Part shown: one piece after another, positions 1 to 51,534 of the stretch | Position numbering within the stretch: position 1 is the stretch's first letter | Layout: each line of letters opens with the position of its first letter | Sequence record: OQ850291 | From: Escherichia phage vB_EcoS_ULIM2 | DNA: 51,534 nucleotides | Strand: one strand, 5' to 3' | The notes under the pieces: generated by a model | The model's input: the letters and a program-made list of their open reading frames with translations, nothing else | Told to the model about the DNA's origin: nothing | Database searches by the model: none | Program-made: the position numbers and the translations under genes

Positions 1-127
1 GATTGATGGCATTCGTCATGTTGTCGTTGATGCTCGCCCGGTTCAGGCGTCACTGGAACCAATCGCCTATCGTCCAGTATTGCGGAGGGTATCAGTAGGT
101 GGCTAATTATCAAATTCGTAGATTTCA
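1..127. repeat. Terminal direct repeat; 1-127 is identical to 51408-51534 (circular or terminally redundant genome)
   Basis: Exact 127-nt identity between the two window ends, read directly; the upstream extent is unknown because the window begins here. Confidence 0.9.
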
Positions 128-542
128 AGGTGAGATTGATGCGTGGATTAAGGCCGCAGAAAGCACGTTAGAACATGCTATTGAGATATTCGTAAGGGAT
201 GTTCACAACGCTCTTGTTAGTCGATCTCCTGTCGATACAGGTCGTTTCAAGGGCAACTGGCAGATAACCTTTAACGAGATACCTAACCACGCATTAAACC
301 GATACGATAAAACTGGCGGTGTCGTCAGAGGTGAGGAGCAAGCCAAAACTTATGGCATGTTCAGCCGTGGCGGCGCGATAACATCAGTTCACTTTTCAAA
401 CATGTTGATTTATGCAAACGCTCTTGAGTACGGTCATTCACAGCAAGCACCGAGCGGCGTTGTCGGTCTTGTGGCATTAAGGCTGAGATCATATATGGCT
501 GACGCAATCAAGCAGGCAAGGAGACAGCAAAATGCACTATGA
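99..542 (+). CDS. Putative head-tail joining/neck protein (147 aa)
   Basis: GTG start with GGAGGG 9 nt upstream, overlapping the stop of the preceding gene; lies between capsid and major tail genes. Function inferred from position only. Confidence 0.4.
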   Translation: MANYQIRRFQGEIDAWIKAAESTLEHAIEIFVRDVHNALVSRSPVDTGRFKGNWQITFNEIPNHALNRYDKTGGVVRGEEQAKTYGMFSRGGAITSVHFSNMLIYANALEYGHSQQAPSGVVGLVALRLRSYMADAIKQARRQQNAL

Positions 543-930
543 GTTATCAGCGGCGGCGCGATCCGCTTTTCTATCAAAGTACAGAGACTTTCCTCACTAC
601 ATGGAAAACAGAAATTTCACACCGCCTAAGGATGGCGGTATGTGGCTGAGGTTCAACTACATTGAAGGGGACACGCTTTATATATCCATTGACAGAAAGT
701 GTAAATCTTACATCGCAATCGTTCAGATCGGCGTAGTGTTCCCTCCAGGCTCCGGCGTTGACGAGGCAAGATTGAAAGCAAAAGAGATTGCTGATTTTTT
801 CAAAGATGGTAAAATGCTTAACGTTGGTTATATTTTCGAGGGTGCAATCGTGCATCAAATTGTTAAACATGAAAGCGGGTGGATGATTCCGGTTCGCTTT
901 ACAGTACGAGTAGACACAAAGGAGACTTAA
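532..930 (+). CDS. Putative tail terminator/neck protein (132 aa)
   Basis: ATG at 532 with AAGGAG-like RBS; overlaps the upstream stop; immediately precedes the major tail gene. Confidence 0.4.
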   Translation: MHYELSAAARSAFLSKYRDFPHYMENRNFTPPKDGGMWLRFNYIEGDTLYISIDRKCKSYIAIVQIGVVFPPGSGVDEARLKAKEIADFFKDGKMLNVGYIFEGAIVHQIVKHESGWMIPVRFTVRVDTKET

Positions 931-932
931 TT

Positions 933-1601
933 ATGCACTTACCAAATGGCGCACAAATTTTCGTGGAAACCTCTCGCGGAGAAGAGATTGAGGCGACCGC
1001 TATCACTAACGCAAAAAATCCTGTTGCTACAGTTGCATCTAAAGGTGACTTAGTAAAAGGCGATTACGTTATTGTAACTCAGTCAACTTGGGCTAAGATG
1101 GCTAGTCGAGTGCTAATTGTTACTGAAGCTCAGGAAACAAGCATCACCCTTGCTGGAATTGACACCTCTGATACTCTTGTTTTTCCGGCTGGCGGTACGA
1201 TGAGCTTTGCAAAAATTACTGGCTGGACTGAGATTCCTTGCGTTCAGGAGATTGGTCAGGACGGCGGAGAGCAGCAGTATTACACTTATCAGTGTTTGTC
1301 CGACGATAAAGAGCAGCAGATCCCAACGTTTAAATCTGCGGTATCGCTAACGTACACTTTCGCGCACGAATTTGATAACCCTATCTACCCGATTCTGCGC
1401 AAGCTGGATTCGTCTGGTCAGGTAACAGCGGTTCGAATGTACGTTCCGAAAGCGAGCGAAATGCGTATGTGGGCTGGTATCTTGTCGTTTAACGATATTC
1501 CATCCACGCAGGTTAACGAAATGGAAACGGTGGAACTCGCCGTATCCCTGAAAGGTGACTTTACTTTCATTTCCTCCACTCTGGCATCGCCTGGTGCTTA
1601 A
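933..1601 (+). CDS. Major tail (tube) protein (222 aa)
   Basis: ATG at 933 preceded by AGGAG; directly upstream of the chaperone frameshift pair and tape measure gene; followed by a strong terminator. The track ORF starts at 879 inside the previous gene. Confidence 0.55.
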   Translation: MHLPNGAQIFVETSRGEEIEATAITNAKNPVATVASKGDLVKGDYVIVTQSTWAKMASRVLIVTEAQETSITLAGIDTSDTLVFPAGGTMSFAKITGWTEIPCVQEIGQDGGEQQYYTYQCLSDDKEQQIPTFKSAVSLTYTFAHEFDNPIYPILRKLDSSGQVTAVRMYVPKASEMRMWAGILSFNDIPSTQVNEMETVELAVSLKGDFTFISSTLASPGA

Positions 1602-1613
1602 ATCCTATCCATA

Positions 1614-1640
1614 GGGGGCTTGCGCCCCCTTATTCATTTC
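1614..1640 (+). terminator. Rho-independent terminator after the major tail gene
   Basis: GGGGGC-ttgc-GCCCCC hairpin followed by a T-rich tract. Confidence 0.6.
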
Positions 1641-1677
1641 TGTAAAATCATCCTATCAACTTTATTCACTTAACTTT

Positions 1678-1692
1678 TAACAAAAAGTGCTA
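1678..1692 (-). promoter_or_regulatory. Conserved palindromic box (TAGCAC-N4-TGTTA) in leftward orientation
   Basis: Reads TAACAAAAAGTGCTA on the plus strand, 24 nt before the chaperone ATG; a TAGGAT -10 candidate lies 22 bp to the left (1650-1655). Confidence 0.4.
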
Positions 1693-1714
1693 TCAACCAA
1701 TCAGGAGAAACATC

Positions 1715-2032
1715 ATGGCTAAATTCAATTTCGTGTTGGGCCAGCTTCCAGACTTCAAACTTCCGGTGACGTTCACCATGCCAAACGGCGAGGATGCGAC
1801 TATTATTTTTACAGTACGCCACCTTTCCAGTAAAGAAGTGCAAGATATGTATGCGAAGCAGGGCGAAATGAATGATAGCGATTTCATCACTAAGATCGCG
1901 TCAGGCTGGAATCTGGAAGAAGAATTTAACGAAGAGAATGCGCGTAAACTGGTGCAGTATTATCCTTCCGCAGCATACAATCTGACGGCAACTTACATCA
2001 AGGCGCTCGCCGGACACCGCGCAAAAAACTAA
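1715..2032 (+). CDS. Tail assembly chaperone (lambda G-like, 105 aa)
   Basis: ATG at 1715 with AGGAG RBS; located between major tail and tape measure genes; ends at TAA just after a slippery heptamer. Confidence 0.65.
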   Translation: MAKFNFVLGQLPDFKLPVTFTMPNGEDATIIFTVRHLSSKEVQDMYAKQGEMNDSDFITKIASGWNLEEEFNEENARKLVQYYPSAAYNLTATYIKALAGHRAKN

Positions 2033-2349
2033 AAAGGGCGGTTTATCTGTTATATCAGAAACCGCCGACAGAAGAGCAATTGCGATCGGTTGGCCTCAGT
2101 CTTTCTGACTATGAAGACGAGGAGCCGGAAACGATAATCGGCGATGCTGAAATGGTGAAGGCGTGGAATGTTTTTACGTCAATGCTCACTCAGTGGAGAA
2201 GTTCAGGCGCTGGAGCCTATGGTCTTGACTATAATGTTTTGCCTATGTTGTTCAAAATCTATAAAATAGAAGATGAAGAACTGGCATTGCAGGACGTTAG
2301 AATCATGGAAGCGAAAGCGCTTGAAATGATTGCTAAGCAAAACAACTAA
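1715..2349 (+). CDS. Tail assembly chaperone frameshift product (lambda GT-like), -1 shift at 2023-2029
   Basis: After a -1 slip at A_AAA_AAC the reading frame runs without stop into ORF 2080..2349; this is the conserved G/GT arrangement of tailed phages. Confidence 0.55.
2023..2066 (+). other. Programmed -1 ribosomal frameshift signal (slippery heptamer plus hairpin)
   Basis: A_AAA_AAC at 2023-2029 directly before the TAA at 2030-2032; 7-nt spacer; 8-bp stem GGCGGTTT/AAACCGCC at 2037-2044 and 2059-2066 with a 14-nt loop. Confidence 0.6.
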
Positions 2350-2370
2350 GCCGCCGTTTGGCGGTTTTTT
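2350..2370 (+). terminator. Terminator/attenuator hairpin between the chaperone genes and the tape measure gene
   Basis: CCGCC-gttt-GGCGG followed by TTTTTT, directly after the GT stop. Confidence 0.5.
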
Positions 2371-2387
2371 CGTATATAGGGGGTTAT

Positions 2388-5261
2388 ATGGTTGATAAGG
2401 TAGCAGGTCTGTCGCTTGACGTTGATGTGTCAACAGTGCAGCGCGCAGTCAAGTCACTGAAAGAGTTTTCAAAGGCCAACGACCAGGCCGCTGATTCTAT
2501 GGGTTCTTTAATCAATGAGTCAGAGGTTGCAAAACAGAAGGCCAAAGAACACGCTGAGCAACTTAAGCGCCAGCGCAAAGAGTACGAGGCTGTAGAGAAG
2601 GCAATCGATCCTACAGTATCAAAAATGGAAAGGTTGAAGATTGCATCTCAGCAGCTTGATAAACTCTGGCAGCAGGGAGTCGTTCCAGATGAGACTTTTT
2701 TCCGTTTGGGTGAAATGCTGGATCTGCAAAACGCAAAACTTGCTCGCAGCCGGGCTATGCTTACGGAAGAAGGTCAGGCGGCATTGCAGGAAGCGAAAGC
2801 AAAAGAGCAGGCGGCAGCACGAAGCAAGGCGTTCATGGATGCCCTGAATGGTCAAGTTAACGCGATCGGCAAGACTCATGCTGAATTGATGGAACTGAAA
2901 GCGGCTGAGCTTGGTTTATCGAAAGAAGCAGCACCACTAATCGCAAAACTTAAAGATCAAGGCCGGGCTATGAATGCAGCAGGTATTAGCGCCGGGGAAT
3001 ACAGGCAAGCAATGCGAATGCTTCCTGCACAGATTACCGACGTCGTTACATCACTTGCGTCAGGCATGCCAGTTTGGATGGTTGCCATCCAGCAAGGCGG
3101 TCAAATCAAGGACTCGTTCGGCGGGATCGGTAATACGTTTAAAGTGTTGCTGAGTTATATTAATCCAGTCACAGCAGGGGTTGGCGTTCTCGTTGGCTCG
3201 TTAGGTCTTCTGGCGAAAGCTGGTTATGACTCTTACAAGTCAATAACTGATATTCAGAATGCGCTTATTGAGACTGGCGGTTATGCAGGTGTTACGGCTG
3301 AAGATCTTGATTCAGTGTCTAAAAAGATCGCGCAGACAAGCAACTCAACCATTGGGAGTATTCGCGAGATTGTAACGGAGTTGGCGAGTTCTGGTAAGTA
3401 CACCCGCGAGCAGATCCAGAACATCACTAAGGCGACGGCAGAGTGGTCGGCAGCAACTGGAAAATCAGCAAGCCAAATCATTGCTGAGTTCGACAAAATC
3501 GCAAGCGATCCGGTCAAAGGTCTGGAGAAGTTAAACGAACAATATAACTTCCTTGAAAAAGGTCAACTGACCTATATCGACACGTTAAGCCGGACGAAGG
3601 GTGAAACCGAAGCAGTATCTGAAGCAACGAAATTATTCGCCGACGTAATGGAAAAGCGAATGAAGTCGATCGCGGATAACGCCACACCCCTGGAAAAAAT
3701 GTGGAGCGATATTAAACAATGGGCTTCGGACGCGTGGGGATGGGTTGGAGATCATACACTTGGGGCACTAAACCTGATTATCGACGTTGTTCAGGGTACA
3801 GTGATTCAGGTTAAAATGATTCTTGCGAAGGGTGATGAGTACATCTCAAACTTTATCGCCTCAGCCATAAAGGCAACTCAGTCACTGCCTGGAATGAGTG
3901 ATTTCGGCGCTGATATACTGAAGGAGCAGGAGAATATTGTAAAAAGTTCTCGCGACAACTACGATCAGTTGGCTTCAGAGCTTGATGCTATTAACGCTCG
4001 CGTAGAAAAAGGCGAGATGGGATACGTTGAAGCGATGAAGCAGCGTCGCACTCTTGAAAAGCAGTATAGTGAGGAAACTAAGGAGGCAATAAGGAAAGAA
4101 GCGGAGGAGATCGAGAAGCGAAACCGAGAAAGAAATAAGCAGTCGAAAATTGTCCGCTCGCCGACAGAGCAATTCGACAAGGAGTTAATTTCACTCAAGG
4201 CTCAACTTAAGGTACTGCAGGAGCACAAGGAGATCGGGCAAAAACTTTCTGCCCAGAGAAAGGCGCTGTTTACTACTGAGGCTACGATCGCTGTTCTTCG
4301 CGAAGCTAGTTCTAAGCGTCAGTTGTCTGCGGAAGAAAAAGCGTTGCTGGCAAGTCAGGAGAGAGTTGTAGAACTTGCTAAACAGAAGGCTGAGATTGGC
4401 GATCAGATTGTCAAGCAACAGCAGTTGAACGCACTTACCGACAAGTCACTGAAGTTTGTCAATGAGATGACGGCGGCGACGGAACAGCTTAACGCTTCAC
4501 GCGGTCTTAGCACGCGAGAAATGGAGCGACAAGCGGAATTAGCTAAAATAACCACTGATTATATCAATGCTGGCGGCGGTGAAGGAGACGAAAAACTACA
4601 GAACATGATCAAGGCGCAGAATGATTACTACGCTGCGGAAGATGCCAAACGCGCTGACTGGTTGGCTGGCGCTGAAAGCGCATTCGCTGATTACGGCGAC
4701 TCTGCAATGGATATGTACGGAAACGTTAATGAGATCGCATCAAGTGCTCTAAACGGTATGACGGACATGATGGTTCAGTTCCTCACTACCGGGAAAGCAA
4801 ACTTTGCTGACTTTGCTAAAAATATCATCAGCATGATTATAAAGATGATTGCTCAAATGGTAATCTTCAATACGATCTCAGGAATGATGGGCGGTAAGAC
4901 GTGGAGCTTTGCTGGAGGGGCTTCGTCTGGTGCTTCTGCGGCATCACAGGCAACCCCTGCGCCTGCTGCTTCTGTTTTTAGATCTGTATCTTCCGGCGGG
5001 GTCGCTGTATCACTTGCTGCCGCAGCGGGTAGCGTGGCAACATCTGGATTCAACGCATCAAACTCGGCTCCAAAGGTGGTAAACCATTCAGGAGGTGGAA
5101 CGGTCGTTGACGTTAGCGGAATGGAGGTGAAAGTTGACAACGGTTCAGATCCGAGGGGGATTTCTCATGGTGTAGAAATGATGTTCAAAAAAATGATTCG
5201 TGAGTCTTGTTCGCAGGGCGGCGAGGTTTATAATTACATTCAGGAAAAAACAGGAGGTTAA
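2388..5261 (+). CDS. Tail tape measure protein (957 aa)
   Basis: Largest tail-region ORF; long coiled-coil-like E/K/Q-rich middle and Gly/Ala/Ser-rich C-terminal part; ATG at 2388 with AGGGGG RBS. Confidence 0.8.
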
Positions 5262-5263
5262 TA

Positions 5264-5617
5264 ATGGCGACACTTGACACTTTCGGTTGGTGTACGCAGG
5301 TTCAAGGGGGCGGTGGCTCCCTTACCACTACCAATAATGACCGCTCTATCCAGTTCGGTAACGGGTACATGCAGCTTGCGTCATCTGGATTTAACACCAC
5401 GCGGCGTGAGTATTCAGTCGTCTATGCCGGGGAAGATTTCATGGCTGTTTACGACTTCTGCAACTCTCACCGCATAAAGCCGTTCGCATGGACTCCACCG
5501 GACGGTAAGATCGGGGTATGGGTAGTCAAGCCTAACAGCTTGGGTGCTAAGCCAGTATCACGCGACGTGATGGAGATTAACGTCACGTTTATGGAGCAGT
5601 TTACATCTATGGAGTAG
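5264..5617 (+). CDS. Minor tail protein (lambda M-like, 117 aa)
   Basis: Directly follows the tape measure gene; contains FGNGY and WTPPDG motifs like lambda gpM (WTPP). Confidence 0.7.
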   Translation: MATLDTFGWCTQVQGGGGSLTTTNNDRSIQFGNGYMQLASSGFNTTRREYSVVYAGEDFMAVYDFCNSHRIKPFAWTPPDGKIGVWVVKPNSLGAKPVSRDVMEINVTFMEQFTSME

Positions 5618-5633
5618 CACATCATGACAAAAG

Positions 5634-5655
5634 CCCGCCTTGCGCGGGTTTTTTT
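5634..5655 (+). terminator. Terminator hairpin inside the tail gene cluster
   Basis: CCCGC-cttgc-GCGGG followed by 7 T; the same hairpin recurs at 7813-7835; followed by TGTAGAAT -10-like element. Confidence 0.55.
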
Positions 5656-5696
5656 GTAGCTGTAGAATGGTTGCAGGCAAACAAGAGGAAAAATCA

Positions 5697-6479
5697 ATGA
5701 GAGAAAACAAAAAACTGTATGATGAAGAAAGCGGAAAGAGCCTGTTTCATAACTGCCTGCAATCACTGTATCCTGGAGAGATAATCACTCTGATCGAAGT
5801 GGATGGCAGCAAGTTCGGCGCTCAAGTGTACCGATTCCACGGGGAGAATATCCAGTACACTCCAGAAGAAATAATGCAGGCCCAGCAAACAGGAACACTG
5901 CCGCCGAAAGAAATTACATTCCGTGGCGAGCAATATGGGGCGAGGCCGTTCGGTATATCCGGTATCTCGTTCGACAGTTCCGGCAAGGCGACTAAACCAC
6001 AGTTGACAGTGGCAAATATTGATAGCAGAGTGTCGGCAATGATTCGCGCATATAACGGATTGATGCAGGCGAAGGTGACAATCTGGATCACTCAAAAGGA
6101 CTTAATTCAACCTGACGGCTCAATCGCTGATGGAGCTTACCGTAAACTGGTATACTATATCGAACGCCCGAGCTATGTCGATAAGAGTGTCGCTCGTTTC
6201 GATCTCACGTCTCCGTATGATATGGATGGCATCATGATACCATCTCGACTAACGCAAAGCGTTTGCTATTTTGCACAAAGAGGATGGTATAAAACCGGGA
6301 AAGGGTGCGGATACAACGGGCAAAATGGTTACTTCGATAAAGACAATAATCCTGTAGAAGATCCCGCGCTCGACTTCTGCCCGGGAACGGTAACTGCCTG
6401 CCGCCTGCGGTTCGGTGCAAACAATGAATTGGATTTTGGCGGCTGTGCTGTCGCTTCACTACAGAGGAAAAATCAATGA
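5697..6479 (+). CDS. Minor tail protein (lambda L-like, 260 aa)
   Basis: Synteny M-L-K-I-J; Cys-rich C-terminal region; ATG at 5697 with AGAGGA RBS (track ORF starts at TTG 5640 inside the terminator). Confidence 0.6.
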   Translation: MRENKKLYDEESGKSLFHNCLQSLYPGEIITLIEVDGSKFGAQVYRFHGENIQYTPEEIMQAQQTGTLPPKEITFRGEQYGARPFGISGISFDSSGKATKPQLTVANIDSRVSAMIRAYNGLMQAKVTIWITQKDLIQPDGSIADGAYRKLVYYIERPSYVDKSVARFDLTSPYDMDGIMIPSRLTQSVCYFAQRGWYKTGKGCGYNGQNGYFDKDNNPVEDPALDFCPGTVTACRLRFGANNELDFGGCAVASLQRKNQ

Positions 6480-7210
6480 TTAGTGCAAAAATTAAACTTG
6501 AAATCATGACCCACGCTCAAGAAGAATACCCACGAGAATGCTGCGGGGTAGTTACACAAAAGGGCCGTGTGCAAAAATACCACAGAGTCGATAATGTGCA
6601 TCGTGATCCTGAAAATCATTTCATGATGGATGCTGTGCAGTACGCATGCATTGAGGACGATGCGGAATCAACCACGATAGCAATTGTTCATAGTCATACC
6701 GGTGACGGAGCTACAACTCTTCCAAGCGCTCACGATACGTGCATGTGTAATGAGATGGAAGTGACCTGGATTATTGTTAGCGTACCGGAAGGAGATATGC
6801 GATTTGTGAAGCCTGAGAAATTACCTCTGATTGGTCGTCCGTGGTCGTTAGGCTCATTTGACTGTTACGGTCTTGTTATGGCTTGGCACAAAGAGCACGG
6901 CGTAGAATTGCGCGATCGAAGGTTGAATTTTGAATGGTGGAAACCTGAGTACGGAATTAATCTCTATCAGGACTATTACAGGAAAGATGGATTTGTTGAA
7001 ATTCCAGATCAGAATAATCCTTCATTTGGTGATATGGTAATCATGCAAATAGGGCAAAATGTTCCGGTGTGGAACCATGCAGGGATTTACCTGGGTGATA
7101 ATCAGATCTTGCATCACGCATTCGGAAAGCTATCACGTCGTGATATTTATTCCGGCTGGTATCAGGATCACACAGTTTTAATTGTTCGCCATAAGGATCT
7201 TAAATTATGA
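6476..7210 (+). CDS. Tail assembly protein (lambda K-like; JAB/MPN metalloprotease plus NlpC/P60-like domain)
   Basis: HSHTGDGATTLPSAHD matches the JAMM HxH...S..D motif; Cys (DCYGLV) and His (NHAGIY) later in the protein; overlapping starts and stops with neighbours. Confidence 0.75.
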   Translation: MISAKIKLEIMTHAQEEYPRECCGVVTQKGRVQKYHRVDNVHRDPENHFMMDAVQYACIEDDAESTTIAIVHSHTGDGATTLPSAHDTCMCNEMEVTWIIVSVPEGDMRFVKPEKLPLIGRPWSLGSFDCYGLVMAWHKEHGVELRDRRLNFEWWKPEYGINLYQDYYRKDGFVEIPDQNNPSFGDMVIMQIGQNVPVWNHAGIYLGDNQILHHAFGKLSRRDIYSGWYQDHTVLIVRHKDLKL

Positions 7211-7806
7211 ATGATGTAAAAGTAATCAAGTTATCCGGTTCGCTTGGTAGGCGCTTCGGTGTCTTTCACCGCTTTGCTGTTGACTCTTACCCGGAAGCCA
7301 TTCGTGCACTATCCAGTCAGGTAGATGGATTTAAAGAATACATGCAAAGCGAGGTAGGATCGCGCAGCAAGTTTGCAATATTTGTGGATGGCGTTAACGT
7401 GGGCCACCATGAAGAGGAAAAATTCAAGTGCGCGAAAGAGATAAGAATCGTACCGATACCTACTGGCTCTAAGACAGGAGGTCTATTCCAGGTTGTATTG
7501 GGCGCGGCAATAATGGTTGCAGCATTCTATACTGGCGGCGCGTCTCTGGCTTTAATGGGTACAATGTCCTCGTCTCTGTTTATGATGGGCGGCGCTATGG
7601 TGCTGGGCGGCGTGGTGCAGATGATTTCACCGCAGCCGGGTGGCGCAAACTTTGAAGTTCAATCAAGCAAGAATAAACCTTCGTACGCGTTCGGCGGTGC
7701 TGTCAATACGACGGCGGCGGGATACCCTCTCCCGGTCCCGTATGGATATCGCGCCGGAGGTGGCGCAACTTTCTCAGCAGGTTCTTATGCCGAGGATATG
7801 AGTTAA
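7207..7806 (+). CDS. Tail assembly protein (lambda I-like, 199 aa)
   Basis: Position between K-like and J-like genes; Gly/Ala-rich hydrophobic C-terminal half. Confidence 0.55.
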   Translation: MNDVKVIKLSGSLGRRFGVFHRFAVDSYPEAIRALSSQVDGFKEYMQSEVGSRSKFAIFVDGVNVGHHEEEKFKCAKEIRIVPIPTGSKTGGLFQVVLGAAIMVAAFYTGGASLALMGTMSSSLFMMGGAMVLGGVVQMISPQPGGANFEVQSSKNKPSYAFGGAVNTTAAGYPLPVPYGYRAGGGATFSAGSYAEDMS

Positions 7807-7812
7807 AATTAA

Positions 7813-7835
7813 CCCGCCTTGCGCGGGTTTTTTTT
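7813..7835 (+). terminator. Terminator hairpin before the tail tip gene (same sequence as at 5634)
   Basis: CCCGC-cttgc-GCGGG followed by 8 T; followed by TATAAT at 7842-7847 and a TAGCAC half-box at 7863-7868. Confidence 0.55.
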
Positions 7836-7883
7836 CGCCTGTATAATGAGTCCACCGATAAATAGCACAAAAAGGTAAACATC

Positions 7884-10800
7884 ATGATTCAAAAAGTGAT
7901 AAGCGGATCTAAAGGTGGGTCACAGAAGCCTCATAACCCAGTTGAGATGGAAGACAATCTAATCTCAATCAACAAAATCAAGATCCTGTTGGCTGTATCT
8001 GATGGTGAAATTGACGAAACATTCAACCTAAAGCAGTTGATGTTTAACTCAGTTCCGGTGCAAAACGAGGATGGATCGTTCAACTTCGAAGGGGTAAAGG
8101 CTGAATTCAGGCCGGGAACTCAGACGCAGGAATACATCAAGGGAATGGAAGATAGCTCTAGTGAGGTAACTGTAAATCGTGAGGTTACTACCGATAACCC
8201 ATACACGATCTCAGTAACCAACAAAACGCTGTCGGCAATCCGTATCAAGATGTTCATGCCTCGCGGCGTACGAATTGAAAGTAACGGTGATAAAAATGGC
8301 GTAAGAGTTGAGTATGAGGTGCAACAAGCTGTTGATGGCGGCTCGTTTGAGACGGTGCTCACCGATGTAATCGAAGGCAAAACAATGTCAGGTTACGATC
8401 GAAGCAGACGTGTAAACCTACCTAACTTCAACAATCAGGTGATATTCAGAGTGGTTCGGAAAACTCCAGACTCTAACGACTCGAACGTTGTTGACGCGAT
8501 TCAGGTAAAGAGCTATGCCGAGGTGATTGATGCTAAATTCCGTTATCCACTGACTGGTCTTCTTTTTGTCGAGTTTGATTCGAAGATGTTCCCAAACCAG
8601 TTACCTACGATCTCAATTCGTAAGCGCTGGAAGATTGTAAACGTTCCGTCAAACTATGATCCAGAATCACGAACTTATAACGGAAATTGGGATGGAACTT
8701 TTAAGAAGGCATGGACGAATAATCCGGCTTGGGTGCTTTATGACCTGATGATTAATCAGCGTTATGGACTGGATCAGAAAGAGCTTGGTATCGCTGTAGA
8801 CAAATGGGCGCTCTATGAGGCGGCGCAATATTGCGACCAGATGGTCCCTGACGGTAAAGGCGGCACTGAGCCTCGCTACCTTTGCGACGTGATAATTCAG
8901 TCACAGACTGATGCGTACAAGGTGATTCGAGATATTTGCTCAATCTTCCGTGGAATGAGCTTTTGGAATGGTGAAAGCATTTCGGTAATCATCGACAGGC
9001 CGCGTGAACCTGCGTACATCTTCACTAATGACAACGTGGTTAATGGTGACTTCTCCTACACGTTCGCAAGCGAAAAGAGCATGTACACGACGTGTAATGT
9101 GATGTTTGATGATGAACAGAACATGTATCAGCAGGACGTTGAGCCAGTATTCGATCGTGAGGCTACTCTACGGTTTGGTAACAACGTAACGAGCATTACA
9201 GCGATCGGTTGCACACGTCGAAGCGAGGCAAACCGACGCGGGAGGTGGATTCTGAAAACTAACCTCCGCAGCACTACGGTAAACTTCGCTACCGGACTTG
9301 AGGGCATGATCCCGACAATCGGAGATGTTGTGGCAATAGCTGATAATTTCTGGTCAAGTAACTTAACGATGAACCTGTCAGGGCGTTTGCTCGAAGTATC
9401 CGGTAGTCAGATTTTCCTGCCGTTCCGCGTTGATGCTCGCGCAGGTGACTTTATCATCTTAAATAAGCCCGATGGCAAGCCTGTGAAGCGCACAATCTCA
9501 AGTGTTAGTGCGGATGGTAAGACTATAGAGGTTAACATCGGCTTTGGCTTTCCTGTGAAGCCTAACACGGTATTTGCAATCGACCGTACCGACATTGCGT
9601 TGCAGCAGTACGTCGTGACCAAAATCGACAAGGGTGATGATGATGAGGAGTTTACCTACAAGATTACGGCGGTTGAGTACGATCCTAACAAGTATGATGA
9701 GATTGATTACGGAGTTAACATCGACGACCGACCGACGAGCATTGTTGAACCAAATCAGATACCTAGACCGGAAAATGTGCAAGTGTCCTCAGAGTCGAGA
9801 ATCGTTCAGGGGATGAGCGTAGAAACGATGATTGTTAGCTGGGATAAAGTGCCGTACGCAGTTTTCTATGACGTCCAGTGGCGAAAGGATAACGGCAACT
9901 GGCAAAATGTACCGCAGACGGCAAATAAAGAGGTATACGTTGAAGGTATTTACGCTGGCAACTATCAGGTTCGCGTTCGCTCTGTCGCTGGTTCCGGTAC
10001 GACTTCAGGATGGTCAAATATCGTAGCTGCGACGCTGACGGGTAAACAAGGTGAGCCGGGCCGACCGATTAACCTTACAGCTACGGATGATGTTGTTTTT
10101 GGTATCCGTACAAAATGGGGGTTCTCTGATGGTTCTGGAGATACGGCCTATACAGAGTTGCAACAGTCACCGGATGGAACAGTGGATAACGCAAGTTTGC
10201 TTTCTTTGATTCCGTACCCGCAGCATGAGTATTATCACTCACCGATGCCTGGAGGGAATATCGTGTGGTATCGGGTAAGGACGGTTGATAGGATCGGTAA
10301 CGTGTCTCAGTGGACTGATTTTGTCAGAGGTATGGCATCAACAAACGTTGACGATATCATTGGAGAGATTTCTGTCGATATCGAAAACTCGCCGGGTTAC
10401 GAGTGGCTTGTTGATAACGCAACCGACAACGCGGCGCAGAACGCAGCGAACGCAGAGGCAGCAATTGAGAACGCGCTAGCCAATGACAAAGACGCGATCT
10501 ACATGAAGAAGGAGAACGGAAAGCGAAAAGCTGAGTACACGAAATCACTTAAACTTATTGCTGATGAGACGCAGGCGCGAGTGACGTCGATCGAGCAATT
10601 GAAGGCAAGTTTTGGAGATCAGATTAGCGCGAGCAATAGTGAATTGCGCGAGGTTATCGCAACCGAGACTGAGGCACTATCTCGTGAGATTGACCAGCTT
10701 AAGGCTCAGATTGGAGACGATATTCAGGCAAGTTTAACAGATATCCGCAAGGCTATAGCAAACGAGACTGAGGCTAGAACGCAAGCTGATCTTACTTTGA

Positions 10801-11336
10801 GCGCAAAACTTGGGGAAAACGAGGCGGCACTTGCTCAAAAACTTGATTCGTGGAGTAATGCGAGTTCTACCGGGGCGATGTACGGCGTTAAGCTCGGGCT
10901 GAAATACAACGGGCAGGAATACAGCGCAGGAATGGCTATGTCCCTGATTGGTTCAGGCGCGGCTGTTAAGGCTCAGATTCTTTTTGAGGCTTCACGATTT
11001 GCAATCATGACCGGGATGAATGGAAGGACACAATACCCGTTTGTTGTTGAGAATGGTCAGGTTATTTTAAGTAGCGCGATCATTAAAAACGGATTCATCA
11101 CCAACGCAATGATTGGCGAGTTTATCCAGTCGAACAACTTCCAGTCCGGGAAGGAAGGGTGGAGAATCACGAAGAGCGGCGGCTCAGAGTTTAATAACGT
11201 AGTGGTAAGGGGTGAACTTTACGCAGCAGAAGGTAGGTTTGCATTCAACGGAACGGGTAACACCGTTCAGATTAACAATAACGGAATCACGGTAAACTTA
11301 CCCGGCGGCGGGAAAGTTGTAGTGGGGAGGTGGTAA
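7884..11336 (+). CDS. Tail tip / host-specificity protein (lambda J-like, 1150 aa)
   Basis: Size and position after the I-like gene; fibronectin-III-like segment; last gene of the tail block before a terminator. Confidence 0.8.
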   Translation: MIQKVISGSKGGSQKPHNPVEMEDNLISINKIKILLAVSDGEIDETFNLKQLMFNSVPVQNEDGSFNFEGVKAEFRPGTQTQEYIKGMEDSSSEVTVNREVTTDNPYTISVTNKTLSAIRIKMFMPRGVRIESNGDKNGVRVEYEVQQAVDGGSFETVLTDVIEGKTMSGYDRSRRVNLPNFNNQVIFRVVRKTPDSNDSNVVDAIQVKSYAEVIDAKFRYPLTGLLFVEFDSKMFPNQLPTISIRKRWKIVNVPSNYDPESRTYNGNWDGTFKKAWTNNPAWVLYDLMINQRYGLDQKELGIAVDKWALYEAAQYCDQMVPDGKGGTEPRYLCDVIIQSQTDAYKVIRDICSIFRGMSFWNGESISVIIDRPREPAYIFTNDNVVNGDFSYTFASEKSMYTTCNVMFDDEQNMYQQDVEPVFDREATLRFGNNVTSITAIGCTRRSEANRRGRWILKTNLRSTTVNFATGLEGMIPTIGDVVAIADNFWSSNLTMNLSGRLLEVSGSQIFLPFRVDARAGDFIILNKPDGKPVKRTISSVSADGKTIEVNIGFGFPVKPNTVFAIDRTDIALQQYVVTKIDKGDDDEEFTYKITAVEYDPNKYDEIDYGVNIDDRPTSIVEPNQIPRPENVQVSSESRIVQGMSVETMIVSWDKVPYAVFYDVQWRKDNGNWQNVPQTANKEVYVEGIYAGNYQVRVRSVAGSGTTSGWSNIVAATLTGKQGEPGRPINLTATDDVVFGIRTKWGFSDGSGDTAYTELQQSPDGTVDNASLLSLIPYPQHEYYHSPMPGGNIVWYRVRTVDRIGNVSQWTDFVRGMASTNVDDIIGEISVDIENSPGYEWLVDNATDNAAQNAANAEAAIENALANDKDAIYMKKENGKRKAEYTKSLKLIADETQARVTSIEQLKASFGDQISASNSELREVIATETEALSREIDQLKAQIGDDIQASLTDIRKAIANETEARTQADLTLSAKLGENEAALAQKLDSWSNASSTGAMYGVKLGLKYNGQEYSAGMAMSLIGSGAAVKAQILFEASRFAIMTGMNGRTQYPFVVENGQVILSSAIIKNGFITNAMIGEFIQSNNFQSGKEGWRITKSGGSEFNNVVVRGELYAAEGRFAFNGTGNTVQINNNGITVNLPGGGKVVVGRW

Positions 11337-11343
11337 AACATAA

Positions 11344-11365
11344 GGGGCCAATCGGCCCCTTTTTT
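11344..11365. terminator. Terminator between convergent J-like gene and minus-strand gene
   Basis: GGGGCC-aatc-GGCCCC followed by TTTTTT. Confidence 0.6.
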
Positions 11366-12329
11366 AATACATGTTTGGAAGAACTATCAACGGAGATTGA
11401 ATTGCTATGTTCCTGTTAGGCATCACGAATTGCTGGCGAGAGTAGTTGCCAACAACCTTATTTTTAGCAACTCTTACCTTGTTTCCAGCCATTCTGATCC
11501 CGTTCATCCTTACGTGGTTGTATCCTCCATTATTTTCAATAAGCGCTCCACAGTATGATAACTGAATCAAGCTGTTTCCTATATCCTGATCCCCTGTACC
11601 GATATTAATTACGCGATTGTAAACGAATGGTTTATTTACTGTAGAAAAAGTAACCTGACCTTGCTTGTTGGTCATGGTTATACCGTTACCGCCGCGAGGG
11701 GGAGTGTTATTGAATATTACCAAATCCATAGTAACAGAAGCCGTCACATCATCCCTTCCACCGTAGGATGCATTCCTTACTGTGATGTTTGAACCGTCAA
11801 ATCCGACGCTTACATTAGGATCATCCCATCTTGCGAATGGTATACCTCCAACTGGCAATCTCATGTTACCATTAACAGTTATTCGATTTGAATATTGGCA
11901 CGTCATTAATTTTGCCACGTTTGATATGGCGGTGAAATCAGTTGAGTTTGCAACAAGCAGACCCTCATTCCTTGTGCCTACTGGTAATATCTCCATGACA
12001 GTACCAGCCCATTGCGGTAAACCTTCGTAGGCGCTTAGTGCATCATCACCTCTGATTATCACTCCGTTGTTACCATTCCTTGACACTGTAGTAACATAAA
12101 ACGGATCTGGTATGACAAGTGTCTGGTCGAACACCTCAATAACGTCAACAGGCTTTGTGAAGACAACAACAACCTGAGATCCCGGAGTCAATGGAGTATT
12201 TATAGTCAACGTCTTATTTGATTGCGCCCTCTGGTTGAAGTTCGCGCAGAATGAAGGGGCGCGAAGACCAGCCGTGATTTGCATCGCAGGACGCCCGTCA
12301 TTGTAATTTACATATATTCCCTCCCCCAT
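11364..12329 (-). CDS. Hypothetical protein, possibly tail-associated/host-range (321 aa)
   Basis: ATG at 12329 with AAGGAG RBS formed by the last codons of the upstream lipoprotein gene; Gly/Asn-rich repetitive sequence. Function not established. Confidence 0.45.
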   Translation of the reverse strand: MGEGIYVNYNDGRPAMQITAGLRAPSFCANFNQRAQSNKTLTINTPLTPGSQVVVVFTKPVDVIEVFDQTLVIPDPFYVTTVSRNGNNGVIIRGDDALSAYEGLPQWAGTVMEILPVGTRNEGLLVANSTDFTAISNVAKLMTCQYSNRITVNGNMRLPVGGIPFARWDDPNVSVGFDGSNITVRNASYGGRDDVTASVTMDLVIFNNTPPRGGNGITMTNKQGQVTFSTVNKPFVYNRVINIGTGDQDIGNSLIQLSYCGALIENNGGYNHVRMNGIRMAGNKVRVAKNKVVGNYSRQQFVMPNRNIAIQSPLIVLPNMY

Positions 12330-12331
12330 AA

Positions 12332-12562
12332 TTACCACTCCTTAGTTTTAACTGACACCTTACCGCTAAAGTTTCCCTGGTTGTCGTCTGATGAAAGACC
12401 TTTGAATCGCATGTCAATCTCGCCAGACGGAATCTTATTGCCATCAACGAATCGCATCATGCAAGATCCGTAAGCGTAAGTAACGCAGTCTCCATTTTTA
12501 AGATTCTGGGCGCAACCAGTCAGGATGAATGCAGCAGCAATAATGGTGATTAACTTTTTCAT
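12332..12562 (-). CDS. cor: Small outer-membrane lipoprotein, Cor-like superinfection exclusion candidate (76 aa)
   Basis: Signal peptide with lipobox LTGC; placement next to tail genes as for Cor in T1-like and lambdoid phages; identity by analogy only. Confidence 0.45.
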   Translation of the reverse strand: MKKLITIIAAAFILTGCAQNLKNGDCVTYAYGSCMMRFVDGNKIPSGEIDMRFKGLSSDDNQGNFSGKVSVKTKEW

Positions 12563-12591
12563 TTGTATGTCCTCGTCGTTAGTGTGATTGC

Positions 12592-12620
12592 ATTGTATGT
12601 CGCATTTACTTTTATTGCAA
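12592..12620 (-). promoter_or_regulatory. Sigma70-type promoter for the lipoprotein operon (TTGCAA-17-TACAAT)
   Basis: Minus-strand -35 TTGCAA (12615-12620), 17-bp spacer, -10 TACAAT (12592-12597), then GAGGA RBS and ATG at 12562. Confidence 0.5.
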
Positions 12621-12641
12621 TAGCACGATTACAATTTTTTC

Positions 12642-12810
12642 GTGTAACAAGTGTCTATTTTTGTAACCGGAACGGGTGTTACAAAATCCACCCCATCCGA
12701 CCGCAGAGAGATATGATAAAAACTCTATATAATATATATAGATAGATAATATTTAATTTTAGCTTTATATATATAATTATTGTTGTGTAACAGTTGTCTA
12801 CCGTGTAACA
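12642..12810. repeat. Iteron-like repeats in an AT-rich divergent control region
   Basis: GTGTAACAAGTGTCTA (12642-12657) and GTGTAACAGTTGTCTA (12785-12800), further GTGTAACA at 12803, inverted repeat TTGTAAC-N10-GTTACAA (12661-12685), alternating TA tract 12724-12781. Confidence 0.5.
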
Positions 12811-13029
12811 GGTGATTTGATTGATTCGTCAAATTTCTATCACATATGTTCAAAATTTAATCAATCTTGATTCTATTTGTAGGTATCTCTGTATTTCTAA
12901 GAAAAAGCTGTTACAAGTATTACGCAATAGACACCACACAAAAATAGACTTAAGCCATTGATTACGTTGATGCTGGTTGTAACTTGAGCGATATAGACAC
13001 GCAATTACACACAAATTACATGTATCCGA

Positions 13030-13057
13030 TTGACTAAACGCTGTTAATGGCTATAAT
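13030..13057 (+). promoter_or_regulatory. Sigma70-type promoter for the recombination operon (TTGACT-16-TATAAT)
   Basis: TTGACT at 13030-13035 and TATAAT at 13052-13057; leader TTCATCGTAAACGAAGGAGA precedes the ATG at 13089. Confidence 0.6.
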
Positions 13058-13088
13058 GGATTCATCGTAAACGAAGGAGATAAACGCA

Positions 13089-14153
13089 ATGTTCCAAGTA
13101 TTCACGTCAAGCCAGCTTTCCAATGACGAGTATCACAGCAACGAAGGTTGGGCGGCAGAGTATGTAAGCGGATCGAGTCTTGCAGAAATCTATCAGACTT
13201 GTCCGGCTAACTGGCGATTCAAGAAGAACGAGACAACGAAAGCTCTGGAGTTCGGCACTCAGTCACACACCAACTTTGAGAGTCGCGATCTGTTTACTGC
13301 AACGTATGCTCGCTGCCCTGCTCCGTCAGAGTTTAAGGATCTGATTACTTCACAAACCGCTCTGGCTGCAAAATTAAAATCTTTTGGCCTGAAAGGTACA
13401 TCAGGAAAGCAGTACCCGGACCTCATAAAAATGATGGTTGATTGTGGTGAAGAACTCAACGTTCAATACCTCATTGAACTGATTGCTGAGGCTGAGGCGC
13501 GCGCTGAAGGAAAGAAATTGGTTGACGCTGACAAATACGATGCTTGCATGAAGATGAGAGCCATCCTTGAGCAGAATCCCGATCATGAAGCGTGCATTAA
13601 CAGCGAAACAGCTCAGCGTGAAATCTCAATCTTCGGTGAAATATCCGGAGTCAAGGTTAAGGTTCGACTCGATCACCTTGACTACAAAGAGAACGTGCCA
13701 GGTCGTGTGCTGACCGGTTATGATGAAAATGGTGATCCGGTATTCGAAGACGTAATTTTCCCGGAAGCACTAATTATCACAGACTTCAAAACTACGATGA
13801 GCGCCAACCCGTTAGAGTTCCCGAGACTGGCATACAATCACGGCTATTACCTGAAGATGGCATTGCAGCATGACCTGCTACGTCGCGCAATCCAGGCTGG
13901 CGCTTTTGAAGGAAACTTCCCGGAAGATATTCCGATCGTAGTTCGATTGCTTGCGCAGGAGAAAAAAGAGCCTTATATCGCACTGGCTTACCGTATGACA
14001 ATGGAGCAAATCAGGATCGGTCGTAACCAGTACATTAGCGTAGTCCACACTTACAAGGCTTGCTCTGAAATGGATGTTTGGCCTGGATACGCTGGCGACG
14101 CAAGCGAGATCGAACTTGAAACGCCATCATGGGTGCGTTACCAAAATAAGTAA
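13089..14153 (+). CDS. Putative PD-(D/E)XK exonuclease (recombination, 354 aa)
   Basis: IITDFKT nuclease-like motif; located directly upstream of Erf and SSB genes. Confidence 0.5.
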   Translation: MFQVFTSSQLSNDEYHSNEGWAAEYVSGSSLAEIYQTCPANWRFKKNETTKALEFGTQSHTNFESRDLFTATYARCPAPSEFKDLITSQTALAAKLKSFGLKGTSGKQYPDLIKMMVDCGEELNVQYLIELIAEAEARAEGKKLVDADKYDACMKMRAILEQNPDHEACINSETAQREISIFGEISGVKVKVRLDHLDYKENVPGRVLTGYDENGDPVFEDVIFPEALIITDFKTTMSANPLEFPRLAYNHGYYLKMALQHDLLRRAIQAGAFEGNFPEDIPIVVRLLAQEKKEPYIALAYRMTMEQIRIGRNQYISVVHTYKACSEMDVWPGYAGDASEIELETPSWVRYQNK

Positions 14154-14227
14154 ACGGCACAAATAGCTAAACAAATAATTAATGAGGTGTTATAATGCAC
14201 CTCATACACCAATCAGGAGAAGTTAAG

Positions 14228-14875
14228 ATGCAATTATCACCAGAAACAAACGAAATCCTTCCTGCCCTGTTTAACGCTCGCAACAAATTTGCGAAAGCAA
14301 AGAAGGACGCAAAAAACAATCACCTGAAAAATTCATACGCAACTCTTGATGCGATGATGGCAGCGGTTAGTCCGGCGCTAACCGACAACGATATTATGAT
14401 CCTGCAATCAATGCTTGATACAAGCACGGAAACGACCTTCCATCTTGAGACGATGTTGATTCATAAATCCGGGCAGTGGGCCAAATTCTTCATGATGATG
14501 CCGATTGCAAAACGCGATCCGCAAGGCGTAGGTTCCGCAATGACGTATGCTCGACGTTACTCATTAGCCGCAGCGCTGGGGATTAGCCAGAGTGATGACG
14601 ATGCTCAGCTTGCAGTGAAATCTGTCAAGGACTGGAAAAAAGAACTTGATGCGTGTGAAGATATCGAATCACTGAAAGAGGTATGGGCTAACGCTTACCG
14701 CCAGACGGACACGGCGAGCAAGTCAATCATTCAGGATCACTACAACGCATTAAAGGCTAAGTTTGAGATCGGTAAAGCTCGCGGCATTCGACCTGCACAA
14801 CCAGAACAGAAAAAACAGGTTGAAGCAACGAGCGCGAAGCCTGTAAAATCTCAATCAATCACAAACTTCGAATAA
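14228..14875 (+). CDS. erf: Erf-family single-strand annealing protein (215 aa)
   Basis: NARNKFAKAKKD...NSYATLD and GSAMTYARRYSLAAALGISQSDDDA resemble conserved Erf blocks (P22 Erf TSSYARKYCLNGLFGIDDAKD); ATG at 14228 with AGGAG RBS. Confidence 0.7.
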   Translation: MQLSPETNEILPALFNARNKFAKAKKDAKNNHLKNSYATLDAMMAAVSPALTDNDIMILQSMLDTSTETTFHLETMLIHKSGQWAKFFMMMPIAKRDPQGVGSAMTYARRYSLAAALGISQSDDDAQLAVKSVKDWKKELDACEDIESLKEVWANAYRQTDTASKSIIQDHYNALKAKFEIGKARGIRPAQPEQKKQVEATSAKPVKSQSITNFE

Positions 14876-14921
14876 TCATCAGGGCGGCTTCGGTCGCCCA
14901 TAAATTTTAGGAGAGAAAATT

Positions 14922-15347
14922 ATGCATATTATCACTGGCGAGATCCGTAAAGAACCTAAGATTCTTGAGCGTAACGGCGGCAATACTTACATCATTGAGC
15001 TGGCAGAAAGCTACAAACCGCGTGATGGCGATCGTGAATACACCAACTACACATTCTTTTTTAGCGATGGTGGAAAGCATGGCCTTGCTGACTGGTATCG
15101 TGAAGCGTTCCAGGTTGGTCGAGTAATCTCAGTATCGTGCGAGACTTTGAAGATCTCATCAAGAGAGCATAACGGAACGATCTACAATTCTTTGCAGGCG
15201 GCTGATTTCCCTAAGCTGATATTCAGCCAACGAGGCCAAAGCAATCAGCAACAACGAGCACCACAGCAACAGCAGCAGCGCACTCAACATCAGTCACAAC
15301 CTCAACCAAATCCTCAGTCAACATTCGACGACGACATTCCATTCTAA
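14922..15347 (+). CDS. ssb: Single-stranded DNA-binding protein (141 aa)
   Basis: Q/P-rich linker and acidic C-terminal tip DDDIPF, the canonical SSB tail. Confidence 0.8.
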   Translation: MHIITGEIRKEPKILERNGGNTYIIELAESYKPRDGDREYTNYTFFFSDGGKHGLADWYREAFQVGRVISVSCETLKISSREHNGTIYNSLQAADFPKLIFSQRGQSNQQQRAPQQQQQRTQHQSQPQPNPQSTFDDDIPF

Positions 15348-15353
15348 TAAAAA

Positions 15354-15380
15354 GCCCCGCATCAGCGGGGCATATTTTTA
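15354..15380. terminator. Bidirectional terminator between SSB and the convergent tail fibre gene
   Basis: GCCCCGC-atca-GCGGGGC with A-rich and T-rich flanks on either side. Confidence 0.6.
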
Positions 15381-17738
15381 CTTGCTCTCAAGTAATGATT
15401 TTACAATCAACTTCAATTCCTCAACATCATTCCTTAATGAAATAATTTCTTCCTCCTGCTCTTTACACACTTGCACCGCGTATGCGGCAATAGCACCATA
15501 ATCCACCTGGAAGAAGCGCTGACGCCCTACCAGTTCCTCGCCGTCTTGCGTTGGCCCCGCAAGGTGTTCGTAGTCTTCGAACGTACTCACCGCTTCCGGC
15601 ACAACGTCCATTACTTCCTGCGCAATAACCCCGGCGTAAGGCATGCCGTCTTTTTTCATGGTGTAGGTATAACCGCCCATCTTAGCAAGGCCAGCGCGGG
15701 CGTTCTCGATCGGCTTGATGTTATCCTTCAACTCGCGGTCAGACGACTGGTTTACCGTCGTACAGTTTACCGTTCCGTTAACGTTCATCTGTCTAGTGCC
15801 GTTGCCGTTATACTGGGCGTAAAAAAGCCACCCCGGACCATCTTCAAGCCCAAACTCAATAACCGACGCTCGATCTGACCCGTTGCCCCACAATTTGAAG
15901 GTTGCAGGGTGTGACGAGTTGCCGTCGTTAAGCATTTTGAAATACTTGCCACTTGGTCGACTGATCTCCAAGCTCGTCGCTTGAACGTATGCTTTTCCCG
16001 CGAAATTCTTAGTTCCGAGTACGACGCCGTCAGTTATCAATTCAACTTTAGAAGACGTTATATCGTTCAGGAATATCGCGCTCGTCCCGGTGTCCTTCCC
16101 TAAAAACCAAAGACGTTTTCCTGCGGAGTTGTACCCTGTTACGTGCAGTGGTTGGTTGTTTGTTGCGGCGGTGCCGTCGATACGAAATCCTCCATTGACT
16201 GTCGTAACTTTAATGCTAGGTACGGTCATAGCAAAAGTGCCACTGGCGGCAAGTCCATTATACGCGATCAGCTTGTTGTCATATGCAAGCTCACCATTGT
16301 CCCTTAATTGCAAGAATTTATTAGATGCCGAGTTGTGAATAACTACATCATTGGCGCCAGGTTCAATAGTTATGATCTTTCCGTCAACGGAAGCTCGCAC
16401 CGCAGGTCCAGTAATTACTCCGGAAAAAGTCGGCGACGACCCCGCGTTATACAATTCGTACCACTCTGACCAATTTCCAGTTGCCCCATTACTAATCCAG
16501 CGCATCCACCGACGCCCGTCTAAGTATGTTGTGTAAGTCTGCACGCAGCTTGTCACGACGTTAGCACCAGTACGCTGCACCAGCAAGCAACCAGCCGAGG
16601 CGACTGGATAGTTACGCTCAGGGGTGGCGTTCGACGACATGGACTGAAAGTAAAATCCAGCCTTATCCCCTTTCAATACGTTAAGGTCTTCGCTTACCAA
16701 CGTCGCCCGTCTTTCATGCATTGCCTGAAGGTTGGCGCGCGCTCCCTGGTCGTTAGATGCTCCCGTCCCGCCGTCCGCGATCGCCACGTCCCCGTTTGAC
16801 CCCAGCTTAGCCAGCTCGATAGCGCTCACATTCCCCGAGGAGCCGTTGATAGCGTTATTGTTTCCCGAGAAAACCTTCACGCGAGAGGTCTGGAAGTCAA
16901 CGTTAAACGCAAAAAATGTGTCACCAGCGCCACCGCAAATACCCGGACCGTATTTGAACGGGGTCATTTGCCCGGATGGAAACTGACTTATATCGTCAAC
17001 TCGCCAAAAACCGCCTTTGACCGAATCGCGCAACCTTTTTAGCATATCAGCAACGCTTGTTGGGGCGTTGATAGTGGCTCCAACTTTATCAACCTTTTTT
17101 GACGCATCAGCGCTATTCGCGAATTGCTCAGCTTCGTCTCGAAATCCTTTAGCCTGGTCTTTCGCGGTTATGGCCTGCGATCTAGCTGTCTCAGCGGCGG
17201 TCTTTGCGCTGTTGGCGTTCGTCTCACTGGTCTTTGCTGCATTCTTGCTTTGCTCTGCCGATGTTGCAAATTGACTTGCGGCATCACGGCTTGCAGCGGA
17301 TGCGTCGCGAGCAAGCTCAGCTTGATTCTGCGCAGCTTCTGCGGCTGATTTGTTCGCCTTAATTTCCTCAACGATACGGTTAAGGTTATCCATATCCAGA
17401 CTCGCAATGATATCCATTGCCCCGGCAATCTCAGTCTCTTTGCTCTGGTAGTACCGAAGCGTCTCAGCAACGTTTTGAGCCAACCCGTTAACGGTCAATG
17501 AATCGTTAAGCAAGATTACATACTTACCGTCAGCGGCAGTCTGACCATCCGTAGAGATAGCCTTTAACTCTGTGTCGCTCACAATATCGCTGATTACCGC
17601 CAGCTTAATTGGTTGCTCCAGGAATACGATAGTTGCACCGACTCGAATCAAAGCAAGCTGATCTTTCCATTTTGTGTCGGTTCCGTGAACCGTGCCGTCT
17701 GCATCCATTGATGCTGTACCGCGTCTATATAAAGCCAT
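15378..17738 (-). CDS. Tail fibre protein with C-terminal intramolecular chaperone domain (786 aa)
   Basis: Ala/Ser/Gln-rich coiled N-terminal region; C-terminal SSDRELKDNIKPIENARAGLAKMGGYTYTMK resembles the peptidase S74 autocleaving chaperone domain; ATG at 17738 with AAGGAG. Confidence 0.65.
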   Translation of the reverse strand: MALYRRGTASMDADGTVHGTDTKWKDQLALIRVGATIVFLEQPIKLAVISDIVSDTELKAISTDGQTAADGKYVILLNDSLTVNGLAQNVAETLRYYQSKETEIAGAMDIIASLDMDNLNRIVEEIKANKSAAEAAQNQAELARDASAASRDAASQFATSAEQSKNAAKTSETNANSAKTAAETARSQAITAKDQAKGFRDEAEQFANSADASKKVDKVGATINAPTSVADMLKRLRDSVKGGFWRVDDISQFPSGQMTPFKYGPGICGGAGDTFFAFNVDFQTSRVKVFSGNNNAINGSSGNVSAIELAKLGSNGDVAIADGGTGASNDQGARANLQAMHERRATLVSEDLNVLKGDKAGFYFQSMSSNATPERNYPVASAGCLLVQRTGANVVTSCVQTYTTYLDGRRWMRWISNGATGNWSEWYELYNAGSSPTFSGVITGPAVRASVDGKIITIEPGANDVVIHNSASNKFLQLRDNGELAYDNKLIAYNGLAASGTFAMTVPSIKVTTVNGGFRIDGTAATNNQPLHVTGYNSAGKRLWFLGKDTGTSAIFLNDITSSKVELITDGVVLGTKNFAGKAYVQATSLEISRPSGKYFKMLNDGNSSHPATFKLWGNGSDRASVIEFGLEDGPGWLFYAQYNGNGTRQMNVNGTVNCTTVNQSSDRELKDNIKPIENARAGLAKMGGYTYTMKKDGMPYAGVIAQEVMDVVPEAVSTFEDYEHLAGPTQDGEELVGRQRFFQVDYGAIAAYAVQVCKEQEEEIISLRNDVEELKLIVKSLLESK

Positions 17739-17814
17739 AGTATAAACTCCTTAAGTAAATAGCACGAATTGCTAAGCACTGATTTTATCATTGTGCTATG
17801 AGTCTTGCAATGGT

Positions 17815-17840
17815 CAACAAAAAACCGCCCGAAGGCGGTT
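17815..17840 (-). terminator. Leftward terminator after the primase-like gene
   Basis: CCGCC-cgaa-GGCGG hairpin with a U-run on the minus strand, immediately after the stop at 17839. Confidence 0.55.
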
Positions 17841-18774
17841 AGAGCAGGTCACTTGCTGAGAATAATTTGGCCTGCATTCCTGAACGGTATCCTCCAGGAT
17901 TCGGTATGATTATTTTTAATTGTCGGTCGTCTGCCATGTACAAGGTATCCTTGTCTGAAGGTTCGCACGCCACCCTTACTTCTCGATCACCTTTATACCT
18001 GTATGCAACCATTTCGAGGTTTTCAGGGGTGAAGCAGGCCCATACCTCTTGCTTTGTGTGAAATGCAATATGCTGAGCATCAATCCAGTTAAGGCATAAG
18101 TAGATCGCCTTTTCAGTTTTACCAGTCACGGCAACCGAACAACTCGTATATTTCTTCGCGTAAAATGACTCCCTCCCTTCCTCATCAATAATCAAAATAT
18201 TGCAAAACTCGTCATCAAGCCCATCCTCATGCACAAGTTGACACGGTATAGTGTGAAATACCGACTCACCGCCATCCTCGCTACGTTTTACGCCAACGTC
18301 GAACGATTCAGTGGGTAGAGACTCAAATATGCTTAGAGGCGTGTTTACGCGCTTCTCTGTGCGCTCCATAACTTTCATCACTGCTTCATGGTCTGCCATC
18401 ATAACATTGACGCCAGACACCGGAGTTCGGCGCGCTTTTTCATTGGCCTTGACAATGTATTCCTGCGGAACCTTTCCGAGAAATCTCCCCAGGATGTTTA
18501 TACATTCTCTGTACGGCATACCAGTTAATTTCATCAGCCAGCCAATACCAGAGTCGTTACCGCATGAGTTGCAGATCGCACCGCCGTCGCCCGGGGTGTT
18601 CAGGTTATCAGTCCAGCGAAAGCGGTCTTTACCGCCGCAGTTTGGGCAGGGTTGGTGCTTCTTATTAAAAACATCATTCGGCAATCCGCAGATTGATTGG
18701 AAAGCCTCGCGCCATAACCCCTTCATGTACGGTAAAACGTCCTCTTTCTGAAACATCATAAATTCTTCGTTCAC
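17839..18774 (-). CDS. Putative DNA primase-like protein with zinc ribbon (311 aa)
   Basis: CPNCGG-(16)-CNSCG Cys4 motif near the N-terminus; GTG start; adjacent to helicase. Catalytic motifs not confirmed. Confidence 0.4.
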   Translation of the reverse strand: MNEEFMMFQKEDVLPYMKGLWREAFQSICGLPNDVFNKKHQPCPNCGGKDRFRWTDNLNTPGDGGAICNSCGNDSGIGWLMKLTGMPYRECINILGRFLGKVPQEYIVKANEKARRTPVSGVNVMMADHEAVMKVMERTEKRVNTPLSIFESLPTESFDVGVKRSEDGGESVFHTIPCQLVHEDGLDDEFCNILIIDEEGRESFYAKKYTSCSVAVTGKTEKAIYLCLNWIDAQHIAFHTKQEVWACFTPENLEMVAYRYKGDREVRVACEPSDKDTLYMADDRQLKIIIPNPGGYRSGMQAKLFSASDLL

Positions 18775-18797
18775 TTCCAGATCTCCAAAATAAAAAA

Positions 18798-18826
18798 CGC
18801 GTAGAAGGATGTTAACCCGCTACGCG
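18798..18826 (-). terminator. Leftward terminator/attenuator between the HTH gene and the primase-like gene
   Basis: 7-bp stem CGCGTAG/CTACGCG with 15-nt loop, U-run on the minus strand. Confidence 0.45.
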
Positions 18827-18835
18827 TCGTTTGTT

Positions 18836-19288
18836 TTAACTAAAAATGCTATTGGTCGTTCCGATATCTTCCTTCTTCACAACCCGCATGAATTTCTTGT
18901 TCTTGCATCGCTTCTCAAGGCACTTGCCGTTACCATCAAACTTGAGGTCGAATCTCAGCCATGCTGCGCGGTATCCTTTACACCCCTGTCGGCGGTAAGC
19001 GCGATGCGCAGCCTCAGCACCTTGCCACGAAATCATGTTGCGTTCTTTCCAGCCTTGCACCGTCTGATTTGTTACTTTTAGTGCCTTTGCGCATGCCGCA
19101 GGGCCACCATAATATTCGATAAGCGCATCAAGTCGTGCTCGCAATCCAGCGCGTGTTTCTTCTTTATGAATATAGAATCCGCAGCGCTGTCGTGGCTTTT
19201 TGTCTTTACCGCGTCGAGTTCCGTTGTTACCATTGATGTGACGTTTATCGATTTCACCAGTTGACTCCGCGATGCGTTGAATACTCAT
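18836..19288 (-). CDS. Putative DNA-binding protein with Cro/YdaS-like helix-turn-helix (150 aa)
   Basis: AKALKVTNQTVQGWKERN resembles Cro/YdaS-type HTH; basic termini; a palindromic box lies in its leader. Confidence 0.45.
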   Translation of the reverse strand: MSIQRIAESTGEIDKRHINGNNGTRRGKDKKPRQRCGFYIHKEETRAGLRARLDALIEYYGGPAACAKALKVTNQTVQGWKERNMISWQGAEAAHRAYRRQGCKGYRAAWLRFDLKFDGNGKCLEKRCKNKKFMRVVKKEDIGTTNSIFS

Positions 19289-19301
19289 CTTGATTCTCCT
19301 A

Positions 19302-19344
19302 TAGCACTTTTTGCTAAAAACGTTTACTGTATGCCGTGTATTAT
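19302..19344 (+). promoter_or_regulatory. Box-type promoter for the helicase operon
   Basis: TAGCAC (19302-19307), TTGCTA (19311-19316), 22-bp spacer, TATTAT (19339-19344), enclosed by inverted repeat CGTTTAC/GTAAACG. Confidence 0.5.
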
Positions 19345-19368
19345 AGCGTAAACGCTACAATGATTCAA
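19340..19368 (-). promoter_or_regulatory. Sigma70-type promoter for the HTH gene, face-to-face with the helicase promoter
   Basis: Minus strand TTGAAT (19363-19368), 17-bp spacer, TATAAT (19340-19345); the -10 overlaps the plus-strand -10 by 5 bp. Confidence 0.5.
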
Positions 19369-19381
19369 AGGATTAATAGCC

Positions 19382-21400
19382 GTGACAATGAACATTAAAA
19401 AACAGATCGCATTACTTGGCGAGGACTACATAAAGCGAACTCAGGAGCGATTCACTGTCGGTGAGGTTGTTCCGTATCCGTATCAGGTTGTTGCTTACGC
19501 TGAGATCGCAAAACGCCTATCAAATTACGAGCATCCATTCTTTGTTAAAGCGTCAGTGTCTGCGGGTAAGACCATCATTTTTGCTATGGTTGCAAAGCAG
19601 TGTCAAAAAATGGGATTGAAAATGCTTGTGCTGGCACGTCAGGGTGAGATTGTCGATCAGGATAGCGAAGAGATCGACAACTTCGGGGTAACTAACTCCA
19701 TCTTCTCGGCGTCACTTGGAATAAAATCTTGCTACTTCCCGATCGTTGTCGGCTCTGAGGGTACTGTTGCAAATGGCTTAAACAATGAGTTGGCTGATTT
19801 TGTCCCGCACGTAATCGGAATCGATGAATGTCATCAGGTAGATTGGGAAGACCTTGCGCAAGCCATCGAAGGCAAGGAAACGATGGAACAGATGAGGGGC
19901 GAGAAAGGGAAAATTATCATGGACGGGGAGATTCCTCTGATTGGTAATGATGGAAAGCCTCTTCTTGGAACAAAGCGAAGCCAGTACACGATCGTAATCA
20001 TGGAGATGATGCGTCGATGTAAAGAGGTTCACGGGCATGACCTCAGAATATTTGGAATGACGGGATCTGAATTTAGGGGAGTTGTTCCAATCCTGGTTGA
20101 AAATCCAAAAGCATTGGGATTCTGGCGTGAGCGCGTAACTGATATCGACACAAACTATCTGATTGAGTTCGGCTCTGTTGTGCCGACGATATTCGGTTCA
20201 ACTGACGGCGTACACTACGATCTGGATAAGTTCAAGGCATCAAGCGAGGACGGCGTACAGGACTTTACAGAGAAAGATATGAAGGCAATGGAAGATGAGA
20301 TCCTTCATGATAAATCTCTTACTCAGCGAATCATGCAAATGGTCGCCAAAAAGGCTGAAGAACGTAACGCGGTTCTGATTACATGCGCTGGGGTGCGTCA
20401 CTGTAAAGAGGCGGCGGCGGCACTACCTCCAGGAAGCACCTATGCAATAATCACTGGCGACACAGACAACAAATCGCGCAAGAAGATTCTTGACGATGTA
20501 AGGGCCGGAAAAATTAAATACACCTTTCAGGTAATGGCGCTCACTACTGGTGTTAACGTTCCAAATTGGGATTTCAGTGTCATACTCCGCAAAATAGGGT
20601 CGCTCACACTGTTGATTCAACTTTTGGGTAGGGGTATGCGTCTGCTTAAATCCTGGCAGGTTGCTGAGGGAATGGTTAAGCAGGACCATCTTGTATGGGA
20701 TTTTGCAGGTACGATGGATGAGCTGGGTCAGCTTTATTTCGATCCGATACTTGAGCAGGCGCAATTCCAGAAGCGTTTTGAAAACGGCAAAGATCCGAAA
20801 ACATGTCCGAAATGCGGTTGCGTAAATAGCTTCTATGCTCGACGATGCGTTAATGTCATTGATGGTGAGCGTTGCGATCACTTCTGGACTTCTCAGATTT
20901 GCGAGGACCAGGTTGATGAGCGTACAGGAAAAATCCTTGTTAAAGGGTGTGGTGCAGAGAATGATGTTGTGGCACGAGTCTGTCGTTGCTGTGATGTTTC
21001 TCTTGTCGATCCTAACCTGAAGTTATCCGGTAAGGCGTACACTAAGAATGACTGGTATGAAGTAAAGAATTTTGAAGTTACTCTAACGAAGAACCAGAAA
21101 GGCATAATATACAAATACACGCTGATTAACGACGAAGGTGATGAGTTTAAGGCGTATGAAAAATTCTTCCCTGAGTCCGACTCTAAGATTTGCGGTACAC
21201 TATGGAAAACGAAAGGCGTACTTCCTCATGTGTCAGATCCTAAAATGCGTCGCTACTTTATCGGAATGAAGAATGCCATCAAGATCGTGCAGTACGCACA
21301 TCATATTGCTCACCCGGTGCGCGTAACTCATCGTCGCAACCAGAAGAAAGAGGATATTATCTCACGCAAAGATTTCGGCATGGAGGATATACCGCAATGA
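19382..21400 (+). CDS. SF2 (DEAH-type) DNA helicase with C-terminal Cys-rich zinc-binding region (672 aa)
   Basis: Motif I SVSAGKT, motif II GIDECH, motif III TGS, motif VI QLLGRGMR; several CxxC pairs near the C-terminus. Confidence 0.7.
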   Translation: MTMNIKKQIALLGEDYIKRTQERFTVGEVVPYPYQVVAYAEIAKRLSNYEHPFFVKASVSAGKTIIFAMVAKQCQKMGLKMLVLARQGEIVDQDSEEIDNFGVTNSIFSASLGIKSCYFPIVVGSEGTVANGLNNELADFVPHVIGIDECHQVDWEDLAQAIEGKETMEQMRGEKGKIIMDGEIPLIGNDGKPLLGTKRSQYTIVIMEMMRRCKEVHGHDLRIFGMTGSEFRGVVPILVENPKALGFWRERVTDIDTNYLIEFGSVVPTIFGSTDGVHYDLDKFKASSEDGVQDFTEKDMKAMEDEILHDKSLTQRIMQMVAKKAEERNAVLITCAGVRHCKEAAAALPPGSTYAIITGDTDNKSRKKILDDVRAGKIKYTFQVMALTTGVNVPNWDFSVILRKIGSLTLLIQLLGRGMRLLKSWQVAEGMVKQDHLVWDFAGTMDELGQLYFDPILEQAQFQKRFENGKDPKTCPKCGCVNSFYARRCVNVIDGERCDHFWTSQICEDQVDERTGKILVKGCGAENDVVARVCRCCDVSLVDPNLKLSGKAYTKNDWYEVKNFEVTLTKNQKGIIYKYTLINDEGDEFKAYEKFFPESDSKICGTLWKTKGVLPHVSDPKMRRYFIGMKNAIKIVQYAHHIAHPVRVTHRRNQKKEDIISRKDFGMEDIPQ

Positions 21401-21813
21401 TTACAGACAAAGGTGATTATTTAGAGTTTTACGAACGAGATCCTAGCGATACGAGAAAGGAGGATGCTCATCAAGTTGATTGTGTGTCTTGGCTGAAATA
21501 CAATTTCCCTCACCTTCTATTTTGGCACACAGTTAATGAAGGTGAAAAAACAATCACGTCGGCGCTCAGGGATGAGCAGGCCGGATTACTTAAAGGCGTG
21601 TCAGACTTCGTTATCCTGATTGGCGTCAACTCACGATACCCGTTTGCAGCAATCGAACTCAAGCGGGTTAATAAGTCAGGCAAAGGAAAGGCGTCACCAG
21701 TCAGCGACAAGCAAAGGGAATTTCTCCGAAAGGTCCGGGAGCGTGGCGGCTTCTCTGCCGTCGCATACGGATTCGAGCAATTCAAGATCGCAATTTACGA
21801 AATTATGAAATAG
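21397..21813 (+). CDS. VRR-NUC-like nuclease domain protein (138 aa)
   Basis: SDFVILIG ... AIELKR resembles the D..E.K core of VRR-NUC/PD-(D/E)XK domains; follows the helicase gene. Confidence 0.5.
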   Translation: MITDKGDYLEFYERDPSDTRKEDAHQVDCVSWLKYNFPHLLFWHTVNEGEKTITSALRDEQAGLLKGVSDFVILIGVNSRYPFAAIELKRVNKSGKGKASPVSDKQREFLRKVRERGGFSAVAYGFEQFKIAIYEIMK

Positions 21814-21853
21814 CACTTTTTGTTAAAACTGCCGGAATGGAATCTGGCATTAT
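21811..21853 (+). promoter_or_regulatory. Box-type promoter for the methyltransferase gene
   Basis: TAGCAC (21811-21816), TTGTTA (21820-21825), 22 bp, CATTAT (21848-21853). Confidence 0.45.
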
Positions 21854-21880
21854 TATTTCACCAAAACGAGAGGAATAAAA

Positions 21881-22594
21881 ATGAAAGACTTTAATGATAT
21901 CGAAACTGTCGACTTTGCAGAAACAGGTTGCTCATTCACTCGCGAAGCAATAGCGTCAGGCGGTTATTATCAAGCATTGAAAACGCCAACCTGCAAAGAG
22001 ATTTCAGGCCGTCGATACAAGGGAACCAATACACCTGACGCCGTTCGTGATTTATGGTCAACTCCACGCGAGGTTATTGCATACCTTGAGGGGCGTTATG
22101 GGAAATATGATCTCGACGCTGCTGCAAGCGAGGAAAATAAAGTTTGCGAGAAGTTTTACTCCCAGGAAACAAACTGCTTAAAGCGTTGGTGGGGAAAGAA
22201 TAAGCACGTTTGGTTAAATCCTCCTTATAGCCGACCTGATATATTCGTCAAGAAGGCCATTGAGCAAATGGAGCACAACAATCAGATCGATATGCTTTTA
22301 CCCGCAGATAACTCTACGGCGTGGTTTACTGAGGCGCGACAGAACGCAGCTGAAATCATCTGGATTGAAGCGGACTTGACTGAAGATATCGACGGGAATG
22401 AATACGCACGATCCGGTCGCCTGTCTTTCATATCCGGTGAAACTGGAAAGGCCGTAGATGGTAATAACAAAGGTTCGGTAATTTTTATCATGCGCGAACT
22501 TAAAGAGGGTGAGGTACAGCAAACTCACTATATCCCAATCACAAGCATTTGCCCTTCGGTTAAAAACAAACGAGCAAAGGTAAGGAAAGTATGA
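21881..22594 (+). CDS. dam: DNA N6-adenine methyltransferase (Dam-like, 237 aa)
   Basis: WLNPPY catalytic motif IV (NPPY) typical of phage N6-adenine methyltransferases. Confidence 0.7.
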   Translation: MKDFNDIETVDFAETGCSFTREAIASGGYYQALKTPTCKEISGRRYKGTNTPDAVRDLWSTPREVIAYLEGRYGKYDLDAAASEENKVCEKFYSQETNCLKRWWGKNKHVWLNPPYSRPDIFVKKAIEQMEHNNQIDMLLPADNSTAWFTEARQNAAEIIWIEADLTEDIDGNEYARSGRLSFISGETGKAVDGNNKGSVIFIMRELKEGEVQQTHYIPITSICPSVKNKRAKVRKV

Positions 22595-22842
22595 TGAGCG
22601 AAAAAATGGTTCCTGTTAAATTAACTGAGCAAGGTTTATGGCTTCTTTATCGCGCTACGTGCTGCGAAATTATGGAGCAAAACGGATTGACTCAGGATGT
22701 TATTGGTTGCGATCTGTGGGAGTTCACTATTTCTCTTGATATGTCTTTCGATGAGATAAAAAATGAATATATCGAGCGTTGGCCTTCAATTATCCAGAAA
22801 GACGTAGAGGAACTTAAAGCAGATACGATCGTACAGCACTAA
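22591..22842 (+). CDS. Hypothetical protein (83 aa)
   Basis: ATGA overlap with the methyltransferase stop; AAGGAAAG RBS. Confidence 0.5.
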   Translation: MMSEKMVPVKLTEQGLWLLYRATCCEIMEQNGLTQDVIGCDLWEFTISLDMSFDEIKNEYIERWPSIIQKDVEELKADTIVQH

Positions 22843-22876
22843 TTGCTAAAAATACCCGGCGAAAGTCGGGTATAGT
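22835..22876 (+). promoter_or_regulatory. Box-type promoter
   Basis: CAGCAC-N3-TTGCTA (22835-22848), 22 bp, TATAGT (22871-22876), leader CATCGAAACGAAATGAGGAA. Confidence 0.5.
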
Positions 22877-22908
22877 TATTTCATCGAAACGAAATGAGGA
22901 ATCAGAAG

Positions 22909-23118
22909 ATGGCACGCATTAACGCAAACTTTTTCAATATCGCTCAACAGTCCGCAAAAATGGCTGTTCACATTACGAACAAGCAAGGCGGCAACTTCGA
23001 TTGGGATATTGCTATGAACTTCCTTAAAATGTCTTATTACCGTTGCTCAGTTGAAGAAGTCGAAGGATTCATCTCTGACGTGGAGAAATTAACTAATGCT
23101 GATAAAAAAGCAAGGTAA
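22909..23118 (+). CDS. Hypothetical protein (69 aa)
   Basis: ATG at 22909 follows the conserved leader and GAGGAA RBS; the track ORF starts upstream in the leader. Confidence 0.5.
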   Translation: MARINANFFNIAQQSAKMAVHITNKQGGNFDWDIAMNFLKMSYYRCSVEEVEGFISDVEKLTNADKKAR

Positions 23119-23368
23119 GCGCGAAGTGTGGGAGCACGCAAAGGAATGCGGCATCTCAGACGATATAGCATTAATTGCTAAATACTTTGATATAAAGGAT
23201 GTTAGCATTATCTCAAACGGCAAGATTTCATTTATGGAAGATATGCCGAGAAAAATGCATAGAGTTCCAGCAACTCCATCACTTGAGTTTTACCGCGAAG
23301 AGGGAAAGAGAATTGAGAGAGAAAGAAAATCCACAAAAAACGGAAAGTCTTCCAGGCTTAAATATTAA
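23096..23368 (+). CDS. Hypothetical protein (90 aa), overlapping the next ORF
   Basis: ORF-track ORF; N-terminal half looks protein-like, C-terminal half is purine-rich low complexity. Confidence 0.3.
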   Translation: MLIKKQGKREVWEHAKECGISDDIALIAKYFDIKDVSIISNGKISFMEDMPRKMHRVPATPSLEFYREEGKRIERERKSTKNGKSSRLKY

Positions 23369-23600
23369 TGCGGACGACTACCAGACGATCTGGATTGGGA
23401 AAAAACAGGTTAAGCAAATCCCTTTCTCTGACTGGTTGCCACCTGACTTTGTTAATGTGCTTTGCACTATCGGTATTGAGCAGGAGTTGCATATAGGTTA
23501 CTACTCACCAGGCCGAAACAGTATGATGCTTGAGGTTGACGGAAAACTTGTTGAGCTTAAATCTTCGGATCTAGGATTCTGGTTAAAGGCTGTGGCATGA
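23199..23600 (+). CDS. Hypothetical protein (133 aa), overlapping the previous ORF in another frame
   Basis: ORF-track ORF; C-terminal half looks protein-like; true start unresolved. Confidence 0.35.
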   Translation: MLALSQTARFHLWKICREKCIEFQQLHHLSFTAKRERELREKENPQKTESLPGLNINADDYQTIWIGKKQVKQIPFSDWLPPDFVNVLCTIGIEQELHIGYYSPGRNSMMLEVDGKLVELKSSDLGFWLKAVA

Positions 23601-23678
23601 AACTTTATTTTGCTGTAGTATTAACACCGCTAATTTCATTTTCAGTAATGTATTTCATTATCATTTAAGGATTAAAAT

Positions 23679-24830
23679 ATGTCACAAGCTAAAATCACTA
23701 CCGAGCAACTCGTCGAAGAGCGCATGAACGGCCTTACACTTCGAGAGATCGCGGAAAAGTACGGTATGCACATTCGCACTGTCGAGGCGCGTCACGCAAA
23801 ACTTGCAAAAGAAGGCCACTTCCACGGTAACGAGCATGTTGCTAAAAACGTGCCGGAAGGATTCATGGTAAAAGGTACATCAACGATGATTCGCGGAGAT
23901 GGGACCGAGGTAGTTCGCTGGGTTAAGACCGATCAGGACCGTGAGAAGATTGCGGCAATGATGGAAGCGGCGCGTATTGCATTCTGTGAAGACCTGCCTC
24001 GAGCAAAACCAACTGAGCTACTAACATCGCAAGGACTTACGACAGCGATGGGTAAGCTGGCGCTCTATCCGGTATTCGATCTCCATATTGGCGCGCTTGC
24101 TCATAAGCATGAGTGCGGAGAGAACTACTCTACCGACGTAGCGGAAAAAGTGCTTGGCGACTTCTTCAATTATGCGATCGATATTGCGCCGAACGCAGAG
24201 AAGGCTGTTCTGTTAATCGGCGGCGACTTCCTTCACTCTGACGGCCTTGACGCTGTTACCCCGGCAAGTGGTCACGTTCTAGATCAGGATTCACGATATG
24301 CGAAATTAGTGCATGTTGCGATTCGTTCGGTACGCCGAGCCATCGACAAAATGCTTATGAAACACAAAGAAGTCGAGGTTCAGGTTATCGAAGGGAACCA
24401 CGATCAGTCTGGGATGATTTGGCTGCGCGCTGCAATGTCGGCATATTATGAAGACGAGCCGCGAGTATTCGTTGACGTTAGTCCTATGATTCTGCATAAG
24501 ACTCGTTGGGGAAATACCTTGTTGGGATACACTCACGGTCACACTATGAAAAAGGCAGACACGCGACTTGCGGCAATGGCGGCAGATTTCCGATCAGACT
24601 TCGGTGAGAGCAAGTATGTGTATACTCATAGCGGTCACTGGCATCACCAGACAATCACTGAGCACTCACTCGGTATTGATGAGGTTCACGGCCAGTTAGG
24701 CGCGAAAGATGCATACGCAGCACGCGGAGGGTGGCGCTCATATCGCCAGGCGGCTGTAATTGTTTACGATAAGCAGTTTGGGGAAATCGGTCGTTTCATC
24801 TATCGTCCAGAAATGACAGGATCGCACTAA
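23679..24830 (+). CDS. Calcineurin-like metallophosphoesterase (383 aa)
   Basis: Phosphoesterase motifs in order: DLH, GDFLHSDG, GNHD, GHT, GHWHH. Confidence 0.6.
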   Translation: MSQAKITTEQLVEERMNGLTLREIAEKYGMHIRTVEARHAKLAKEGHFHGNEHVAKNVPEGFMVKGTSTMIRGDGTEVVRWVKTDQDREKIAAMMEAARIAFCEDLPRAKPTELLTSQGLTTAMGKLALYPVFDLHIGALAHKHECGENYSTDVAEKVLGDFFNYAIDIAPNAEKAVLLIGGDFLHSDGLDAVTPASGHVLDQDSRYAKLVHVAIRSVRRAIDKMLMKHKEVEVQVIEGNHDQSGMIWLRAAMSAYYEDEPRVFVDVSPMILHKTRWGNTLLGYTHGHTMKKADTRLAAMAADFRSDFGESKYVYTHSGHWHHQTITEHSLGIDEVHGQLGAKDAYAARGGWRSYRQAAVIVYDKQFGEIGRFIYRPEMTGSH

Positions 24831-24864
24831 TTGATAAAAACGCCCGAATGGATTCGGGCATAGT
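24823..24864 (+). promoter_or_regulatory. Box-type promoter
   Basis: TCGCAC-N3-TTGATA (24823-24836), 22 bp, CATAGT (24859-24864) within inverted repeat CGCCCGAATGG/GATTCGGGC; leader CATCGAAAACGAAGAGG. Confidence 0.45.
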
Positions 24865-24893
24865 AACCACATCGAAAACGAAGAGGCTATATC

Positions 24894-24995
24894 ATGAAGC
24901 TAGTTAAGTGCATCCGAAATGACTCCCAAACACTTCCATTCCGCGTAAATCAGATCTATAGTGTTGGTTATGATTTCGGTGGGGGATTATTTTAG
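24894..24995 (+). CDS. Small ORF (33 aa), not in the ORF track
   Basis: ATG 7 nt after GAGG in the conserved leader; followed by a terminator at 25093. Confidence 0.3.
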   Translation: MKLVKCIRNDSQTLPFRVNQIYSVGYDFGGGLF

Positions 24996-25092
24996 ATTTA
25001 CGACGGTCGAGGTTCAGCAATCCAGGCTCCTCTGAACGGTAGCTATCTGGAATTTATTGAGATAGATTAATAATATCATTCATCACCTTACA

Positions 25093-25122
25093 GGCTGGCA
25101 TGATTTACATGCTGGCCTTTTT
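25093..25122 (+). terminator. Rho-independent terminator before the lysis cassette
   Basis: 10-bp stem (GGCTGGCATG/CATGCTGGCC with two G-U pairs) followed by TTTTT. Confidence 0.6.
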
Positions 25123-25188
25123 GCGTTGTATCAAGTAAATTTGAAGGTTAAAATCGACTCACTTGTTCAAAAAATATATGGTGAGATT

Positions 25189-25404
25189 ATGAAAGAATTT
25201 TTAACAGCAGCTACGTCAAGCACTGGCGGTGCTTCGTTGGTAGGGGCGGCGACAGGGCAACTTTATATTGCTGGCGCTACATTCATTTGCTTTTTGCTTT
25301 TTGGCGCCTGGGGCGCATACTGGAAGTATCGTGATAGTAAGGCAATTCAGGAAGCGTTAAACGATGGCGATCTAAATAAGGCACTTAAGATCAGGGGGAG
25401 ATAA
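25189..25404 (+). CDS. Holin, pinholin-like (71 aa)
   Basis: Small membrane protein with a Gly/Ala-rich first hydrophobic segment and a second TMD ([15 protein letters not shown]); directly upstream of the endolysin; ATG at 25189 with GGTGAG RBS. Confidence 0.55.
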
Positions 25405-25892
25405 TGAGTTTAAAAAATAACGTTATAGGCGCATCAATCGGGGCCGCTTTGACGTTGACACCTACCCTACTTGAACGAATCGAAGGTATAGAATACGAGG
25501 TGTATTACGATATCGCCGGAGTCCCTACCGTATGCAGCGGAATAACCGGGCCTGACGTCATACCTGGTAAGAAATACACTAAGCGAGAATGCGATGCATT
25601 GTTGATAAAACATATCGGCGTCGCTCAGCGATACGTAGACAAAAAGGTGAAGGTTGATATCCCGGTAACTATGCGCGCATCACTGTACAGCTTCACTTTC
25701 AACGTTGGTACTGGCGCGTTCGGATCTTCTACAATGCTTAAGCTAATAAATCAGAGTAAGCACAGGGAAGCGTGCAATCAGTTATGGCGATGGGTATACT
25801 ACTACAATCCAAAAACCAAAAAGCGCGAAGTGTCTAGAGGACTCAAGAACAGACGCGCTGAAGAATACGCGTATTGCGTTAAGGAATTATGA
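25404..25892 (+). CDS. Endolysin, T4-type lysozyme (GH24) with possible N-terminal SAR segment (162 aa)
   Basis: Catalytic E-x8-D-x5-T spacing in [19 protein letters not shown]; N-terminal [17 protein letters not shown] is a weakly hydrophobic Gly/Ala-rich stretch. Confidence 0.75.
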
Positions 25893-26293
25893 TGAAACTT
25901 AAGAAAACGTGCATTGCAATTACGGTTGCTGTTGGTGTGATTTCTCTATCCGGTTGCTCGACGGCATCTGCTCTGAGTGGTTTACTTTCTGACTCCCCGG
26001 ATGTTACGGCGCAGGTTGGCGCTGAGAACACAAAACAACTAGCAGGAGTCACAGCAAAGGCAGATGATAAGCGAGAAGTGAAGGTGAGTGATTCAAATAT
26101 TGGAAAGATTGACTCATCTGTCAAGAAGTCTGTGGAGGTATCAACCATTCAGGCCAATACGGTTAACGCTGAAAGCATCACAGTAACAAAACCGGAAAAC
26201 TGGTACGATGCAATTGTAGGATGGACTCTCGTTTTCATTGGCCTATTGCTGGTTTATTTTTCAATTCGTAAGGACGAAAAAAAGGAGGCGTAA
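25889..26293 (+). CDS. Unimolecular spanin candidate (134 aa)
   Basis: N-terminal lipoprotein signal with lipobox LSGC plus C-terminal TMD ([13 protein letters not shown]); last gene of the lysis cassette. Confidence 0.55.
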
Positions 26294-26307
26294 GCCTCCT
26301 TTCTTTT
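26284..26307. terminator. Bidirectional terminator between the lysis cassette and the minus-strand accessory block
   Basis: GGAGGC-gtaa-GCCTCC with A-run upstream and T-rich run downstream. Confidence 0.6.
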
Positions 26308-26521
26308 ATGCATCAGCCCACATGTAACTTTCGTTAGTGAGTTTTTCGTATTCGCGAACTTCAATTTCACAGGTGTCTCCGTACATCTCAGCTACCTTTT
26401 TCTCATTCGCTACCGCTGATTCCTCGGTCCATCCATCAGCCTTGCTGTAAAGGGTAGGAATCTCACTGCTAGTGCCGTTAGAGTGGTTGTAAACGCGAAC
26501 TACTAAAAATTTGTTAGCCAT
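26306..26521 (-). CDS. Hypothetical protein (71 aa)
   Basis: ATG at 26521 preceded by AAGGAAAG RBS and conserved leader; the track ORF (to 26647) runs through its own promoter. Confidence 0.5.
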   Translation of the reverse strand: MANKFLVVRVYNHSNGTSSEIPTLYSKADGWTEESAVANEKKVAEMYGDTCEIEVREYEKLTNESYMWADA

Positions 26522-26558
26522 GATGCTTTCCTTCATGTCGTTTCGTTTCGATGAAACA

Positions 26559-26601
26559 AATATACCCGATACGAGATCGGGTGTTTTAACAAAAAGTGCT
26601 A
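26559..26601 (-). promoter_or_regulatory. Box-type promoter (leftward)
   Basis: Minus strand TAGCAC-N4-TGTTA (26587-26601), 22 bp, TATATT (26559-26564) inside inverted repeat CCCGAT/ATCGGG. Confidence 0.5.
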
Positions 26602-26710
26602 TTTGTATCTTTTGACATGGAGAAGCAACTCCCCCTCCTGGTCGCAAAGATTATGCTCTCTGTCGCCGTTGGCCCTCATTGAAGTGAGCAGCAGACTCAA
26701 CAATCCTTGT

Positions 26711-27118
26711 TCAAATTCCTCTTTCGTAAGCTGGAGTCTTGCGCACAATTCGACGTTCCGATCTATCAATGTTTCTACGTTCGCCAAACAATTCTTCATC
26801 ACTCATTTCTCCAATGTGCATCATCTCCCACGTATACCGATTGTTGTAGCCATCAATACACATCAGCTTCATCATTACCGGGCGTTTGATCTTTCCCTTG
26901 CACCAGTAAAATCCATCCTTGCAATCAAGATACCCCTCAGTTACACAGCGTGAGCAAAACTCCTTAGATAGCGCACTTGTAAATTCACGGCGAGTCATCC
27001 CGGCGGCCTTAGCAAATCGCTCACTTTCCTTGTGGGCGTATATAAATTTCGCTATGTGCTGCCGAGTGTATTTGTCGTAACCTTCGCAGAACCGGAACAG
27101 ATCTAAAAGAAGAAGCAT
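26711..27118 (-). CDS. Hypothetical Cys-rich protein, possible zinc ribbon (135 aa)
   Basis: First ATG at 27118 just after the upstream stop; CSRC ... CKDGFYWC Cys pairs. Confidence 0.45.
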   Translation of the reverse strand: MLLLLDLFRFCEGYDKYTRQHIAKFIYAHKESERFAKAAGMTRREFTSALSKEFCSRCVTEGYLDCKDGFYWCKGKIKRPVMMKLMCIDGYNNRYTWEMMHIGEMSDEELFGERRNIDRSERRIVRKTPAYERGI

Positions 27119-27122
27119 ATTA

Positions 27123-28691
27123 TTAACCAATCAGTCGAGGATTGATGAAAACAATATCATCAATTCGGCAAGTGTAGTTCATCTCTTCGAGCGTTATAAG
27201 AAGGCTGTCGATTCTCTCAGCGACCTTCTGTTGCCCGTTGAACGGAGTAACGTTACGACACTTCGCTACAATGCTATGAATCGGTGCGCGGCCTTTGTTC
27301 TTCTTCGCGATCTCAGTGATAACATCAATCAGCTTACGAGATTCAGCCTCATCACCAGCATACCCGGCAGCGCTGGCAGACGACAGATAAGTCCTGGAAA
27401 GCTCATTGAAGATCATGATCGCTTCCTGCATTGTTTCAAGGTCAATCTCGCGATTTGCGCGGTTCGGTGATTCACCCTCCCAATTCTTGATCGTGTGAAG
27501 AACTGAAGCAATACGCAATGCGTGCTTATCGAACTTACCGAGATGACCGCGAAGCATTGAGTGAGAGTATTTCCCCCCAGCGGCGAAATCCGGTTCCATC
27601 GCCTGTCGTGCAAGGTTTAATTCACGCATAGCGTTACGGCTTACAGAGAGAACAACGTTATCCTCCTTCATGATGTTATGCACGAGTCTGTAATATTTGC
27701 TAACCAGTCCGCGATCGACTTCTTTATACAGTGCATCACCATTTTCATCACAAAGAATACGAGTACCTAAAAGCGGTTCCTCACGAACCAGAAGGAAGCG
27801 CTCAGATACACCGATACCGCGCTGGCCTGCGTCCATGATACCCTTGATTGTTTCATCCTGCGCAATGACGCAGATCGAACCGACCGGACACAGAGACAAG
27901 TTATTATCCTGGTTGGAACGCGCGACCTCCATATGGTTTTTATCCCAAGCCTTAAGGATAAGCTCACTGTTAGATTTCTTATCTGAGCCGCCATACGTAA
28001 GCCCGAGCAATGTATTGATTGCCGTTGCCTCGTCAGATATTACGGAAAAGTGACCTTGCACTGCCGCCACTTTCGCAAGACCTTCAGGTGTAGGATCTGA
28101 TACCGCGAAAACAATATCAGCCATCTTCTTGATCTTCTCTTCCAGTTTTTCTTTGTCCTCGTACAGAGCCGCCGTCGTGTTGCCTTTAGGATCGTTTTTT
28201 ATTTCCTTCTCGACCTGACGTAGCTGACTGGTTAAACGGATGCGTTCCTTTTTACGCTCTTCATTCAGTCGCTGAATCTCCGCACGCATAGGTGTAATCG
28301 CCGCTGAGTTAATCGCTGATTTACCTGTTGATGGTGGCTGACTGATTACCATGTAAAGCGCTGTCGGCTGTTCTTCTCCATGATATTGCACCCAAAACTT
28401 CCCGAGCATCGCGGCTGAGATGCAACCGATAAAATGAGCATACGCGGATGAAACCGGGAACTGGACTGATTCAGCTTTTGCTTTTGCATATTCGAATACC
28501 AGGTTATCGCCACCTAACGAAATCAGAGGGAACTTATCGTTTCCGCTGTTGATATCGATCGGATCTTGCCAAAAAGAAACTGAATCCCCATAACTGTTTT
28601 CACGAATTGCGATCGCCACCGGATTAACTCCAGTGCTATTTGCGATCTCAATAATCTGTTGGTAATTCAGTTTTGGCTTAATATTAAACAT
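27123..28691 (-). CDS. P-loop ATPase, possibly DUF3987-like replication-associated protein (522 aa)
   Basis: Walker A-like QPPSTGKSA and Walker B-like FSVISDEAT; ATG at 28691 with AAGGAG RBS. Family assignment is from memory. Confidence 0.45.
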   Translation of the reverse strand: MFNIKPKLNYQQIIEIANSTGVNPVAIAIRENSYGDSVSFWQDPIDINSGNDKFPLISLGGDNLVFEYAKAKAESVQFPVSSAYAHFIGCISAAMLGKFWVQYHGEEQPTALYMVISQPPSTGKSAINSAAITPMRAEIQRLNEERKKERIRLTSQLRQVEKEIKNDPKGNTTAALYEDKEKLEEKIKKMADIVFAVSDPTPEGLAKVAAVQGHFSVISDEATAINTLLGLTYGGSDKKSNSELILKAWDKNHMEVARSNQDNNLSLCPVGSICVIAQDETIKGIMDAGQRGIGVSERFLLVREEPLLGTRILCDENGDALYKEVDRGLVSKYYRLVHNIMKEDNVVLSVSRNAMRELNLARQAMEPDFAAGGKYSHSMLRGHLGKFDKHALRIASVLHTIKNWEGESPNRANREIDLETMQEAIMIFNELSRTYLSSASAAGYAGDEAESRKLIDVITEIAKKNKGRAPIHSIVAKCRNVTPFNGQQKVAERIDSLLITLEEMNYTCRIDDIVFINPRLIG

Positions 28692-28720
28692 CACAATAAA
28701 CTCCTTAGTTGACGGTGTGA

Positions 28721-28763
28721 ATGATACACCGCCAATGGTACACGCGTTTTGCAAAAAGTGCTA
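28721..28763 (-). promoter_or_regulatory. Box-type promoter (leftward) for the ATPase gene
   Basis: Minus strand TAGCAC-N3-TTGCAA (28749-28763), 22 bp, TATCAT (28721-28726). Confidence 0.45.
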
Positions 28764-28767
28764 TTGG

Positions 28768-29184
28768 TTATAAGTATTTGGCCTCAAAGGTTGTGCCGTC
28801 AGCAATACTAAAACCCACCTCTTCGCGGAATAAGGTCCAGCGGCAACCATCCTCATCAAAGATGTAACCAGCCACTCCACCGAGAGCGCGACCGCTTTCC
28901 ACCTGGTAGCGTTTGCCAACTTTGAATGATTTTTTCATTGGGTTGCGATGGTCAAGCCCGGTGCATTTTAGTGTCTTCGTTTTCAGTTCTACGAATGTTG
29001 CATTAAGCGGATTACCCAATGAGTCTTCACCATGTGCGGTCATTTTATCAAGCACATGCCAATGCTTAGGCGCGAACTGAACTGAGATATTACCCCCATC
29101 GTCTATGCGTCCTTTATAAAGTTTGTTTGCTTCAAAGAATAATTTCATGGTGGATGAGGTGCATTTGAGTTTGATACTTTTCAT
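28768..29184 (-). CDS. Hypothetical protein (138 aa)
   Basis: ATG at 29184 preceded by the conserved AACCAATCAGGAGA leader. Confidence 0.5.
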   Translation of the reverse strand: MKSIKLKCTSSTMKLFFEANKLYKGRIDDGGNISVQFAPKHWHVLDKMTAHGEDSLGNPLNATFVELKTKTLKCTGLDHRNPMKKSFKVGKRYQVESGRALGGVAGYIFDEDGCRWTLFREEVGFSIADGTTFEAKYL

Positions 29185-29263
29185 TGAATATCTCCTGATT
29201 GGTTATCTTGAACAAGGCCACTTTAACAAATGACCTTGCGGCAATATTAACAAATCGTGCTAT

Positions 29264-29476
29264 TTACCACGGGATATAATCGTCGTCTAAATCTTCGTTT
29301 TTTGGTTCTTCTGGTAATTCAAAGTCAGGATCAAACTCACTTTCTTCGTCCATATTCATATCACCCAAAGCCTCTTCAAGCGTTATTTCTTTATACGCTA
29401 CCTTGATACACCATTCAGCACTAAGACCAGCATCAAGAGCGCCAAAATAACGAGTCCAGAAATTATCCCGTTCCAT
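29264..29476 (-). CDS. Small highly acidic protein with SSB-tail-like C-terminus (70 aa)
   Basis: ATG at 29476 with GGAG 9 nt upstream, coupled to the upstream gene; C-terminal 35 residues are rich in D/E and end DDDYIPW. Confidence 0.5.
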   Translation of the reverse strand: MERDNFWTRYFGALDAGLSAEWCIKVAYKEITLEEALGDMNMDEESEFDPDFELPEEPKNEDLDDDYIPW

Positions 29477-29480
29477 TAAA

Positions 29481-29705
29481 TTAACTCCATGAATTAATGT
29501 AAATTGAGTTAGCCTCAAGAGTAGCGCGCACATCCGCATCTGTTGCATTTACTAAGCGCGAGCCTGGCGTGCTGCCAATAACGTTATTACCGTTACGAAC
29601 CTTAGTTACCGTCATTGAAACAAAACCGGAAGACTTATCCATTTTGATAACTACACGTCCTTTCGCGTTCAGGTGCTTGATGATATTCTCAGCTTTAATG
29701 CTCAT
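29481..29705 (-). CDS. Hypothetical basic protein (74 aa)
   Basis: ATG at 29705 with AAGGAA RBS downstream of a box-type promoter. Confidence 0.5.
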   Translation of the reverse strand: MSIKAENIIKHLNAKGRVVIKMDKSSGFVSMTVTKVRNGNNVIGSTPGSRLVNATDADVRATLEANSIYINSWS

Positions 29706-29738
29706 TTTTAATTCCTTTATTTCGTTTGGTGTAGGAGT

Positions 29739-29782
29739 AATATACCTTACTCCATATTTATTGTCTTTAGCAATTAGTGCTA
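29739..29782 (-). promoter_or_regulatory. Box-type promoter (leftward)
   Basis: Minus strand TAGCAC-N3-TTGCTA (29768-29782), then TATATT (29739-29744) within inverted repeat GGAGTA/TACTCC. Confidence 0.45.
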
Positions 29783-29922
29783 TCAGTACTCGGAAATTAC
29801 TTTACACTCTTTGATTGTTCCACCTAGAACTACTTTCTGCATCATTGCTTTTTGGTGGCTATCGTAAACGCGAACATTTTTTACGCTGTTAAATTTGCCA
29901 GTATAGAAAGTGTGAATATAAA

Positions 29923-30246
29923 TCATTTTTTACCGTCCCAGGTTTGATACGCCGTTACAAGGTTAATGCTATGGTCGAACTCGTCAATGCTAAGCGATCC
30001 GATTCGAACCAGTTCTTTGTCATGCTTGATATCAATCATCCGACTGTACGGATGGCCTGGCACGTATTTGAACAGTCGTTTGCTGTCGGCAATATCAGCG
30101 TTTATTCCGTAGAATCGGCCCACCGCCGCCTTAACGCGCTCCATGATGTTTTTTTCGTGGATTGCTGCCGCGTTATTCAGTGCGACTACCGTACTTCCGT
30201 TAATCTTCGGTGATTTCGTTGTGATTTTGTAAGTGTGGTTCATCAT
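29923..30246 (-). CDS. Hypothetical protein (107 aa)
   Basis: Tandem ATG ATG at 30246 preceded by AGGGGG RBS just after the upstream stop. Confidence 0.45.
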   Translation of the reverse strand: MMNHTYKITTKSPKINGSTVVALNNAAAIHEKNIMERVKAAVGRFYGINADIADSKRLFKYVPGHPYSRMIDIKHDKELVRIGSLSIDEFDHSINLVTAYQTWDGKK

Positions 30247-30259
30247 TCCCCCTAACCAG

Positions 30260-30460
30260 TCAGGATAGATTTCGCGCTTCATCAATGATAACAGGCTCAA
30301 GGCGTTCAAGTCGAACGCGGAACGAGTTCATAAATCCTTCGTTGTTCCTCAGTAGTTCGAATGCGTCTGTAGCTTCAATTGCGCTATTTCCCATGTAGGC
30401 AACTACGCTCTTTTGCGTCTTGCGTGAGATCGCCACAACGCGGTAAATATTATCACTCAT
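30260..30460 (-). CDS. Hypothetical protein (66 aa)
   Basis: ATG at 30460 overlaps the upstream gene's stop by 8 nt. Confidence 0.4.
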   Translation of the reverse strand: MSDNIYRVVAISRKTQKSVVAYMGNSAIEATDAFELLRNNEGFMNSFRVRLERLEPVIIDEARNLS

Positions 30461-30824
30461 ACAATGCCTCCTTGACTCGATCCGCAATGCGGGAGTTGAC
30501 GGTGATTGAGTAGTTAGCCACGCCCCATAATGCAATATTGCCAAGCTCGGTACGCATAGATGGATTGTTAAGTTGAATGATTGTCTCGCCAGTATCGTCA
30601 TCTACGAAACGAGACACGCCAAAACGGTCCACCACGCGCGTTACACGGTTCACGCACTCCATTGCATCACTTACGCCGTAATAAGCGCTCAGAGCGGCTC
30701 TCACGGCCTTCTCTTGCTTGTTGTAAATCTTGCGCGCGATGTTCTCGATCGCCACGCTTTCTTTCTCGTCAGTCTGGATTGCAGTGCTGGCTGAAAAGTC
30801 CAGATCTGTGAACTGATTAAACAT
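30453..30824 (-). CDS. Hypothetical protein (123 aa)
   Basis: ATG at 30824 preceded by leader CCATCAACAGCGAGCGAGGAAAG and a box-type promoter. Confidence 0.5.
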   Translation of the reverse strand: MFNQFTDLDFSASTAIQTDEKESVAIENIARKIYNKQEKAVRAALSAYYGVSDAMECVNRVTRVVDRFGVSRFVDDDTGETIIQLNNPSMRTELGNIALWGVANYSITVNSRIADRVKEALYE

Positions 30825-30855
30825 GATTCTTTCCTCGCTCGCTGTTGATGGGGTG

Positions 30856-30898
30856 ACTATACCAGCCATCCCGGATGCGCGTTTAGCAAAAAGTGCTA
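30856..30898 (-). promoter_or_regulatory. Box-type promoter (leftward)
   Basis: Minus strand TAGCAC-N3-TTGCTA (30884-30898), 22 bp, TATAGT (30856-30861). Confidence 0.5.
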
Positions 30899-31060
30899 TT
30901 CGATAACTTCCTTTGGAACGACCTTGATCTCATCAAAGAAGTTAGTCCTGTCATTCTCAGTGAGATTCTTGATCTCGTTAGCTTTGCTCTCGGTCGAGCA
31001 TATCTCGATCAGTTCGTCACCTTCATAGTAGATTGCTCCCACCACGCAATATACGATCAT
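30896..31060 (-). CDS. Hypothetical protein (54 aa)
   Basis: ATG at 31060 with AGGAG RBS; start uncertain because the predicted -10 of the box at 31085-31099 would overlap it. Confidence 0.35.
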   Translation of the reverse strand: MIVYCVVGAIYYEGDELIEICSTESKANEIKNLTENDRTNFFDEIKVVPKEVIE

Positions 31061-31102
31061 AAACTTTTCTCCTGGGTTAGTTATTAACAAAAAGTGCTAT
31101 AC

Positions 31103-31207
31103 TCAGCGACCAACTGCATCCATAATGATTAAGAACATGATCGCGACCAGGCATCCTGACAGAGAGAAAAGCACCGATCCCATTGCATAATTAAAAAACT
31201 TTGTCAT
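31103..31207 (-). CDS. Small hydrophobic membrane peptide (34 aa), not in the ORF track
   Basis: ATG at 31207 five nt after AGGTGG; translation MTKFFNYAMGSVLFSLSGCLVAIMFLIIMDAVGR; coupled to the upstream gene. Confidence 0.45.
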   Translation of the reverse strand: MTKFFNYAMGSVLFSLSGCLVAIMFLIIMDAVGR

Positions 31208-31209
31208 AA

Positions 31210-31440
31210 TTACCACCTGAAACTATCGATAGTGTCATTAATGTACTTCACCTGGGCCTCTACGTCGGACGTGGCAATGTACTGGAAAGTGTCGTAATCT
31301 TCCCAAAGGTCGACAATCTCAACCTTAGTATGATGCTCTTTCAAGCCTCCCATGTGACCATAATGCGTACGGTAGACGATGAATCCCTCATTACTTGCTC
31401 GCTGGATTGCTTTCTTTAAACCTGGGTGCTTTATTGCCAT
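31210..31440 (-). CDS. Hypothetical protein (76 aa)
   Basis: ATG at 31440 preceded by the AACCAATCAGGAGAA leader. Confidence 0.5.
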   Translation of the reverse strand: MAIKHPGLKKAIQRASNEGFIVYRTHYGHMGGLKEHHTKVEIVDLWEDYDTFQYIATSDVEAQVKYINDTIDSFRW

Positions 31441-31471
31441 CCTGTCATTCTCCTGATTGGTTGATGTGTTC

Positions 31472-31514
31472 ACTATACCCCGATTCCCTTCGGGGAGTTT
31501 AGCAATTCGTGCTA
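31472..31514 (-). promoter_or_regulatory. Box-type promoter (leftward)
   Basis: Minus strand TAGCAC-N3-TTGCTA (31500-31514), 22 bp, TATAGT (31472-31477) within inverted repeat CCCCGAAGGG/AATCGGGG. Confidence 0.5.
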
Positions 31515-31850
31515 TTAAGCAATGTCGAACTCAGCGGCATATGCTTCCTTGATGCCAGCTTCACGCATGGTGCGCTTGCTGATTTTGCGCGGGAATTTGT
31601 ACTGACTGTTAGGCATAACCCACCAGAAGCAGGCAGTTTCACGAACGATTTCATATTTACCGTAACGGGTGAATATATCGCGTTCTGAATCCGGCTGATT
31701 AACACAGGTCAGGAATTTAGCTGCCTTGTCTTCAGTTTTGATTTCTTCCCATACGAAAGAATCCATACCGTTAACATTGCAAGCTACCATGATGTACTCA
31801 ACGCCGTTTTCGATTTTGATGATTTCGTTACCGCGATTTTCGTATTTCAT
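31515..31850 (-). CDS. Hypothetical protein (111 aa)
   Basis: ATG at 31850 preceded by CAGGAGCAGGAAA RBS region and leader CATCGAAACGAG. Confidence 0.5.
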   Translation of the reverse strand: MKYENRGNEIIKIENGVEYIMVACNVNGMDSFVWEEIKTEDKAAKFLTCVNQPDSERDIFTRYGKYEIVRETACFWWVMPNSQYKFPRKISKRTMREAGIKEAYAAEFDIA

Positions 31851-31888
31851 TTTCCTGCTCCTGATGTTTATCTCGTTTCGATGAAGTA

Positions 31889-31931
31889 ATAATACCCCAT
31901 CGTGAGATCTGGCGTTTAGCAATTCGTGCTA
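31889..31931 (-). promoter_or_regulatory. Box-type promoter (leftward)
   Basis: Minus strand TAGCAC-N3-TTGCTA (31917-31931), 22 bp, TATTAT (31889-31894). Confidence 0.5.
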
Positions 31932-31932
31932 T

Positions 31933-32019
31933 TTAACCCATCCTTTCAATTACAAGGAGCATTACCCAAACCGCTAAGACTAACTGCATCATCATAGCTA
32001 ACAAAAAGAACTTATTCAT
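31933..32019 (-). CDS. Small hydrophobic membrane peptide (28 aa), not in the ORF track
   Basis: ATG overlaps the TGA of the upstream gene (ATGA); GAGGAA RBS 7 nt upstream; translation MNKFFLLAMMMQLVLAVWVMLLVIERMG. Confidence 0.4.
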   Translation of the reverse strand: MNKFFLLAMMMQLVLAVWVMLLVIERMG

Positions 32020-32831
32020 ACTGATTCCTCACTGGCGAATACCTCGCAAGATTCACTGCATGAGCCTGTGTCGAATGATTTTGCCCCACGAACCCTTGCG
32101 GCTACCTCATCCCTCGACTGTGGAAACATCTGTATAATGTCACCGAGTGAGCGCCTTCCTCTGTACATGTCAGATGAAGACTCTTTCTTGTTGTGCTCAC
32201 TGATTGTGTTAATGAATAGCCTTGCAAGCTCCGGCTCATCCTTACAAGCAAGAGCTAGCTTGAGTTCTGACTTCTTGATGCAGAAAACGCAGTTACCAAG
32301 GTGTTCATCAATCCCAAGATCGAAAGGCATGTCACGCCAGAAGTTGATAACGTCCTGCTTATCAAAGTCAGATATGTCTGCAAGGTAACTGAACCCATCA
32401 GCTGCCTTTAATCTCTTTGGCTCATCCGCACGAATGCCAATCCATCGCTGATAATTACCCTTGCCATACTTCTTCTCGCAATACTTTTCAAATGGCTTAG
32501 TCTTCATCCTGTTTGTACAGAATGCACCTCCCTGGTATGGATTTCCGTACTTCCTTAGCATTCTTATCCACCCAACAAGATCGTGATGAATATCGTCCAC
32601 GCTTACAACTTCGAATGATGGGGTTCCGCGGAACTTATCGCTTGGCAAGCATCTTAAGCAAGTTATACCCCTGGGAATCATTGACGATACATTTCGAATA
32701 AACTCATAAGTCATTGGATGTTCTGCGCCAGTGTCCATGTAAATAACCTCAGCGTCAGGATAAATCTTGAGAACCTCAAGTGTCATGTATGCCGAAGTCC
32801 TGCCACCACTAAAACTAATTACCTGATTCAT
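32016..32831 (-). CDS. PP-loop ATPase of the PAPS-reductase-like family (271 aa)
   Basis: N-terminal ISFSGGRTSAYM PP-loop (SGGxxS) motif; ATG at 32831 with AGGGG RBS; the track ORF (to 32900) runs through its promoter. Confidence 0.55.
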   Translation of the reverse strand: MNQVISFSGGRTSAYMTLEVLKIYPDAEVIYMDTGAEHPMTYEFIRNVSSMIPRGITCLRCLPSDKFRGTPSFEVVSVDDIHHDLVGWIRMLRKYGNPYQGGAFCTNRMKTKPFEKYCEKKYGKGNYQRWIGIRADEPKRLKAADGFSYLADISDFDKQDVINFWRDMPFDLGIDEHLGNCVFCIKKSELKLALACKDEPELARLFINTISEHNKKESSSDMYRGRRSLGDIIQMFPQSRDEVAARVRGAKSFDTGSCSESCEVFASEESV

Positions 32832-32865
32832 TTCGACCCCTATCTGTGAGCTAAATAACAACTGC

Positions 32866-32909
32866 ATAATAGCCAATCCTCCGCTACTGGTCGTTAGCAA
32901 AAAATGCTA
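32866..32909 (-). promoter_or_regulatory. Box-type promoter (leftward) for the PP-loop gene
   Basis: Minus strand TAGCAT-N4-TTGCTA (32895-32909), 23 bp, TATTAT (32866-32871). Confidence 0.45.
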
Positions 32910-33099
32910 TTCCAATAATTGCTCATTATTCCATCAATTGTGGAATATGTGGAATAATTCTGATTGTTATTGATTGCGAATGACGAAACGTGATTATTGC
33001 ATGATGTGCAACAGTTGGTTGATTTGTTGATGAGAACGCAATGATTGTTAGAGGGAGGATCTGGTGTTGCCCGGCTCGCCTGGTAGTCATCTCCATTTT

Positions 33100-33114
33100 T
33101 AGCAAAAAGTGCTA
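33100..33114 (-). promoter_or_regulatory. Second palindromic box upstream of the PP-loop gene, no obvious -10
   Basis: TAGCAC-N3-TTGCTA on the minus strand; the position 22 bp downstream is not -10-like. Confidence 0.35.
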
Positions 33115-33391
33115 TCGATTACGATTATGCTTGATTGTGTGTTAATCCATGTATATGATTTGCATAAATCGCAATCGTAGACAAAATTACACCAAATTAC
33201 GCCCTATAATATACATATAGATATATGTATATATATAATATATAAGTGTTTTTTTATTTATATATATAGATACTATTATTTGTAATATGGCTGTATAGCG
33301 TGTCTACTATGTTAATCGTTGGATGCTCTGGTTATGATATTCATGTTTATATATACAGTAGTTTTATCGGCTCATATTTATATGGGAAAAG

Positions 33392-33418
33392 CGATTAACA
33401 CGATTAACACGATTAACC
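33392..33418. repeat. Three tandem copies of a 9-bp unit (CGATTAACA)
   Basis: CGATTAACA CGATTAACA CGATTAACC read directly, inside the AT-rich divergent region. Confidence 0.6.
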
Positions 33419-33442
33419 ACACTTAAAATCGGCTCGCGAGCA

Positions 33443-33494
33443 TTGACACAAGCGGGTCGCCGTGTAACACTACGATTAGAGACACAGTGTTACA
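33443..33494 (+). promoter_or_regulatory. Candidate rightward promoter with operator-like inverted repeat
   Basis: TTGACA at 33443-33448; perfect inverted repeat TGTAACACT (33463-33471) / AGTGTTACA (33486-33494); the -10 is weak (TAACAC), so the promoter call is tentative. Confidence 0.35.
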
Positions 33495-33532
33495 TGTTAA
33501 TCATGGTGTATATTGAAAATGAGGAGAAAGAT

Positions 33533-34108
33533 ATGAGTTCTTACCAATCAGACGCAGTGCAGGCAGCAATTCAGGCGGCTTACGAGAAATCTGGCGTGAC
33601 CGTTGAGAAGCGCCAGGAGGCAAAAGTGACCGATGTTATCCGTGCCGCTTGCGATCAGCTTTATGGTGATGGCGAGAATACCGAGTTCACATTCGATGCT
33701 ATTCAGATGGCTGAGGCAGCAGTAAGAAAGTCAGTCCCTGACGCTGATGATGATACCGTTAGCGGATATGCCGAATCCTGGTTGCTCGGGAAGACGGAAG
33801 AGATTAACGAGAAGTTTAAATCATCATTCATCACCCCGATCGTATCGCGCCACTTCTCCAAGATCGGCAAGTCGGTCAAGGTGAGCGTAACCATGAACGA
33901 TGAGAAGTTGCGAGTCGTTACTATCTCAGTGAGTGACGAAGAAGTTCCGGTGAAGAAGCGCCGCAGTCGGAAAAAAGTTAGCCTGGCTGATTGCCTGGAT
34001 TCGTTTGTGGTTGATGTGGGTAAACTGGCTGATAGCGAATTGATGACTCGTGACGTAAACGAGATCGTTCGCCAGATGAAGGCGCATATCGAAAAATGTG
34101 GATTATAA
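33533..34108 (+). CDS. Hypothetical protein, first gene of the rightward accessory block (191 aa)
   Basis: ATG at 33533 with GAGGAG RBS; the track ORF (from 33443) overlaps the promoter region. Confidence 0.5.
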   Translation: MSSYQSDAVQAAIQAAYEKSGVTVEKRQEAKVTDVIRAACDQLYGDGENTEFTFDAIQMAEAAVRKSVPDADDDTVSGYAESWLLGKTEEINEKFKSSFITPIVSRHFSKIGKSVKVSVTMNDEKLRVVTISVSDEEVPVKKRRSRKKVSLADCLDSFVVDVGKLADSELMTRDVNEIVRQMKAHIEKCGL

Positions 34109-34120
34109 GGAGAGGTGACT

Positions 34121-34450
34121 ATGTTTACTAATATGTTTGATCCGAAGGTGATGGAAAGACGAAAACTGGAAAGTGAGAAGCAGGAAGAGAACATCAAGAA
34201 GATAGCTGATGCCGTGACTGGTAAAAAATTAATCAAAGTAAACCTTAATACCATTGGCTCAGCGTACGACGTAAGAGGTCTTGGCAAGAAAGAGGCGTCA
34301 GTGAAGGTTCTTAGGCTTATTCACGAAATTAAGAATCAGTACAAGATAACCCTAAAGATGAAAAGCCTTGAGGTTCCGCACTGTGAGCTTGTGAACATCA
34401 CGGAGCCGGAAGGGTGGGAAATAACCGACGTCGAGTTTATCGTAGAATAG
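34121..34450 (+). CDS. Hypothetical protein (110 aa)
   Basis: ATG at 34121 with AAGGAGAGG RBS. Confidence 0.5.
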   Translation: MFTNMFDPKVMERRKLESEKQEENIKKIADAVTGKKLIKVNLNTIGSAYDVRGLGKKEASVKVLRLIHEIKNQYKITLKMKSLEVPHCELVNITEPEGWEITDVEFIVE

Positions 34451-34490
34451 CACTTTTTGTTAAAACCGGATCGGGATAACCTGGTATAGT
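34448..34490 (+). promoter_or_regulatory. Box-type promoter
   Basis: TAGCAC (34448-34453), TTGTTA (34457-34462), 22 bp, TATAGT (34485-34490); perfect 8-bp inverted repeat GGGATAAC/GTTATCCC (34473-34496) around the -10. Confidence 0.55.
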
Positions 34491-34521
34491 TATCCCATCA
34501 ACAACGAATGAGGAAGCGAAG

Positions 34522-34716
34522 ATGGAAACGCAAATTGACGTAGTGGTTGTTCAGCGCGATTCAACTCACGAAAAGGGTCTGTTCAAGAAAGGAACCGAAA
34601 TCACGATCGACCTTGAGGACATGGTTGCGTATCACTCGGGTCTGACCTGGAATGTGGTGCGAGTTGGCAGCGACTACAAACTCAAAGGCTTTAACACTTA
34701 CTTTGCTGAGGCTTAA
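34522..34716 (+). CDS. Hypothetical protein (64 aa)
   Basis: ATG after leader CATCAACAACGAATGAGGAAGCGAAG. Confidence 0.5.
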   Translation: METQIDVVVVQRDSTHEKGLFKKGTEITIDLEDMVAYHSGLTWNVVRVGSDYKLKGFNTYFAEA

Positions 34717-34718
34717 TC

Positions 34719-35189
34719 ATGACGACCATTACCGTATTTCTGGCTAAAGATAATGTTGATGGCGCTATGTCATTCTTCGCGTTCGAGCATGAAGCCGGAT
34801 CGCACTGGCATATGTACACTCATTACACGGTCATCTCAATTGAGGCTTACGACGGCGATTTGCTCACTGACAAGCTGAGTAATTTTATTGATGTGGTTAA
34901 GGATAACGACGGCTGCGAATGGAAAGAAGATAACGAAGTTATGCGAATGTTTGATATGGTCAATCCGGTTCGCCTTGTATCTTTTGAGCTTGGTTCTGAT
35001 GTGACCGTTGAGGTGAGAAAGGCTGGTGAGTTATTGCCAGGAATGCGTGTGCTGACTGGTTACTCAGGTCGTAAGGTATGGCGCACTGTATCTAAGGTTC
35101 GCCAGCGTTCGGCAACTTGCTATAGCATACACTTTGAGGATGGTTGGAACGAGGTCGCCGGAAGCGGCGTGAAGTATCTCACCAAATAG
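34719..35189 (+). CDS. Hypothetical protein (156 aa)
   Basis: ATG 3 nt after the upstream stop. Confidence 0.5.
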   Translation: MTTITVFLAKDNVDGAMSFFAFEHEAGSHWHMYTHYTVISIEAYDGDLLTDKLSNFIDVVKDNDGCEWKEDNEVMRMFDMVNPVRLVSFELGSDVTVEVRKAGELLPGMRVLTGYSGRKVWRTVSKVRQRSATCYSIHFEDGWNEVAGSGVKYLTK

Positions 35190-35229
35190 CACGAATTGTT
35201 AAAACCGGATCGTGGCATCTTGATATAGT
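35187..35229 (+). promoter_or_regulatory. Box-type promoter with an unusually long leader
   Basis: TAGCAC (35187-35192), TTGTTA (35196-35201), 22 bp, TATAGT (35224-35229); about 170 nt of repeat-containing leader before the ATG at 35408. Confidence 0.5.
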
Positions 35230-35263
35230 TACTCCATCGAAACGCTTCGGGGCAAACCCAAAA

Positions 35264-35362
35264 GAAGGAAGCGGCAAACGTAGACCGGAGCCGTGCAAAC
35301 CTCGAAGCAAATTGACTTGGGAAAACCCATTAGGAAGGAAGGGGCAAACGTAGACCGGAGCC
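35264..35362 (+). repeat. Two direct repeats of about 29 bp in the leader
   Basis: GAAGGAAGCGGCAAACGTAGACCGGAGCC (35264-35292) and GAAGGAAGGGGCAAACGTAGACCGGAGCC (35334-35362); further GCAAAC copies at 35252 and 35295. Confidence 0.6.
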
Positions 35363-35407
35363 TCGTAACCCCAAGTTAAAAATGATGTACCAATCAGAGG
35401 AATCACC

Positions 35408-35671
35408 ATGTCAATCGTCAAGAACCGTAACGCAATAGAAGCAACACGCCACAACAAGCAACACGCGATATTCATTGCTCGCTACTGCTCAAACATCAAT
35501 GGTGGCGTGCAGTATCGCCGCTATGCAGTGATTGAGATTTCACCATACATTTACAAGGAGTATCTCGAAGAAAACGGTAAGTGGGTTGAGATCGAAGGTG
35601 TAACGAGCTTCTTGATCTGGAACGGTGAATTTCAGGGTTATGACGATATCAGCACTTTAATTGAGGAGTAA
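35408..35671 (+). CDS. Hypothetical protein (87 aa)
   Basis: ATG preceded by the ACCAATCAGAGGAATCA leader. Confidence 0.5.
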   Translation: MSIVKNRNAIEATRHNKQHAIFIARYCSNINGGVQYRRYAVIEISPYIYKEYLEENGKWVEIEGVTSFLIWNGEFQGYDDISTLIEE

Positions 35672-35676
35672 TAATC

Positions 35677-35904
35677 ATGCCACGTTACAGCAACCTAACT
35701 CAACTAACCCGCGTCAACGGGCACATGATTCCGGCAAAATCCACTCACTACGCAATTGGCGCAAAACACGGATTATATTTCAAGTGGCGCGGTCAATGGA
35801 ACTTCACAGCGGTGAGTAATTTCTACATGCGCGTTCCTGGCGATGACCCGCAATCGGTAGTAGAAAACTCAATCGGTGACAACAAGATCGAGGTGATGAA
35901 ATGA
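35677..35904 (+). CDS. Hypothetical protein (75 aa)
   Basis: ATG with GAGGAG RBS. Confidence 0.5.
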   Translation: MPRYSNLTQLTRVNGHMIPAKSTHYAIGAKHGLYFKWRGQWNFTAVSNFYMRVPGDDPQSVVENSIGDNKIEVMK

Positions 35905-36011
35905 ACTTCAATACAATTGCCTTATGGTCTGCCGTCTGGTTCTTCTGCATGGGTCATGCCATTGTTGGGATCGTAATCATGTTACTACTGTGTGCCGGAG
36001 CGTTTGAATGA
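35901..36011 (+). CDS. Small hydrophobic membrane peptide (36 aa), not in the ORF track
   Basis: ATGA overlap with the upstream stop; translation MNFNTIALWSAVWFFCMGHAIVGIVIMLLLCAGAFE. Confidence 0.4.
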   Translation: MNFNTIALWSAVWFFCMGHAIVGIVIMLLLCAGAFE

Positions 36012-36181
36012 TGCGCATTCTAATTTGCATGATGGCGGCAGTCGCCATAACTATCCTGGTTGTGTCCGGCTGCGGAGAGGTAAAAGAGCGATGTCATGAA
36101 ACCGGGAACCAGGTTACTACGTTCGTGATGGTCGGCAACGTATTGCTACCAATCACATCAAATGAAATCACTTGCGAATAG
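36008..36181 (+). CDS. Small putative lipoprotein (57 aa), not in the ORF track
   Basis: Overlaps the upstream stop; signal-like N-terminus MMRILICMMAAVAITILVVSGC with lipobox VSGC. Confidence 0.4.
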   Translation: MMRILICMMAAVAITILVVSGCGEVKERCHETGNQVTTFVMVGNVLLPITSNEITCE

Positions 36182-36221
36182 CACCTTTTGTTAAAACTCA
36201 ATTCCGGGGTTGCGATATAGT
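36179..36221 (+). promoter_or_regulatory. Box-type promoter
   Basis: TAGCAC (36179-36184), TTGTTA (36188-36193), 22 bp, TATAGT (36216-36221) within inverted repeat GGGGTT/AACCCC. Confidence 0.5.
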
Positions 36222-36252
36222 AACCCCATCGACAACGAACGAGGATACAAAC

Positions 36253-36741
36253 ATGAAAATCAAATTACTTTGCACTGGCGGTTACAAAGGCTTTACTCGC
36301 GACCTGGAAGCTGACCCTATCGTGGTTGACGCTGTGAAATGTGATGATAGCCTCGGCGGCTACCGTGTCAAAGTGGAAGACCTGGTGAAAGCTGGCGTGT
36401 ACGATCTGGACTATGGCCTATCGATTAGCCCGGTATTCGGTCCGGCAGACTTCAACGAGAAGGACGGAACTATGTTCTTTTTTGAATGGGAAGTTCAAGC
36501 GAACGTCAAGCCGCGCAAGGTTCGACTTCTCAACAATGGCGGCTACCCGATGATACCAGGTTATGAGAATCGCACGTTCCCAGTTATTGTGGACTTCACC
36601 GAAATCACTAACAACCTGGTCCGCGTCAGCAATGAGCATCTCAAGGCTGTAGGATTCACTGGCGGTATACATAAAGAGGGTTTGTGCTTCGTTCTCGAAG
36701 AAATGCACGGTTACTATCCTGAGTGCGAGTTAGTTTACTAA
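36253..36741 (+). CDS. Hypothetical protein (162 aa)
   Basis: ATG at 36253 after leader CATCGACAACGAACGAGGA. Confidence 0.5.
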   Translation: MKIKLLCTGGYKGFTRDLEADPIVVDAVKCDDSLGGYRVKVEDLVKAGVYDLDYGLSISPVFGPADFNEKDGTMFFFEWEVQANVKPRKVRLLNNGGYPMIPGYENRTFPVIVDFTEITNNLVRVSNEHLKAVGFTGGIHKEGLCFVLEEMHGYYPECELVY

Positions 36742-36782
36742 GCACGAATTGTTAAAAGGGGATTTGGCCTGACTGGTATAAT
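36740..36782 (+). promoter_or_regulatory. Box-type promoter
   Basis: AAGCAC-N3-TTGTTA (36740-36754), 22 bp, TATAAT (36777-36782) within inverted repeat GGGGAT/ATCCCC. Confidence 0.5.
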
Positions 36783-36812
36783 CCCCACATCAACCACTAA
36801 TAGGAAATCATC

Positions 36813-37319
36813 ATGTTAAAATTAGAAGACGTAAAATTCCCGATTAAGTTTATCAGCAATGGTTGCGGTGAAATTACATTCGCCAGTGAAGATAAGGGCA
36901 AATGGGCCACTGATGAGGTGTCTGAGCTTAAGTTGGATTGGTTTATCGCCAGACATAACGAAGTGAATCAAGAAAATTCACCCAATAAGGACTACTACTA
37001 CATTATGAGTGGCGGTCAGGGTGTGAAAGGCATGTTTGATGGCTGGAAGATTGAAGGCTCTGTTTTCCGTTCTGAAAAGCCAGAAATCAAGCCAATGCTA
37101 CAGTGTACTCAGATCGAGAACATGCCATTGAGCGCCACGATAAAAGGCGTTCAGATTAGCGATGAATCATGGATCGAGATTACCGCCACGCCTAAAACTA
37201 TTGAGGTACATGATGATGTGGTGATTCTCCTGTTGCATTACGGCAGCTTTAAGCACAAGACTGTATCAGGTGAAATCAGCATTAAGCGCGGAACGCTTGT
37301 ACGATACGAGGTGAAATAA
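36813..37319 (+). CDS. Hypothetical protein (168 aa)
   Basis: ATG with AGGAAA RBS. Confidence 0.5.
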   Translation: MLKLEDVKFPIKFISNGCGEITFASEDKGKWATDEVSELKLDWFIARHNEVNQENSPNKDYYYIMSGGQGVKGMFDGWKIEGSVFRSEKPEIKPMLQCTQIENMPLSATIKGVQISDESWIEITATPKTIEVHDDVVILLLHYGSFKHKTVSGEISIKRGTLVRYEVK

Positions 37320-37468
37320 TGACGGCGTGGATTTTGATTATCTTGATGAGTACCGGGGCGGATCACGTATACATGAACAGCCAGCAATCATGCAACGAGG
37401 CTCAGGCAGTTATTGCAGAGAATAAGCCGTTCGGGTACGAAGTGAAAACGATGTGTGTTAAAAAATAG
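37319..37468 (+). CDS. Small protein with hydrophobic N-terminus (49 aa), not in the ORF track
   Basis: TAATG overlap with the upstream stop; translation begins MTAWILIILMSTG. Confidence 0.35.
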   Translation: MTAWILIILMSTGADHVYMNSQQSCNEAQAVIAENKPFGYEVKTMCVKK

Positions 37469-37508
37469 CACGAATTGCTAAACCTTCCGCAAGGCCATTT
37501 GATACAGT
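37466..37508 (+). promoter_or_regulatory. Box-type promoter
   Basis: TAGCAC (37466-37471), TTGCTA (37475-37480), 22 bp, TACAGT (37503-37508) within inverted repeat GGCCA/TGGCC. Confidence 0.5.
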
Positions 37509-37548
37509 GGCCTTATTGAAGCAGAGCAACCAATCAGAGGAATCAGCT

Positions 37549-37836
37549 ATGAGAAAAACTCATAAGTTAAAAATCGCTCCGGTACATTTCATCGGAGTAA
37601 TGAACGGAACAAAAACGGCAGAGTTCCGCATCAATGACCGCAACTTCCAGGTTGGTGATATCCTTGAGCTACGCGAGTTCGATCGTGACGAGTTTACCGG
37701 GTGGGAAGTTCACGCCAGGGTGTCCGATGTTACAGACGTGACGCCATACATCAATCGCGGTTATGACGAGCAAGAATGCGACTTCACGCAATACGTGATG
37801 TTATCAATCAAGCCTTACAGGAAGGTTGGACCATGA
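37549..37836 (+). CDS. ASCH/PUA-like domain protein (DUF3850-like, 95 aa)
   Basis: KTHKLKIAPVHF...EFRINDRNFQVGDILELRE matches the pattern of small phage ASCH-like proteins from memory; ATG after the CCAATCAGAGGAATCA leader. Confidence 0.45.
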   Translation: MRKTHKLKIAPVHFIGVMNGTKTAEFRINDRNFQVGDILELREFDRDEFTGWEVHARVSDVTDVTPYINRGYDEQECDFTQYVMLSIKPYRKVGP

Positions 37837-38471
37837 AATTTGAGTGCGTATCAAGTAGCGGATCTGGTTTTAAGTTGGGAAAAACTTACAAAGGTGTTCG
37901 CGTAAATGATGACAGCTTCATCATTACTGATGAGAACGGTTGCAACGTGAACGTTGTACGGCGTCACGAATATCAGGAAATTTTCCTGCCTTATGGCGGT
38001 AGCTCAAAATATATCTTCCATCGAATCGTGGATGGTGTTAAATTTAACGACGTAATCGAAGCAATCAACCAACTGCATAATAAAGAGGTAAAATTTATGA
38101 AATTCGAATGTATCAGTGATAACACTAAAAAATTTACCGTTGGCAAAATCTACGACGTGCCTACTGAGCACGCAAAGCACACTGTAGCGCTGACCGACGA
38201 CACGGGCCGCCACCGAATTGCAACCGTAACGCATAATGGCGAAGGTCTTCGCTGGAACAGTGGTGGCACTAAGTTCGCAACGTTCGGCAAGAAGCGCAAG
38301 CGCACTTTCAGCGTCAATGGCAATGTTGCAGCTAACAAGATCCACAACGTCAAGCCGTCGGAAGTTGACCGTAAGCCAGCGCTGAAGTTTGAAGAGAAGG
38401 CAGATTTGTCTGGTCTAGCTATCGCTCTTGTTCTCCTGGTCGCTTCGATTTCGCTGTTGTTCATCATGTAA
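37833..38471 (+). CDS. Hypothetical protein with internal tandem duplication and C-terminal transmembrane anchor (212 aa)
   Basis: Two repeats beginning MKFECVSSSGSGFKLGKTYKG and MKFECISDNTKKFTVGKIYDV; C-terminal LSGLAIALVLLVASISLLFIM; the second repeat has its own in-frame AAGAGG RBS and ATG at 38097. Confidence 0.5.
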   Translation: MKFECVSSSGSGFKLGKTYKGVRVNDDSFIITDENGCNVNVVRRHEYQEIFLPYGGSSKYIFHRIVDGVKFNDVIEAINQLHNKEVKFMKFECISDNTKKFTVGKIYDVPTEHAKHTVALTDDTGRHRIATVTHNGEGLRWNSGGTKFATFGKKRKRTFSVNGNVAANKIHNVKPSEVDRKPALKFEEKADLSGLAIALVLLVASISLLFIM

Positions 38472-38478
38472 TGCTAAT

Positions 38479-38512
38479 GGGGAATCGGCTCTGAACGGTT
38501 CCCCTTTCTTTT
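38479..38512 (+). terminator. Rho-independent terminator
   Basis: GGGGAA-N14-TTCCCC followed by TTTCTTTT. Confidence 0.5.
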
Positions 38513-38524
38513 GGAGAAAACACT

Positions 38525-38635
38525 ATGCCAGACTTTTCTAATTGGAAAAACGAACCTCCATCATTTCAGGAGTTGTTATTCTGCCTCCTGGTTCTGACGC
38601 TATCTCTTAAGGGGGTGTTATGGCTACTATCATGA
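38525..38635 (+). CDS. Small peptide with hydrophobic C-terminus (36 aa), not in the ORF track
   Basis: ATG 7 nt after GGAG; translation MPDFSNWKNEPPSFQELLFCLLVLTLSLKGVLWLLS; overlaps the start of the next gene. Confidence 0.3.
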   Translation: MPDFSNWKNEPPSFQELLFCLLVLTLSLKGVLWLLS

Positions 38636-38838
38636 CCGCAGAAGATGCAGCACGTGACGCAGTGGAAGGAATGCGACCAAATACGTCCAGAATCGCCCAC
38701 TGCTACAAATTTGATGTGTCGGCAGTGCAGTTGGTACACGAAATTTTAAGGCTCCCACAAGTCGATTCAGCGCGCGTGGTGACGTGCTTAAAAAATTATT
38801 TTTGCATCACTATTAAAACGAATAGCACGAATTGCTAA
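38620..38838 (+). CDS. Hypothetical protein (72 aa)
   Basis: ORF-track ORF with GGGGG RBS; its 3' end runs into a box-type promoter. Confidence 0.4.
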   Translation: MATIMTAEDAARDAVEGMRPNTSRIAHCYKFDVSAVQLVHEILRLPQVDSARVVTCLKNYFCITIKTNSTNC

Positions 38839-38865
38839 AACTTACTCAAGGGTATTTGATAGAAT
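38823..38865 (+). promoter_or_regulatory. Box-type promoter
   Basis: TAGCAC (38823-38828), TTGCTA (38832-38837), 22 bp, TAGAAT (38860-38865). Confidence 0.5.
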
Positions 38866-38904
38866 GCCCTTCGTTGAGTTAAGCAACCAATCAGAGGAAT
38901 CACT

Positions 38905-39108
38905 ATGAAAACTATTACCGGAATGAGCGACGAAACGAGAACGCAGATCGTTAGCATGCTAATCGGCATGGCTGACGATATTCAGAATAGCCAAGTCGTT
39001 ATTGATTCATGCAATCAGACTCGTGAGAGTAAATTTGAATCATCCGGCTACAAAATTGTTGAAGAAGAATTAACCATCAAAATCATTCGCGTACAGGAGA
39101 AAGCATAA
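38905..39108 (+). CDS. Hypothetical protein (67 aa)
   Basis: ATG after the CAACCAATCAGAGGAATCA leader. Confidence 0.5.
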   Translation: MKTITGMSDETRTQIVSMLIGMADDIQNSQVVIDSCNQTRESKFESSGYKIVEEELTIKIIRVQEKA

Positions 39109-39641
39109 TGGATAAAATTACCATTTGGGGCCAGGCAATCAACCTATTTCTCGGCACGCGCCGCGTAGCAATCTTTGACTTTGACGGAACACTTAGCGAT
39201 GGATCTGGTCGACTTCACCTGCTACCTACAAAGGATTTGCACTTAACTGAAAGCTGGTCCGAGTTTAACCGCGCGGCAATATTTGACAACCCTATCCAAA
39301 GCACGATCGATGTGATGAACTCTATGTTTGCCGCTGGGTATCATGTAATAATTTTAACCGGGCGAAGTGATGAGGTGCGTTACGCATCTGAGTTATGGCT
39401 TAAGCATCACGGCGCTCGATATGATTACTTAGTCATGCGACCGCACACCGATAACCGCAAAGACACGGTAATGAAAGAAGAGGCGGTGCGCGCTATCGGC
39501 ATTGATAACATTCTGGCGGCCTGGGATGACTCACCGCAAATTATTCCATTATTCCGCTCGCTTGGAATAACCACTTACGCTGTAGTTGACTATGGCGATA
39601 AAGTTCACGAACATTTAAAATCTCACGGGGTAGATGAATGA
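39108..39641 (+). CDS. HAD-family phosphatase, nucleotidase-like (177 aa)
   Basis: FDFDGTL (HAD motif I, DxDGT) near the N-terminus; next to a nucleotide kinase gene. Confidence 0.55.
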   Translation: MDKITIWGQAINLFLGTRRVAIFDFDGTLSDGSGRLHLLPTKDLHLTESWSEFNRAAIFDNPIQSTIDVMNSMFAAGYHVIILTGRSDEVRYASELWLKHHGARYDYLVMRPHTDNRKDTVMKEEAVRAIGIDNILAAWDDSPQIIPLFRSLGITTYAVVDYGDKVHEHLKSHGVDE

Positions 39642-39748
39642 ACCTTTACGAATTTATTGCAGCACATCCGGTATTGACGGTTATCATCCTGTTAATCATC
39701 AATCACACAATCATCAATGTGGCAAAATTATTTTTAGGGAGATACTAA
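39638..39748 (+). CDS. Small hydrophobic membrane peptide (36 aa), not in the ORF track
   Basis: ATGA overlap with the phosphatase stop; translation MNLYEFIAAHPVLTVIILLIINHTIINVAKLFLGRY; stops 1 nt before the kinase ATG. Confidence 0.35.
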   Translation: MNLYEFIAAHPVLTVIILLIINHTIINVAKLFLGRY

Positions 39749-39749
39749 C

Positions 39750-40322
39750 ATGAAAACAGCTATCATTTTAAACGGCGCACCAGGAGTGGGTAAGGACACT
39801 ATCGGATGCATCCTGGCCGATACTTACGAGCACGTAGCGCTCCGCAGCTTCAAGGCTCCGATGTTTGATATTGCCCGAGCAATATTGGGTGAGGCTAATT
39901 TCGAATATTTCATGTTCTTGTATGAGGACCGTCGCTATAAAGAAGAACCAGCATCAATCCTGAACGGTAAAAGCCCGCGCCAGTTTATGATCTGGATTAG
40001 CGAAGAAGTCATCAAGCCGCAGTTCGGAAATCGCTTCTTCGGCATGCGAGCGGAAAGCAAGGTGAAAGAGTCTCACTCTCTTTCGGTATTTACTGACGGT
40101 GGATTCAAAGACGAAGTTTTGCAGATGATTGAAGGTGATATCCAGGTCAAGCTATGTCGAATCCATCGCAACGGTTGCAACTTTGACAACGACAGCCGCG
40201 ACTATATCTATCTTGACGATATGATTGGGGTCAACGGTTATCAGGAATGTGACTTCTTTTCTGTCGAAGGCCATCCAGAAATTACCGCTCAGCACATAGC
40301 CGCCACGTTCATCAATAAATAG
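39750..40322 (+). CDS. P-loop nucleotide kinase, dNMP kinase-like (190 aa)
   Basis: N-terminal GAPGVGKDT P-loop, as in phage deoxynucleoside monophosphate kinases (T4 gp1 has SGKDT). Confidence 0.5.
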   Translation: MKTAIILNGAPGVGKDTIGCILADTYEHVALRSFKAPMFDIARAILGEANFEYFMFLYEDRRYKEEPASILNGKSPRQFMIWISEEVIKPQFGNRFFGMRAESKVKESHSLSVFTDGGFKDEVLQMIEGDIQVKLCRIHRNGCNFDNDSRDYIYLDDMIGVNGYQECDFFSVEGHPEITAQHIAATFINK

Positions 40323-40362
40323 CACGAATTGCTAAAACGTCGGTGGGGTGATTTGATATAGT
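40320..40362 (+). promoter_or_regulatory. Box-type promoter
   Basis: TAGCAC (40320-40325), TTGCTA (40329-40334), 22 bp, TGATATAGT ending at 40362. Confidence 0.55.
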
Positions 40363-40394
40363 TACCTCATCGACAACGAAGAGAGAAAATCGAA

Positions 40395-40604
40395 ATGATG
40401 GTATCAACTGGTAAGTTTTTCACTTGCACCAAAACTTCTGAGGTATTCGAGCTGATTCATACTGACAACGGTGATTTCATGCATGACGGTTGCGATGTTT
40501 TCATTGAAGTGAAAGAAAGCGACTATGACGACGGAGTTTATTATAACCCGGCAGTGAACACTCAGTTTTTTACCCCGATCGAAGAGGAAGGAGAGGAAGC
40601 ATGA
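40395..40604 (+). CDS. Hypothetical acidic protein (69 aa)
   Basis: ATG after leader CATCGACAACGAAGAGAGAAA. Confidence 0.5.
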   Translation: MMVSTGKFFTCTKTSEVFELIHTDNGDFMHDGCDVFIEVKESDYDDGVYYNPAVNTQFFTPIEEEGEEA

Positions 40605-40924
40605 TAACGATTAACCTGTCAGATAAACAAGCGCGTGAAATCCTTGATACGATTGGCGATCAATTACACATCAAAGGCGCCACCTCTGAGCTGCTTAACC
40701 AGATCGAAAGGCAGCTTACCCCGACATCAACGAATCAATCTGAGTTTGCAGCCTGGAAGAGCGAGCGAACCCTGCCAAATATCATCAAGGCATGGAAGCG
40801 CAAGCATAAAAAAGAAATCAACGTGGAAGACAAGTTGACAGAGGTTTTGAATAACTTCACGCAATATCAGATCGCATACATGGAAAGAGTAACGGGATTT
40901 CATTTAATCAGTGGGGATAAATAA
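40601..40924 (+). CDS. Hypothetical protein (107 aa)
   Basis: ATGA overlap with the upstream stop. Confidence 0.5.
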   Translation: MITINLSDKQAREILDTIGDQLHIKGATSELLNQIERQLTPTSTNQSEFAAWKSERTLPNIIKAWKRKHKKEINVEDKLTEVLNNFTQYQIAYMERVTGFHLISGDK

Positions 40925-41154
40925 TGTTCGGTTTAAGCGAAGCGGAGTGGAATGTGGTAAAGCGTGCCGCGAAAGAATTAAACAAATTCGTTAGCGGAAT
41001 GAAGAAAGAAGATCGAAAAAACGACAAGATTATGATTGACGTAATATCGACTCACCACAAAAAGGTCGAGCTACTCATCGACCGCTACAAATTTGTCTGG
41101 ACTGCCGGGTATATTGCAGGGCGCGTAGGAAACAAAGAAGGGGATTACGAATAA
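40924..41154 (+). CDS. Hypothetical protein (76 aa)
   Basis: Overlapping stop/start with neighbours. Confidence 0.5.
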   Translation: MFGLSEAEWNVVKRAAKELNKFVSGMKKEDRKNDKIMIDVISTHHKKVELLIDRYKFVWTAGYIAGRVGNKEGDYE

Positions 41155-41357
41155 TGGCTAATTTACCGAAGAAAGGCGATCAGGTTCGGTGTGTCACCTC
41201 ACGCAATGGCGATGCTTTCTCAGCCGGGTGCGCGTACGACGTAGAAAAGGTTAGTAAATCAAAGAGACTTGTATTCGTGTACGGGGATGATGGAAATCTG
41301 CATGAGATTGACTACCCGCAGGATGTAACTAATGGTCAATTCGAAATTAATGATTGA
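41154..41357 (+). CDS. Hypothetical protein (67 aa)
   Basis: TAATG overlap with the upstream gene. Confidence 0.5.
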   Translation: MANLPKKGDQVRCVTSRNGDAFSAGCAYDVEKVSKSKRLVFVYGDDGNLHEIDYPQDVTNGQFEIND

Positions 41358-41522
41358 CCTACGTCACTGAGCGGTGATAGTATTAATCCCGTAGACAGAC
41401 GAGGCGCAATTAAGCGCAACGCGTGAGACGACTCTCACACTTCCAGCTAACAAGCTCGGTTGCATAGTGGTTAAGCAACGCCGCAGACCCGTAAGCGGCA
41501 ACAATTTAAAGAGGATTGCATA
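41358..41522 (+). other. GC-rich structured noncoding element with short palindromes and repeated motifs
   Basis: Palindromes GCGCAATTAAGCGC (41404-41417), GTGAGA-cgac-TCTCAC (41423-41438), GTTGC-N11-GCAAC (41459-41479), CCGC-N10-GCGG (41481-41498); repeated TTAAGC..CAAC at 41409, 41471, 41491; no ORF or promoter box. Confidence 0.4.
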
Positions 41523-41684
41523 ATGCAAAACACTAAAGACGAATCAGTTAAAATTGAAATTAAAGTAACTCGCAACGGTGAAACCACTCGTTATAAAAAA
41601 CGATTAAATCTTGGCGAGGCTGTTATTGGTCGCATTGCTGGCGTTATGATTAAGGCGCAGGAAGATGAAGCGATTCAAAGTTAA
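41523..41684 (+). CDS. Small protein (53 aa), not in the ORF track
   Basis: ATG 8 nt after AAGAGG. Confidence 0.35.
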   Translation: MQNTKDESVKIEIKVTRNGETTRYKKRLNLGEAVIGRIAGVMIKAQEDEAIQS

Positions 41685-41850
41685 ATTAATTATTCGAAAG
41701 ATGGGAATGTTTTGCCAGTCGTGCAAGCAATCTTTCGAAGCTGAATTATCAGCAACCAGTCAGGCAGAAGCCATCATGAAAGCAAAAAAACTTTCCGGCG
41801 CTAACCTTGACACTCACAAAATAAATATTGAATTAATCAAGGAGATTTAA
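41665..41850 (+). CDS. Hypothetical small protein (61 aa), start uncertain
   Basis: ORF-track ORF; overlaps the previous small ORF in another frame. Confidence 0.35.
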   Translation: MKRFKVKLIIRKMGMFCQSCKQSFEAELSATSQAEAIMKAKKLSGANLDTHKINIELIKEI

Positions 41851-41851
41851 C

Positions 41852-42079
41852 ATGACCATTTTTTTATTGATTATCGCTGGTATCGTTATTTTTGGTGCTG
41901 GTTTGTTTGCTGGGTTCGCACTTGTTGCGGCAGCGATTGCGATGGACGCGAAGGATAAAACTGGTGTATGGCTGACCTACTCACCTAAGAAGGACCAATG
42001 GGAAATGATTGGCGACCTTGCTCACTGCTACTCTAAAGCCAAGACCCACCCTAAAGGCATTAAACGACGATTATCGTGA
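41852..42079 (+). CDS. Small membrane protein (75 aa)
   Basis: AAGGAG RBS; N-terminal hydrophobic stretch IFLLIIAGIVIFGAGLFAGFALVAAAIA. Confidence 0.5.
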   Translation: MTIFLLIIAGIVIFGAGLFAGFALVAAAIAMDAKDKTGVWLTYSPKKDQWEMIGDLAHCYSKAKTHPKGIKRRLS

Positions 42080-42088
42080 TAAATACTA

Positions 42089-42109
42089 ACCCGCTTCGGC
42101 GGGTTTTTT
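42089..42109 (+). terminator. Rho-independent terminator before the packaging module
   Basis: CCCGC-ttcg-GCGGG followed by 7 T. Confidence 0.6.
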
Positions 42110-42122
42110 TATGTCTGCAATA

Positions 42123-42146
42123 TGGTAAAATAGCACTAAATGTTAA
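42123..42146 (+). promoter_or_regulatory. Late promoter candidate with the palindromic box downstream of the -10
   Basis: TGgTAAAAT at 42123-42131 followed immediately by TAGCAC-N4-TGTTA (42131-42146); TerS ATG at 42164. Confidence 0.4.
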
Positions 42147-42163
42147 ACAAAGAGGATGGATTT

Positions 42164-42688
42164 ATGAGTGAACCTAAGAACGCTCCCGTAGTCCAGGGTG
42201 GTAATTTCAAAGAGCTATACAAGAAAAAATTCGGCACTGTTCTTGCGAAGAACCGGGCAATGACGCCTGAACAATTGTTCGATCTGTCAGTGAAGTACTT
42301 TGAATGGGCCGAGGACAACGCGATCAAGGCGTCAGAATCAGCCAGCTTTCAGGGTGGCGTTTATGAATCGCTTGTTCATAAACCGCGCGTCTTCACCTGG
42401 ACCGGGTATCGACTATTTATCGGTGCAAGCGAGGCCGCAATCATTAAGTGGAAGCGTGAGGAAGAATACAGTGAGGTTATGGAGTTCGTGGAATCCGTAA
42501 TCAACGAGCAAAAATTTCAGCTTGCCGCAAACGGCGTTATTAACGCCTCATTTATCGGCAAAGATCTCGGAATAGACAAGCCAGCTTCAATCAACATCGA
42601 AAACTCAGCAGCTTCAGCGTCGACCACAGTCGCCACTACTGAGGACGCAATGAAAGAGGCTGTAAACAGTATTCTTGAAATGCTTTAA
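42164..42688 (+). CDS. Terminase small subunit candidate (174 aa)
   Basis: Immediately upstream of the large terminase gene; AAGAGGA RBS. Function from position only. Confidence 0.5.
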   Translation: MSEPKNAPVVQGGNFKELYKKKFGTVLAKNRAMTPEQLFDLSVKYFEWAEDNAIKASESASFQGGVYESLVHKPRVFTWTGYRLFIGASEAAIIKWKREEEYSEVMEFVESVINEQKFQLAANGVINASFIGKDLGIDKPASINIENSAASASTTVATTEDAMKEAVNSILEML

Positions 42689-42726
42689 CGTTACGGGCGC
42701 GCAAGCACCCATACAGGAGAATTGAT

Positions 42727-44295
42727 ATGATTCAATGGGAAGAACTCGACGCAACTCAGAAGTTGGCGATCAAAAAAATGAGCGAGGCCAATTTTGAAAA
42801 AATGATTCGGATCTGGTTCCAGCTTATGCAGGCGCAGCAGTTCCAGCCTAACTGGCATCACCTTTACCTCTGTCACGAAGTGGAGGAAATTATTGCAGGC
42901 CGACGCGGCAACACTATCTTTAACGTCACGCCAGGCTCCGGTAAAACTGAGGTGTTCTCAATTCACCTTCCGGTGTACGCAATGCTCAAGTGTAAAAAGG
43001 TGAGAAACCTTAACGTGTCGTTTGCCGACAGCTTAGTTAAGCGTAACAGTAAGCGTGTCCGTGAGATTATCAGCAGCAACGAATTTCAAGAGCTATGGCC
43101 TTGCAAGTTCGGTACATCGAAAGATGAGGAGATGCAGGTTCTTAACGAAGATGGAAAGGTTTGGTTTGAGTTGATATCCGCAGCGGCTGGCGGTCGTATT
43201 ACTGGTTCGCGTGGTGGCTACATGATGCCGGGATTCTCAGGGATGGTAATGCTCGACGACATCGACAAGCCTGATGATATGTTCTCAAAGGTTAAGCGTG
43301 AGCGTACGCACATGCTATTGAAAAACACCATCCGTTCCCGTCGTATGCATAACGAGACGCCTATTATTGCAATTCAGCAGCGACTACATGCCCAGGACTC
43401 AACCTGGTTCATGATGAATGGCGGCATGGGTATCGATTTCGACCAAATATCAATCCCGGCGCTTGTTACTGAAGAATACGGAAAGACGCTTCCTGACTGG
43501 TTGCAGCCTTACTTTGAGCGCGACGTTTTGTCGTCTGAGTATGTTGAATTGGACGGTGTTAAGCATTACTCTTTTTGGCCCAGCAAGGAAAGTGTGCACG
43601 ACCTGCTAGCTTTACGAGAAGCAGATCAGTATACCTTTGATTCTCAGTATCAGCAGAAGCCGATCGCGCTGGGTGGCTCCGTGTTTAACTCAGAGTGGTG
43701 GACTTATTACGGCAACAGCCTTGACGCTGACGAGCCAGATCCTGGTAAATATGATTACCGATTCATCACTGCCGATACCGCTCAGAAGACAGGCGAGCTA
43801 AACGACTACACGGTATTTTGTTTGTGGGGCAAGAAGAATGATAAGGTTTACTTTATCGACGGCATTCGCGGAAAGTGGGAAGCGCCGGATATGGAGAGGC
43901 AATTTACAGCTTTCGTCAATCAGGCATGGAGGCACAATAAATCAATGGGGGTACTTCGTAAAATCTATGTGGAAGATAAGGCGAGCGGTACGGGCTTAAT
44001 CCAGAACCTAAGGAAAAAGACTCCGATATCCATCACTCCATTGCAGCGTAACAAAGACAAAGTTACCCGAGCTATGGATGCTCAGCCAGTTATTAAAGCC
44101 GGGCGTGTGGTTCTGCCAGAAGAGCACCCTATGCTTGCTGAAATTATCGCTGAGCACAGCGCCTTTACTTACGATGACACCCACCCGCATGATGATATCG
44201 TCGATAACTTCATGGATGCGGCGAACATCGAATTGCTGACCATTGATGATCCTATCGAGAGAATGAAGCGACTCGCCGGGATGGTTAAGCGGTAA
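42727..44295 (+). CDS. Terminase large subunit (522 aa)
   Basis: Walker A VTPGSGKTEV near the N-terminus, acidic nuclease-type C-terminal half, followed by the portal gene. Confidence 0.8.
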   Translation: MIQWEELDATQKLAIKKMSEANFEKMIRIWFQLMQAQQFQPNWHHLYLCHEVEEIIAGRRGNTIFNVTPGSGKTEVFSIHLPVYAMLKCKKVRNLNVSFADSLVKRNSKRVREIISSNEFQELWPCKFGTSKDEEMQVLNEDGKVWFELISAAAGGRITGSRGGYMMPGFSGMVMLDDIDKPDDMFSKVKRERTHMLLKNTIRSRRMHNETPIIAIQQRLHAQDSTWFMMNGGMGIDFDQISIPALVTEEYGKTLPDWLQPYFERDVLSSEYVELDGVKHYSFWPSKESVHDLLALREADQYTFDSQYQQKPIALGGSVFNSEWWTYYGNSLDADEPDPGKYDYRFITADTAQKTGELNDYTVFCLWGKKNDKVYFIDGIRGKWEAPDMERQFTAFVNQAWRHNKSMGVLRKIYVEDKASGTGLIQNLRKKTPISITPLQRNKDKVTRAMDAQPVIKAGRVVLPEEHPMLAEIIAEHSAFTYDDTHPHDDIVDNFMDAANIELLTIDDPIERMKRLAGMVKR

Positions 44296-44312
44296 TAAAT
44301 GAGATATAATTA

Positions 44313-44337
44313 GGGCTGTCAATTGACGGCCCTTTTT
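44313..44337 (+). terminator. Terminator/attenuator between terminase and portal genes
   Basis: GGCTGTCAA/TTGACGGCC palindromic stem followed by TTTTT. Confidence 0.5.
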
Positions 44338-44349
44338 ATTGGAGGAAAC

Positions 44350-45633
44350 ATGAAAATTGTTAAGCATGATGGATATAACGATATCTTTAACGGCGGCGCG
44401 GACGGATCGCCTAAGCCATTCTTTATGTCTGATGCATCATATCACGTCGGTTCTTTCTACAACGACAACGCAACCGCTAAGCGAATTGTGGATGTTATCC
44501 CGGAAGAGATGGTGACGGCTGGTTTTAAAATGTCAGGCGTTAAGGATGAAAAAGAGTTCAAGTCTTTATGGGATAGCTACAAGCTTGATTCAAGTCTGGT
44601 GGATCTTCTTTGTTGGGCGCGACTTTACGGTGGCGCGGCGATGGTGGCAATCATCAAAGACAACCGGATGTTAACCAGTCAGGCAAAGCCTGGAGCCAAA
44701 CTTGAAGGCGTACGAGTTTACGATCGATTTGCTATCACTGTTGAAAAGCGAGTCACTAATGCAAGATCCCCTCGCTATGGTGAGCCTGAAATTTACAAGG
44801 TATCCCCTGGCGACAATATGCAGCCGTATCTGATTCATCACTCAAGAGTCTTTATTGCTGATGGTGAACGAGTAACGCAACAAGCAAGAAAGCAGAATCA
44901 AGGATGGGGAGCTTCGGTATTGAACAAGTCACTGATTGATGCAATCTGTGACTATGATTACTGTGAATCTCTGGCTACTCAGATCTTGCGACGTAAGCAA
45001 CAGGCTGTATGGAAGGTCAAAGGTCTTGCCGAAATGTGCGATGATGACGACGCTCAGTATGCGGCGCGCCTGCGACTTGCTCAGGTTGATGATAACTCCG
45101 GTGTAGGTCGCGCGATCGGTATCGACGCTGAGACGGAAGAATACGACGTTCTCAACTCTGATATCAGCGGAGTCCCTGAGTTCTTATCAAGCAAGATGGA
45201 CCGCATTGTCTCCCTATCCGGGATTCATGAGATTATCATCAAGAATAAGAACGTAGGCGGCGTATCAGCGAGCCAAAACACGGCGCTTGAGACTTTCTAT
45301 AAGTTAGTCGATCGCAAGCGCGAGGAAGATTACAGGCCGCTTCTTGAGTTCTTGTTGCCGTTCATTGTTGATGAGGAAGAGTGGTCGATCGAGTTTGAGC
45401 CTTTGTCTGTTCCTAGTAAGAAAGAGGAATCAGAGATCACGAAGAATAACGTTGAGTCAGTCACGAAGGCTATCACTGAGCAAATCATCGATCTGGAAGA
45501 AGCTCGCGACACATTGCGATCCATTGCCCCTGAGTTCAAACTCAAGGATGGTAATAACATCAACATTCGCGAACCGGAAGAAACAACCGAGCCGGAACCG
45601 GGGTTAGGGGAGAAGTTAGAAGATGAAAATTAA
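44350..45633 (+). CDS. Portal protein (427 aa)
   Basis: Size and position directly after TerL; GGAGG RBS and ATG at 44350; acidic C-terminus. Confidence 0.65.
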   Translation: MKIVKHDGYNDIFNGGADGSPKPFFMSDASYHVGSFYNDNATAKRIVDVIPEEMVTAGFKMSGVKDEKEFKSLWDSYKLDSSLVDLLCWARLYGGAAMVAIIKDNRMLTSQAKPGAKLEGVRVYDRFAITVEKRVTNARSPRYGEPEIYKVSPGDNMQPYLIHHSRVFIADGERVTQQARKQNQGWGASVLNKSLIDAICDYDYCESLATQILRRKQQAVWKVKGLAEMCDDDDAQYAARLRLAQVDDNSGVGRAIGIDAETEEYDVLNSDISGVPEFLSSKMDRIVSLSGIHEIIIKNKNVGGVSASQNTALETFYKLVDRKREEDYRPLLEFLLPFIVDEEEWSIEFEPLSVPSKKEESEITKNNVESVTKAITEQIIDLEEARDTLRSIAPEFKLKDGNNINIREPEETTEPEPGLGEKLEDEN

Positions 45634-46375
45634 TGGCGTTGCAACACAGTGGCGCTATCCTGAAATGAGCGAGCGCGCAATGTCGCGCTCCCTACAGGAT
45701 GTTGCAGCCAAACTAACTGAAAAAATGCGTGACGAATTAAAGCCGATGAAATTTGACGCTACCGACGAAGAGATAGATCAGGCAGAAAGGTCATTGCTTG
45801 ATTACGTTGAATCACTCATCGCTCCGATTATTGGTTCTCTATCATCCGTTGCGCTCACGATCTATAAATTCAACTCTAAGCAGTGGCTGCGTATCGCTCG
45901 CAATGCTGGAGGTAAGAAGAATCAAGCCGTGATGCTACTTTCCCTGATTGGTCCTACCGCTGCCGAAAGCTGGTACTCAGGACAATATAATCTGTGGCGA
46001 TCGCAGGTGACTACTTCTATCAGGAAATTTGCCGCCAACATGGTTACTGATTTCACTGATAAACTTCGTGCAGCATCCGGTCAGGGTAAAAGCAAGGATT
46101 TTGTTGTTGAACTGGCTAAGGAGCGATTTGGTATTTACCGAAGCTGGGCCAAAAACAGGGCGTCGGGAATTGTCGGAACATGGAACAGTAGACTGATGCG
46201 GCAGCGCATAAAAGACGCTGGTGTATCTTACTATTTCTGGCGCGGGGTGATGGATTTACGCGAACGTGAAAAACATGTAAGATGGGAAGGTAAGCGCATA
46301 GCGGTAGATTCCGATCATGTATTCCCGGGTGAGGAATACAATTGCCGCTGTTGGGCTGTTCCATCGTTCACATAA
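45623..46375 (+). CDS. Head morphogenesis protein (250 aa)
   Basis: Position after the portal gene with overlapping start; C-terminal CRCW motif. Family not verified. Confidence 0.45.
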   Translation: MKINGVATQWRYPEMSERAMSRSLQDVAAKLTEKMRDELKPMKFDATDEEIDQAERSLLDYVESLIAPIIGSLSSVALTIYKFNSKQWLRIARNAGGKKNQAVMLLSLIGPTAAESWYSGQYNLWRSQVTTSIRKFAANMVTDFTDKLRAASGQGKSKDFVVELAKERFGIYRSWAKNRASGIVGTWNSRLMRQRIKDAGVSYYFWRGVMDLREREKHVRWEGKRIAVDSDHVFPGEEYNCRCWAVPSFT

Positions 46376-46390
46376 AGGAGGTGATGAATA

Positions 46391-46873
46391 GTGAATTTTA
46401 ATGATTTGTTTTACCATGAAGGAAAGGATCTCATATGGAAGGTTAGCACATCAAGAAGGGTAAAGGTTGGTGATGTAGCAGGATGGAAGGATGAGCTAGG
46501 GTATGTTTATGTAAGAGTTAACGGTAAGCTAATTCCTGCTCATAGGATAATATGGGAGATGCACTACGGAAAAATTCCAGAAGGTATGGAGATAGACCAC
46601 ATAAATCATATAACCGACGATAACAGGATTGAAAACTTAAGACTGGTAACGAGGAAAGATAACTGCAAAAACGTATCCATGAGCAAATCTAACAAGAGCG
46701 GAGTGGTTGGAGTTAGCTGGTGCAAAAGGACTTGCAAATGGTTTGCATCAATTAGAGTTGATAGAAAGGAAAAGTTTTTGGGTAGATATGATAAAATTGA
46801 GGATGCAGCAGCAGCAAGAAAGGCGGCTGAGTTAAAATACAATTTTCACAAAAATCACGGGAGTAAAAAATGA
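46391..46873 (+). CDS. HNH homing endonuclease with AP2-type DNA-binding domain (160 aa)
   Basis: IDHINHITDDNRIENLRLVTRKDN HNH motif, then AP2-like SGVVGVSWCKRTCKWFASIRV...AAAARKAAE; AT-rich gene with AGG/AGA/ATA codons unlike its neighbours. Confidence 0.75.
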   Translation: MNFNDLFYHEGKDLIWKVSTSRRVKVGDVAGWKDELGYVYVRVNGKLIPAHRIIWEMHYGKIPEGMEIDHINHITDDNRIENLRLVTRKDNCKNVSMSKSNKSGVVGVSWCKRTCKWFASIRVDRKEKFLGRYDKIEDAAAARKAAELKYNFHKNHGSKK

Positions 46874-47982
46874 AGGCAAAGCAAAGATTCGATTCAGTAA
46901 AAATCAAGGCGCACTTTGATGATAACGGTTTTTTAGTTGACCGCCCAATCGTGGCGCGAATCGGCGCTCAGGTTTACAAAACGCCGCACGGCGATCGAGT
47001 TGAGTTCCGTCCGGCGTCCGAAGTTTTCAAGCAAGATTCCTTGCAAAGTTTTGCAGGCAAGCCGATCACAGTCGGTCACGTAACGGTAACTCCGCAGAAT
47101 GCTAAGGACGTTGTTGTCGGATCGTGTGCTGGCGCTGGTATTGCTTCAGGGGTTGGCGTTGAAGTTCCTTTGAGTATTTACAGCGACTACGCGATCAGCA
47201 AGGCTAAAGCAAAAGAAGCAGGTGAATTATCTGTTGGTTATACTTCGGTTGACATTGATAAGCCTGGTTGGGGTTCAAATGAGACTGGAGAATATATCTT
47301 CGAAGAGGATATGAAGCAGGACGAAGCGCCGCCTGAAGGCTGGGTGAAATTTGACGCGGTACAGACCAATATCAAGGTCAACCATATTGCCCTAGTTTTT
47401 AAAGGTCGTGCGGGAATTGCTAAATTAAATCTTGATGCCGAACAGGAGTTCCCGTATGATAATAACGTTCAATTAACTAACGAGGACAAGCAAATGAAAA
47501 AAATTAAGATCGACTCAGTTGATGTGGAAGTAACCGAAGACGTTGCGAACCATATCGAAAAATTAACCGCGCAGATTGCCACCATTCAGGGGAAAGCTGA
47601 TGGCTTCGAAGCTGAGCGCGATGCGCTGAAGGTTAAGGTTGACTCCCTGCCGGAACTGGTTAAGGCCGAGGTAGAGAAGCAAAAAGCCGATGCCGCCGCA
47701 CGCGCAGAAGTTACCGCAGTAGCAGAAACCGCAGGTGTCAAACATGATGGTCTTGATATCAAAGACGTCAAGATTGCCGTGGTTAAAGCCATGCTTGATA
47801 AAGATGTTAGTGAAAAATCAGACGCATATATCGACGCTATGTTTGATGTTGCTAAAGATTCTGATATCATGGCTATTCAGCGTAAAGCAGTAAAAGGCGA
47901 CTCTATCGAAGGCGGCAAGCCGGAAGAGAAAAACGACGCCGCTCCTGTTACGCCAAATTCACGTTTAAGCAAAGTAATGTAA
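46870..47982 (+). CDS. Putative head scaffolding protein (370 aa)
   Basis: Position between portal/morphogenesis and capsid genes; C-terminal half is a long E/K/A-rich coiled-coil-like region. Confidence 0.45.
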   Translation: MKAKQRFDSVKIKAHFDDNGFLVDRPIVARIGAQVYKTPHGDRVEFRPASEVFKQDSLQSFAGKPITVGHVTVTPQNAKDVVVGSCAGAGIASGVGVEVPLSIYSDYAISKAKAKEAGELSVGYTSVDIDKPGWGSNETGEYIFEEDMKQDEAPPEGWVKFDAVQTNIKVNHIALVFKGRAGIAKLNLDAEQEFPYDNNVQLTNEDKQMKKIKIDSVDVEVTEDVANHIEKLTAQIATIQGKADGFEAERDALKVKVDSLPELVKAEVEKQKADAAARAEVTAVAETAGVKHDGLDIKDVKIAVVKAMLDKDVSEKSDAYIDAMFDVAKDSDIMAIQRKAVKGDSIEGGKPEEKNDAAPVTPNSRLSKVM

Positions 47983-47993
47983 GGAGAAATATC

Positions 47994-48470
47994 ATGGCAC
48001 AGATTAACGCATCTTATCAGCGCGATATGGCGATCGCCCTTCCGGGTATGGTTGCCGATACTTCCAAGTACAATATTGACGGCGCCTGCGTCGTTAATGA
48101 AGGAGATGTTTTTGTTGGCGCTGCCGTACAGGTTGTTCAAGCTCAGGCGGTTGATGGTCATAAGTTAGTTAAGGCTCTTACTACCGGAACCACTCCTTAC
48201 GGCGTGGCAATCCGATCTCACTGGCAGACTGTTAATGCTCAAAATCAGATGGTTTACGAAGATGGCGGCGCTATCAACGTGATGACTTCAGGCCGAGTAT
48301 GGATGCTTTCCAAATCTACCGAAGCACCAACTTTCGGCTCTGCCGTTAAACTTGATGTTGATGGTCAAGAGAAATCTGATGGCACGATCGAAACAACCTG
48401 GACCTACGCTGGCGGCTGGACTAAATACAAAGATATTCAGCTTGTAGAGGTTCAGTTGCATCAACTGTAA
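47994..48470 (+). CDS. Capsid-associated protein, paralog A (158 aa), putative decoration protein
   Basis: N-terminal 100 residues align by eye with the next gene (ADTSKYNIDGACV / SDTSTYNIDGSCV; TTPYGVAIRS / GTPYGIAFRS). Confidence 0.45.
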   Translation: MAQINASYQRDMAIALPGMVADTSKYNIDGACVVNEGDVFVGAAVQVVQAQAVDGHKLVKALTTGTTPYGVAIRSHWQTVNAQNQMVYEDGGAINVMTSGRVWMLSKSTEAPTFGSAVKLDVDGQEKSDGTIETTWTYAGGWTKYKDIQLVEVQLHQL

Positions 48471-48485
48471 TTAGCATTTAATATA

Positions 48486-48515
48486 AGGACTATCCTTTTG
48501 GATAGTCCTTTTTTT
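48486..48515 (+). terminator. Strong rho-independent terminator between the two paralogs
   Basis: Perfect 10-bp stem AGGACTATCC/GGATAGTCCT followed by 7 T. Confidence 0.7.
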
Positions 48516-48529
48516 ATGGAGAAATTATT

Positions 48530-49297
48530 ATGGCTTACGAAAATTTGTTCTTGCGCCCAGCGTGTCCTGGCAATCTTTCTGATACTTCAACCTACAATAT
48601 TGATGGATCTTGTGTTGCTCAGGGTGATATTGAGTTCGGCGCTGCGGTTCAGGTTGCCGGGATCGTTGATGGAGTGAAGGTTGTAAAGGCTCTTGATGAT
48701 GGTGGAACTCCTTACGGTATCGCTTTCCGTTCTCAATATGAACACCTGAGCGGTAAAATCTTAGACGGTGAAGTTTGCAACGTCGTTTCTCATGGTCGCA
48801 TGTGGACCCTCACTTCTCTTGATGAATCTCCGGCCTTATTCTCAAAGTTACAATTTGGATCTGGTGGAGTTGTTACTGGTGGATCTGGTTCCGCAGGATG
48901 GACCTTTGCGGGTGGCTTTGTTAAGCACGAAGACGGTCACATTATTGAGGTTCAGGTGAAACAAAATGCTTTCATCGTTCCACCGCCGCCGCCCCCTGTC
49001 GTTCTTGTTGAATCCGCTACAATCACCACTAACAAGGAAAGTCCTCAGCCAAACAATGTTACGATCCAGTGTGTAGCTAATGTTCTTCCGGTTAATGCAA
49101 CTGACAAGACTGGTAAGTGGTCAATCGATGCCACCAATATCGCCACCATCGATCCGGACTCAGGTCTTGTGACTCCTGTTGGTGGAGAAACAGTCGGTGA
49201 TTTCAATATCACATGGACGGCTAACGATGACAGCAAGACGACGGCGACCATTGCTTATCGCGTAGAAGCAGTGCCAACGCCAGAGGTTGATGTATAA
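48530..49297 (+). CDS. Capsid-associated protein, paralog B, with poly-proline linker and Ig-like (Big_2-type) C-terminal domain (255 aa)
   Basis: Shared N-terminal domain with paralog A; PPPPPPVVLV linker; C-terminal region with alternating beta-like pattern typical of bacterial Ig-like domains. Confidence 0.45.
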   Translation: MAYENLFLRPACPGNLSDTSTYNIDGSCVAQGDIEFGAAVQVAGIVDGVKVVKALDDGGTPYGIAFRSQYEHLSGKILDGEVCNVVSHGRMWTLTSLDESPALFSKLQFGSGGVVTGGSGSAGWTFAGGFVKHEDGHIIEVQVKQNAFIVPPPPPPVVLVESATITTNKESPQPNNVTIQCVANVLPVNATDKTGKWSIDATNIATIDPDSGLVTPVGGETVGDFNITWTANDDSKTTATIAYRVEAVPTPEVDV

Positions 49298-49318
49298 CAT
49301 AAAAACACTTTAACGCTT

Positions 49319-49333
49319 TAACAAAAAGTGCTA
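49319..49333 (-). promoter_or_regulatory. Palindromic box in leftward orientation at the end of paralog B
   Basis: Reads TAACAAAAAGTGCTA on the plus strand; candidate -10 TATACA 22 bp to the left. Confidence 0.35.
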
Positions 49334-49341
49334 TTATTGAA

Positions 49342-49367
49342 GCCGTGAACATAATCACGGCTTTTTT
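49342..49367 (+). terminator. Rho-independent terminator before the major capsid gene
   Basis: GCCGTGA-acataa-TCACGGC followed by TTTTTT. Confidence 0.6.
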
Positions 49368-49388
49368 ATTAACTACGGAGAAGTAATC

Positions 49389-50348
49389 ATGACTACTAAA
49401 AAATTTGATGAAGCAGATAAAAGCAATGTTGAAATGTATCTGATCCAGGCTGGCGTAAAACAGGATGCAGCCGCAACGATGGGTATTTGGACCGCTCAGG
49501 AACTACACCGCATCAAAAGCCAGTCCTATGAAGAAGACTACCCGGTCGGCTCCGCTCTACGCGTATTCCCGGTTACAACCGATCTTTCTCCGACTGATAA
49601 GACGTTTGAATACATGACCTTTGATAAGGTTGGTACTGCGCAGATTATCGCGGACTACACTGACGACCTGCCGCTTGTTGATGCCCTGGGTACTTCTGAG
49701 TTCGGTAAAGTGTTCCGCCTGGGTAACGCGTACCTGATTTCAATTGACGAAATCAAAGCAGGTCAGGCAACTGGTCGTCCGCTGTCAACTCGTAAGGCAA
49801 GCGCATGTCAGTTAGCACACGACCAACTGGTTAACCGCCTGGTGTTCAAAGGTTCAGCGCCGCACAAGATCGTGTCCGTGTTCAATCATCCGAACATCAC
49901 CAAAATTACCTCCGGTAAGTGGATGGATGGCGCAACTCAGAAACCGGAAACGGCTGAAGCTGAATTGACTCAAGCGATCGAAACCATCGAGACGATTACT
50001 CGGGGCCAACACCGAGCAACCAACATCCTGATTCCGCCTTCCATGCGTAAGGTTTTGGCGATTCGTATGCCTGAGACTACTATGTCTTATCTGGACTATT
50101 TCAAGTCTCAGAACTCCGGTATCGAAATCGACTCTATCGCAGAGCTTGAGGATATCGACGGCGCAGGCACTAAAGGTGTGCTGGTGTACGAAAAGAATCC
50201 GATGAACATGTCCATCGAGATCCCGGAAGCATTTAACATGCTGCCAGCGCAGCCGAAAGACTTGCACTTTAAAGTGCCTTGCACCTCTAAATGTACTGGT
50301 CTTACAATTTATCGCCCGATGACTATTGTCTTAATCACTGGCGTGTAA
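49389..50348 (+). CDS. Major capsid protein (319 aa)
   Basis: Position in the head module, flanked by terminators on both sides, GGAG RBS; size typical of HK97-fold capsid proteins. Confidence 0.6.
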   Translation: MTTKKFDEADKSNVEMYLIQAGVKQDAAATMGIWTAQELHRIKSQSYEEDYPVGSALRVFPVTTDLSPTDKTFEYMTFDKVGTAQIIADYTDDLPLVDALGTSEFGKVFRLGNAYLISIDEIKAGQATGRPLSTRKASACQLAHDQLVNRLVFKGSAPHKIVSVFNHPNITKITSGKWMDGATQKPETAEAELTQAIETIETITRGQHRATNILIPPSMRKVLAIRMPETTMSYLDYFKSQNSGIEIDSIAELEDIDGAGTKGVLVYEKNPMNMSIEIPEAFNMLPAQPKDLHFKVPCTSKCTGLTIYRPMTIVLITGV

Positions 50349-50354
50349 TATTAT

Positions 50355-50383
50355 AGGGGCTAACTTAGTTAGTCCCTTTTTTT
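50355..50383 (+). terminator. Rho-independent terminator after the major capsid gene
   Basis: 10-bp stem AGGGGCTAAC/GTTAGTCCCT followed by 7 T. Confidence 0.7.
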
Positions 50384-50398
50384 ATTGGAGAAATCAAA

Positions 50399-50689
50399 AT
50401 GGCTAAAGAAAAAACTGTTGTTATCGTAAACGTTGGTGTAGCTCTTCAGATGTTCCGCATGGAAGATGGAACTTTCGCAAAGGTTCTCCCTGATCAGGAA
50501 ATCACCTTGCCTGCAAGTGTTCTTGATCTTCCAGGCATTCGGTGCTTGATTCACCGCGAAGAGTTGGAAGTAAAAGACAACAGTGCGCTAAACCGTGAGA
50601 TTCGTCAGGAAATGGAGAAGGCTAAAAAACCTGATCCGTGGGATAAGATGAGCGTAAAAGAGCTTGAAGACGGCGGCGAATACTATTAA
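50399..50689 (+). CDS. Hypothetical structural-module protein (96 aa)
   Basis: GGAG RBS; bracketed by two terminators. Confidence 0.45.
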   Translation: MAKEKTVVIVNVGVALQMFRMEDGTFAKVLPDQEITLPASVLDLPGIRCLIHREELEVKDNSALNREIRQEMEKAKKPDPWDKMSVKELEDGGEYY

Positions 50690-50695
50690 TCAACA

Positions 50696-50718
50696 AGGCG
50701 CTTAATGCGCCTTTTTTT
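50696..50718 (+). terminator. Rho-independent terminator
   Basis: AGGCGC-ttaat-GCGCCT followed by 7 T. Confidence 0.65.
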
Positions 50719-50731
50719 ATAGGTGGAAATT

Positions 50732-51142
50732 ATGGATCAAGAAACATTAAACAAAGTGGTTGAGCAAATGCGAAAGCTGGTTCCGGCACTTCGTAAGGTT
50801 CCAGACGAAACGCTTTATGCGTGGGTAGAAATGGCTGAGCTATTTGTATGTCAGAAGACCTTTAAAGATGCATACGTCAAGGCGCTTGCTCTTTATGCAT
50901 TGCACCTTGCTTTCCTTGATGGGGCGCTAAAAGGTGAAGATGAGGATCTTGAATCGTACTCACGACGCGTTACGTCATTCTCCCTGAACGGTGAATTTAG
51001 CCAGACTTTCGGAGAGGTGACGAAGAACCAGTCAGGAAACATGATGCTTTCGACGCCGTGGGGTAAGATGTTCGAACAGCTTAAAGCGCGACGCCGTGGT
51101 CGATTCGCATTAATGACAGGACTCCGTGGAGGATGCCACTAA
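50732..51142 (+). CDS. Putative head-tail connector/head completion protein (136 aa)
   Basis: ATG at 50732 with AGGTGG RBS; position after the capsid genes. Confidence 0.4.
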   Translation: MDQETLNKVVEQMRKLVPALRKVPDETLYAWVEMAELFVCQKTFKDAYVKALALYALHLAFLDGALKGEDEDLESYSRRVTSFSLNGEFSQTFGEVTKNQSGNMMLSTPWGKMFEQLKARRRGRFALMTGLRGGCH

Positions 51143-51513
51143 TGAACTACTCACAGATTGAAAGGATGGCTCGCAAAGGCGTTGCTTTCTTCACCGATCC
51201 GTCAAGACCTATGAACCTGATAAAACAAGGTGAATACGGATATGATGAAAACGGATTTGAGATCCCACCAATGGAACAGGTTATTCCAATATCCGGCGCG
51301 ACGCGAAGACCTAACGCGCGTGAGATTGACGGTGAAACTATCCGCGCCTCAGATATTTTGGGGATCTTCAATAATGATCATGAAATAAACGAAGGTGACT
51401 ATATAGAGATTGATGGCATTCGTCATGTTGTCGTTGATGCTCGCCCGGTTCAGGCGTCACTGGAACCAATCGCCTATCGTCCAGTATTGCGGAGGGTATC
51501 AGTAGGTGGCTAA
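51142..51513 (+). CDS. Putative head-tail adaptor protein (123 aa), crosses the repeat junction
   Basis: ATG at 51142 with GGAGG RBS; its last 106 nt lie inside the terminal repeat and are duplicated at positions 1-106. Confidence 0.4.
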   Translation: MNYSQIERMARKGVAFFTDPSRPMNLIKQGEYGYDENGFEIPPMEQVIPISGATRRPNAREIDGETIRASDILGIFNNDHEINEGDYIEIDGIRHVVVDARPVQASLEPIAYRPVLRRVSVGG

Positions 51514-51534
51514 TTATCAAATTCGTAGATTTCA

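Follow-up and report, generated by a model that had tools for sequence, protein, structure and literature searches.

The minus-strand gene at positions 32831 to 32016 of the window (the whole 51,534-nt stretch of DNA analysed, from Escherichia phage vB_EcoS_ULIM2, record OQ850291) encodes a 271-aa protein that is almost certainly a member of the NinC family of PP-loop proteins. The gene belongs to a small accessory cassette that heads the leftward small-gene block of a T1-like (Tunavirus-backbone) phage. The protein is an additional member of an already known family and does not represent a new type of system. Our explanation of the locus as a whole is that a NinC-family PP-loop enzyme and its coupled peptide were swapped in as a cassette, with the enzyme serving counter-defence by sulfur transfer. 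With function included, we regard this explanation as plausible, somewhat short of probable.

The gene and its family

The ORF runs from an ATG at 32831 to a TGA at 32018-32016 (32016..32831, minus strand, with the stop included), and it is the first gene of the leftward block. In both respects it is as an earlier note on this DNA had claimed from the sequence alone. There is another in-frame ATG at 32867, with a GGAGGA Shine-Dalgarno sequence; the closest relative does not have it, and homologues begin at the position that gives 271 residues.

Several lines of evidence place the protein in the NinC family. It matches Pfam PF01507 (PAPS_reduct) at 33.3 bits (E 6e-8), above the gathering threshold of 22.5, and PHROG 33262 with an E-value of 1.6e-89. 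Lambda NinC (Orf290, lambdap64; the PHROG 33262-424 family) aligns over residues 1-268 with 47% identity (E 1e-87), with FCT, GNC(V/I)FC and GSCSESCE conserved. The two proteins are thus homologous over their full length, fall in the same length class and share the PP-loop, the DTG motif and five cysteines. The family is large, with >4000 database relatives, nearly all of them in phages or prophages. The solved folds recovered with the AF2 model (pLDDT 82.8) are all PP-loop enzymes, with no different fold among them; the nearest are APS/PAPS reductases, followed by TilS, [4Fe-4S]-LarE, TtuA and NcsA. The earlier note was therefore right to call the protein PP-loop and PAPS-reductase-like, and what it did not recognise is the lambda NinC orthologue, i.e., a member of a long-known and very common phage and prophage family.

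The PP-loop motif SFSGGRTS (residues 6-13; 32793..32816, minus strand) sits in the peptide ISFSGGRTSAYM (residues 5-16), directly after strand E2-7 of the predicted structure, as expected for the PP-loop superfamily. In a 22-sequence alignment, S6, S8, G9, G10, R11 and S13 are invariant. Most ATP pyrophosphatases have SGGxDS, so the Thr of SGGRTS replaces the usual Asp. Five cysteines (32046..32519, minus strand) are invariant in the same alignment: C105 (32519-32517), C181xxC184 in GNCVFC (32291-32280) and C258xxxC262 in GSCSESCE (32060-32046). All five are also kept in lambda NinC and in the Vibrio phage protein p0018. The C-terminal tail (residues 255-271) has low pLDDT and is predicted to be flexible. 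The last 103 residues, searched against Pfam on their own, had no match even at E 10, and a search for fused domains in longer NinC homologues (339-423 aa) detected only PF01507.

Lambda ninC is dispensable under laboratory conditions, which is consistent with an accessory role and silent on mechanism. We know of no biochemistry on record for NinC-family proteins. The setting also differs between the two phages: in lambda, the gene belongs to the nin region of a temperate phage, whereas here a T1-type repeat precedes it and it opens an operon of a T1-like phage (Drexlerviridae).

Comparison with assimilatory reductases

Database names for this protein read “phosphoadenosine phosphosulfate reductase”. 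Taken literally, they would make it a genuine assimilatory PAPS/APS reductase, an auxiliary metabolic gene that raises the supply of sulfite, and hence of cysteine, during infection. In keeping with such names, the closest solved folds are CysH and APS reductase, and the nucleotide-binding motif DTG...PxTYxF is common to CysH and the 271-aa protein. However, superposition on CysH/APS reductase structures is partial, covering only ~156-167 of the 271 residues. Scores also fall far under the cut-offs of the CysH equivalog models (NF002537, 18.5 vs 154 bits; TIGR00434, 15.8 vs 165; TIGR02057, 12.9 vs 254) and of the model for Fe-S APS reductases (TIGR02055, 15.6 vs 235.3 bits).

Sequence motifs point the same way. 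The catalytic motif of CysH is a C-terminal ECG(L/I)H, and ECGxH was found nowhere in the 271-aa sequence, which ends in GSCSESCEVF. The CC...CxxC motif of Fe-S APS reductases is absent as well, the protein having C...CxxC with no Cys-Cys pair. Conversely, a true CysH aligned to it has a degenerate SSSFGIQA in place of the intact SFSGGRTS PP-loop. The C-terminal 100 residues likewise differ from those of PAPS/APS reductases (PDB 1sur, 2goy, 6vpu). Given the equivalog scores and the absence of ECGLH, we conclude that the protein is very probably not a true assimilatory PAPS reductase. Moreover, E. coli already has cysH, and a role in boosting sulfite supply is highly improbable. “PptA” in the PDB gave only a weak match (E 0.16).

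Predicted chemistry

Among the defence-system models of PADLOC, SspD matches best (E 5.5e-15), then BrxP (2e-5) and DndC (4e-3). These proteins share with ours the PP-loop ATP-pyrophosphatase fold of the PAPS-reductase branch, and SspD is of similar size (a 277-position model). The similarity lies in the N-terminal nucleotide-binding half only: the SspD match is confined to model positions 2-122 of 277, and the DndC equivalog TIGR03183 scores 10.8 vs 290.4 bits. Unlike SspD, DndC and BrxP, the NinC protein is phage-borne and stands alone, with neither dndDE/sspBC nor a cysteine desulfurase in its context. A search of the surroundings found no dndD/dndE (dndA/iscS) context and no ssp genes (sspABC context) near the gene; its neighbours are small T1-type genes of unassigned function. 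The phage has no DndD/E or SspB/C partners, which are normally required for phosphorothioate (PT) modification.

According to its published description (PMC10853773), DndC is a PP-loop ATP pyrophosphatase that has a [4Fe-4S] centre held by three cysteines and, in addition, a sulfur-accepting cysteine dyad. The invariant cysteines in the 22-sequence alignment follow a comparable 3+2 pattern (three cysteines plus a pair), a likeness at the level of the published description. C105, C181 and C184 would be suited to holding a [4Fe-4S] cluster, and C258/C262 would form a pair on the flexible tail. The likeliest chemistry would be ATP-dependent adenylation of a substrate and then sulfur transfer, as in DndC, SspD, BrxP, TtuA and LarE. 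We give this prediction of sulfur-transfer chemistry an even chance of being right.

A possible role in counter-defence

The genetic evidence for the family comes from Vibrio, where a phage with p0018 (NinC-like::Dam) and p0019 swapped in infects a Dnd-carrying host (Piel et al. 2022; bioRxiv 10.1101/2021.05.05.442762). This is the only such evidence, and the DNA-modification or anti-defence role suggested in the earlier note agrees with it; the accompanying remark that phage members have no established role needs to be qualified accordingly. Residues 1-280 of p0018 from Vibrio phage 44E38.1 are 52% identical to the 271-aa protein (E 1e-97; the sequence compared was the 34E29.1 copy, whose DNA is 100% identical to that of 44E38.1). 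All of the catalytic-looking residues are conserved, and both genes lie in a variable early/accessory region. The Vibrio gene differs in its C-terminal Dam fusion and its adjacent DUF6475 gene (p0019), neither of which is present here: our protein ends at residue 271, a Pfam scan of the products of nine neighbours detected neither Dam nor DUF6475, and the phage's own Dam is ~10 kb off, at about 21881-22594. The function of p0018 is known from the two-gene swap in the Vibrio phage only. Because two genes were moved and the NinC-like module was fused to Dam, the anti-Dnd effect cannot be assigned to the NinC module alone.

From its homology to p0018, we tentatively suggest that the 271-aa protein may act in counter-defence against phosphorothioate-based immunity (Dnd/Ssp-type). 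It might phosphorothioate phage DNA with the help of IscS and partner proteins of the host, or it might disturb the working of the host's PT machinery. A literature lead to JSS1_004 as a “phage PAPS reductase against Dnd” was rejected, as JSS1_004 is a T7-like kinase/shutoff protein and unrelated; the reference that applies is Piel et al.

Other functions have to be weighed against this one. A PP-loop adenylating enzyme could have a target other than the DNA backbone (e.g., tRNA or another RNA, a nucleotide or a small-molecule immune signal) and so tune translation or counter another defence. For RNA, the chemistry could be thiolation, as by TtcA/TtuA/NcsA, or a lysidine-like modification, as by TilS. 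We consider a non-DNA target unlikely: the family's only genetic data point to Dnd, fusion to a DNA adenine methyltransferase occurs, and the DTG...PxTY signature indicates the PAPS-reductase/DndC/SspD branch and not the tRNA thiolases.

The protein might also act non-catalytically, either as a decoy or inhibitor that titrates, e.g., IscS, DndD/E or the DndFGH/SspE sensors, or as an accessory to replication/recombination. In some records, relatives go under the label “NinC-like recombination protein”, lambda ninC lies between ninB and ninG in the nin region, and a phage devoid of PT-pathway partner genes would suit a decoy. However, those records carry no supporting evidence for the label, and the PP-loop, the DTG motif and the five cysteines are strictly invariant down to ~50% identity, which argues for catalysis and makes a non-catalytic role improbable. 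An enzyme of the sulfur-transfer type, acting in counter-defence, is the function we favour.

The coupled peptide

The NinC gene is followed by an ORF for a 28-aa hydrophobic peptide (MNKFFLLAMMMQLVLAVWVMLLVIERMG; 31933..32019, minus strand), whose ATG overlaps the NinC stop in an ATGA at 32019-32016 and has GAGGAA 5 nt upstream. Two metagenomic contigs, L004 (with an ORF of 30 aa) and L009 (28 aa), retain both the ORF and the overlap, and pN/pS for the ORF is 0.25 (window vs L009). Searching the phage collection for the peptide with tblastn and blastn gave no match, its conservation being detected only via metagenomic contigs with close NinC homologues. Judged by its sequence, the peptide ORF is genuine and conserved, and its product is predicted to be a small membrane protein. 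In at least two relatives, GaoY1-9D and p111, the peptide is missing, so the enzyme can do without it there. The coupled membrane peptide of the earlier note therefore stands as regards the stop/ATG overlap, the hydrophobic ORF and its conservation, with the qualification that two relatives do without it.

Lambda ninC also shows ATGA translational coupling to a small downstream ORF. The partner there is NinD, a 57-aa Cys-rich protein, which was considered as the peptide's counterpart and rejected as unrelated.

Repeats and cassette boundaries

T1-like phages carry a 21-nt intergenic direct repeat, with the consensus aaATAGCACnnnTTGnTAAAA in TLS (PMC11447400), and the same element has been described in TLS, T1, Rtp and Rogue1. 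Two 15-nt boxes precede the NinC gene on the minus strand: TAGCATTTTTTGCTA (32895..32909), which heads the cassette, and TAGCACTTTTTGCTA (33100..33114). Both fit the published consensus of this element, which is intergenic, oriented with transcription and placed tens of nt before a start codon. The copies in this genome share its orientation, its intergenic position and the known G/T/A sub-types of the central triplet, and we see no difference in kind, leaving little room for doubt that the boxes are the T1-family repeat. Further minus-strand copies lie at 31917..31931, directly after the peptide stop codon and heading the following gene, and at 31500..31514.

The first box is followed, 23 nt downstream, by a -10-like TATTAT (32866..32871, minus strand), which is 34 nt upstream of the ATG. 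The box itself is 63 nt from the ATG, and most other copies are 59-68 nt from theirs. The distance from box to -10 is 22-23 nt at 18 of the 22 oriented copies counted genome-wide (TGTTA variant included). This fixed distance to a -10 hexamer (often TGn-extended) is new for the 21-nt repeats, as is their coincidence with mosaic junctions. Expression of the cassette would come from a T1-type promoter module (21-nt repeat, 23-nt spacer, TATTAT, ~34 nt to the ATG), whose activity is suggested by this geometry. Reading the TTGCTA of the box as a sigma-70 -35 element was rejected because the -10 would then have to follow after 16-18 nt, and it follows after 22-23; a consensus scan gave no such promoter at the box.

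At the second box, no -10-like hexamer was found at the usual distance. Beyond it lie ~190 nt of strongly conserved non-coding DNA; a 57-codon ORF after this box was discarded as a gene candidate, since an in-frame TAA interrupts it in Lg3. Rfam had no match anywhere in the window, and folding of the conserved 231 nt between the boxes was unconvincing (z = -1.8).

A rival reading takes the boxes as two dedicated palindromic operators that regulate the NinC gene in particular. Both do lie upstream of the gene, each with a 5-bp inverted repeat, and their coordinates, the -10 at the first and the lack of one at the second are as the earlier note gave them. Specificity for this gene is what failed: TAGCA-N5-TGCTA occurs 12 times in the window vs 0.03 expected, and the 22 oriented copies stand before most small transcription units. 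In addition, the element is described in other phages (above), and Tunaviruses without the gene nevertheless retain both boxes and the intervening DNA. A gene-specific device is thus refuted and hardly credible, while a global regulator that binds all copies is possible.

The repeats also mark the edges of the cassette. Relative to Tunavirus Lg3, the phage has a 1.4-kb insertion (window 31484-32889) that holds the NinC gene and has both junctions at repeat boxes, the copy at 31500..31514 on the left and that at 32895..32909 on the right. On the right, Tunavirus homology stops at 32890 and Nouzillyvirus homology at 32912. A 111-aa gene (PHROG 29431; 31515..31850, minus strand) was inserted together with the NinC cassette, and it also adjoins NinC in contigs L001, L002, L004 and L009. 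These homology breakpoints suggest that recombination at the repeats brought in 1.4 kb of a Nouzillyvirus-like phage in one block, comprising the cassette and the next gene.

A possible parallel is PeSL (promoter-early stem-loop), which Arbiol et al. are reported to have described in 2010 as mobile regulatory cassettes of T4-type phages. There too, small accessory genes are bordered by a repeated motif of promoter and hairpin, which lies where recombination boundaries fall. However, the sequences are unrelated, the phage family is another one, and the role in recombination proposed here comes from homology breakpoints alone.

Implications

A broader joint reading is that NinC proteins are stand-alone phage Fe-S/PP-loop sulfurtransferases that write PT on phage DNA (by hijacking IscS and PT partners of the host) or sabotage the PT machinery of the cell, giving broad escape from Dnd/Ssp/BREX-4-type systems, with the Drexlerviridae enzyme and its 28-aa peptide being shuffled at 21-nt promoter repeats. 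Taken with all its parts, this reading is speculative and rather unlikely. If it is true, the 21-nt repeats, an openly posed puzzle of T1, would gain a double role as promoter element and recombination joint.

Few lambda genes still await a function, and NinC is one of them. Its relatives rank with the commonest “auxiliary metabolic” annotations in phage genomes, where the usual sulfate-assimilation reading is probably wrong. A copy that heads an operon in a small, genetically tractable T1-like coliphage is a convenient system for testing counter-defence against phosphorothioate-based immunity. The function of the 21-nt repeats can be tested directly as well, now that they are seen to keep a constant spacing to -10 elements and to coincide with mosaic junctions.

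A NinC orthologue in a T1-like phage

The window is the genome of a T1-like siphophage, and Tunaviruses such as IME18, XJA18 and Sfin-1 match it best (a 24-kb probe aligns over 80-88% of its length at ~90% identity). Its PP-loop gene is a 271-aa minus-strand ORF from ATG 32831 to TGA 32018-32016. The earlier note had called the product PAPS-reductase-like and proposed a search with PF01507, and the assignment holds: the PP-loop SFSGGRTS occupies residues 6-13, PF01507 (PAPS_reduct) is matched above the Pfam threshold (E 6e-8, 33.3 vs 22.5 bits), and PHROGs 33262 and 424, both named 'PAPS reductase', match at E 1.6e-89 and 3e-61. The sequence likewise bears out the stop/ATG overlap with a small ORF and the two upstream boxes, at 32895-32909 and 33100-33114, only the former with a -10 (TATTAT, 23 nt after it).

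A tblastn search of phage records found 538 with NinC-like matches, including phage lambda, where the match is ninC. Pairwise, lambda NinC aligns with residues 1-268 of the window protein at 47% identity (E 1e-87). With the family matches, this alignment identifies the window protein as a NinC orthologue, an ordinary member of a family already known since the lambda sequence. Relatives at E <= 1e-5 number >4000 in a large protein collection, and phages, prophages and enterobacterial genomes account for most of the named ones. The gene is rare in Drexlerviridae, where only two GenBank phages carry it, GaoY1-9D and vB_EcoM-p111. Both are Nouzillyvirus, with copies 86% identical in DNA to the window gene, and the GaoY1-9D protein is 91% identical. 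Lambda NinC is non-essential (PMC10695390) and has zero interactions in the lambda interactome (PMC3224144).

The start at 32831 is correct, because 21 homologues share its position. Starting instead at the upstream in-frame ATG 32867, behind a GGAGGA Shine-Dalgarno, would lengthen the protein by 12 residues (32867-32832), but the closest relative, GaoY1-9D, lacks that codon. This ATG overlaps the TATTAT -10 of the NinC-like gene.

Predicted enzyme type

When 22 family members (53-91% identity to the window protein) are aligned, the PP-loop residues S6, S8, G9, G10, R11 and S13 are invariant, as are M32-D-T-G...E-H-P-x-T-Y and five cysteines: C105 (FCT), C181 and C184 (GNCVFC), and C258 and C262 (GSCSESCE). 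The AlphaFold2 model from this alignment, a structure prediction of the kind proposed in the earlier note, is confident (mean pLDDT 82.8, pTM 0.85) except in the C-terminal tail (255-271), which bears the last two cysteines. Only ~156-167 of the 271 residues superpose on the nearest solved structures, leaving the C-terminal third as a part peculiar to the NinC family.

The family name invites the reading that this is an assimilatory PAPS reductase. However, the window protein falls short of the curated NCBIfam equivalogs for CysH and APS reductase by an order of magnitude in bits, it has no ECGxH motif, and in a profile alignment SFSGGRTS lies opposite the degenerate SSSFGIQA of true CysH. By these comparisons the window protein is not an assimilatory PAPS reductase. 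The shortfall against the DndC equivalog is just as large. Among defence-system models, SspD matches best (E 5.5e-15, N-terminal half only), followed by BrxP and DndC. DndC is described as a PP-loop ATP pyrophosphatase in which three cysteines hold a [4Fe-4S] centre and a cysteine dyad is thought to take sulfur from a desulfurase (PMC10853773). NinC's 3+2 invariant cysteines, two of them on a tail predicted to be flexible, fit this description as a pattern. We infer that the protein would be an ATP-dependent adenylating sulfurtransferase.

The coupled 28-aa peptide

Downstream lies a minus-strand ORF of 28 codons (MNKFFLLAMMMQLVLAVWVMLLVIERMG), whose ATG overlaps the NinC stop (ATGA, 32019-32016) and which ends at 31933. 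The phage collection contains no sequence similar to the peptide, and in GaoY1-9D and p111 the ORF is absent, NinC ending ...CEVFSDI and adjoining the next box. Two metagenomic contigs keep the ATGA overlap: L004 (NinC 91% identity) with a 30-aa ORF and L009 (NinC 68% identity) with a 28-aa ORF, MNKFFFVAMMMQVLLAIWVMLLVIERVF. For window versus L009, the peptide ORF has pN 0.14 against pS 0.56; the resulting ratio, 0.25, is similar to the 0.35 of the NinC gene. The coupled membrane peptide of the earlier note is supported by both the retained overlap and this ratio, and we regard it as a genuine peptide that crosses the membrane once, its translation coupled to that of the enzyme, which does not require it. 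In lambda, too, an ATGA couples ninC to a small following ORF, ninD (2070-2073 of the lambda sequence, L013), but its 57-aa product is Cys-rich, contains two CxxC pairs and bears no relation to the 28-aa peptide.

Genome-wide repeat boxes

The window has 12 copies of the motif TAGCA-N5-TGCTA, where 0.03 would be expected. With TGTTA allowed in the 3' arm there are 22 oriented copies, whose orientation tracks local gene direction and whose sole variable arm position is C/T at position 13. These 15-nt boxes start at 1678, 17760, 19302, 21811, 23166, 26587, 29248, 29768, 30884, 31085, 31500, 31917, 32895, 33100, 34448, 35187, 36179, 37466, 38823, 40320, 42131 and 49319. They are the known genome-wide 21-nt direct repeat of phage TLS, aaATAGCACnnnTTGnTAAAA, which has 18 intergenic, transcription-oriented copies ~76 nt from start codons and, by unpublished observations, also occurs in T1, Rtp and Rogue1 (PMC11447400).

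To the published description we can add a fixed spacing: a -10-like hexamer (TATAGT, TATTAT, TATATT, TACAGT, TAGAAT and others) follows exactly 22-23 nt after the box in 18/22 copies. TGn often precedes it, as in extended -10 promoters (e.g., TGGTATAGT and TGATATAGT). Downstream of the box, the first ATG that has a Shine-Dalgarno and opens a reading frame of 40 codons or more is 59-68 nt away in 10/22 copies and 55-68 nt away in 12/22. At 22-23 nt, TTGCTA of the box is too far upstream for a normal -35; the box would instead reach from about -49 to -35 with its centre near -42, a geometry like that of class-II activators.

By eye, a 6-9 bp inverted repeat usually lies between box and gene, often spanning the -10, with CATCGA(A/C)AACGA coming next. 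Its sequence varies by copy and its pairing is kept, G-T pairs on the sense strand included (AAGGCCA/TGGCCTT, AAGGGTA/TGCCCTT, GGGGTGA/TTACCTC and GATGGGGTA/TACTTCATC). Such repeats lie at 26520-26590, 29700-29770, 30820-30885, 31440-31500, 31860-31917, 34463-34500, 36194-36230, 37481-37520, 38838-38875 and 40335-40372.

Box 32909-32895 shows the standard geometry, TATTAT lying 23 nt and the NinC-like ATG 63 nt downstream. Box 33114-33100 has no -10, and the ~190 nt after it hardly vary between the window, Lg3 and IME18. The earlier note had placed both boxes upstream of the NinC-like gene. With 22 copies genome-wide, and since both boxes are kept in Tunaviruses without the gene, they are not NinC-private operators.

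The ~190 nt between the boxes (32910-33099) are more conserved than the adjacent genes in these three genomes. A TAA stop in frame in Lg3 shows them to be non-coding; they match nothing in Rfam, and their folding signal is weak (z -1.8). Further out, at ~33195-33300 in the divergent intergenic region, lies an AT-rich TATA-type repeat tract (…TATCTATATATATAAATAAAAAAACACTTATATATTATATATATACATATATCTATATGTATATTATA…), near-identical in three Tunaviruses, with a predicted sigma-70-like promoter of the rightward operon inside it (33210-33239). Just 5' of that operon, three tandem copies of GTTAATCG(T/C) at ~33400-33430 are shared by the window and Lg3, not by IME18.

A probably mobile cassette

The window is collinear with Tunavirus Lg3 except for 31484-32889, absent from Lg3, and that very stretch (31496/31499-32912) is the one with counterparts in L001, L002 and L004, which are Nouzillyvirus-type sequences. 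The insertion junctions coincide with boxes 31500-31514 and 32895-32909. The NinC cassette is probably mobile, and may resemble the promoter/stem-loop cassettes of T4-type phages. It comprises the NinC-like gene, the peptide ORF and a 111-aa minus-strand gene (31515-31850, PHROG 29431), which always sits beside the NinC-like gene in Nouzillyvirus-type contigs and may or may not be functionally linked to it.

For window 28985-39640 against IME18, 6/16 homology-block ends fall within 40 nt of a box centre vs 0.97 expected (P ~1e-4, simple permutation), a count to be read with the caveat that alignments will tend to end beside conserved intergenic elements such as the boxes. The pattern suggests that cassettes may be exchanged between T1-like genomes at the repeat boxes.

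A possible role against phosphorothioate-based immunity

According to PMC13551039, which cites Piel et al. 2022 on this point, a phage PAPS reductase helps in evading Dnd. In the Piel et al. preprint, p0018 of Vibrio phage 44E38.1 (479 aa) joins a PAPS-reductase domain at its N-terminus to a Dam domain at its C-terminus, and a sister phage given p0018 and p0019 infected a Dnd-carrying host. The same fusion occurs in phage 34E29.1 of that collection (479 aa, Dam at residues 300-476), downstream of a DUF6475 gene; the fusion region is 100% identical in DNA between 34E29.1 and 44E38.1, and the 'blue' phage 66E30.1 has only its Dam part. Residues 1-280 of the fusion are 52% identical to the window protein, with all five cysteines conserved.

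This homology to p0018 is the strongest lead to the function of the window gene. However, that experiment moved two genes, and its NinC-like module is fused to Dam, whereas the window protein has no Dam fusion and Pfam places no Dam or DUF6475 among nine neighbouring products; the phage's own Dam gene (~21881-22594) is ~10 kb away. The anti-defence function guessed in the earlier note agrees with the little known of the family, namely p0018 and p0019 against Dnd. It is a tentative and rather unlikely reading that NinC proteins are stand-alone phage sulfurtransferases defeating phosphorothioate-based immunity (Dnd/Ssp/BREX-4 type), and this T1-like phage would be a convenient place to test such a role.

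Follow-up and report, generated by a model that had tools for sequence, protein, structure and literature searches.

A consensus marbox at a fixed distance from the -10 element in repeated intergenic modules of the T1-like phage vB_EcoS_ULIM2

The module upstream of a Gp54-family gene and its copies in the window

The window analysed here is the whole 51,534-nucleotide sequence of Escherichia phage vB_EcoS_ULIM2 (OQ850291), a T1-like phage (Drexlerviridae). The module under study separates an ORF at 34115-34450 from a Gp54-family gene and comprises the following elements, in which the term marbox is used on the grounds given in the next section:

34447..34466, plus strand: 20-bp marbox ATAGCACTTTTTGTTAAAAC, of which 34448-34462 is the 15-bp box
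34467..34484, plus strand: gap of 18 bp between marbox and -10 (22 bp when counted from TTGTTA)
34473..34496, plus strand: inverted repeat GGGATAAC (34473-34480) / GTTATCCC (34489-34496) enclosing the -10, -13.2 kcal/mol
34482..34490, plus strand: extended -10 TGGTATAGT, with TG at -15/-14 and the hexamer TATAGT at 34485-34490
34497..34521, plus strand: predicted start site, then the conserved leader ATCAACAACGAATGAGGAAGCGAAG, which is short and includes a Shine-Dalgarno sequence
ATG at 34522, plus strand: Gp54-family gene, directly 3' of the leader

The TAG at 34448-34450 of the box doubles as the stop codon of the upstream ORF. The module contains no -35 hexamer, the corresponding position being occupied by AAAACC. 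From the conserved context CATC we infer that transcription starts at the A at 34497, while the inverted repeat would form a hairpin in sense-strand RNA reading through from upstream.

The motif TAGCACnnnTTG(C/T)TA is present in 26 copies in the window, against about four expected by chance, and a search with TAGCACNNNTTGCTA allowing up to two mismatches returned 38 matches representing 26 distinct sites, compared to 4.06 ± 2.42 in shuffled sequences. The first-pass annotation of this DNA, made from the sequence alone, had listed about 25 copies; all its coordinates were recovered, each within 1 bp, and one copy (23166) had been omitted. Its proposal of a fixed distance of 22 bp between box and -10 was confirmed as well: a hexamer of the form xAnnnT follows at exactly 22 bp in 19 of the 26 sites and at 23 bp in two further sites, which corresponds to a marbox-to--10 gap of 18 bp in 19 copies and 19 bp in two. 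A usable -10 is missing at about five copies (those named are 17760, 23166, 31085, 33100, 42131 and 49319), and the box may therefore also have a role apart from promoters. Usually a G stands at -14 before the -10, and a conserved CA comes after it at the predicted start site; in each copy having a -10 the GCAC is distal and the AAA proximal to it. In most copies the box abuts or includes the upstream stop codon. The other 25 copies are listed below.

1674..1693, minus strand: marbox opposing the late genes; TGATAGGAT follows at the canonical distance (hexamer 1650-1655); arrangement kept in the relatives L040, L111 and L117
17759..17778, plus strand: box copy with one mismatch (AAG), without -10, between tail-fibre and primase genes
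19301..19320, plus strand: marbox of the helicase promoter, -10 TATTAT at 19339-19344; inside the leader of the divergent HTH gene
21810..21829, plus strand: marbox, -10 CATTAT at 21848-21853, promoter of the Dam methylase gene (ATG 21881); the TAG of the box ends the upstream ORF
22833..22852, plus strand: marbox whose 15-mer GCACTAATTGCTAAA equals both the published consensus and the yneO MarA site; -10 TATAGT at 22871-22876, hairpin entirely within the spacer
23165..23184, plus strand: marbox GCATTAATTGCTAAA, identical to the grxA<>ybjC MarA site; 18 nt upstream of ATG 23199, without usable -10
24821..24840, plus strand: marbox (ATCGCACTAATTGATAAAAA), -10 CATAGT at 24859-24864; departures from the palindrome all on free marbox positions
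26583..26602, minus strand: marbox, -10 TATATT at 26559-26564, spacer hairpin
28745..28764, minus strand: marbox, TTGCAA variant, -10 TATCAT at 28721-28726; upstream of a putative helicase gene
29244..29263, minus strand: marbox with one mismatch (AAT), -10 TAAAGT at 29220-29225
29764..29783, minus strand: marbox equal to the consensus 15-mer, -10 TATATT one base farther (19-bp gap)
30880..30899, minus strand: marbox, -10 TGGTATAGT (hexamer 30856-30861)
31081..31100, minus strand: box-only copy, without -10, Shine-Dalgarno sequence and ATG directly after
31496..31515, minus strand: marbox, -10 TATAGT at 31472-31477, CCCCGA/TCGGGG hairpin in the spacer
31913..31932, minus strand: marbox, -10 TATTAT at 31889-31894
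32891..32910, minus strand: marbox (GCATTTTTTGCTAAC), -10 TATTAT with a 19-bp gap; the following gene aligns with a Dcm-like methyltransferase gene of phage LeonhardEuler
33096..33115, minus strand: box-only copy bordering the AT-rich region that separates the two divergent gene blocks
35186..35205, plus strand: marbox, -10 TGATATAGT (hexamer 35224-35229)
36178..36197, plus strand: marbox, -10 TATAGT at 36216-36221, GGGGTT/AACCCC hairpin around the -10
36739..36758, plus strand: marbox, AAGCAC variant, -10 TGGTATAAT (hexamer 36777-36782)
37465..37484, plus strand: marbox, -10 TGATACAGT (hexamer 37503-37508)
38822..38841, plus strand: marbox, -10 TGATAGAAT (hexamer 38860-38865)
40319..40338, plus strand: marbox, -10 TGATATAGT (hexamer 40357-40362)
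42130..42149, plus strand: copy GCACTAAATGTTAAA consisting of the box only and matching the pheP MarA site exactly; the small terminase gene follows, its Shine-Dalgarno sequence and ATG directly after the box
49315..49334, minus strand: marbox opposing the late genes, a short way upstream of the major capsid gene; TATACA, a hexamer without the final T, stands at the canonical distance; position conserved in YP10S2 and CS01

The suggestion that a single promoter class serves most of the non-structural genes is supported as far as box membership is concerned. Canonical sigma-70 promoters showed no excess between 17 and 37 kb (32 matches, compared to 36.5 in shuffled sequences).

Identity of the box and its conservation among related phages

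The box had initially not been recognised as a known host-factor site. Pattern, matrix and identical sites all identify it, at the level of sequence, as the consensus marbox of MarA/SoxS/Rob. The asymmetric 20-bp marbox consensus was reportedly given by Martin et al. in 1999 as AYnGCACnnWnnRYYAAAYn, and the focal marbox (GCAC as A site, TAAA as B site), like the frequent phage variants, agrees with it at 13 of the 14 specified positions, a score equal to that of micF; position 19 is A instead of Y, in the phage box as in micF. The published 15-bp marbox search pattern GCAnnWWnTGnnAAA (PMC12052159) is found without mismatch at 23 sites in the window compared to 1.02 ± 0.97 in shuffled sequences, and 22 of these 23 sites are boxes (22 of the 26 boxes fit perfectly). 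When scored with a matrix built from the 33 MarA ChIP-seq sites in Table 1 of PMC5684230, all 26 phage boxes exceed the native median (13.0 bits) and 21 exceed the 75th percentile, the focal marbox reaching 17.7 bits. The published consensus marbox gcactaattgctaaa (PMC5684230) recurs without change in copies 22834 and 29768, and four boxes are identical to E. coli sites bound by MarA at 0.3 µM (yneO, pheP, grxA<>ybjC). The positions that vary among the phage copies, namely the C/T in TTGYTA and the third base of the N3, which is A or T in every copy, coincide with the Y and W of the marbox, and copies breaking the palindrome still fit the marbox. According to the information profile, the box is tighter than native marboxes at positions that are free in E. 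coli (TT before G, T after Y, and the leading ATA). This additional constraint could reflect gene conversion among cassettes, optimisation for one paralogue, or a second, possibly phage-encoded, reader. We found no published link between the marbox and T1-like phages in the literature.

The first-pass annotation had proposed searching related T1-like genomes for the box; it is present there and its spacing is fixed. The family sample consisted of 394 unique modules from about 120 loci of related phages, in which information peaks in fixed, ungapped columns formed by the box, AAAAC, the G at -14, the -10 and CA. Counted from the first base of the box, the -10 hexamer stands at +37 and CA at +48/49; the spacing is thus fixed family-wide. 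Among 300 family modules, G at -14 is present in 85% and TG in 48%, and the conserved CA at the predicted +1 is suggestive of a start site only. Webervirus, Kyungwonvirus, a Yersinia phage and phage Vc1 all keep the same box and spacing, although phage proteins have diverged to 45-55% identity, an invariance that fits a conserved host reader.

Promoter geometry, hairpins and the proposed mechanism

Class II promoters of the mar/sox/rob regulon are defined by a forward marbox overlapping the -35 position, and such promoters lack a -35 element (PMC12052159, PMC10268841). The phage modules combine the same features: a forward marbox over the -35, centred at about -40.5, a gap of 18-19 bp and no -35 element. 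The placing of the box at a class II activator position, already suggested in the first reading, is borne out by a box centre at about -40.5 to -42, compared to -41.5 for the micF soxbox (PMC9638938). The objection that a sigma-70 -35/-10 pair does not allow as much as 22 bp also holds, the hexamer 17 bp upstream of the -10 being AAAACn with at most three of six matches to TTGACA. In E. coli K-12, 18 bp separate the 20-bp marbox from the -10 in micF, nfo, sodA and inaA (read from NC_000913.3), the -10 elements having been assigned by eye, with an annotated start only for micF; fumC was left out of this comparison and is not used as support, because its -10 is ambiguous (18 or 19 bp). The phage GCAC falls at -47 to -44, and Rob touches G-47 and A-45 in the micF complex (PMC9178005). 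Given a marbox at the exact class II distance from the -10, the phage probably borrows host activators, which would probably switch on most of its non-structural genes.

We consider it likely, from the sequence features described above, that each module forms a compact cassette whose core is a class II mar/sox/rob-type promoter read by a host activator. The 20-bp element ATAGCACnnWTTGYTAAAAC would act as a forward consensus marbox occupying the usual place of the -35, into which one monomer of a host AraC-family protein would insert its two helix-turn-helix motifs, at GCAC (A site) and YAAA (B site). The activator would then contact the RNA polymerase alpha C-terminal domain and sigma-70 region 4, so recruiting the polymerase to a -35-less promoter, often with an extended -10 (G at -14, TATAGT/TATAAT), 18 bp downstream, and transcription would begin at the conserved A of CATC. 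The candidate activators are Rob, which is constitutive, induced MarA or SoxS, and RamA in Klebsiella. Counting against a host activator, uninduced levels of MarA and SoxS are low, and the modules with a full TGn extended -10, about half of them, could fire without any activator. The constitutive, high-level expression of Rob (PMC9178005) counts in favour, whereas its mostly sequestered and inactive state in standard conditions (PMC10268841, PMC9178005) counts against. The searchable literature yielded no binding, start-site, genetic or transcriptome data on T1-like phages.

The three hairpins quoted in the first reading (GGGATAAC/GTTATCCC, GGGGTT/AACCCC and CCCCGA/TCGGGG) are present, while the statement that the -10 lies inside the hairpin holds for part of the copies; at 22834, 24822, 26587, 31500 and 21811 the entire stem-loop is located in the spacer and ends at the -10. 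Over 300 modules the mean folding energy is -12.2 kcal/mol compared to -5.9 for shuffled sequences (mean z -2.85). The sense strand is the more stable in 208 modules and the antisense strand in 90, whereas composition-matched shuffles favour the antisense strand (602, against 286 sense). This preference for sense-strand folding points to an RNA-level role in read-through transcripts. A U-tract after the hairpins is mostly absent, with about one T in the following 10 nt (1.05 where the stem ends beyond the -10, 3.3 where it ends at the -10), and only three modules passed a terminator scan. Classical intrinsic termination is unlikely, as most hairpins lack the U-tract, and a Rho-independent terminator, in which a G+C stem is directly followed by a U-tract, was rejected as an identity of the hairpin. 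The variable inverted repeat would act in RNA reading through from the upstream gene, most likely as an attenuator or a protective 3' structure insulating each cassette, by analogy with the promoter-early stem-loop (PeSL) cassettes of the T4-type phages RB49 and phi1 (PMC2839356). The cassettes also appear to be junctions for gene-module exchange between phages: 23 of 71 homology breakpoints fall in modules against a coverage of 9.8% (p = 1.5e-7), a comparison confounded by the location of the modules at gene boundaries.

Alternative readings, implications and comparison with known systems

The first-pass annotation regarded the box as a palindrome bound by a dimeric factor, possibly encoded by the phage itself, with the following gene as a candidate:

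18836..19288, minus strand: HTH candidate regulator, Cro-like, T1 gp23 family
19340..19368, minus strand: near-consensus sigma-70 promoter TTGAAT-17-TATAAT of the HTH gene, overlapping the helicase promoter on the opposite strand

A palindromic operator of a dimeric, phage-encoded class II activator or repressor, possibly this HTH protein expressed from its own sigma-70 promoter, seems unlikely to us. The half-sites TAGCA and TGCTA do stand one helical turn apart around an A/T-rich centre, but this pseudo-symmetry is already present in the consensus marbox gcactaattgcta, and the marbox is asymmetric and bound by a monomer. Box orientation strictly follows transcription; C6 and T10 and the flanks (AAA versus AAAAC) are asymmetric, and the departures from the palindrome lie on marbox-free positions and so still respect the marbox. 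In favour of the HTH protein, its gene belongs to the family core, with 824 phage records containing it, lies behind a near-consensus sigma-70 promoter and carries a box in its leader, which would permit autoregulation; the conservation of the box above native marboxes at marbox-free positions points in the same direction. Its putative recognition helix, however, varies among phages with an identical box (QTVQGWKER versus RLTNAYRLR), no co-variation of HTH and box was seen in Webervirus, Kyungwonvirus, the Yersinia phage and Vc1, where the box is unchanged, and with 24.4 bits the Pfam HTH match stays short of the curated threshold of 30.2 bits, so that this protein is probably not the one reading the box. 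A phage-encoded reader in general is also unlikely, no AraC/XylS-type protein having been found in the phage ORFs searched: a phmmer search with MarA and SoxS (approximate query sequences) against all six-frame ORFs gave a best E of 1.2, and Pfam scans of 40 non-structural ORFs showed no AraC-type domain.

The other readings are weaker still. A decoy function, in which the boxes would mainly soak up MarA/SoxS/Rob and silence the host mar/sox/rob response while promoter activation would be secondary, is compatible with the host-activated class II promoter but quite improbable as the main role. It would suit the 26 sites per 51.5-kb genome, multiplied by replication and all scoring above the median of the 33 MarA ChIP sites of a 5-Mb genome, as well as the several copies without a -10; a decoy would, however, need no fixed spacing, orientation or -10, and 21 of the 26 copies have all three, in a module geometry conserved family-wide. 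It is likewise very doubtful that the box works without an activator, as a UP-like or enhancer element for RNA polymerase alone or as a repressor stoperator. Extended -10 promoters can work without a -35 and A-tracts flank the box, but the consensus of a UP element is one of A/T tracts between -59 and -38, which the alpha C-terminal domain recognises. The best conserved GCAC and TG, where information is highest, are no A/T tracts, and the register is shifted from the UP-element consensus; the UP element was therefore rejected as an identity of the box. A stoperator would need no single fixed -10 distance, and the box fits a known activator site base for base at the right distance. Such UP-like, enhancer and stoperator ideas were proposed in the re-annotation of phage TLS (PMC11447400). 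Finally, it is hardly credible that the box acts in RNA, as a hairpin of 5 bp (UAGCA/UGCUA) located where the upstream message has its 3' end and seen by a nuclease or an RNA-binding protein. The C/T variation would retain a G-C or G-U pair, the variable N3 would be the loop, UAG is often the upstream stop codon and the adjacent hairpins show sense-strand selection; this reading nevertheless leaves the exact -10 distance unexplained, the variants at 24822 and 28749 break the stem with no compensating changes, and the C/T variation is the Y position of the marbox.

Several known sites were compared with the box and set aside. A sigma-54 (-24/-12) promoter (TGGCAC-N5-TTGC), with its GG and GC spaced by exactly 10 bp, would require GG where TAGCAC-N3-TTGC has AG, and the spacing is 2 bp short. 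Taken as a true -35, TTGCTA would be 5 bp too far from the -10 at 22 bp, and nothing resembling a -10 hexamer occurs at 17 bp downstream. CCCCAT follows the -10 in some copies, as for sigma-32, but there is no TTGAAA at the required distance. The sites of IHF, Fis, CRP and FNR did not fit, and neither did the SlyA site (TTAGCAAGCTAA), which shares the half-site core but differs in spacing.

If the host-activated class II promoter is the correct reading, the early/middle programme of the Drexlerviridae may be wired to the host mar/sox/rob regulon, with Rob, MarA, SoxS or RamA driving or tuning phage development, which would then respond to bile salts, fatty acids, salicylate, oxidants and antibiotics, and the replicating genomes, with about 26 consensus marboxes apiece, could drain these regulators from host defence and efflux genes; we put this forward only tentatively. 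The consensus class II marbox is a concrete and directly testable hypothesis. A large family of virulent enterobacterial phages would then depend on, or be tuned by, multidrug-resistance regulators, and inducers of MarA/SoxS/Rob (salicylate, bile, paraquat, some antibiotics) should alter phage gene expression. This family is notorious for contaminating laboratories and fermentations, and its members are candidates for therapy. The modules could also offer compact, insulated, activator-responsive promoter cassettes for practical use.

The repeat itself has already been published. A 21-nt intergenic direct repeat (aaATAGCACnnnTTGnTAAAA) was described in phages TLS, T1, Rtp and Rogue1 at about 76 nt from the start codons, its function being left open (PMC11447400). 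It is the same element, with the same orientation and distance to the start codons, although that study draws no link from the repeat to a -10, a marbox or hairpins.

The PeSLs have the same layout as the phage modules: a stop codon is followed by an upstream element, a stem-loop that lies between the promoter elements or over them, the -10, a Shine-Dalgarno sequence and the ATG, and the unit likewise recurs between small genes. The stem-loops of PeSLs, often of the GGGG...CCCC type with G-T pairs, resemble those of the phage modules, and both cassettes flank small genes of unassigned function and coincide with mosaic junctions. PeSLs differ in that their sigma-70 promoters are of the ordinary kind, having both a -35 and AT-rich DNA upstream, whereas here the marbox replaces the -35. 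Minicircles and terminator activity have been shown for PeSLs (PMC2839356).

T4 middle promoters (MotA box and AsiA) are similar: this phage promoter class too combines a good -10 with the absence of a -35, and an activator reads the box that lies upstream. In T4 the activator displaces or remodels sigma-70 region 4. There, activator and co-activator are phage-encoded and the box is centred near -30; in the modules described here a host activator site is centred near -41, and no phage homologue was found.

The E. coli class II mar/sox/rob promoters share with the phage modules the forward 20-bp marbox on the -35, the GCAC and YAAA, the 18-bp gap and the lack of a -35, and inaA also uses TATAGT. 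The micF marbox ACAGCACTGAATGTCAAAAC and the phage marbox ATAGCACTTTTTGTTAAAAC are alike at 15 of 20 bases, including the final AAAAC. Whereas the host sites are scattered and degenerate, about 20 near-consensus copies are found in one 51-kb virulent phage. Unlike the E. coli promoters, the phage modules have a frequent extended -10, a conserved start region CATCGAAACGA and an RNA hairpin lying between marbox and start site.

Box copies and their layout in the phage genome

The window belongs to a T1-like phage (Drexlerviridae, Tunavirus) with about 90% identity to vB_EcoS_SA30RD. A window scan with TAGCACNNNTTGCTA, allowing up to two mismatches, returned 38 matches, which reduce to 26 distinct sites; shuffles gave 4.06 ± 2.42. 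The box copies listed in the first-pass annotation are real and were all placed correctly to within 1 bp; one additional copy, absent from that list, was found at 23166. The aligned copies share an A on the 5' side and AAAAC on the 3' side, and the spacer between box and -10 is without conserved sequence. The fixed spacing that had been proposed was also recovered, with the hexamer (TATAGT, TATTAT, CATAAT and similar) located exactly 22 bp past TTG(C/T)TA in 19 copies; in two others the distance is 23 bp. Position -14 is nearly always G, often as TG, and CATCGAAACGA, five bases past the -10, puts a pyrimidine-purine pair at the predicted transcription start. A Shine-Dalgarno sequence and a start codon follow, the latter about 76 nt from the box. 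At the other end, the stop codon of the upstream gene is touched by the box or lies inside it, and in at least seven cases the TAG of the box is that stop.

Boxes are spread over the divergent early region, in its leftward arm (26.3-33.1 kb) as well as its rightward arm (33.4-42.1 kb), and likewise across the replication/lysis block (19.3-25 kb); the late region contains two copies, oriented opposite to the genes there. The gene served by the focal promoter (34522-34716, +) matches PF25180, "phage antiviral trigger protein Gp54" (E = 5e-36). Three copies lack a -10 and lie 18-24 nt 5' of a start codon, directly before the Shine-Dalgarno sequence:

23165-23184 (+), box copy without -10
31081-31100 (-), box copy without -10
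42130-42149 (+), box copy without -10

One of them precedes the small terminase gene. These three may represent shortened cassettes, or their role may lie outside promoters.

The region between the divergent early blocks (33115-33440) is extremely AT-rich, with TATATA runs, and is a possible location of an origin, a packaging site or immediate-early promoters. It includes:

about 33397-33423, ACGATTAAC three times in tandem
33210-33239, promoter-like TATACA-18-TATAAT

Canonical sigma-70 promoter matches showed no excess at 17000-36900 (32 versus 36.5 in shuffled sequence).

Correspondence with class II marbox promoters

MarA, SoxS and Rob, activators of the AraC family, each bind the marbox as a monomer; the site is asymmetric, and its 20-bp consensus is AYnGCACnnWnnRYYAAAYn. 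Judged by sequence, the box and its flanks, A-T-A-G-C-A-C-n-n-W-T-T-G-Y-T-A-A-A-A-C, read as a marbox. The consensus was checked against published marbox definitions (PMC12052159, PMC5684230), which comprise the Grainger laboratory search pattern gcannwwntgnnaaa (PMC12052159) and the consensus gcactaattgctaaa (PMC5684230). At zero mismatch the search pattern hits 23 sites in the window, compared with 1.02 ± 0.97 expected, and 22 of the 23 are boxes. Copies that break the palindrome (TCGCAC...TTGATA, AAGCAC, TTGCAA, TAAATGTTA) retain a perfect marbox fit, since the changes sit on marbox-free positions. Only one box position varies (C/T), and it corresponds to marbox Y14; every copy has A or T as the third base of N3, matching the marbox requirement. 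The first-pass annotation had treated the box as a palindrome and did not recognise it as a host-factor site; the near-palindrome is inherent in a consensus marbox, and the activator site can be identified as the marbox of MarA/SoxS/Rob. Using a scoring matrix built from 33 MarA ChIP-seq sites of E. coli H10407, all 26 phage boxes scored above the native median and 21 of them above the 75th percentile. Native sites that purified MarA bound at the lowest concentration used (yneO, pheP, grxA<>ybjC) are matched exactly by four of the boxes.

Of the two classes of marbox promoter, class II has a forward marbox that overlaps the -35 position, centred near -41, and has no -35 hexamer (PMC12052159, PMC9638938, PMC10268841). 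The 22 bp past TTGCTA equal 18 bp when counted from the end of the 20-mer. Exactly 18 bp separate the 20-bp marbox from the -10 in all four class II promoters read from E. coli K-12.

Marbox-to--10 gap and -10 hexamer in E. coli K-12 promoters
micF: marbox ACAGCACTGAATGTCAAAAC, gap 18 bp, -10 TAGAAT
nfo: gap 18 bp, -10 TATCAT
sodA: gap 18 bp, -10 TATAAT
inaA: gap 18 bp, -10 TATAGT

The class II status of micF is confirmed by published work (PMC9178005, PMC9638938). Under this register the phage GCAC spans -47 to -44; the cryo-EM structure of micF with Rob and RNA polymerase shows G-47 and A-45 contacted by residues of Rob (PMC9178005). At the -35 position the phage has AAAACn, as does E. coli micF. 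The earlier reasoning was correct in rejecting a sigma-70 -35 at this spacing and in proposing a class II activator. The module is probably a class II marbox promoter cassette that would be read by host MarA, SoxS or Rob.

Both late-region copies oppose the late genes:

49315-49334 (-), marbox just upstream of the major capsid gene
1674-1693 (-), marbox with a good TGATAGGAT; arrangement kept in relatives L040, L111 and L117

The capsid-adjacent position is kept in one Yersinia and one Cronobacter phage (L125 near 30950 (-); L124 near 13242 (+)). Its hexamer at the canonical distance is defective (TATACA, TAGACC or TATACC, without the final T), and the reversed box, read as TGCTATTAT on the late-gene strand, constitutes an extended -10 in its own right. 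From its sequence, the 1678 copy would produce an antisense transcript. Also in the late region, 7800-7886 (+) comprises a terminator hairpin and T-run, then CTGTATAAT and a leader with half marbox AAATAGCACAAAAAGG, with the tail-tip gene next; this could be a late promoter with a box remnant.

Conservation and candidate readers of the box

An exact-pattern scan of viral contigs yielded about 120 loci, mostly in contigs of 40-55 kb, from which 394 unique modules were extracted. Their information profile displays the same elements in fixed, ungapped columns separated by an almost information-free spacer, which indicates that spacer length is under selection and spacer sequence is not. In the 300 modules with the -10 in register, the commonest hexamer is TATAGT, the commonest start context is CATC, and -14 is G in 85% and part of TG in 48%. 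Such frequent extended -10 elements could allow activator-free activity. The box occurs at unchanged distance in Klebsiella Webervirus Sin4, Cronobacter Kyungwonvirus CS01, Yersinia phage YP10S2 and phage Vc1.

A phage-encoded reader had been proposed, with the HTH protein at 18836-19288 (-) as candidate. This Cro-like protein of the T1 gp23 family is a core gene product (824 phage records) and probably regulates something, but it is most likely not the box reader: its putative recognition helix varies across lineages (QTVQGWKER versus RLTNAYRLR) and the box stays identical. In the alignment of the family (A1), conservation is highest outside the HTH, in a basic N-terminal stretch rich in Gly and Asn (STGEIDKRxINGNNGTRRGKDKKPR); 12 of its residues are invariant among proteins otherwise 42-60% identical. 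The HTH gene promoter is near-consensus sigma-70 and overlaps the helicase promoter on the opposite strand. Twenty records under the label Campylobacter phage carry the T1-type regulator too, as does a Vibrio-labelled phage record (Vc1), which contains marbox modules as well. No AraC-type protein was detected in the phage, as MarA and SoxS compared with all six-frame ORFs gave noise only, and Pfam scans of 40 non-structural ORFs revealed no AraC-type domain. A phage factor reading the box is therefore improbable, and is retained mainly because the boxes are more uniform than native marboxes at marbox-free positions. This extra uniformity could derive from cassette gene conversion, tuning to one paralogue, or a second reader.

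Since the box is unchanged in phages of Escherichia, Klebsiella, Cronobacter and Yersinia, its reader would be best explained as a conserved host protein. Rob is the obvious first candidate because its production is constitutive and high (PMC9178005); much of it is inactive until freed by bile salts, fatty acids or dipyridyl (PMC10268841, PMC9178005). Induced MarA, SoxS or RamA would supplement Rob. Overall, the observation in the first-pass annotation was confirmed and its class II spacing logic upheld, but not its dimeric or phage-encoded reader.

Hairpins, possible cassette exchange and precedents

Modules fold at a mean of -12.2 kcal/mol, versus -5.9 in shuffles (z < -2 in 70% of modules), with stems occupying the stretch from the marbox end to the start site. 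The -10 had been described as embedded in the hairpin; this applies where the 3' arm ends at -1, one of its two common end points; at the other, the -10, the hairpin is wholly in the spacer. Some predicted pairings extend into the leader. The sense-strand RNA is the better fold in 208 modules versus 90, whereas composition-matched shuffles favour antisense (286 versus 602), which points to selection on the read-through RNA of the upstream gene and not on DNA. Most stems have no U-tract after them and are thus unlikely to be classical terminators, although the SA30RD record annotates several such hairpins as terminators.

The closest precedent is the promoter-early stem-loop (PeSL) cassette of T4-type phages, in which a stop codon is followed by the promoter, with a stem-loop lying between its elements or across them, and then by a Shine-Dalgarno sequence (PMC2839356). 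PeSL stem-loops act as attenuators of upstream transcription, and gene modules are exchanged by way of the cassettes (PMC2839356). When the window was compared with the approximately 120 related loci, 23 of 71 homology ends fell inside modules against 9.8% coverage, a comparison confounded by the position of modules at gene boundaries, and many ended exactly at the box edge; ends inside modules are in line with PeSL-type exchange. A complete T1-type cassette (marbox, GGGG/CCCC hairpin, TATAGT, CCCCATCGAAAC, Shine-Dalgarno, ATG) was observed at L067 ~10040-10085 (-) in IMGVR_UViG_648019609_000001, a 174,436 bp viral contig of T4-type genome size, and a partial one at L066 ~8234-8300 (+) in a contig of 176,788 bp. 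Their presence in contigs of 174 and 177 kb suggests that the cassette moved between phage families.

The repeat has already been published, for TLS and also for T1, Rtp and Rogue1 (PMC11447400); its authors considered the function unknown and an open question, proposing a stoperator, enhancer or UP element. Full-text searches of the openly accessible literature gave nothing linking the marbox, MarA, SoxS or Rob to T1-like phages. The kind of promoter is thus known and the repeat described, and the link between the two appears to be new.

Follow-up and report, generated by a model that had tools for sequence, protein, structure and literature searches.

Structured RNAs of virulent phages are poorly catalogued, and each of those that are known, including put, nut/boxB, pseudo-ToxI, and the RNA anti-CRISPRs, has revealed a new route of host takeover or evasion. 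The put RNA is a protein-independent antiterminator of a lambdoid phage, which contacts the zinc-binding domain of the beta-prime subunit and keeps RNA polymerase from pausing and terminating. Type III antitoxin arrays consist of tandem repeats of ~34–50 nt, followed by a terminator and a toxin gene of the ToxN family. In the early mRNAs of T7 and T4, RNase III sites and 5′ hairpins serve stabilization and processing, and a tandem arrangement of sensing domains is known for glycine and other riboswitch classes. In its folded state, the put RNA is V-shaped: two long stem-loops lie side by side, stem I contains a triplex, and no helix closes the structure (PMC9378689).

The DNA analyzed here, referred to as the window, is the 51,534-nt sequence of Escherichia phage vB_EcoS_ULIM2 (OQ850291). 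A BLAST search with positions 34700–35700 returned 419 phage records, nearly all from Drexlerviridae (T1-like), and the best matches were Shigella phage phiL (92.9%) and Shfl1, indicating that this 51.5-kb window is a Tunavirus (T1-like) genome. The RNA locus, 35230–35407, sits within a block of small plus-strand ORFs of unknown function. The T1-type promoter module ahead of it (35187–35229, plus strand) comprises a palindromic box, TAGCAC-GAA-TTGTTA (35187–35201), and an extended −10 element, TGATATAGT (35221–35229), and transcription is predicted to start near 35236. This promoter had been proposed in a sequence-only reading of the window. The recurrence of the module (TAGCACNNNTTGTTAAAAC), with 24 copies in the window against 0.49 expected, speaks for the assignment, whereas a sigma-70 consensus scan did not call it, because the spacing from TTGTTA to TATAGT is 22 nt and not 17 nt.

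Further T1-type modules are found, for example, at 21811, 34448, 36179, 38823, and 40320 on the plus strand, like the one at 35187, and at 26601, 30898, 31514, and 31931 on the minus strand. A palindromic box, TAGCA-N5-TGCTA, is centered ~41 nt 5′ of the predicted start, where a class II activator would be expected to bind; lying at about −41 and 22 nt before an often extended −10, it looks like a putative protein-binding site rather than a −35 hexamer. Many T1-type promoter spacers also carry a GC-rich inverted repeat, whose end lies in the T-rich −10 (e.g., cccggcgaaagtcggg, then tatagttattt), as at 22834–22880 (plus), 26601–26555 (minus), 34448–34500 (plus), and 36179–36230 (plus), suggesting that these intergenic regions may each join a terminator of the upstream gene to the next promoter.

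The sequence-only reading had also described an unusually long leader containing two near-identical repeats and four GCAAAC words, and these observations were confirmed. At ~15 canonical TAGCAC copies of the module, the distance from box to start codon is 66–83 nt, whereas the box at 35187 lies 221 nt from the next ATG (35408), which amounts to ~140 nt of extra leader. The two 29-bp repeats, 35264–35292 (GAAGGAAGCGGCAAACGTAGACCGGAGCC) and 35334–35362, differ at 1 of 29 positions, and the GCAAAC words begin at 35252, 35274, 35295, and 35344. The 20-mer core GGCAAACGTAGACCGGAGCC has two occurrences, against 0.00 expected in 100 shuffles, and was found nowhere else in the 51.5-kb window even when 3 mismatches were allowed. 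A repeat finder extended the repeats to 53 nt at 77% identity and with a 70-nt period (35249–35301 and 35319–35371). The functional unit, as the following analysis shows, is a structured element of 62–63 nt (35245–35307 and 35315–35376) rather than the 29-bp core. The leader ends in a tail (35377–35407, plus strand), in which the Shine–Dalgarno sequence AGAGGAA (35396–35402) precedes the ATG at 35408; the ORF that starts there encodes 87 aa, belongs to phrog_11449, of unknown function, and has no Pfam hit. In the predicted fold, this tail does not pair with the element.

Each ~62-nt copy is a three-way junction, in which the closing helix P1 is followed by an A-rich strand, the hairpin P2, the dinucleotide AA, the hairpin P3, the strand GAAAA, and the return strand of P1. 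P3 has a 5-bp stem that starts with G-C and is capped by a nearly invariant 14-nt loop, AAACGUAGRMCGGA, and P2 is a small and variable hairpin of 2–7 bp (CC/GG, 2 bp, at its smallest). A covariance model, R1, was built from the alignment of the motif copies. Unit 1 (63 nt, 35245–35307, plus strand) scored 78.5 bits with R1 (E ~1e-22), and its minimum free energy (MFE) fold agreed with the manual parse, which was checked. In this unit, P1 pairs 35245–35252 with 35300–35307, J1/2 is 35253–35256, P2 pairs 35257–35258 with 35267–35268, J2/3 is 35269–35270, and P3 pairs 35271–35275 with 35290–35294 around the loop AAACGUAGACCGGA (35276–35289), followed by J3/1 (35295–35299). An A/U-rich spacer, CAAATTG (35308–35314, plus strand), was read from the sequence between the units and is unpaired in the MFE fold. 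Unit 2 (62 nt, 35315–35376, plus strand) scored 82.9 bits (E ~1e-24); here, P1 pairs 35315–35321 with 35370–35376, J1/2 is 35322–35325, P2 pairs 35326–35327 with 35337–35338, J2/3 is 35339–35340, and P3 pairs 35341–35345 with 35360–35364 around the loop at 35346–35359, with J3/1 at 35365–35369.

With filters off, R1 found exactly two copies over the window. A weak match at 9222–9290 (15.9 bits) was rejected as chance; it lies within a 1150-aa ORF and is without the conserved loop. Between the two window units, P1 is CUUCGGGG/CCUCGAAG in one and ACUUGGG/CCCAAGU in the other, and P3 is GCGGC/GCCGU versus GGGGC/GCCUC, with pairing kept in every case. The units thus differ in P1 and P3 by pairing-preserving changes, indicating that both have been under selection since the duplication.

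Across the 21 copies recovered from the searches described below, the manual parse, checked against the source sequences, placed every copy in the same P1/P2/P3 architecture, and compensatory changes were found in all three stems (21 copies, ~13 phages). P1 occurs in at least eight complementary versions and P3 in five forms (GCGGC/GCCGC, GCGGU/ACCGC, GUUGC/GCAAC, GUGAU/AUCAC, and GCGUU/AACGC), and P2 was seen as CC/GG, CCCC/GGGG, CUCAC/GUGAG, CGGC/GCCG, AUCCA/UGGAU, and CCCUU/AAGGG. In 12 type-B copies, 92.7% of cells pair, compared with 29–46% when the partners are slid, 8 of the 16 pairs change on both sides, and the covariation score was reached by 0 of 500 shuffles; for 19 copies in a model-based alignment, the share of pairing cells is 91.5% and double-sided changes affect 10 pairs, although many of the 21 copies are closely related and independent covariation events are fewer than these cell counts suggest. 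Unguided RNAalifold gave the same P1, P2, and P3 helices, as did single-sequence folds. The folding energies are unremarkable (leader, z = −1.06; units, z = −1.4 and −0.85). Only the sense strand has G-U pairs, indicating that the structure belongs to the RNA.

The most conserved parts are unpaired, namely, the P3 loop, the junction AA, and GAAAA. In a loop variant, AAGCGUAGRACGUA, one pair of positions has changed from A-G to G-U. The J3/1 strands of the window copies are GCAAA and GUAAC instead of the consensus GAAAA, and copy 1 of ECO104 has two mismatches in P1; these departures suggest that some copies may be drifting. A CsrA-type GGA was rejected as a conserved feature, since it is present in type-B copies and missing from several type-A copies. 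Structure prediction and a covariation check, by which the sequence-only reading had proposed to examine the leader, therefore returned conserved helices with compensatory changes across copies. Its preference for a functional RNA over coding sequence is likewise strongly supported, given the compensatory changes in P1 and P3, the restriction of G-U pairs to the sense strand, and the unconserved lengths and frames of the ORFs.

Searches with several variants as queries recovered the 21 copies from ~13 phages and one human-gut contig. Two copies each are carried by vB_EcoS_ULIM2, Shfl1, and ECO104 4-5-2 in Tunavirus (ECO104 is an unclassified record that matches like Tunavirus), by SP-126 in Tlsvirus, by TH27 in Nouzillyvirus, by the unclassified Msk/OzMSK, by the jumbo Alcyoneusvirus phages K64-1, RCIP0023, and Muenster, and by the human-gut contig (L022). 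Single copies occur in the Webervirus phages Solomon, F20, and VAC2 and in Hafnia phage TS33 (Guernseyvirinae). Carriers therefore include four genera of Drexlerviridae, and they span phage families that share no other DNA similarity; all are phages of Enterobacterales, among which the element is sporadic. The motif family is rare, with ~13 of 50,697 phage records, three IMG/VR contigs, and one metagenome contig. An exact-pattern scan of public genome contigs gave 6 matches, all chance, in GC-rich metagenome-assembled genomes, and among the 7 matches in public metagenome contigs, that in L022 alone is real. In viral contigs, three patterns recovered only SP-126, F20, and Shfl1, plus chance matches in coding sequence. 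BLAST searches of complete E. coli genomes (two variants) and of plasmids returned no credible match.

Several carriers have further features around the element. The K64-1 and Muenster copies lie in a ~730-nt noncoding stretch with three consensus sigma-70 promoters (1340–1730 of the Muenster locus, L033), each of which is associated with a palindrome, CAGTACTG or AGTACT, as a possible operator. Behind the first of these promoters, CGAAAACC and GUAG occur in a segment that might represent a third, degenerate copy. In TS33 (636–700 of L029), a hairpin, UAGCAGG-N13-CCUGCUA, directly follows the copy, and CUUUU and a second hairpin, GCCAAC-N9-GUUGGC, come after it; TS33 is the only carrier with a terminator-like feature 3′ of the element.

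Alignment of the window with related Tunavirus genomes showed a clean 140-column gap, corresponding to an accessory insertion of 140 bp made of two 70-nt modules (35245–35384, plus strand). The window shares it with Shfl1 and ECO104 4-5-2, whereas phiL, SA30RD, and Chapo lack it. The empty Tunavirus alleles have a standard leader of ~78 nt, in which the tail that begins at ~35387 in the window, ACCAATCAGAGGAATCACCATG, directly follows the promoter. Identity between the window and Shfl1 is 97.9% over the insertion but 73–86% over the flanking genes and promoter, and phiL lacks the element, yet its downstream gene is 99.3% identical to that of the window. In Webervirus, three carriers have the filled allele, against ~280 relatives whose sequence is shorter by 73 nt; an 11-bp direct duplication, CACACCAACAA, brackets the unit of Solomon, F20, and VAC2 (480–575 of L008, compared with L039), and KPP2020, with its empty allele, has a single copy of this sequence. 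Among Tlsviruses, the filled allele occurs in SP-126 and the empty one in TLS. OzMSK has a copy of the whole promoter (~47 bp) on each side of the RNA pair (553–800 of L028).

The flanking duplications vary in length (~6, 11, and 47 bp), which points to recombination between the many similar promoters and leaders and away from a transposase. As judged from these alleles, the RNA pair is an optional 140-bp cassette, which appears to be gained and lost by recombination in a standard T1-type leader. Conservation of the repeats in relatives, which the sequence-only reading had made part of its refutation test, is thus divided: the nearest relatives (phiL, SA30RD, and Chapo) lack them, whereas distant phages keep them and show covariation. 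Other cargo is also found at this intergenic position, which is a hot spot. ADB-2 has an extra 86-aa gene with its own leader there (868–1128 of L004), and phSE-2-like Tlsviruses have, in place of the RNA pair of SP-126, ~300 bp with two small ORFs (447–870 of L041). The empty site of TLS is followed, two genes downstream, by gp05 (693–773 of L040), a 26-aa gene annotated as stp, an activator of the host PrrC anticodon nuclease, which suggests that this region deals with host defense.

The element keeps a promoter-proximal position. In all lineages and behind any type of promoter, be it the T1 type, the consensus TTGACA-N17-TATAAT of K64-1, or that of TS33, P1 starts 9–18 nt after the −10, corresponding to ~+2 to +11 of the predicted transcript, and the element always lies in the sense orientation of transcription. 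Small early genes surround the T1-like copies, and the predicted 20-kb terminal repeat of Muenster contains the Alcyoneusvirus copies. The start codon follows the element after anything from ~21 nt to >130 nt, the first downstream genes fall into six different PHROG families, all of unknown function, and a second promoter separates element and gene in OzMSK and in K64-1/Muenster. In the MFE fold, no alternative helix involves the Shine–Dalgarno sequence, which is unpaired and at least 20 nt from P1. No plus-strand intrinsic terminator was predicted in the 2.6 kb downstream. As no terminator follows the element, a separate small RNA would be expected only if the transcript were processed.

These results do not support a translational control element, one of the functions first suggested for the leader: the Shine–Dalgarno sequence takes part in no alternative helix, the spacing is variable, the downstream genes belong to six PHROG families, and second promoters intervene. 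The other two suggestions, a regulatory RNA and a protein-binding leader, may still apply. Because the genes are unrelated, no terminator or helix hiding the ribosome-binding site is present, and a promoter intervenes twice, the element is unlikely to regulate the gene behind it. Taken together, the comparisons demonstrate, at the level of sequence, a real and conserved structure of the sense-strand RNA, at the 5′ terminus of an early transcript whose start is predicted, carried as an optional tandem cassette.

We tentatively favor the view that the element acts on its own by binding a host component, with decoy or sponge action included. The conserved nucleotides lie on unpaired surfaces and the element has no tie to the downstream gene, which makes host binding the most likely way for it to act alone. 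In the proposed mechanism, host RNA polymerase would transcribe the tandem pair as the first 150 nt of the early mRNA, and the element would not regulate the gene behind it. The self-contained folded RNA would bind an enterobacterial host component early in infection, serving either as a decoy (or sponge) or as an effector of the complex that synthesizes it, and two copies would double the dose. A covarying fold in otherwise unrelated phages, at early 5′ ends and in a cassette that is gained and lost, points to a partner common to enteric bacteria. The natural filled and empty alleles, such as those of vB_EcoS_ULIM2 and phiL, make the function directly testable.

A first alternative, which we regard as possible but improbable, is a cis modifier of the put kind, in which the nascent RNA would stay on the elongation complex and suppress pausing and both intrinsic and Rho-dependent termination. 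The size of ~60–70 nt, as for putL, the start a few nucleotides from the 5′ end of the transcript, the use of host-type promoters by all carriers at this position, the independence from the downstream gene, and the lack of a phage protein common to the carriers would all fit, and the GC-rich hairpins that overlap the next promoter in T1-type intergenic regions could be the terminators concerned. However, the fold differs from that of put; over the whole HK022 genome, with filters off, the best R1 match reached 10.1 bits (E 0.88) and lay near gene Q and not at PL or PR, so a homologue of HK022 put was rejected. The 2.6 kb downstream contain no predicted plus-strand terminator, tandem copies are not a feature of put, and close relatives do well without the element.

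A tandem riboswitch aptamer, in which the units would sense a small molecule reporting the state of the host and act through the access of Rho or RNase, appears unlikely. The compact three-way junction, with invariant nucleotides in the junctions and distal loop and with stems that vary, is the usual signature of an aptamer, and the units lie in a 5′ leader, in a tandem arrangement of the kind known from glycine riboswitches. This view is weakened by the lack of a terminator or of a helix competing for the Shine–Dalgarno sequence and by the variable start-codon spacing. Moreover, the downstream genes encode unrelated small proteins, a second promoter intervenes in two lineages, and no Rfam riboswitch matched even at E ≤ 10.

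The favored reading, host binding, can be narrowed to an RNA-only device for counter-defense or host takeover, in which a compact aptamer-like fold would sequester a component of host immunity; in this specific form it is doubtful. The target would be an RNA-binding defense effector or a nucleotide immune signal, the RNA would be made in quantity from strong early promoters, and the cassette would move between unrelated virulent phages of Enterobacterales. The optional and horizontally exchanged nature of the element, its independence from any gene, its location in the early region, and its conserved unpaired nucleotides are compatible with such a device.

A 5′ module for mRNA stabilization or processing, which would protect against 5′-end-dependent RNase E or provide a processing site, is less likely still. 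The location at the extreme 5′ end, the closure by P1, the A/U-rich spacers such as CAAAUUGA that follow the units, and an effect independent of the downstream gene would be in keeping with this role. A stabilizing hairpin needs no set sequence, yet the 14-nt loop and the three junction strands hardly differ between phage families without other DNA similarity, and helices of 5–8 bp are too short for RNase III.

An element acting at the level of DNA, such as a set of regulator sites, iterons, or a miniature transposable element with the strands of P1 as terminal inverted repeats, is very improbable. The direct repeats adjoin a promoter, the insertion is polymorphic, and flanking duplications were seen in Webervirus (11 bp) and OzMSK (~47 bp). 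However, P1 varies freely while remaining paired and includes G-T pairs on one strand, which fits RNA and not an inverted repeat recognized by a protein, the orientation is always sense, the duplications range from ~6 to ~47 bp instead of having a fixed length, and there is no second genomic site. A miniature inverted-repeat transposable element was rejected for the same reasons, namely, the free covariation of P1, flanking duplications of ~6, 11, and 47 bp, a single locus in the sense orientation only, and the lack of copies in E. coli genomes and plasmids.

A small protein, whether from the Arg-rich 69-aa ORF 35144–35353 or from the minus-strand ORF annotated as Shfl1p06, is the least probable explanation, since, although both strands carry ORFs and the Shfl1, Muenster, and VAC2 records annotate coding sequences over the element, the plus-strand ORF measures 69, 38, and 43 aa and the minus-strand ORF 98, 155, and 50 aa in the window, Shfl1, and ECO104, respectively, the frames are not conserved, a 1-nt indel interrupts the spacer in ECO104, substitutions keep base pairs and not codons, and single-copy carriers could not encode the same product. 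The annotated coding sequences, Shfl1p06 (777–1007 of L002, minus strand), CPT_Muenster_010 (1408–1584 of L033), and QZE50433 of VAC2 (449–607 of L010), are thus probably misannotations. Nor is 35144–35353 the only ORF at this locus, as the sequence-only reading had it; the minus strand also contains 35179–35475 (98 aa) and 35229–35330 (33 aa), and relatives conserve none of the three.

Comparison with known RNA families gave no match. Rfam 15 returned nothing at the gathering score over the whole window, at E ≤ 10 for 35100–35500, or at E ≤ 1 for six loci with other variants, ARAGORN found no tRNA or tmRNA in the window, and a literature search retrieved no description of the motif. Similarity to ToxI was no better than chance, and local alignment to the CRISPR repeats of E. 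coli types I-E and I-F, the variants covered by this comparison, was no better than that of shuffled sequences. A ToxI-like array was rejected, given the 70-nt period, the lack of a terminator, the 87-aa ORF without a Pfam hit, and the single copy in two lineages.

Some short matches to host sequences were seen by eye. The P3 loop CGUAGGCCGGA of the copies in L007, L008, L027, L028, and L030 equals the first 10–11 nt of the enterobacterial REP element in reverse orientation, and the window loops, at 35279–35289 and 35349–35359, have one mismatch to REP (GUAGACCGGA). The matches comprise 10–11 nt of REP (GUAGGCCGGA), a 10-mer of 4.5S RNA (GGAAGGAAGC), and a stretch of the sarcin–ricin loop (GACCGGAG). 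They are nominally rare relative to shuffles, and they were treated as coincidence because they were chosen post hoc and on positions that vary within the family.

The motif is thus a new RNA family, absent from Rfam 15, and its general kind, a structured element of a phage early leader, is familiar. Like the tandem aptamers of riboswitches such as the glycine riboswitch, it places two similar three-way-junction domains in a 5′ leader, with conserved junctions and loops and covarying stems. Of the features that mark riboswitches, the covarying aptamer-like leader fold was found, and an expression platform and an association with genes of a single pathway were not; unlike riboswitches, the motif has no functional gene link and no Rfam riboswitch match, and its carriers are virulent phages only. 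Pseudo-ToxI repeats, which mimic type III antitoxins, and the RNA anti-CRISPRs, which are solitary repeat units, are, in the same way, short repeated noncoding RNAs and sporadic accessory elements of phages, which are expressed early and bind a host protein. They differ in form, being a 36-nt pseudoknot or a single repeat hairpin instead of a three-way junction of ~62 nt, and no toxin gene adjoins the motif. The 5′ stabilizer hairpins and RNase III sites of T7 and T4 share with it the character of structured elements in untranslated early phage mRNA; those elements are defined by the geometry of their helices, whereas the motif has short helices and conserved unpaired nucleotides. HK022 put (putL and putR) resembles it in being a phage RNA, in its size of ~70 nt, and in forming the extreme 5′ end of an early transcript that host RNA polymerase synthesizes. 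Unlike put, the motif is a three-way junction closed by P1, with hairpins of 2–7 bp and 5 bp, and it is tandem and optional, with no evident terminators downstream. Put acts without a phage protein and irrespective of the downstream coding sequence, and the motif could do so as well.

Follow-up and report, generated by a model that had tools for sequence, protein, structure and literature searches.

Several phage and bacterial genes encode two proteins in one frame by means of internal initiation. Classical cases include T7 gene 4A/4B, phiX174 A/A* and lambda C/Nu3, as well as infB (IF2 alpha/beta), clpB and cheA of E. coli, and both products of these genes have been shown experimentally. Dual starts also occur in holin/antiholin genes of lysis cassettes, such as lambda S105/S107 and P22 gene 13, in which the two start codons lie 1-3 codons apart and alter the charge and the topology of the N-terminus. 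At the level of protein structure, the system relevant here is Gp54 of phage Bas11 (PDB 9AXB), a free soluble protein of 66 residues, which the defence protein CapRel-SJ46 recognises as its second trigger (PMC11578894). CapRel activation hinges on individual residues, and no activation is obtained even with close homologues of Gp54 (PMC11578894).

The window analysed here, a stretch of 51,534 nucleotides (sequence record OQ850291), belongs to Escherichia phage vB_EcoS_ULIM2, a Tunavirus (T1-like phage) that encodes a 212-residue protein at 37833..38471 on the plus strand. The 212-residue ORF is annotated as a single CDS in many Tunavirus genomes, and neither an internal start nor a second product is annotated in any of the Tunavirus records examined. 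A search of the literature on T1 and Drexlerviridae (early-gene expression, transcriptomes, isoforms) returned nothing on this gene. Sequence comparisons suggest that it is a nested dual-start gene, which probably gives rise to two tail-anchored isoforms of 212 and 124 residues. As in the classical genes, one ORF is provided with two ribosome-binding sites, the short product corresponds to the C-terminal part and the N-terminal domain is found in the long form only. In contrast to the classical genes, the short form would also be an ancestral free-standing gene and the long form would have arisen by the addition of a copy of the same domain; moreover, co-production is a feature that we infer. 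The locus resembles holin/antiholin genes in that a phage membrane protein has two in-frame starts. Unlike in holins, however, the starts are 88 codons apart, the transmembrane (TM) segment forms a putative tail anchor at the C-terminus, and the gene resides in an early accessory region beside a HAD/PNKP phosphatase gene. The neighbours are early genes (DUF3850 and HAD/PNKP phosphatase) and include no endolysin or spanin. A dual start of the holin type was ruled out by position, spacing and topology.

The ATG at 37833 overlaps the stop codon of the upstream gene as ATGA, and the ORF is closed by a TAA at 38469-38471. The longest mechanical ORF (231 residues) starts at 37776; since a TAG closes this extension in nearly all relatives, 37833 is regarded as the right first start. 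Residues 1-212 align end to end with positions 1-212 of the phrog_10580 profile (E 7.8e-135), and the encoded protein consists, in order, of barrel 1, a helix, barrel 2, a linker and a TM helix. An in-frame ATG at 38097-38099 is codon 89 of this ORF, and the remaining ORF (38097..38471, plus strand) encodes 124 residues comprising barrel 2, the linker and the TM helix, orthologous to ST68 of phage T1. The gene adjoining upstream (37549..37836, plus strand, 95 residues) encodes a DUF3850/ASCH-like 'RNA-binding protein' (Pfam PF12961, E 6e-16; phrog_986), the real start of which is the ATG at 37549, as indicated by comparison with pSf-2. The operon starts after a hairpin (AAGGCCA...TGGCCTT, 37491..37514, plus strand) that closes the preceding transcription unit. 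A scan for the terminator consensus did not flag this hairpin, the T tract of which is weak; a rho-independent terminator is annotated at the matching position in phage SA32RD. Directly 3' of the stop codon of the 212-residue ORF, an intrinsic terminator (38479..38514, plus strand) features a nine-pair stem with 6 GC pairs and a T tract, and a terminator is also annotated 3' of the gene in T1, SA30RD and SA12KD.

According to the sequence-only reading, the protein is made of two homologous parts, both starting with MKFEC, followed by a C-terminal TM tail, and all of these elements are indeed present. Plain BLASTP of the two halves aligns the first 19 residues only (E 2e-5). Profile-profile comparison, based on 15 first-half and 24 second-half sequences, extends the homology to 50 columns (94.7% probability, E 6e-8), and AlphaFold (AF2) predicts one six-strand pattern common to residues 2-66 and 88-149. 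The two "halves" are unequal. Module 1 spans 88 residues and consists of a barrel (residues 1-66; 37833..38030) plus a helix. Module 2 consists of a barrel of about 62 residues (residues 89-149; 38097..38279), which is the conserved core of the family, followed by a 42-residue basic linker (residues 151-192; 38283..38408) and the TM segment (residues 193-212; 38409..38468), all on the plus strand. The linker, which carries a net charge of +6, is predicted to be disordered (pLDDT <50) and evolves rapidly (pN/pS 0.47), with indels and alternative versions among homologues. Confidence of the AF2 models is moderate overall (pLDDT averages 60.6 in the long form and 69.6 in the short one) and peaks in barrel 1, where residues 1-40 reach 85-90. 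HMMs of either half revealed no paralogue elsewhere in the window, nothing scoring below E 0.05 outside the gene itself.

The protein ends with the TM helix. The Kyte-Doolittle mean is 2.78 over residues 194-212, compared with 0.56 for the next best segment, AF2 predicts a helix at residues 193-211, and a hydrophobic tail is present in all homologues despite its varying sequence. The single TM segment lies at the extreme C-terminus and is flanked on its N-terminal side by positive charges, and there is no N-terminal signal sequence; by these features the protein is a predicted tail-anchored membrane protein. The lack of a signal peptide, together with the positive-inside rule, would place the N-terminus in the cytoplasm.

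Both barrels resemble Gp54 of Bas11 in fold, that of a six-stranded small barrel. Sequence homology to Gp54 was not detected, identity in the structural alignments being 9-13%, and PDB sequences searched with a profile returned nothing up to an E of 10. While Gp54 is free and soluble, one or two barrels are tethered here to a predicted membrane anchor. Because CapRel activation depends on individual residues among close Gp54 homologues, nothing about it can be inferred from the shared fold. An ORF of 67 residues (41154..41357), considered as a candidate Gp54 relative, yielded noise only. Pfam DUF7244 (PF23896) remains below the gathering threshold (17.5 bits against a 27-bit cutoff, residues 12-37 only), and neither NCBIfam nor PADLOC contains a match for the protein. 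Apart from phrog_10580, PHROG matches are confined to some 40 N-terminal residues of small uncharacterised phage proteins. The 212-residue 'hypothetical proteins' of phrog_10580 and ST68 of T1 are direct orthologues, to which the records examined assign no function.

Phage T1 carries a one-barrel version of the gene. T1 ST68 (YP_003876.1, a hypothetical protein of 124 residues) starts at the ATG homologous to 38097, located behind a GGAGG, and this is the only start that it can use. T1 has neither barrel 1 nor the DUF3850 gene. ST68 shares about 90% identity with residues 89-212, and the 212-residue forms are 75-98% identical over their full length. Other 124-residue proteins are present in the protein database. 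Loss of barrel 1 has occurred on at least three occasions, in T1, in Chapo, where the deletion keeps exactly codons 58-88 and the second half, and in a variant (L026) with a stop at codon 16 of barrel 1, the protein cluster of which has 24 members. These lineages, in which barrel 1 is deleted or interrupted by a stop codon, retain an intact second half, the translation of which requires the internal start. Frameshifted relatives (ADB-2 L021, L027 and vB_SsoS_008 L006/L022) were excluded as evidence for first-half loss. Their frameshifts could stem from errors in sequencing and, going by called ORF length, the reading frames of L027 and ADB-2 are broken within the second half.

An HMM search of 1.84 billion representatives identified only three other clusters (127, 145 and 127 residues), all of which feature one barrel plus a TM helix and reside in T1-like contigs, where they occupy the syntenic location, preceded by DUF3850 or by a small gene. 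P0045 and P0047 align from residue 1, and P0046 aligns from residue 7, its sole Shine-Dalgarno (SD) sequence lying before its upstream ATG. A further hit of the whole-library search (P0048, 631 residues) is a low-complexity, serine-rich repeat protein and was taken as spurious. IME347 gp15 is likewise a one-barrel orthologue with the same start and syntenic position. The distant orthologues thus range from 124 to 145 residues, and the internal ATG is the only plausible start in all of them, as it is in the Chapo-type deletion and in the nonsense variants. Because the internal ATG starts T1 ST68 and every distant orthologue found, the one-barrel gene is most likely ancestral, and barrel 1 would be a Tunavirus-specific N-terminal addition. 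This polarity rests on four outgroup lineages, and independent losses of barrel 1 in the outgroups are formally compatible with the same distribution. The relationship between an apparently ancestral short form and a derived long form had not been seen in the sequence-only reading. Stand-alone orthologues in T1, IME347, L040 and L041, which evolve under strong purifying selection (pN/pS 0.08-0.10), provide indirect evidence that the short product may be functional alone.

The in-frame start signal had been described as AAGAGG-N8-ATG, and it is found as such, with AAGAGG at 38083-38088 separated from the ATG at 38097 by the 8-nt spacer TAAAATTT. The SD sequence, AAGAGGT (38083..38089, plus strand), lies 7-8 nt 5' of the ATG. 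It pairs with the anti-SD at -7.1 kcal/mol, which ranks within the best 2.3% when the 343 internal in-frame ATGs from window ORFs of at least 100 residues are compared, and which equals the value of the first start (-7.2 kcal/mol). The region around the internal ATG is the least structured and most AT-rich stretch of the operon, as evidenced by ensemble energies of -3 to -5 kcal/mol in 60-nt windows (operon, -12.4 +/- 3.7) and a GC content of 22-33%. Coding sequences located 5' of the internal ATG resemble genuine leaders. Only two copies of the motif GAAGCA-N2-3-CAACCAA are present in the whole window, GAAGCAGAGCAACCAA (37518..37533, plus strand), 16 nt 5' of the first start codon of the operon, and GAAGCAATCAACCAA (38058..38072, plus strand), 25 nt 5' of the internal ATG. 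The two copies align locally with a P of about 0.005, and the second contains the T1 deletion junction. CA-rich leaders also precede the stand-alone one-barrel orthologues.

The sequence-only reading had made its proposal dependent on conservation of the internal ribosome-binding site, and 28 of the 29 distinct full-length homologues retain the internal SD, as do the stand-alone genes. Among the full-length homologues, the energy is -7.1 kcal/mol in 24 and weaker in 4; the SD is lost (AAAGATG) in a single metagenome contig (L025), the long ORF of which is intact. In contrast, first-start SDs range between -3.1 and -7.2 kcal/mol and are less well conserved. Codons 82-85 (CAT AAT AAA GAG) show no synonymous variant among the 29 sequences. 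In the 26 core sequences, pS is 0.40 in codons 1-57, drops to 0.087 [0.034-0.150] in codons 58-88 and returns to 0.36 in codons 89-155 and 0.46 in codons 156-212. Over the 31 codons that lead up to the internal ATG, synonymous divergence is therefore 4-5 fold lower, and its level is restored immediately past this ATG. The low-pS block (38004..38096, plus strand), which encodes the last strand of barrel 1 and the helix at residues 71-82, coincides with a trough in nucleotide diversity and with low RNA structure, and has a scan permutation P of 0.003; homologues are related and mosaic, and permutation and bootstrap figures overstate their independence. Because pN is also lowered in the block (pN/pS 0.24-0.32), part of its conservation could reflect shared recent ancestry. 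We propose that codons 58-88 may double as the leader of the internal start. The start in T1 ST68, the conservation of the SD, the synonymous constraint and the weak structure all agree with the internal ATG being a genuine start, and by these sequence criteria it is not a chance motif.

The internal start could nevertheless be a relic, in which the SD and the ATG were left over from the stand-alone gene and are no longer used, so that only the 212-residue protein is made. Descent from a one-barrel gene would by itself explain the motif, the L025 contig has a long ORF without the SD, and elongating ribosomes can mask internal sites. An unused site, however, should decay at the rate of its flanks (pS 0.36-0.46), whereas the 31 upstream codons have remained at 0.087, the SD codons have undergone no synonymous change, and the internal SD is more conserved than that of the first start. 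The internal site is moreover the least structured of the operon, and lineages that lost barrel 1 by deletion or a stop codon have preserved an intact second half that needs this start. We thus regard a relic as unlikely. The same conserved block might instead serve another role at the nucleic acid level, as an internal promoter, an RNase processing site, a recombination hotspot or an antisense gene. The block, at about 90 nt, is longer than an SD or a ribosome-binding site requires, and it holds the second copy of the operon leader motif, the site of the T1 deletion. RNase E prefers AT-rich, unstructured RNA, and a 51-residue ORF on the minus strand (37991..38146) coincides with the block. 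Yet no sigma-70-like site was found on either strand in 37300-38700, no Rfam match was obtained at E up to 1, and the antisense ORF is broken in relatives, the TTG start being lost in 7 of them and stops occurring in at least 7. Furthermore, synonymous divergence recovers exactly at the internal ATG, as predicted for an upstream initiation region, and a role of this kind leaves unexplained the conserved SD-spacer-ATG geometry common to the stand-alone genes. Such alternatives appear highly improbable.

The short form could, conversely, be the sole functional product, with barrel 1 dispensable, decaying or hardly translated, and the 212-residue ORF no more than an annotation convenience. This would fit the repeated, independent loss of barrel 1 (at least three times), its faster evolution compared with barrel 2 (pN 0.12 vs 0.04), and the variability of the first-start SD, to which a GTG as first start in DELF2 may be added. 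Barrel 1, however, has a pN/pS of 0.20 [0.12-0.30], clearly below 1 (another estimate reaches 0.25), and this purifying selection argues that the long form is also real. No indel or frameshift is found in barrel 1 among 29 distinct sequences spanning a pS of about 0.4-0.47, and 26 of the 29 retain the ATGA through which the gene overlaps its upstream neighbour. Barrel 1 is, in addition, the part that AF2 predicts with the highest confidence, and most natural variants and protein clusters are 212 residues long. We consider a gene with only a short functional product quite improbable.

The nested dual-start reading can be formulated as follows. The ancestor would have been a tail-anchored inner-membrane protein of roughly 125 residues, in which a flexible basic linker joined a small cytoplasmic six-stranded barrel to a TM helix at the C-terminus. 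The Tunavirus lineage would later have gained a homologous barrel and a short helix, in frame and 5' of the original gene, tandem duplication being the simplest route, and the old leader, SD and ATG would have become codons 58-89 of the 212-residue ORF while retaining their function in initiation. We infer the order of these events from the distribution of the two forms. At present, ribosomes that end the DUF3850 gene would restart at the overlapping ATGA (37833) to produce the two-barrel form. Others would load directly at the unstructured, AT-rich AAGAGGT-N7-ATG (38097) to produce the one-barrel form, the counterpart of T1 ST68. The linker and the membrane anchor would be common to both products. 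Translation of barrel 1 might keep the internal site covered by elongating ribosomes, in which case phages with an intact long ORF may produce only a small amount of the short form.

Given the Gp54 fold, the dispensability of barrel 1 and the location in a variable early region next to pnk, the gene most likely encodes a non-essential accessory or host-interaction protein, which would act at the inner face of the membrane. A bolder view, which we deem quite doubtful, is that the long and short forms represent a selected functional pair, that the ancestral 5' leader, now coding, still loads ribosomes, and that populations switch between one-barrel and two-barrel output through deletions at the repeated leader motif, stops or changes in SD strength. 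The driver would be host immunity proteins recognising small Gp54-like barrels, in the manner of CapRel-SJ46, the extra barrel serving as a mask, decoy or modulator of the membrane-tethered short form.

The locus represents a well-supported and ordinary gene arrangement, and general principles are unchanged, phages and bacteria being well known to initiate translation internally and in frame. It would be a clean natural example of the birth of a dual-start gene, in which a tandem domain duplication swallows a leader and a start codon that stay active, and T1, Chapo and the nonsense variant are natural "knock-outs" of the long form. The link to the Gp54 fold offers a concrete first functional hypothesis for the family. 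Current annotation assigns one 212-residue hypothetical protein to each such Tunavirus genome. If the internal start is used, each of these genomes encodes one protein more than annotated, and T1 ST68 has an unrecognised equivalent in the Tunavirus genomes that carry the 212-residue ORF.

The 1.5 kb surrounding the target gene matches 86 phage records at 80–99% identity, nearly all from T1-like phages of Escherichia or Shigella in the genus Tunavirus (Drexlerviridae). The target gene belongs to the variable early region, where small plus-strand genes without known function surround it. Its upstream neighbour encodes a DUF3850/ASCH-like "RNA-binding protein"; past the terminator come a hydrophobic ORF of 36 aa, a gene resembling T1p66 and one for a HAD/PNKP phosphatase. 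The 36-aa ORF (38525–38635, plus strand; MPDFSNWKNEPPSFQELLFCLLVLTLSLKGVLWLLS) is conserved, contains one hydrophobic segment, is homologous to T1 ST67 and IME347 gp16, overlaps the beginning of the following gene (38620) and is annotated in some relatives only. Compared with pSf-2, Chapo and other phages, a 68-aa gene that normally separates the hairpin from the DUF3850 gene is missing here (37507–37560; compare 1600–1860 in the relative L003). The deletion runs from just past the ATG of that gene to just past the DUF3850 ATG, so that DUF3850 now depends on the missing gene's leader and start codon (ATG 37549). A mechanical 109-aa ORF from GTG 37507, which starts within the hairpin, is probably not real. 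Two codons ahead of the first ATG of the target gene (37821–37832), TGG replaces the TAG found in nearly all relatives and opens the upstream frame to ATG 37776 (mechanical 231-aa ORF), probably without consequence because the change is not conserved.

The target ORF (37833–38471) encodes 212 residues; its start codon and the stop codon of the preceding gene overlap as ATGA. As the sequence-only reading had described, MKFEC opens both parts of the protein, and codon 89 is an in-frame ATG (38097) preceded by AAGAGG (38083–38088) and an 8-nt spacer. The two parts are indeed homologous: profile–profile comparison gives 94.7% probability (E 6e-8, 50 columns), and BLASTP of part 1 against part 2 aligns the first 19 residues alone (E 2e-5). 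AlphaFold (mean pLDDT 60.6 for the 212-aa form) places a common six-strand pattern in residues 2–66 and 88–149, with a helix (71–82) linking the barrels, and a disordered linker and a transmembrane helix (193–211) after barrel 2. Modelled separately, the 124-aa short form starting at codon 89 reaches a pLDDT of ~80–88 across most of the barrel. The final 20 residues form a strongly hydrophobic stretch (mean hydropathy 2.78, compared with ≤0.56 elsewhere), in line with the proposed transmembrane tail, and the 42 residues preceding this terminal tail carry a net charge of +6. The alignment, profile and AlphaFold comparisons therefore indicate that the "halves" are real homologues but unequal, the first being a barrel plus helix and the second a barrel plus linker and anchor.

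The protein matched none of the named families, and a Foldseek search against viral models returned other small uncharacterised phage proteins only. Gp54 of phage Bas11, a 66-aa six-stranded barrel of unassigned function that is non-essential in the laboratory, directly activates the defence protein CapRel-SJ46 (PMC11578894). The target-gene barrels are like Gp54 (PDB 9AXB) in fold but share no sequence similarity with it, and the likeness is thus a fold resemblance rather than family membership. Fold, dispensability and genomic neighbourhood suggest that the protein is most likely non-essential, with an accessory or host-interaction role, and held at the inner membrane by its anchor.

The internal Shine-Dalgarno (SD) sequence has a pairing energy of −7.1 kcal/mol with the anti-SD, equal to that of the first start (−7.2), and ranks in the top 2.3% among the 343 internal in-frame ATGs of the window. 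Of 29 distinct full-length genes, 24 keep it at full strength (−7.1 kcal/mol), four have a slightly weaker version and one has lost it, while the first-start SD ranges from −3.1 to −7.2. Synonymous divergence (pS, Nei-Gojobori, 26 core sequences) is 0.40 in codons 1–57, 0.36 in codons 89–155 and 0.46 in codons 156–212. In codons 58–88, pS is 0.087 (0.034–0.150), and the pattern is unchanged with all 29 sequences. Synonymous codon variants in codons 58–88 are half as many as elsewhere, and column-shuffled data give P 0.003 for the lowest of all 31-codon windows reaching so low a count; the permutation and bootstrap treat codons as independent and take no account of how the phages are related or of their mosaicism. 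Codons 82–85 (CAT AAT AAA GAG) show no synonymous change. Right after the ATG, divergence rises again and conservation is purely protein-level (codons 89–100: pN 0.002, pS 0.39). A comparable dip occurs within the DUF3850 gene ahead of the first start (nucleotide diversity 0.04 at 37785–37805) and can serve as an internal positive control. Nowhere is the operon less structured than around the internal ATG: for 60-nt windows in the range 38064–38124 (GC 22–33%), the ensemble folding energy is −3 to −5 kcal/mol (−7.2 in one), compared with an operon mean of −12.4 ± 3.7. SD conservation, synonymous constraint, accessibility and orthology with stand-alone genes all support the earlier proposal of a genuine start site.

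The loss of the internal SD in L025, a divergent relative, would fit an unused relic; the synonymous constraint contradicts this reading and leaves it improbable rather than impossible. The conserved block spans ~90 nt, more than an SD alone needs, so that a role as a standby or processing site, or in recombination, is a less probable alternative; a promoter-like site was looked for and not found, and an Rfam search returned no family. An antisense ORF coinciding with the block is broken in many relatives and was rejected as a gene. The idea that the short form alone matters conflicts with the purifying selection seen in barrel 1 (pN/pS 0.20, 0.12–0.30), a domain that shows no indels or frameshifts across the 29 distinct sequences. 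The ATGA overlap is retained in 26 of 29, and evolution is faster in barrel 1 than in barrel 2 (pN 0.12 versus 0.04). As far as sequence can tell, the long form is real.

One ORF would thus yield two tail-anchored proteins, the long form from ribosomes coupled out of the DUF3850 gene and the short form through direct ribosome loading at the unstructured internal site. Both would share the basic linker and membrane anchor, with barrels presumably facing the cytoplasm, given the positive-inside rule and no signal peptide. Co-production appears plausible, and we consider it fairly probable that both isoforms are made in vB_EcoS_ULIM2. In-frame nesting of this kind is familiar from T7 4A/4B, phiX174 A/A* and IF2 alpha/beta, and the target gene would have the same kind of arrangement.

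Several relatives carry variant copies. In phage SH2 (L002 2230–3033; window 38466–38635), both in-frame TAA codons after the transmembrane helix are CAA, and the ORF crosses the terminator hairpin in frame into the 36-aa ORF, giving 267 residues with two transmembrane segments; in P0002, the first stop alone is altered (214 aa). The linker and transmembrane region (38287–38445) has at least two markedly distinct forms, the 212-aa and 218-aa types (P0026, P0028, P0029, L032–L036); indels occur there and nucleotide diversity reaches 0.5–0.9, while the preceding barrel is nearly invariant; this looks like exchange of a C-terminal tail module. The two most divergent 212-aa variants (L024 543–630 and L025 627–713, the latter the sole sequence without the internal SD) lack the DUF3850 overlap and have an 88-nt spacer and a weak SD. 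Frameshifted copies, either sequencing errors or true pseudogenes, occur in L027 (2218–2857), ADB-2 (L021) and vB_SsoS_008 (L006/L022). From called-ORF lengths, the shift lies at most ~20 codons past the internal ATG in L027 and near codon 133 in ADB-2; vB_SsoS_008 has several.

The window contains just two copies of the motif GAAGCA-N2-3-CAACCAA, one at 37518–37533, within the genuine leader of the operon downstream of the preceding hairpin, and one at 38058–38072, 25 nt before the internal ATG (compare also L004 1519–1536). The coding sequence ahead of the internal ATG thus looks like a leader, and stand-alone orthologues have similar CA-rich leaders between hairpin and SD. In phage T1, both the DUF3850 gene and barrel 1 are absent, and the junction of this deletion falls inside the motif, which suggests a microhomology-mediated event. 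T1 also lacks the 9 nt CATAATAAA, turning AAGAGG into GGAGG.

The 124-aa T1 protein ST68 begins at the homologous ATG, with GGAGG upstream. In phage Chapo, a deletion fuses the DUF3850 stop directly to codon 58, so that of part 1 the final 30 codons alone survive, followed by the entire second part. In the metagenomic lineage L026 (24 members in its protein cluster), codon 16 of barrel 1 is a stop and the second part is intact. Barrel 1 has thus been lost at least three times independently, and is therefore beneficial but dispensable. Badaguanvirus IME347 carries the gene in free-standing form (126 aa), with the same AAAGAGG motif. Three further clusters only (127, 145 and 127 aa) emerged from a profile search of 1.84 billion representative proteins, all with one barrel and a C-terminal transmembrane helix, in syntenic position in T1-like contigs; the match starts at residue 1 in two and at residue 7 in the 145-aa cluster. 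The family is therefore small and limited to T1-like phages. The one-barrel protein is its common architecture, the two-barrel 212-aa form being confined to Tunavirus, and barrel 1 may have arisen by duplication. Since relatives use stand-alone starts, the internal ATG, which had been read simply as a second start within a duplicated gene, is most likely the ancestral start codon of a one-barrel gene, nested through addition of an N-terminal domain.
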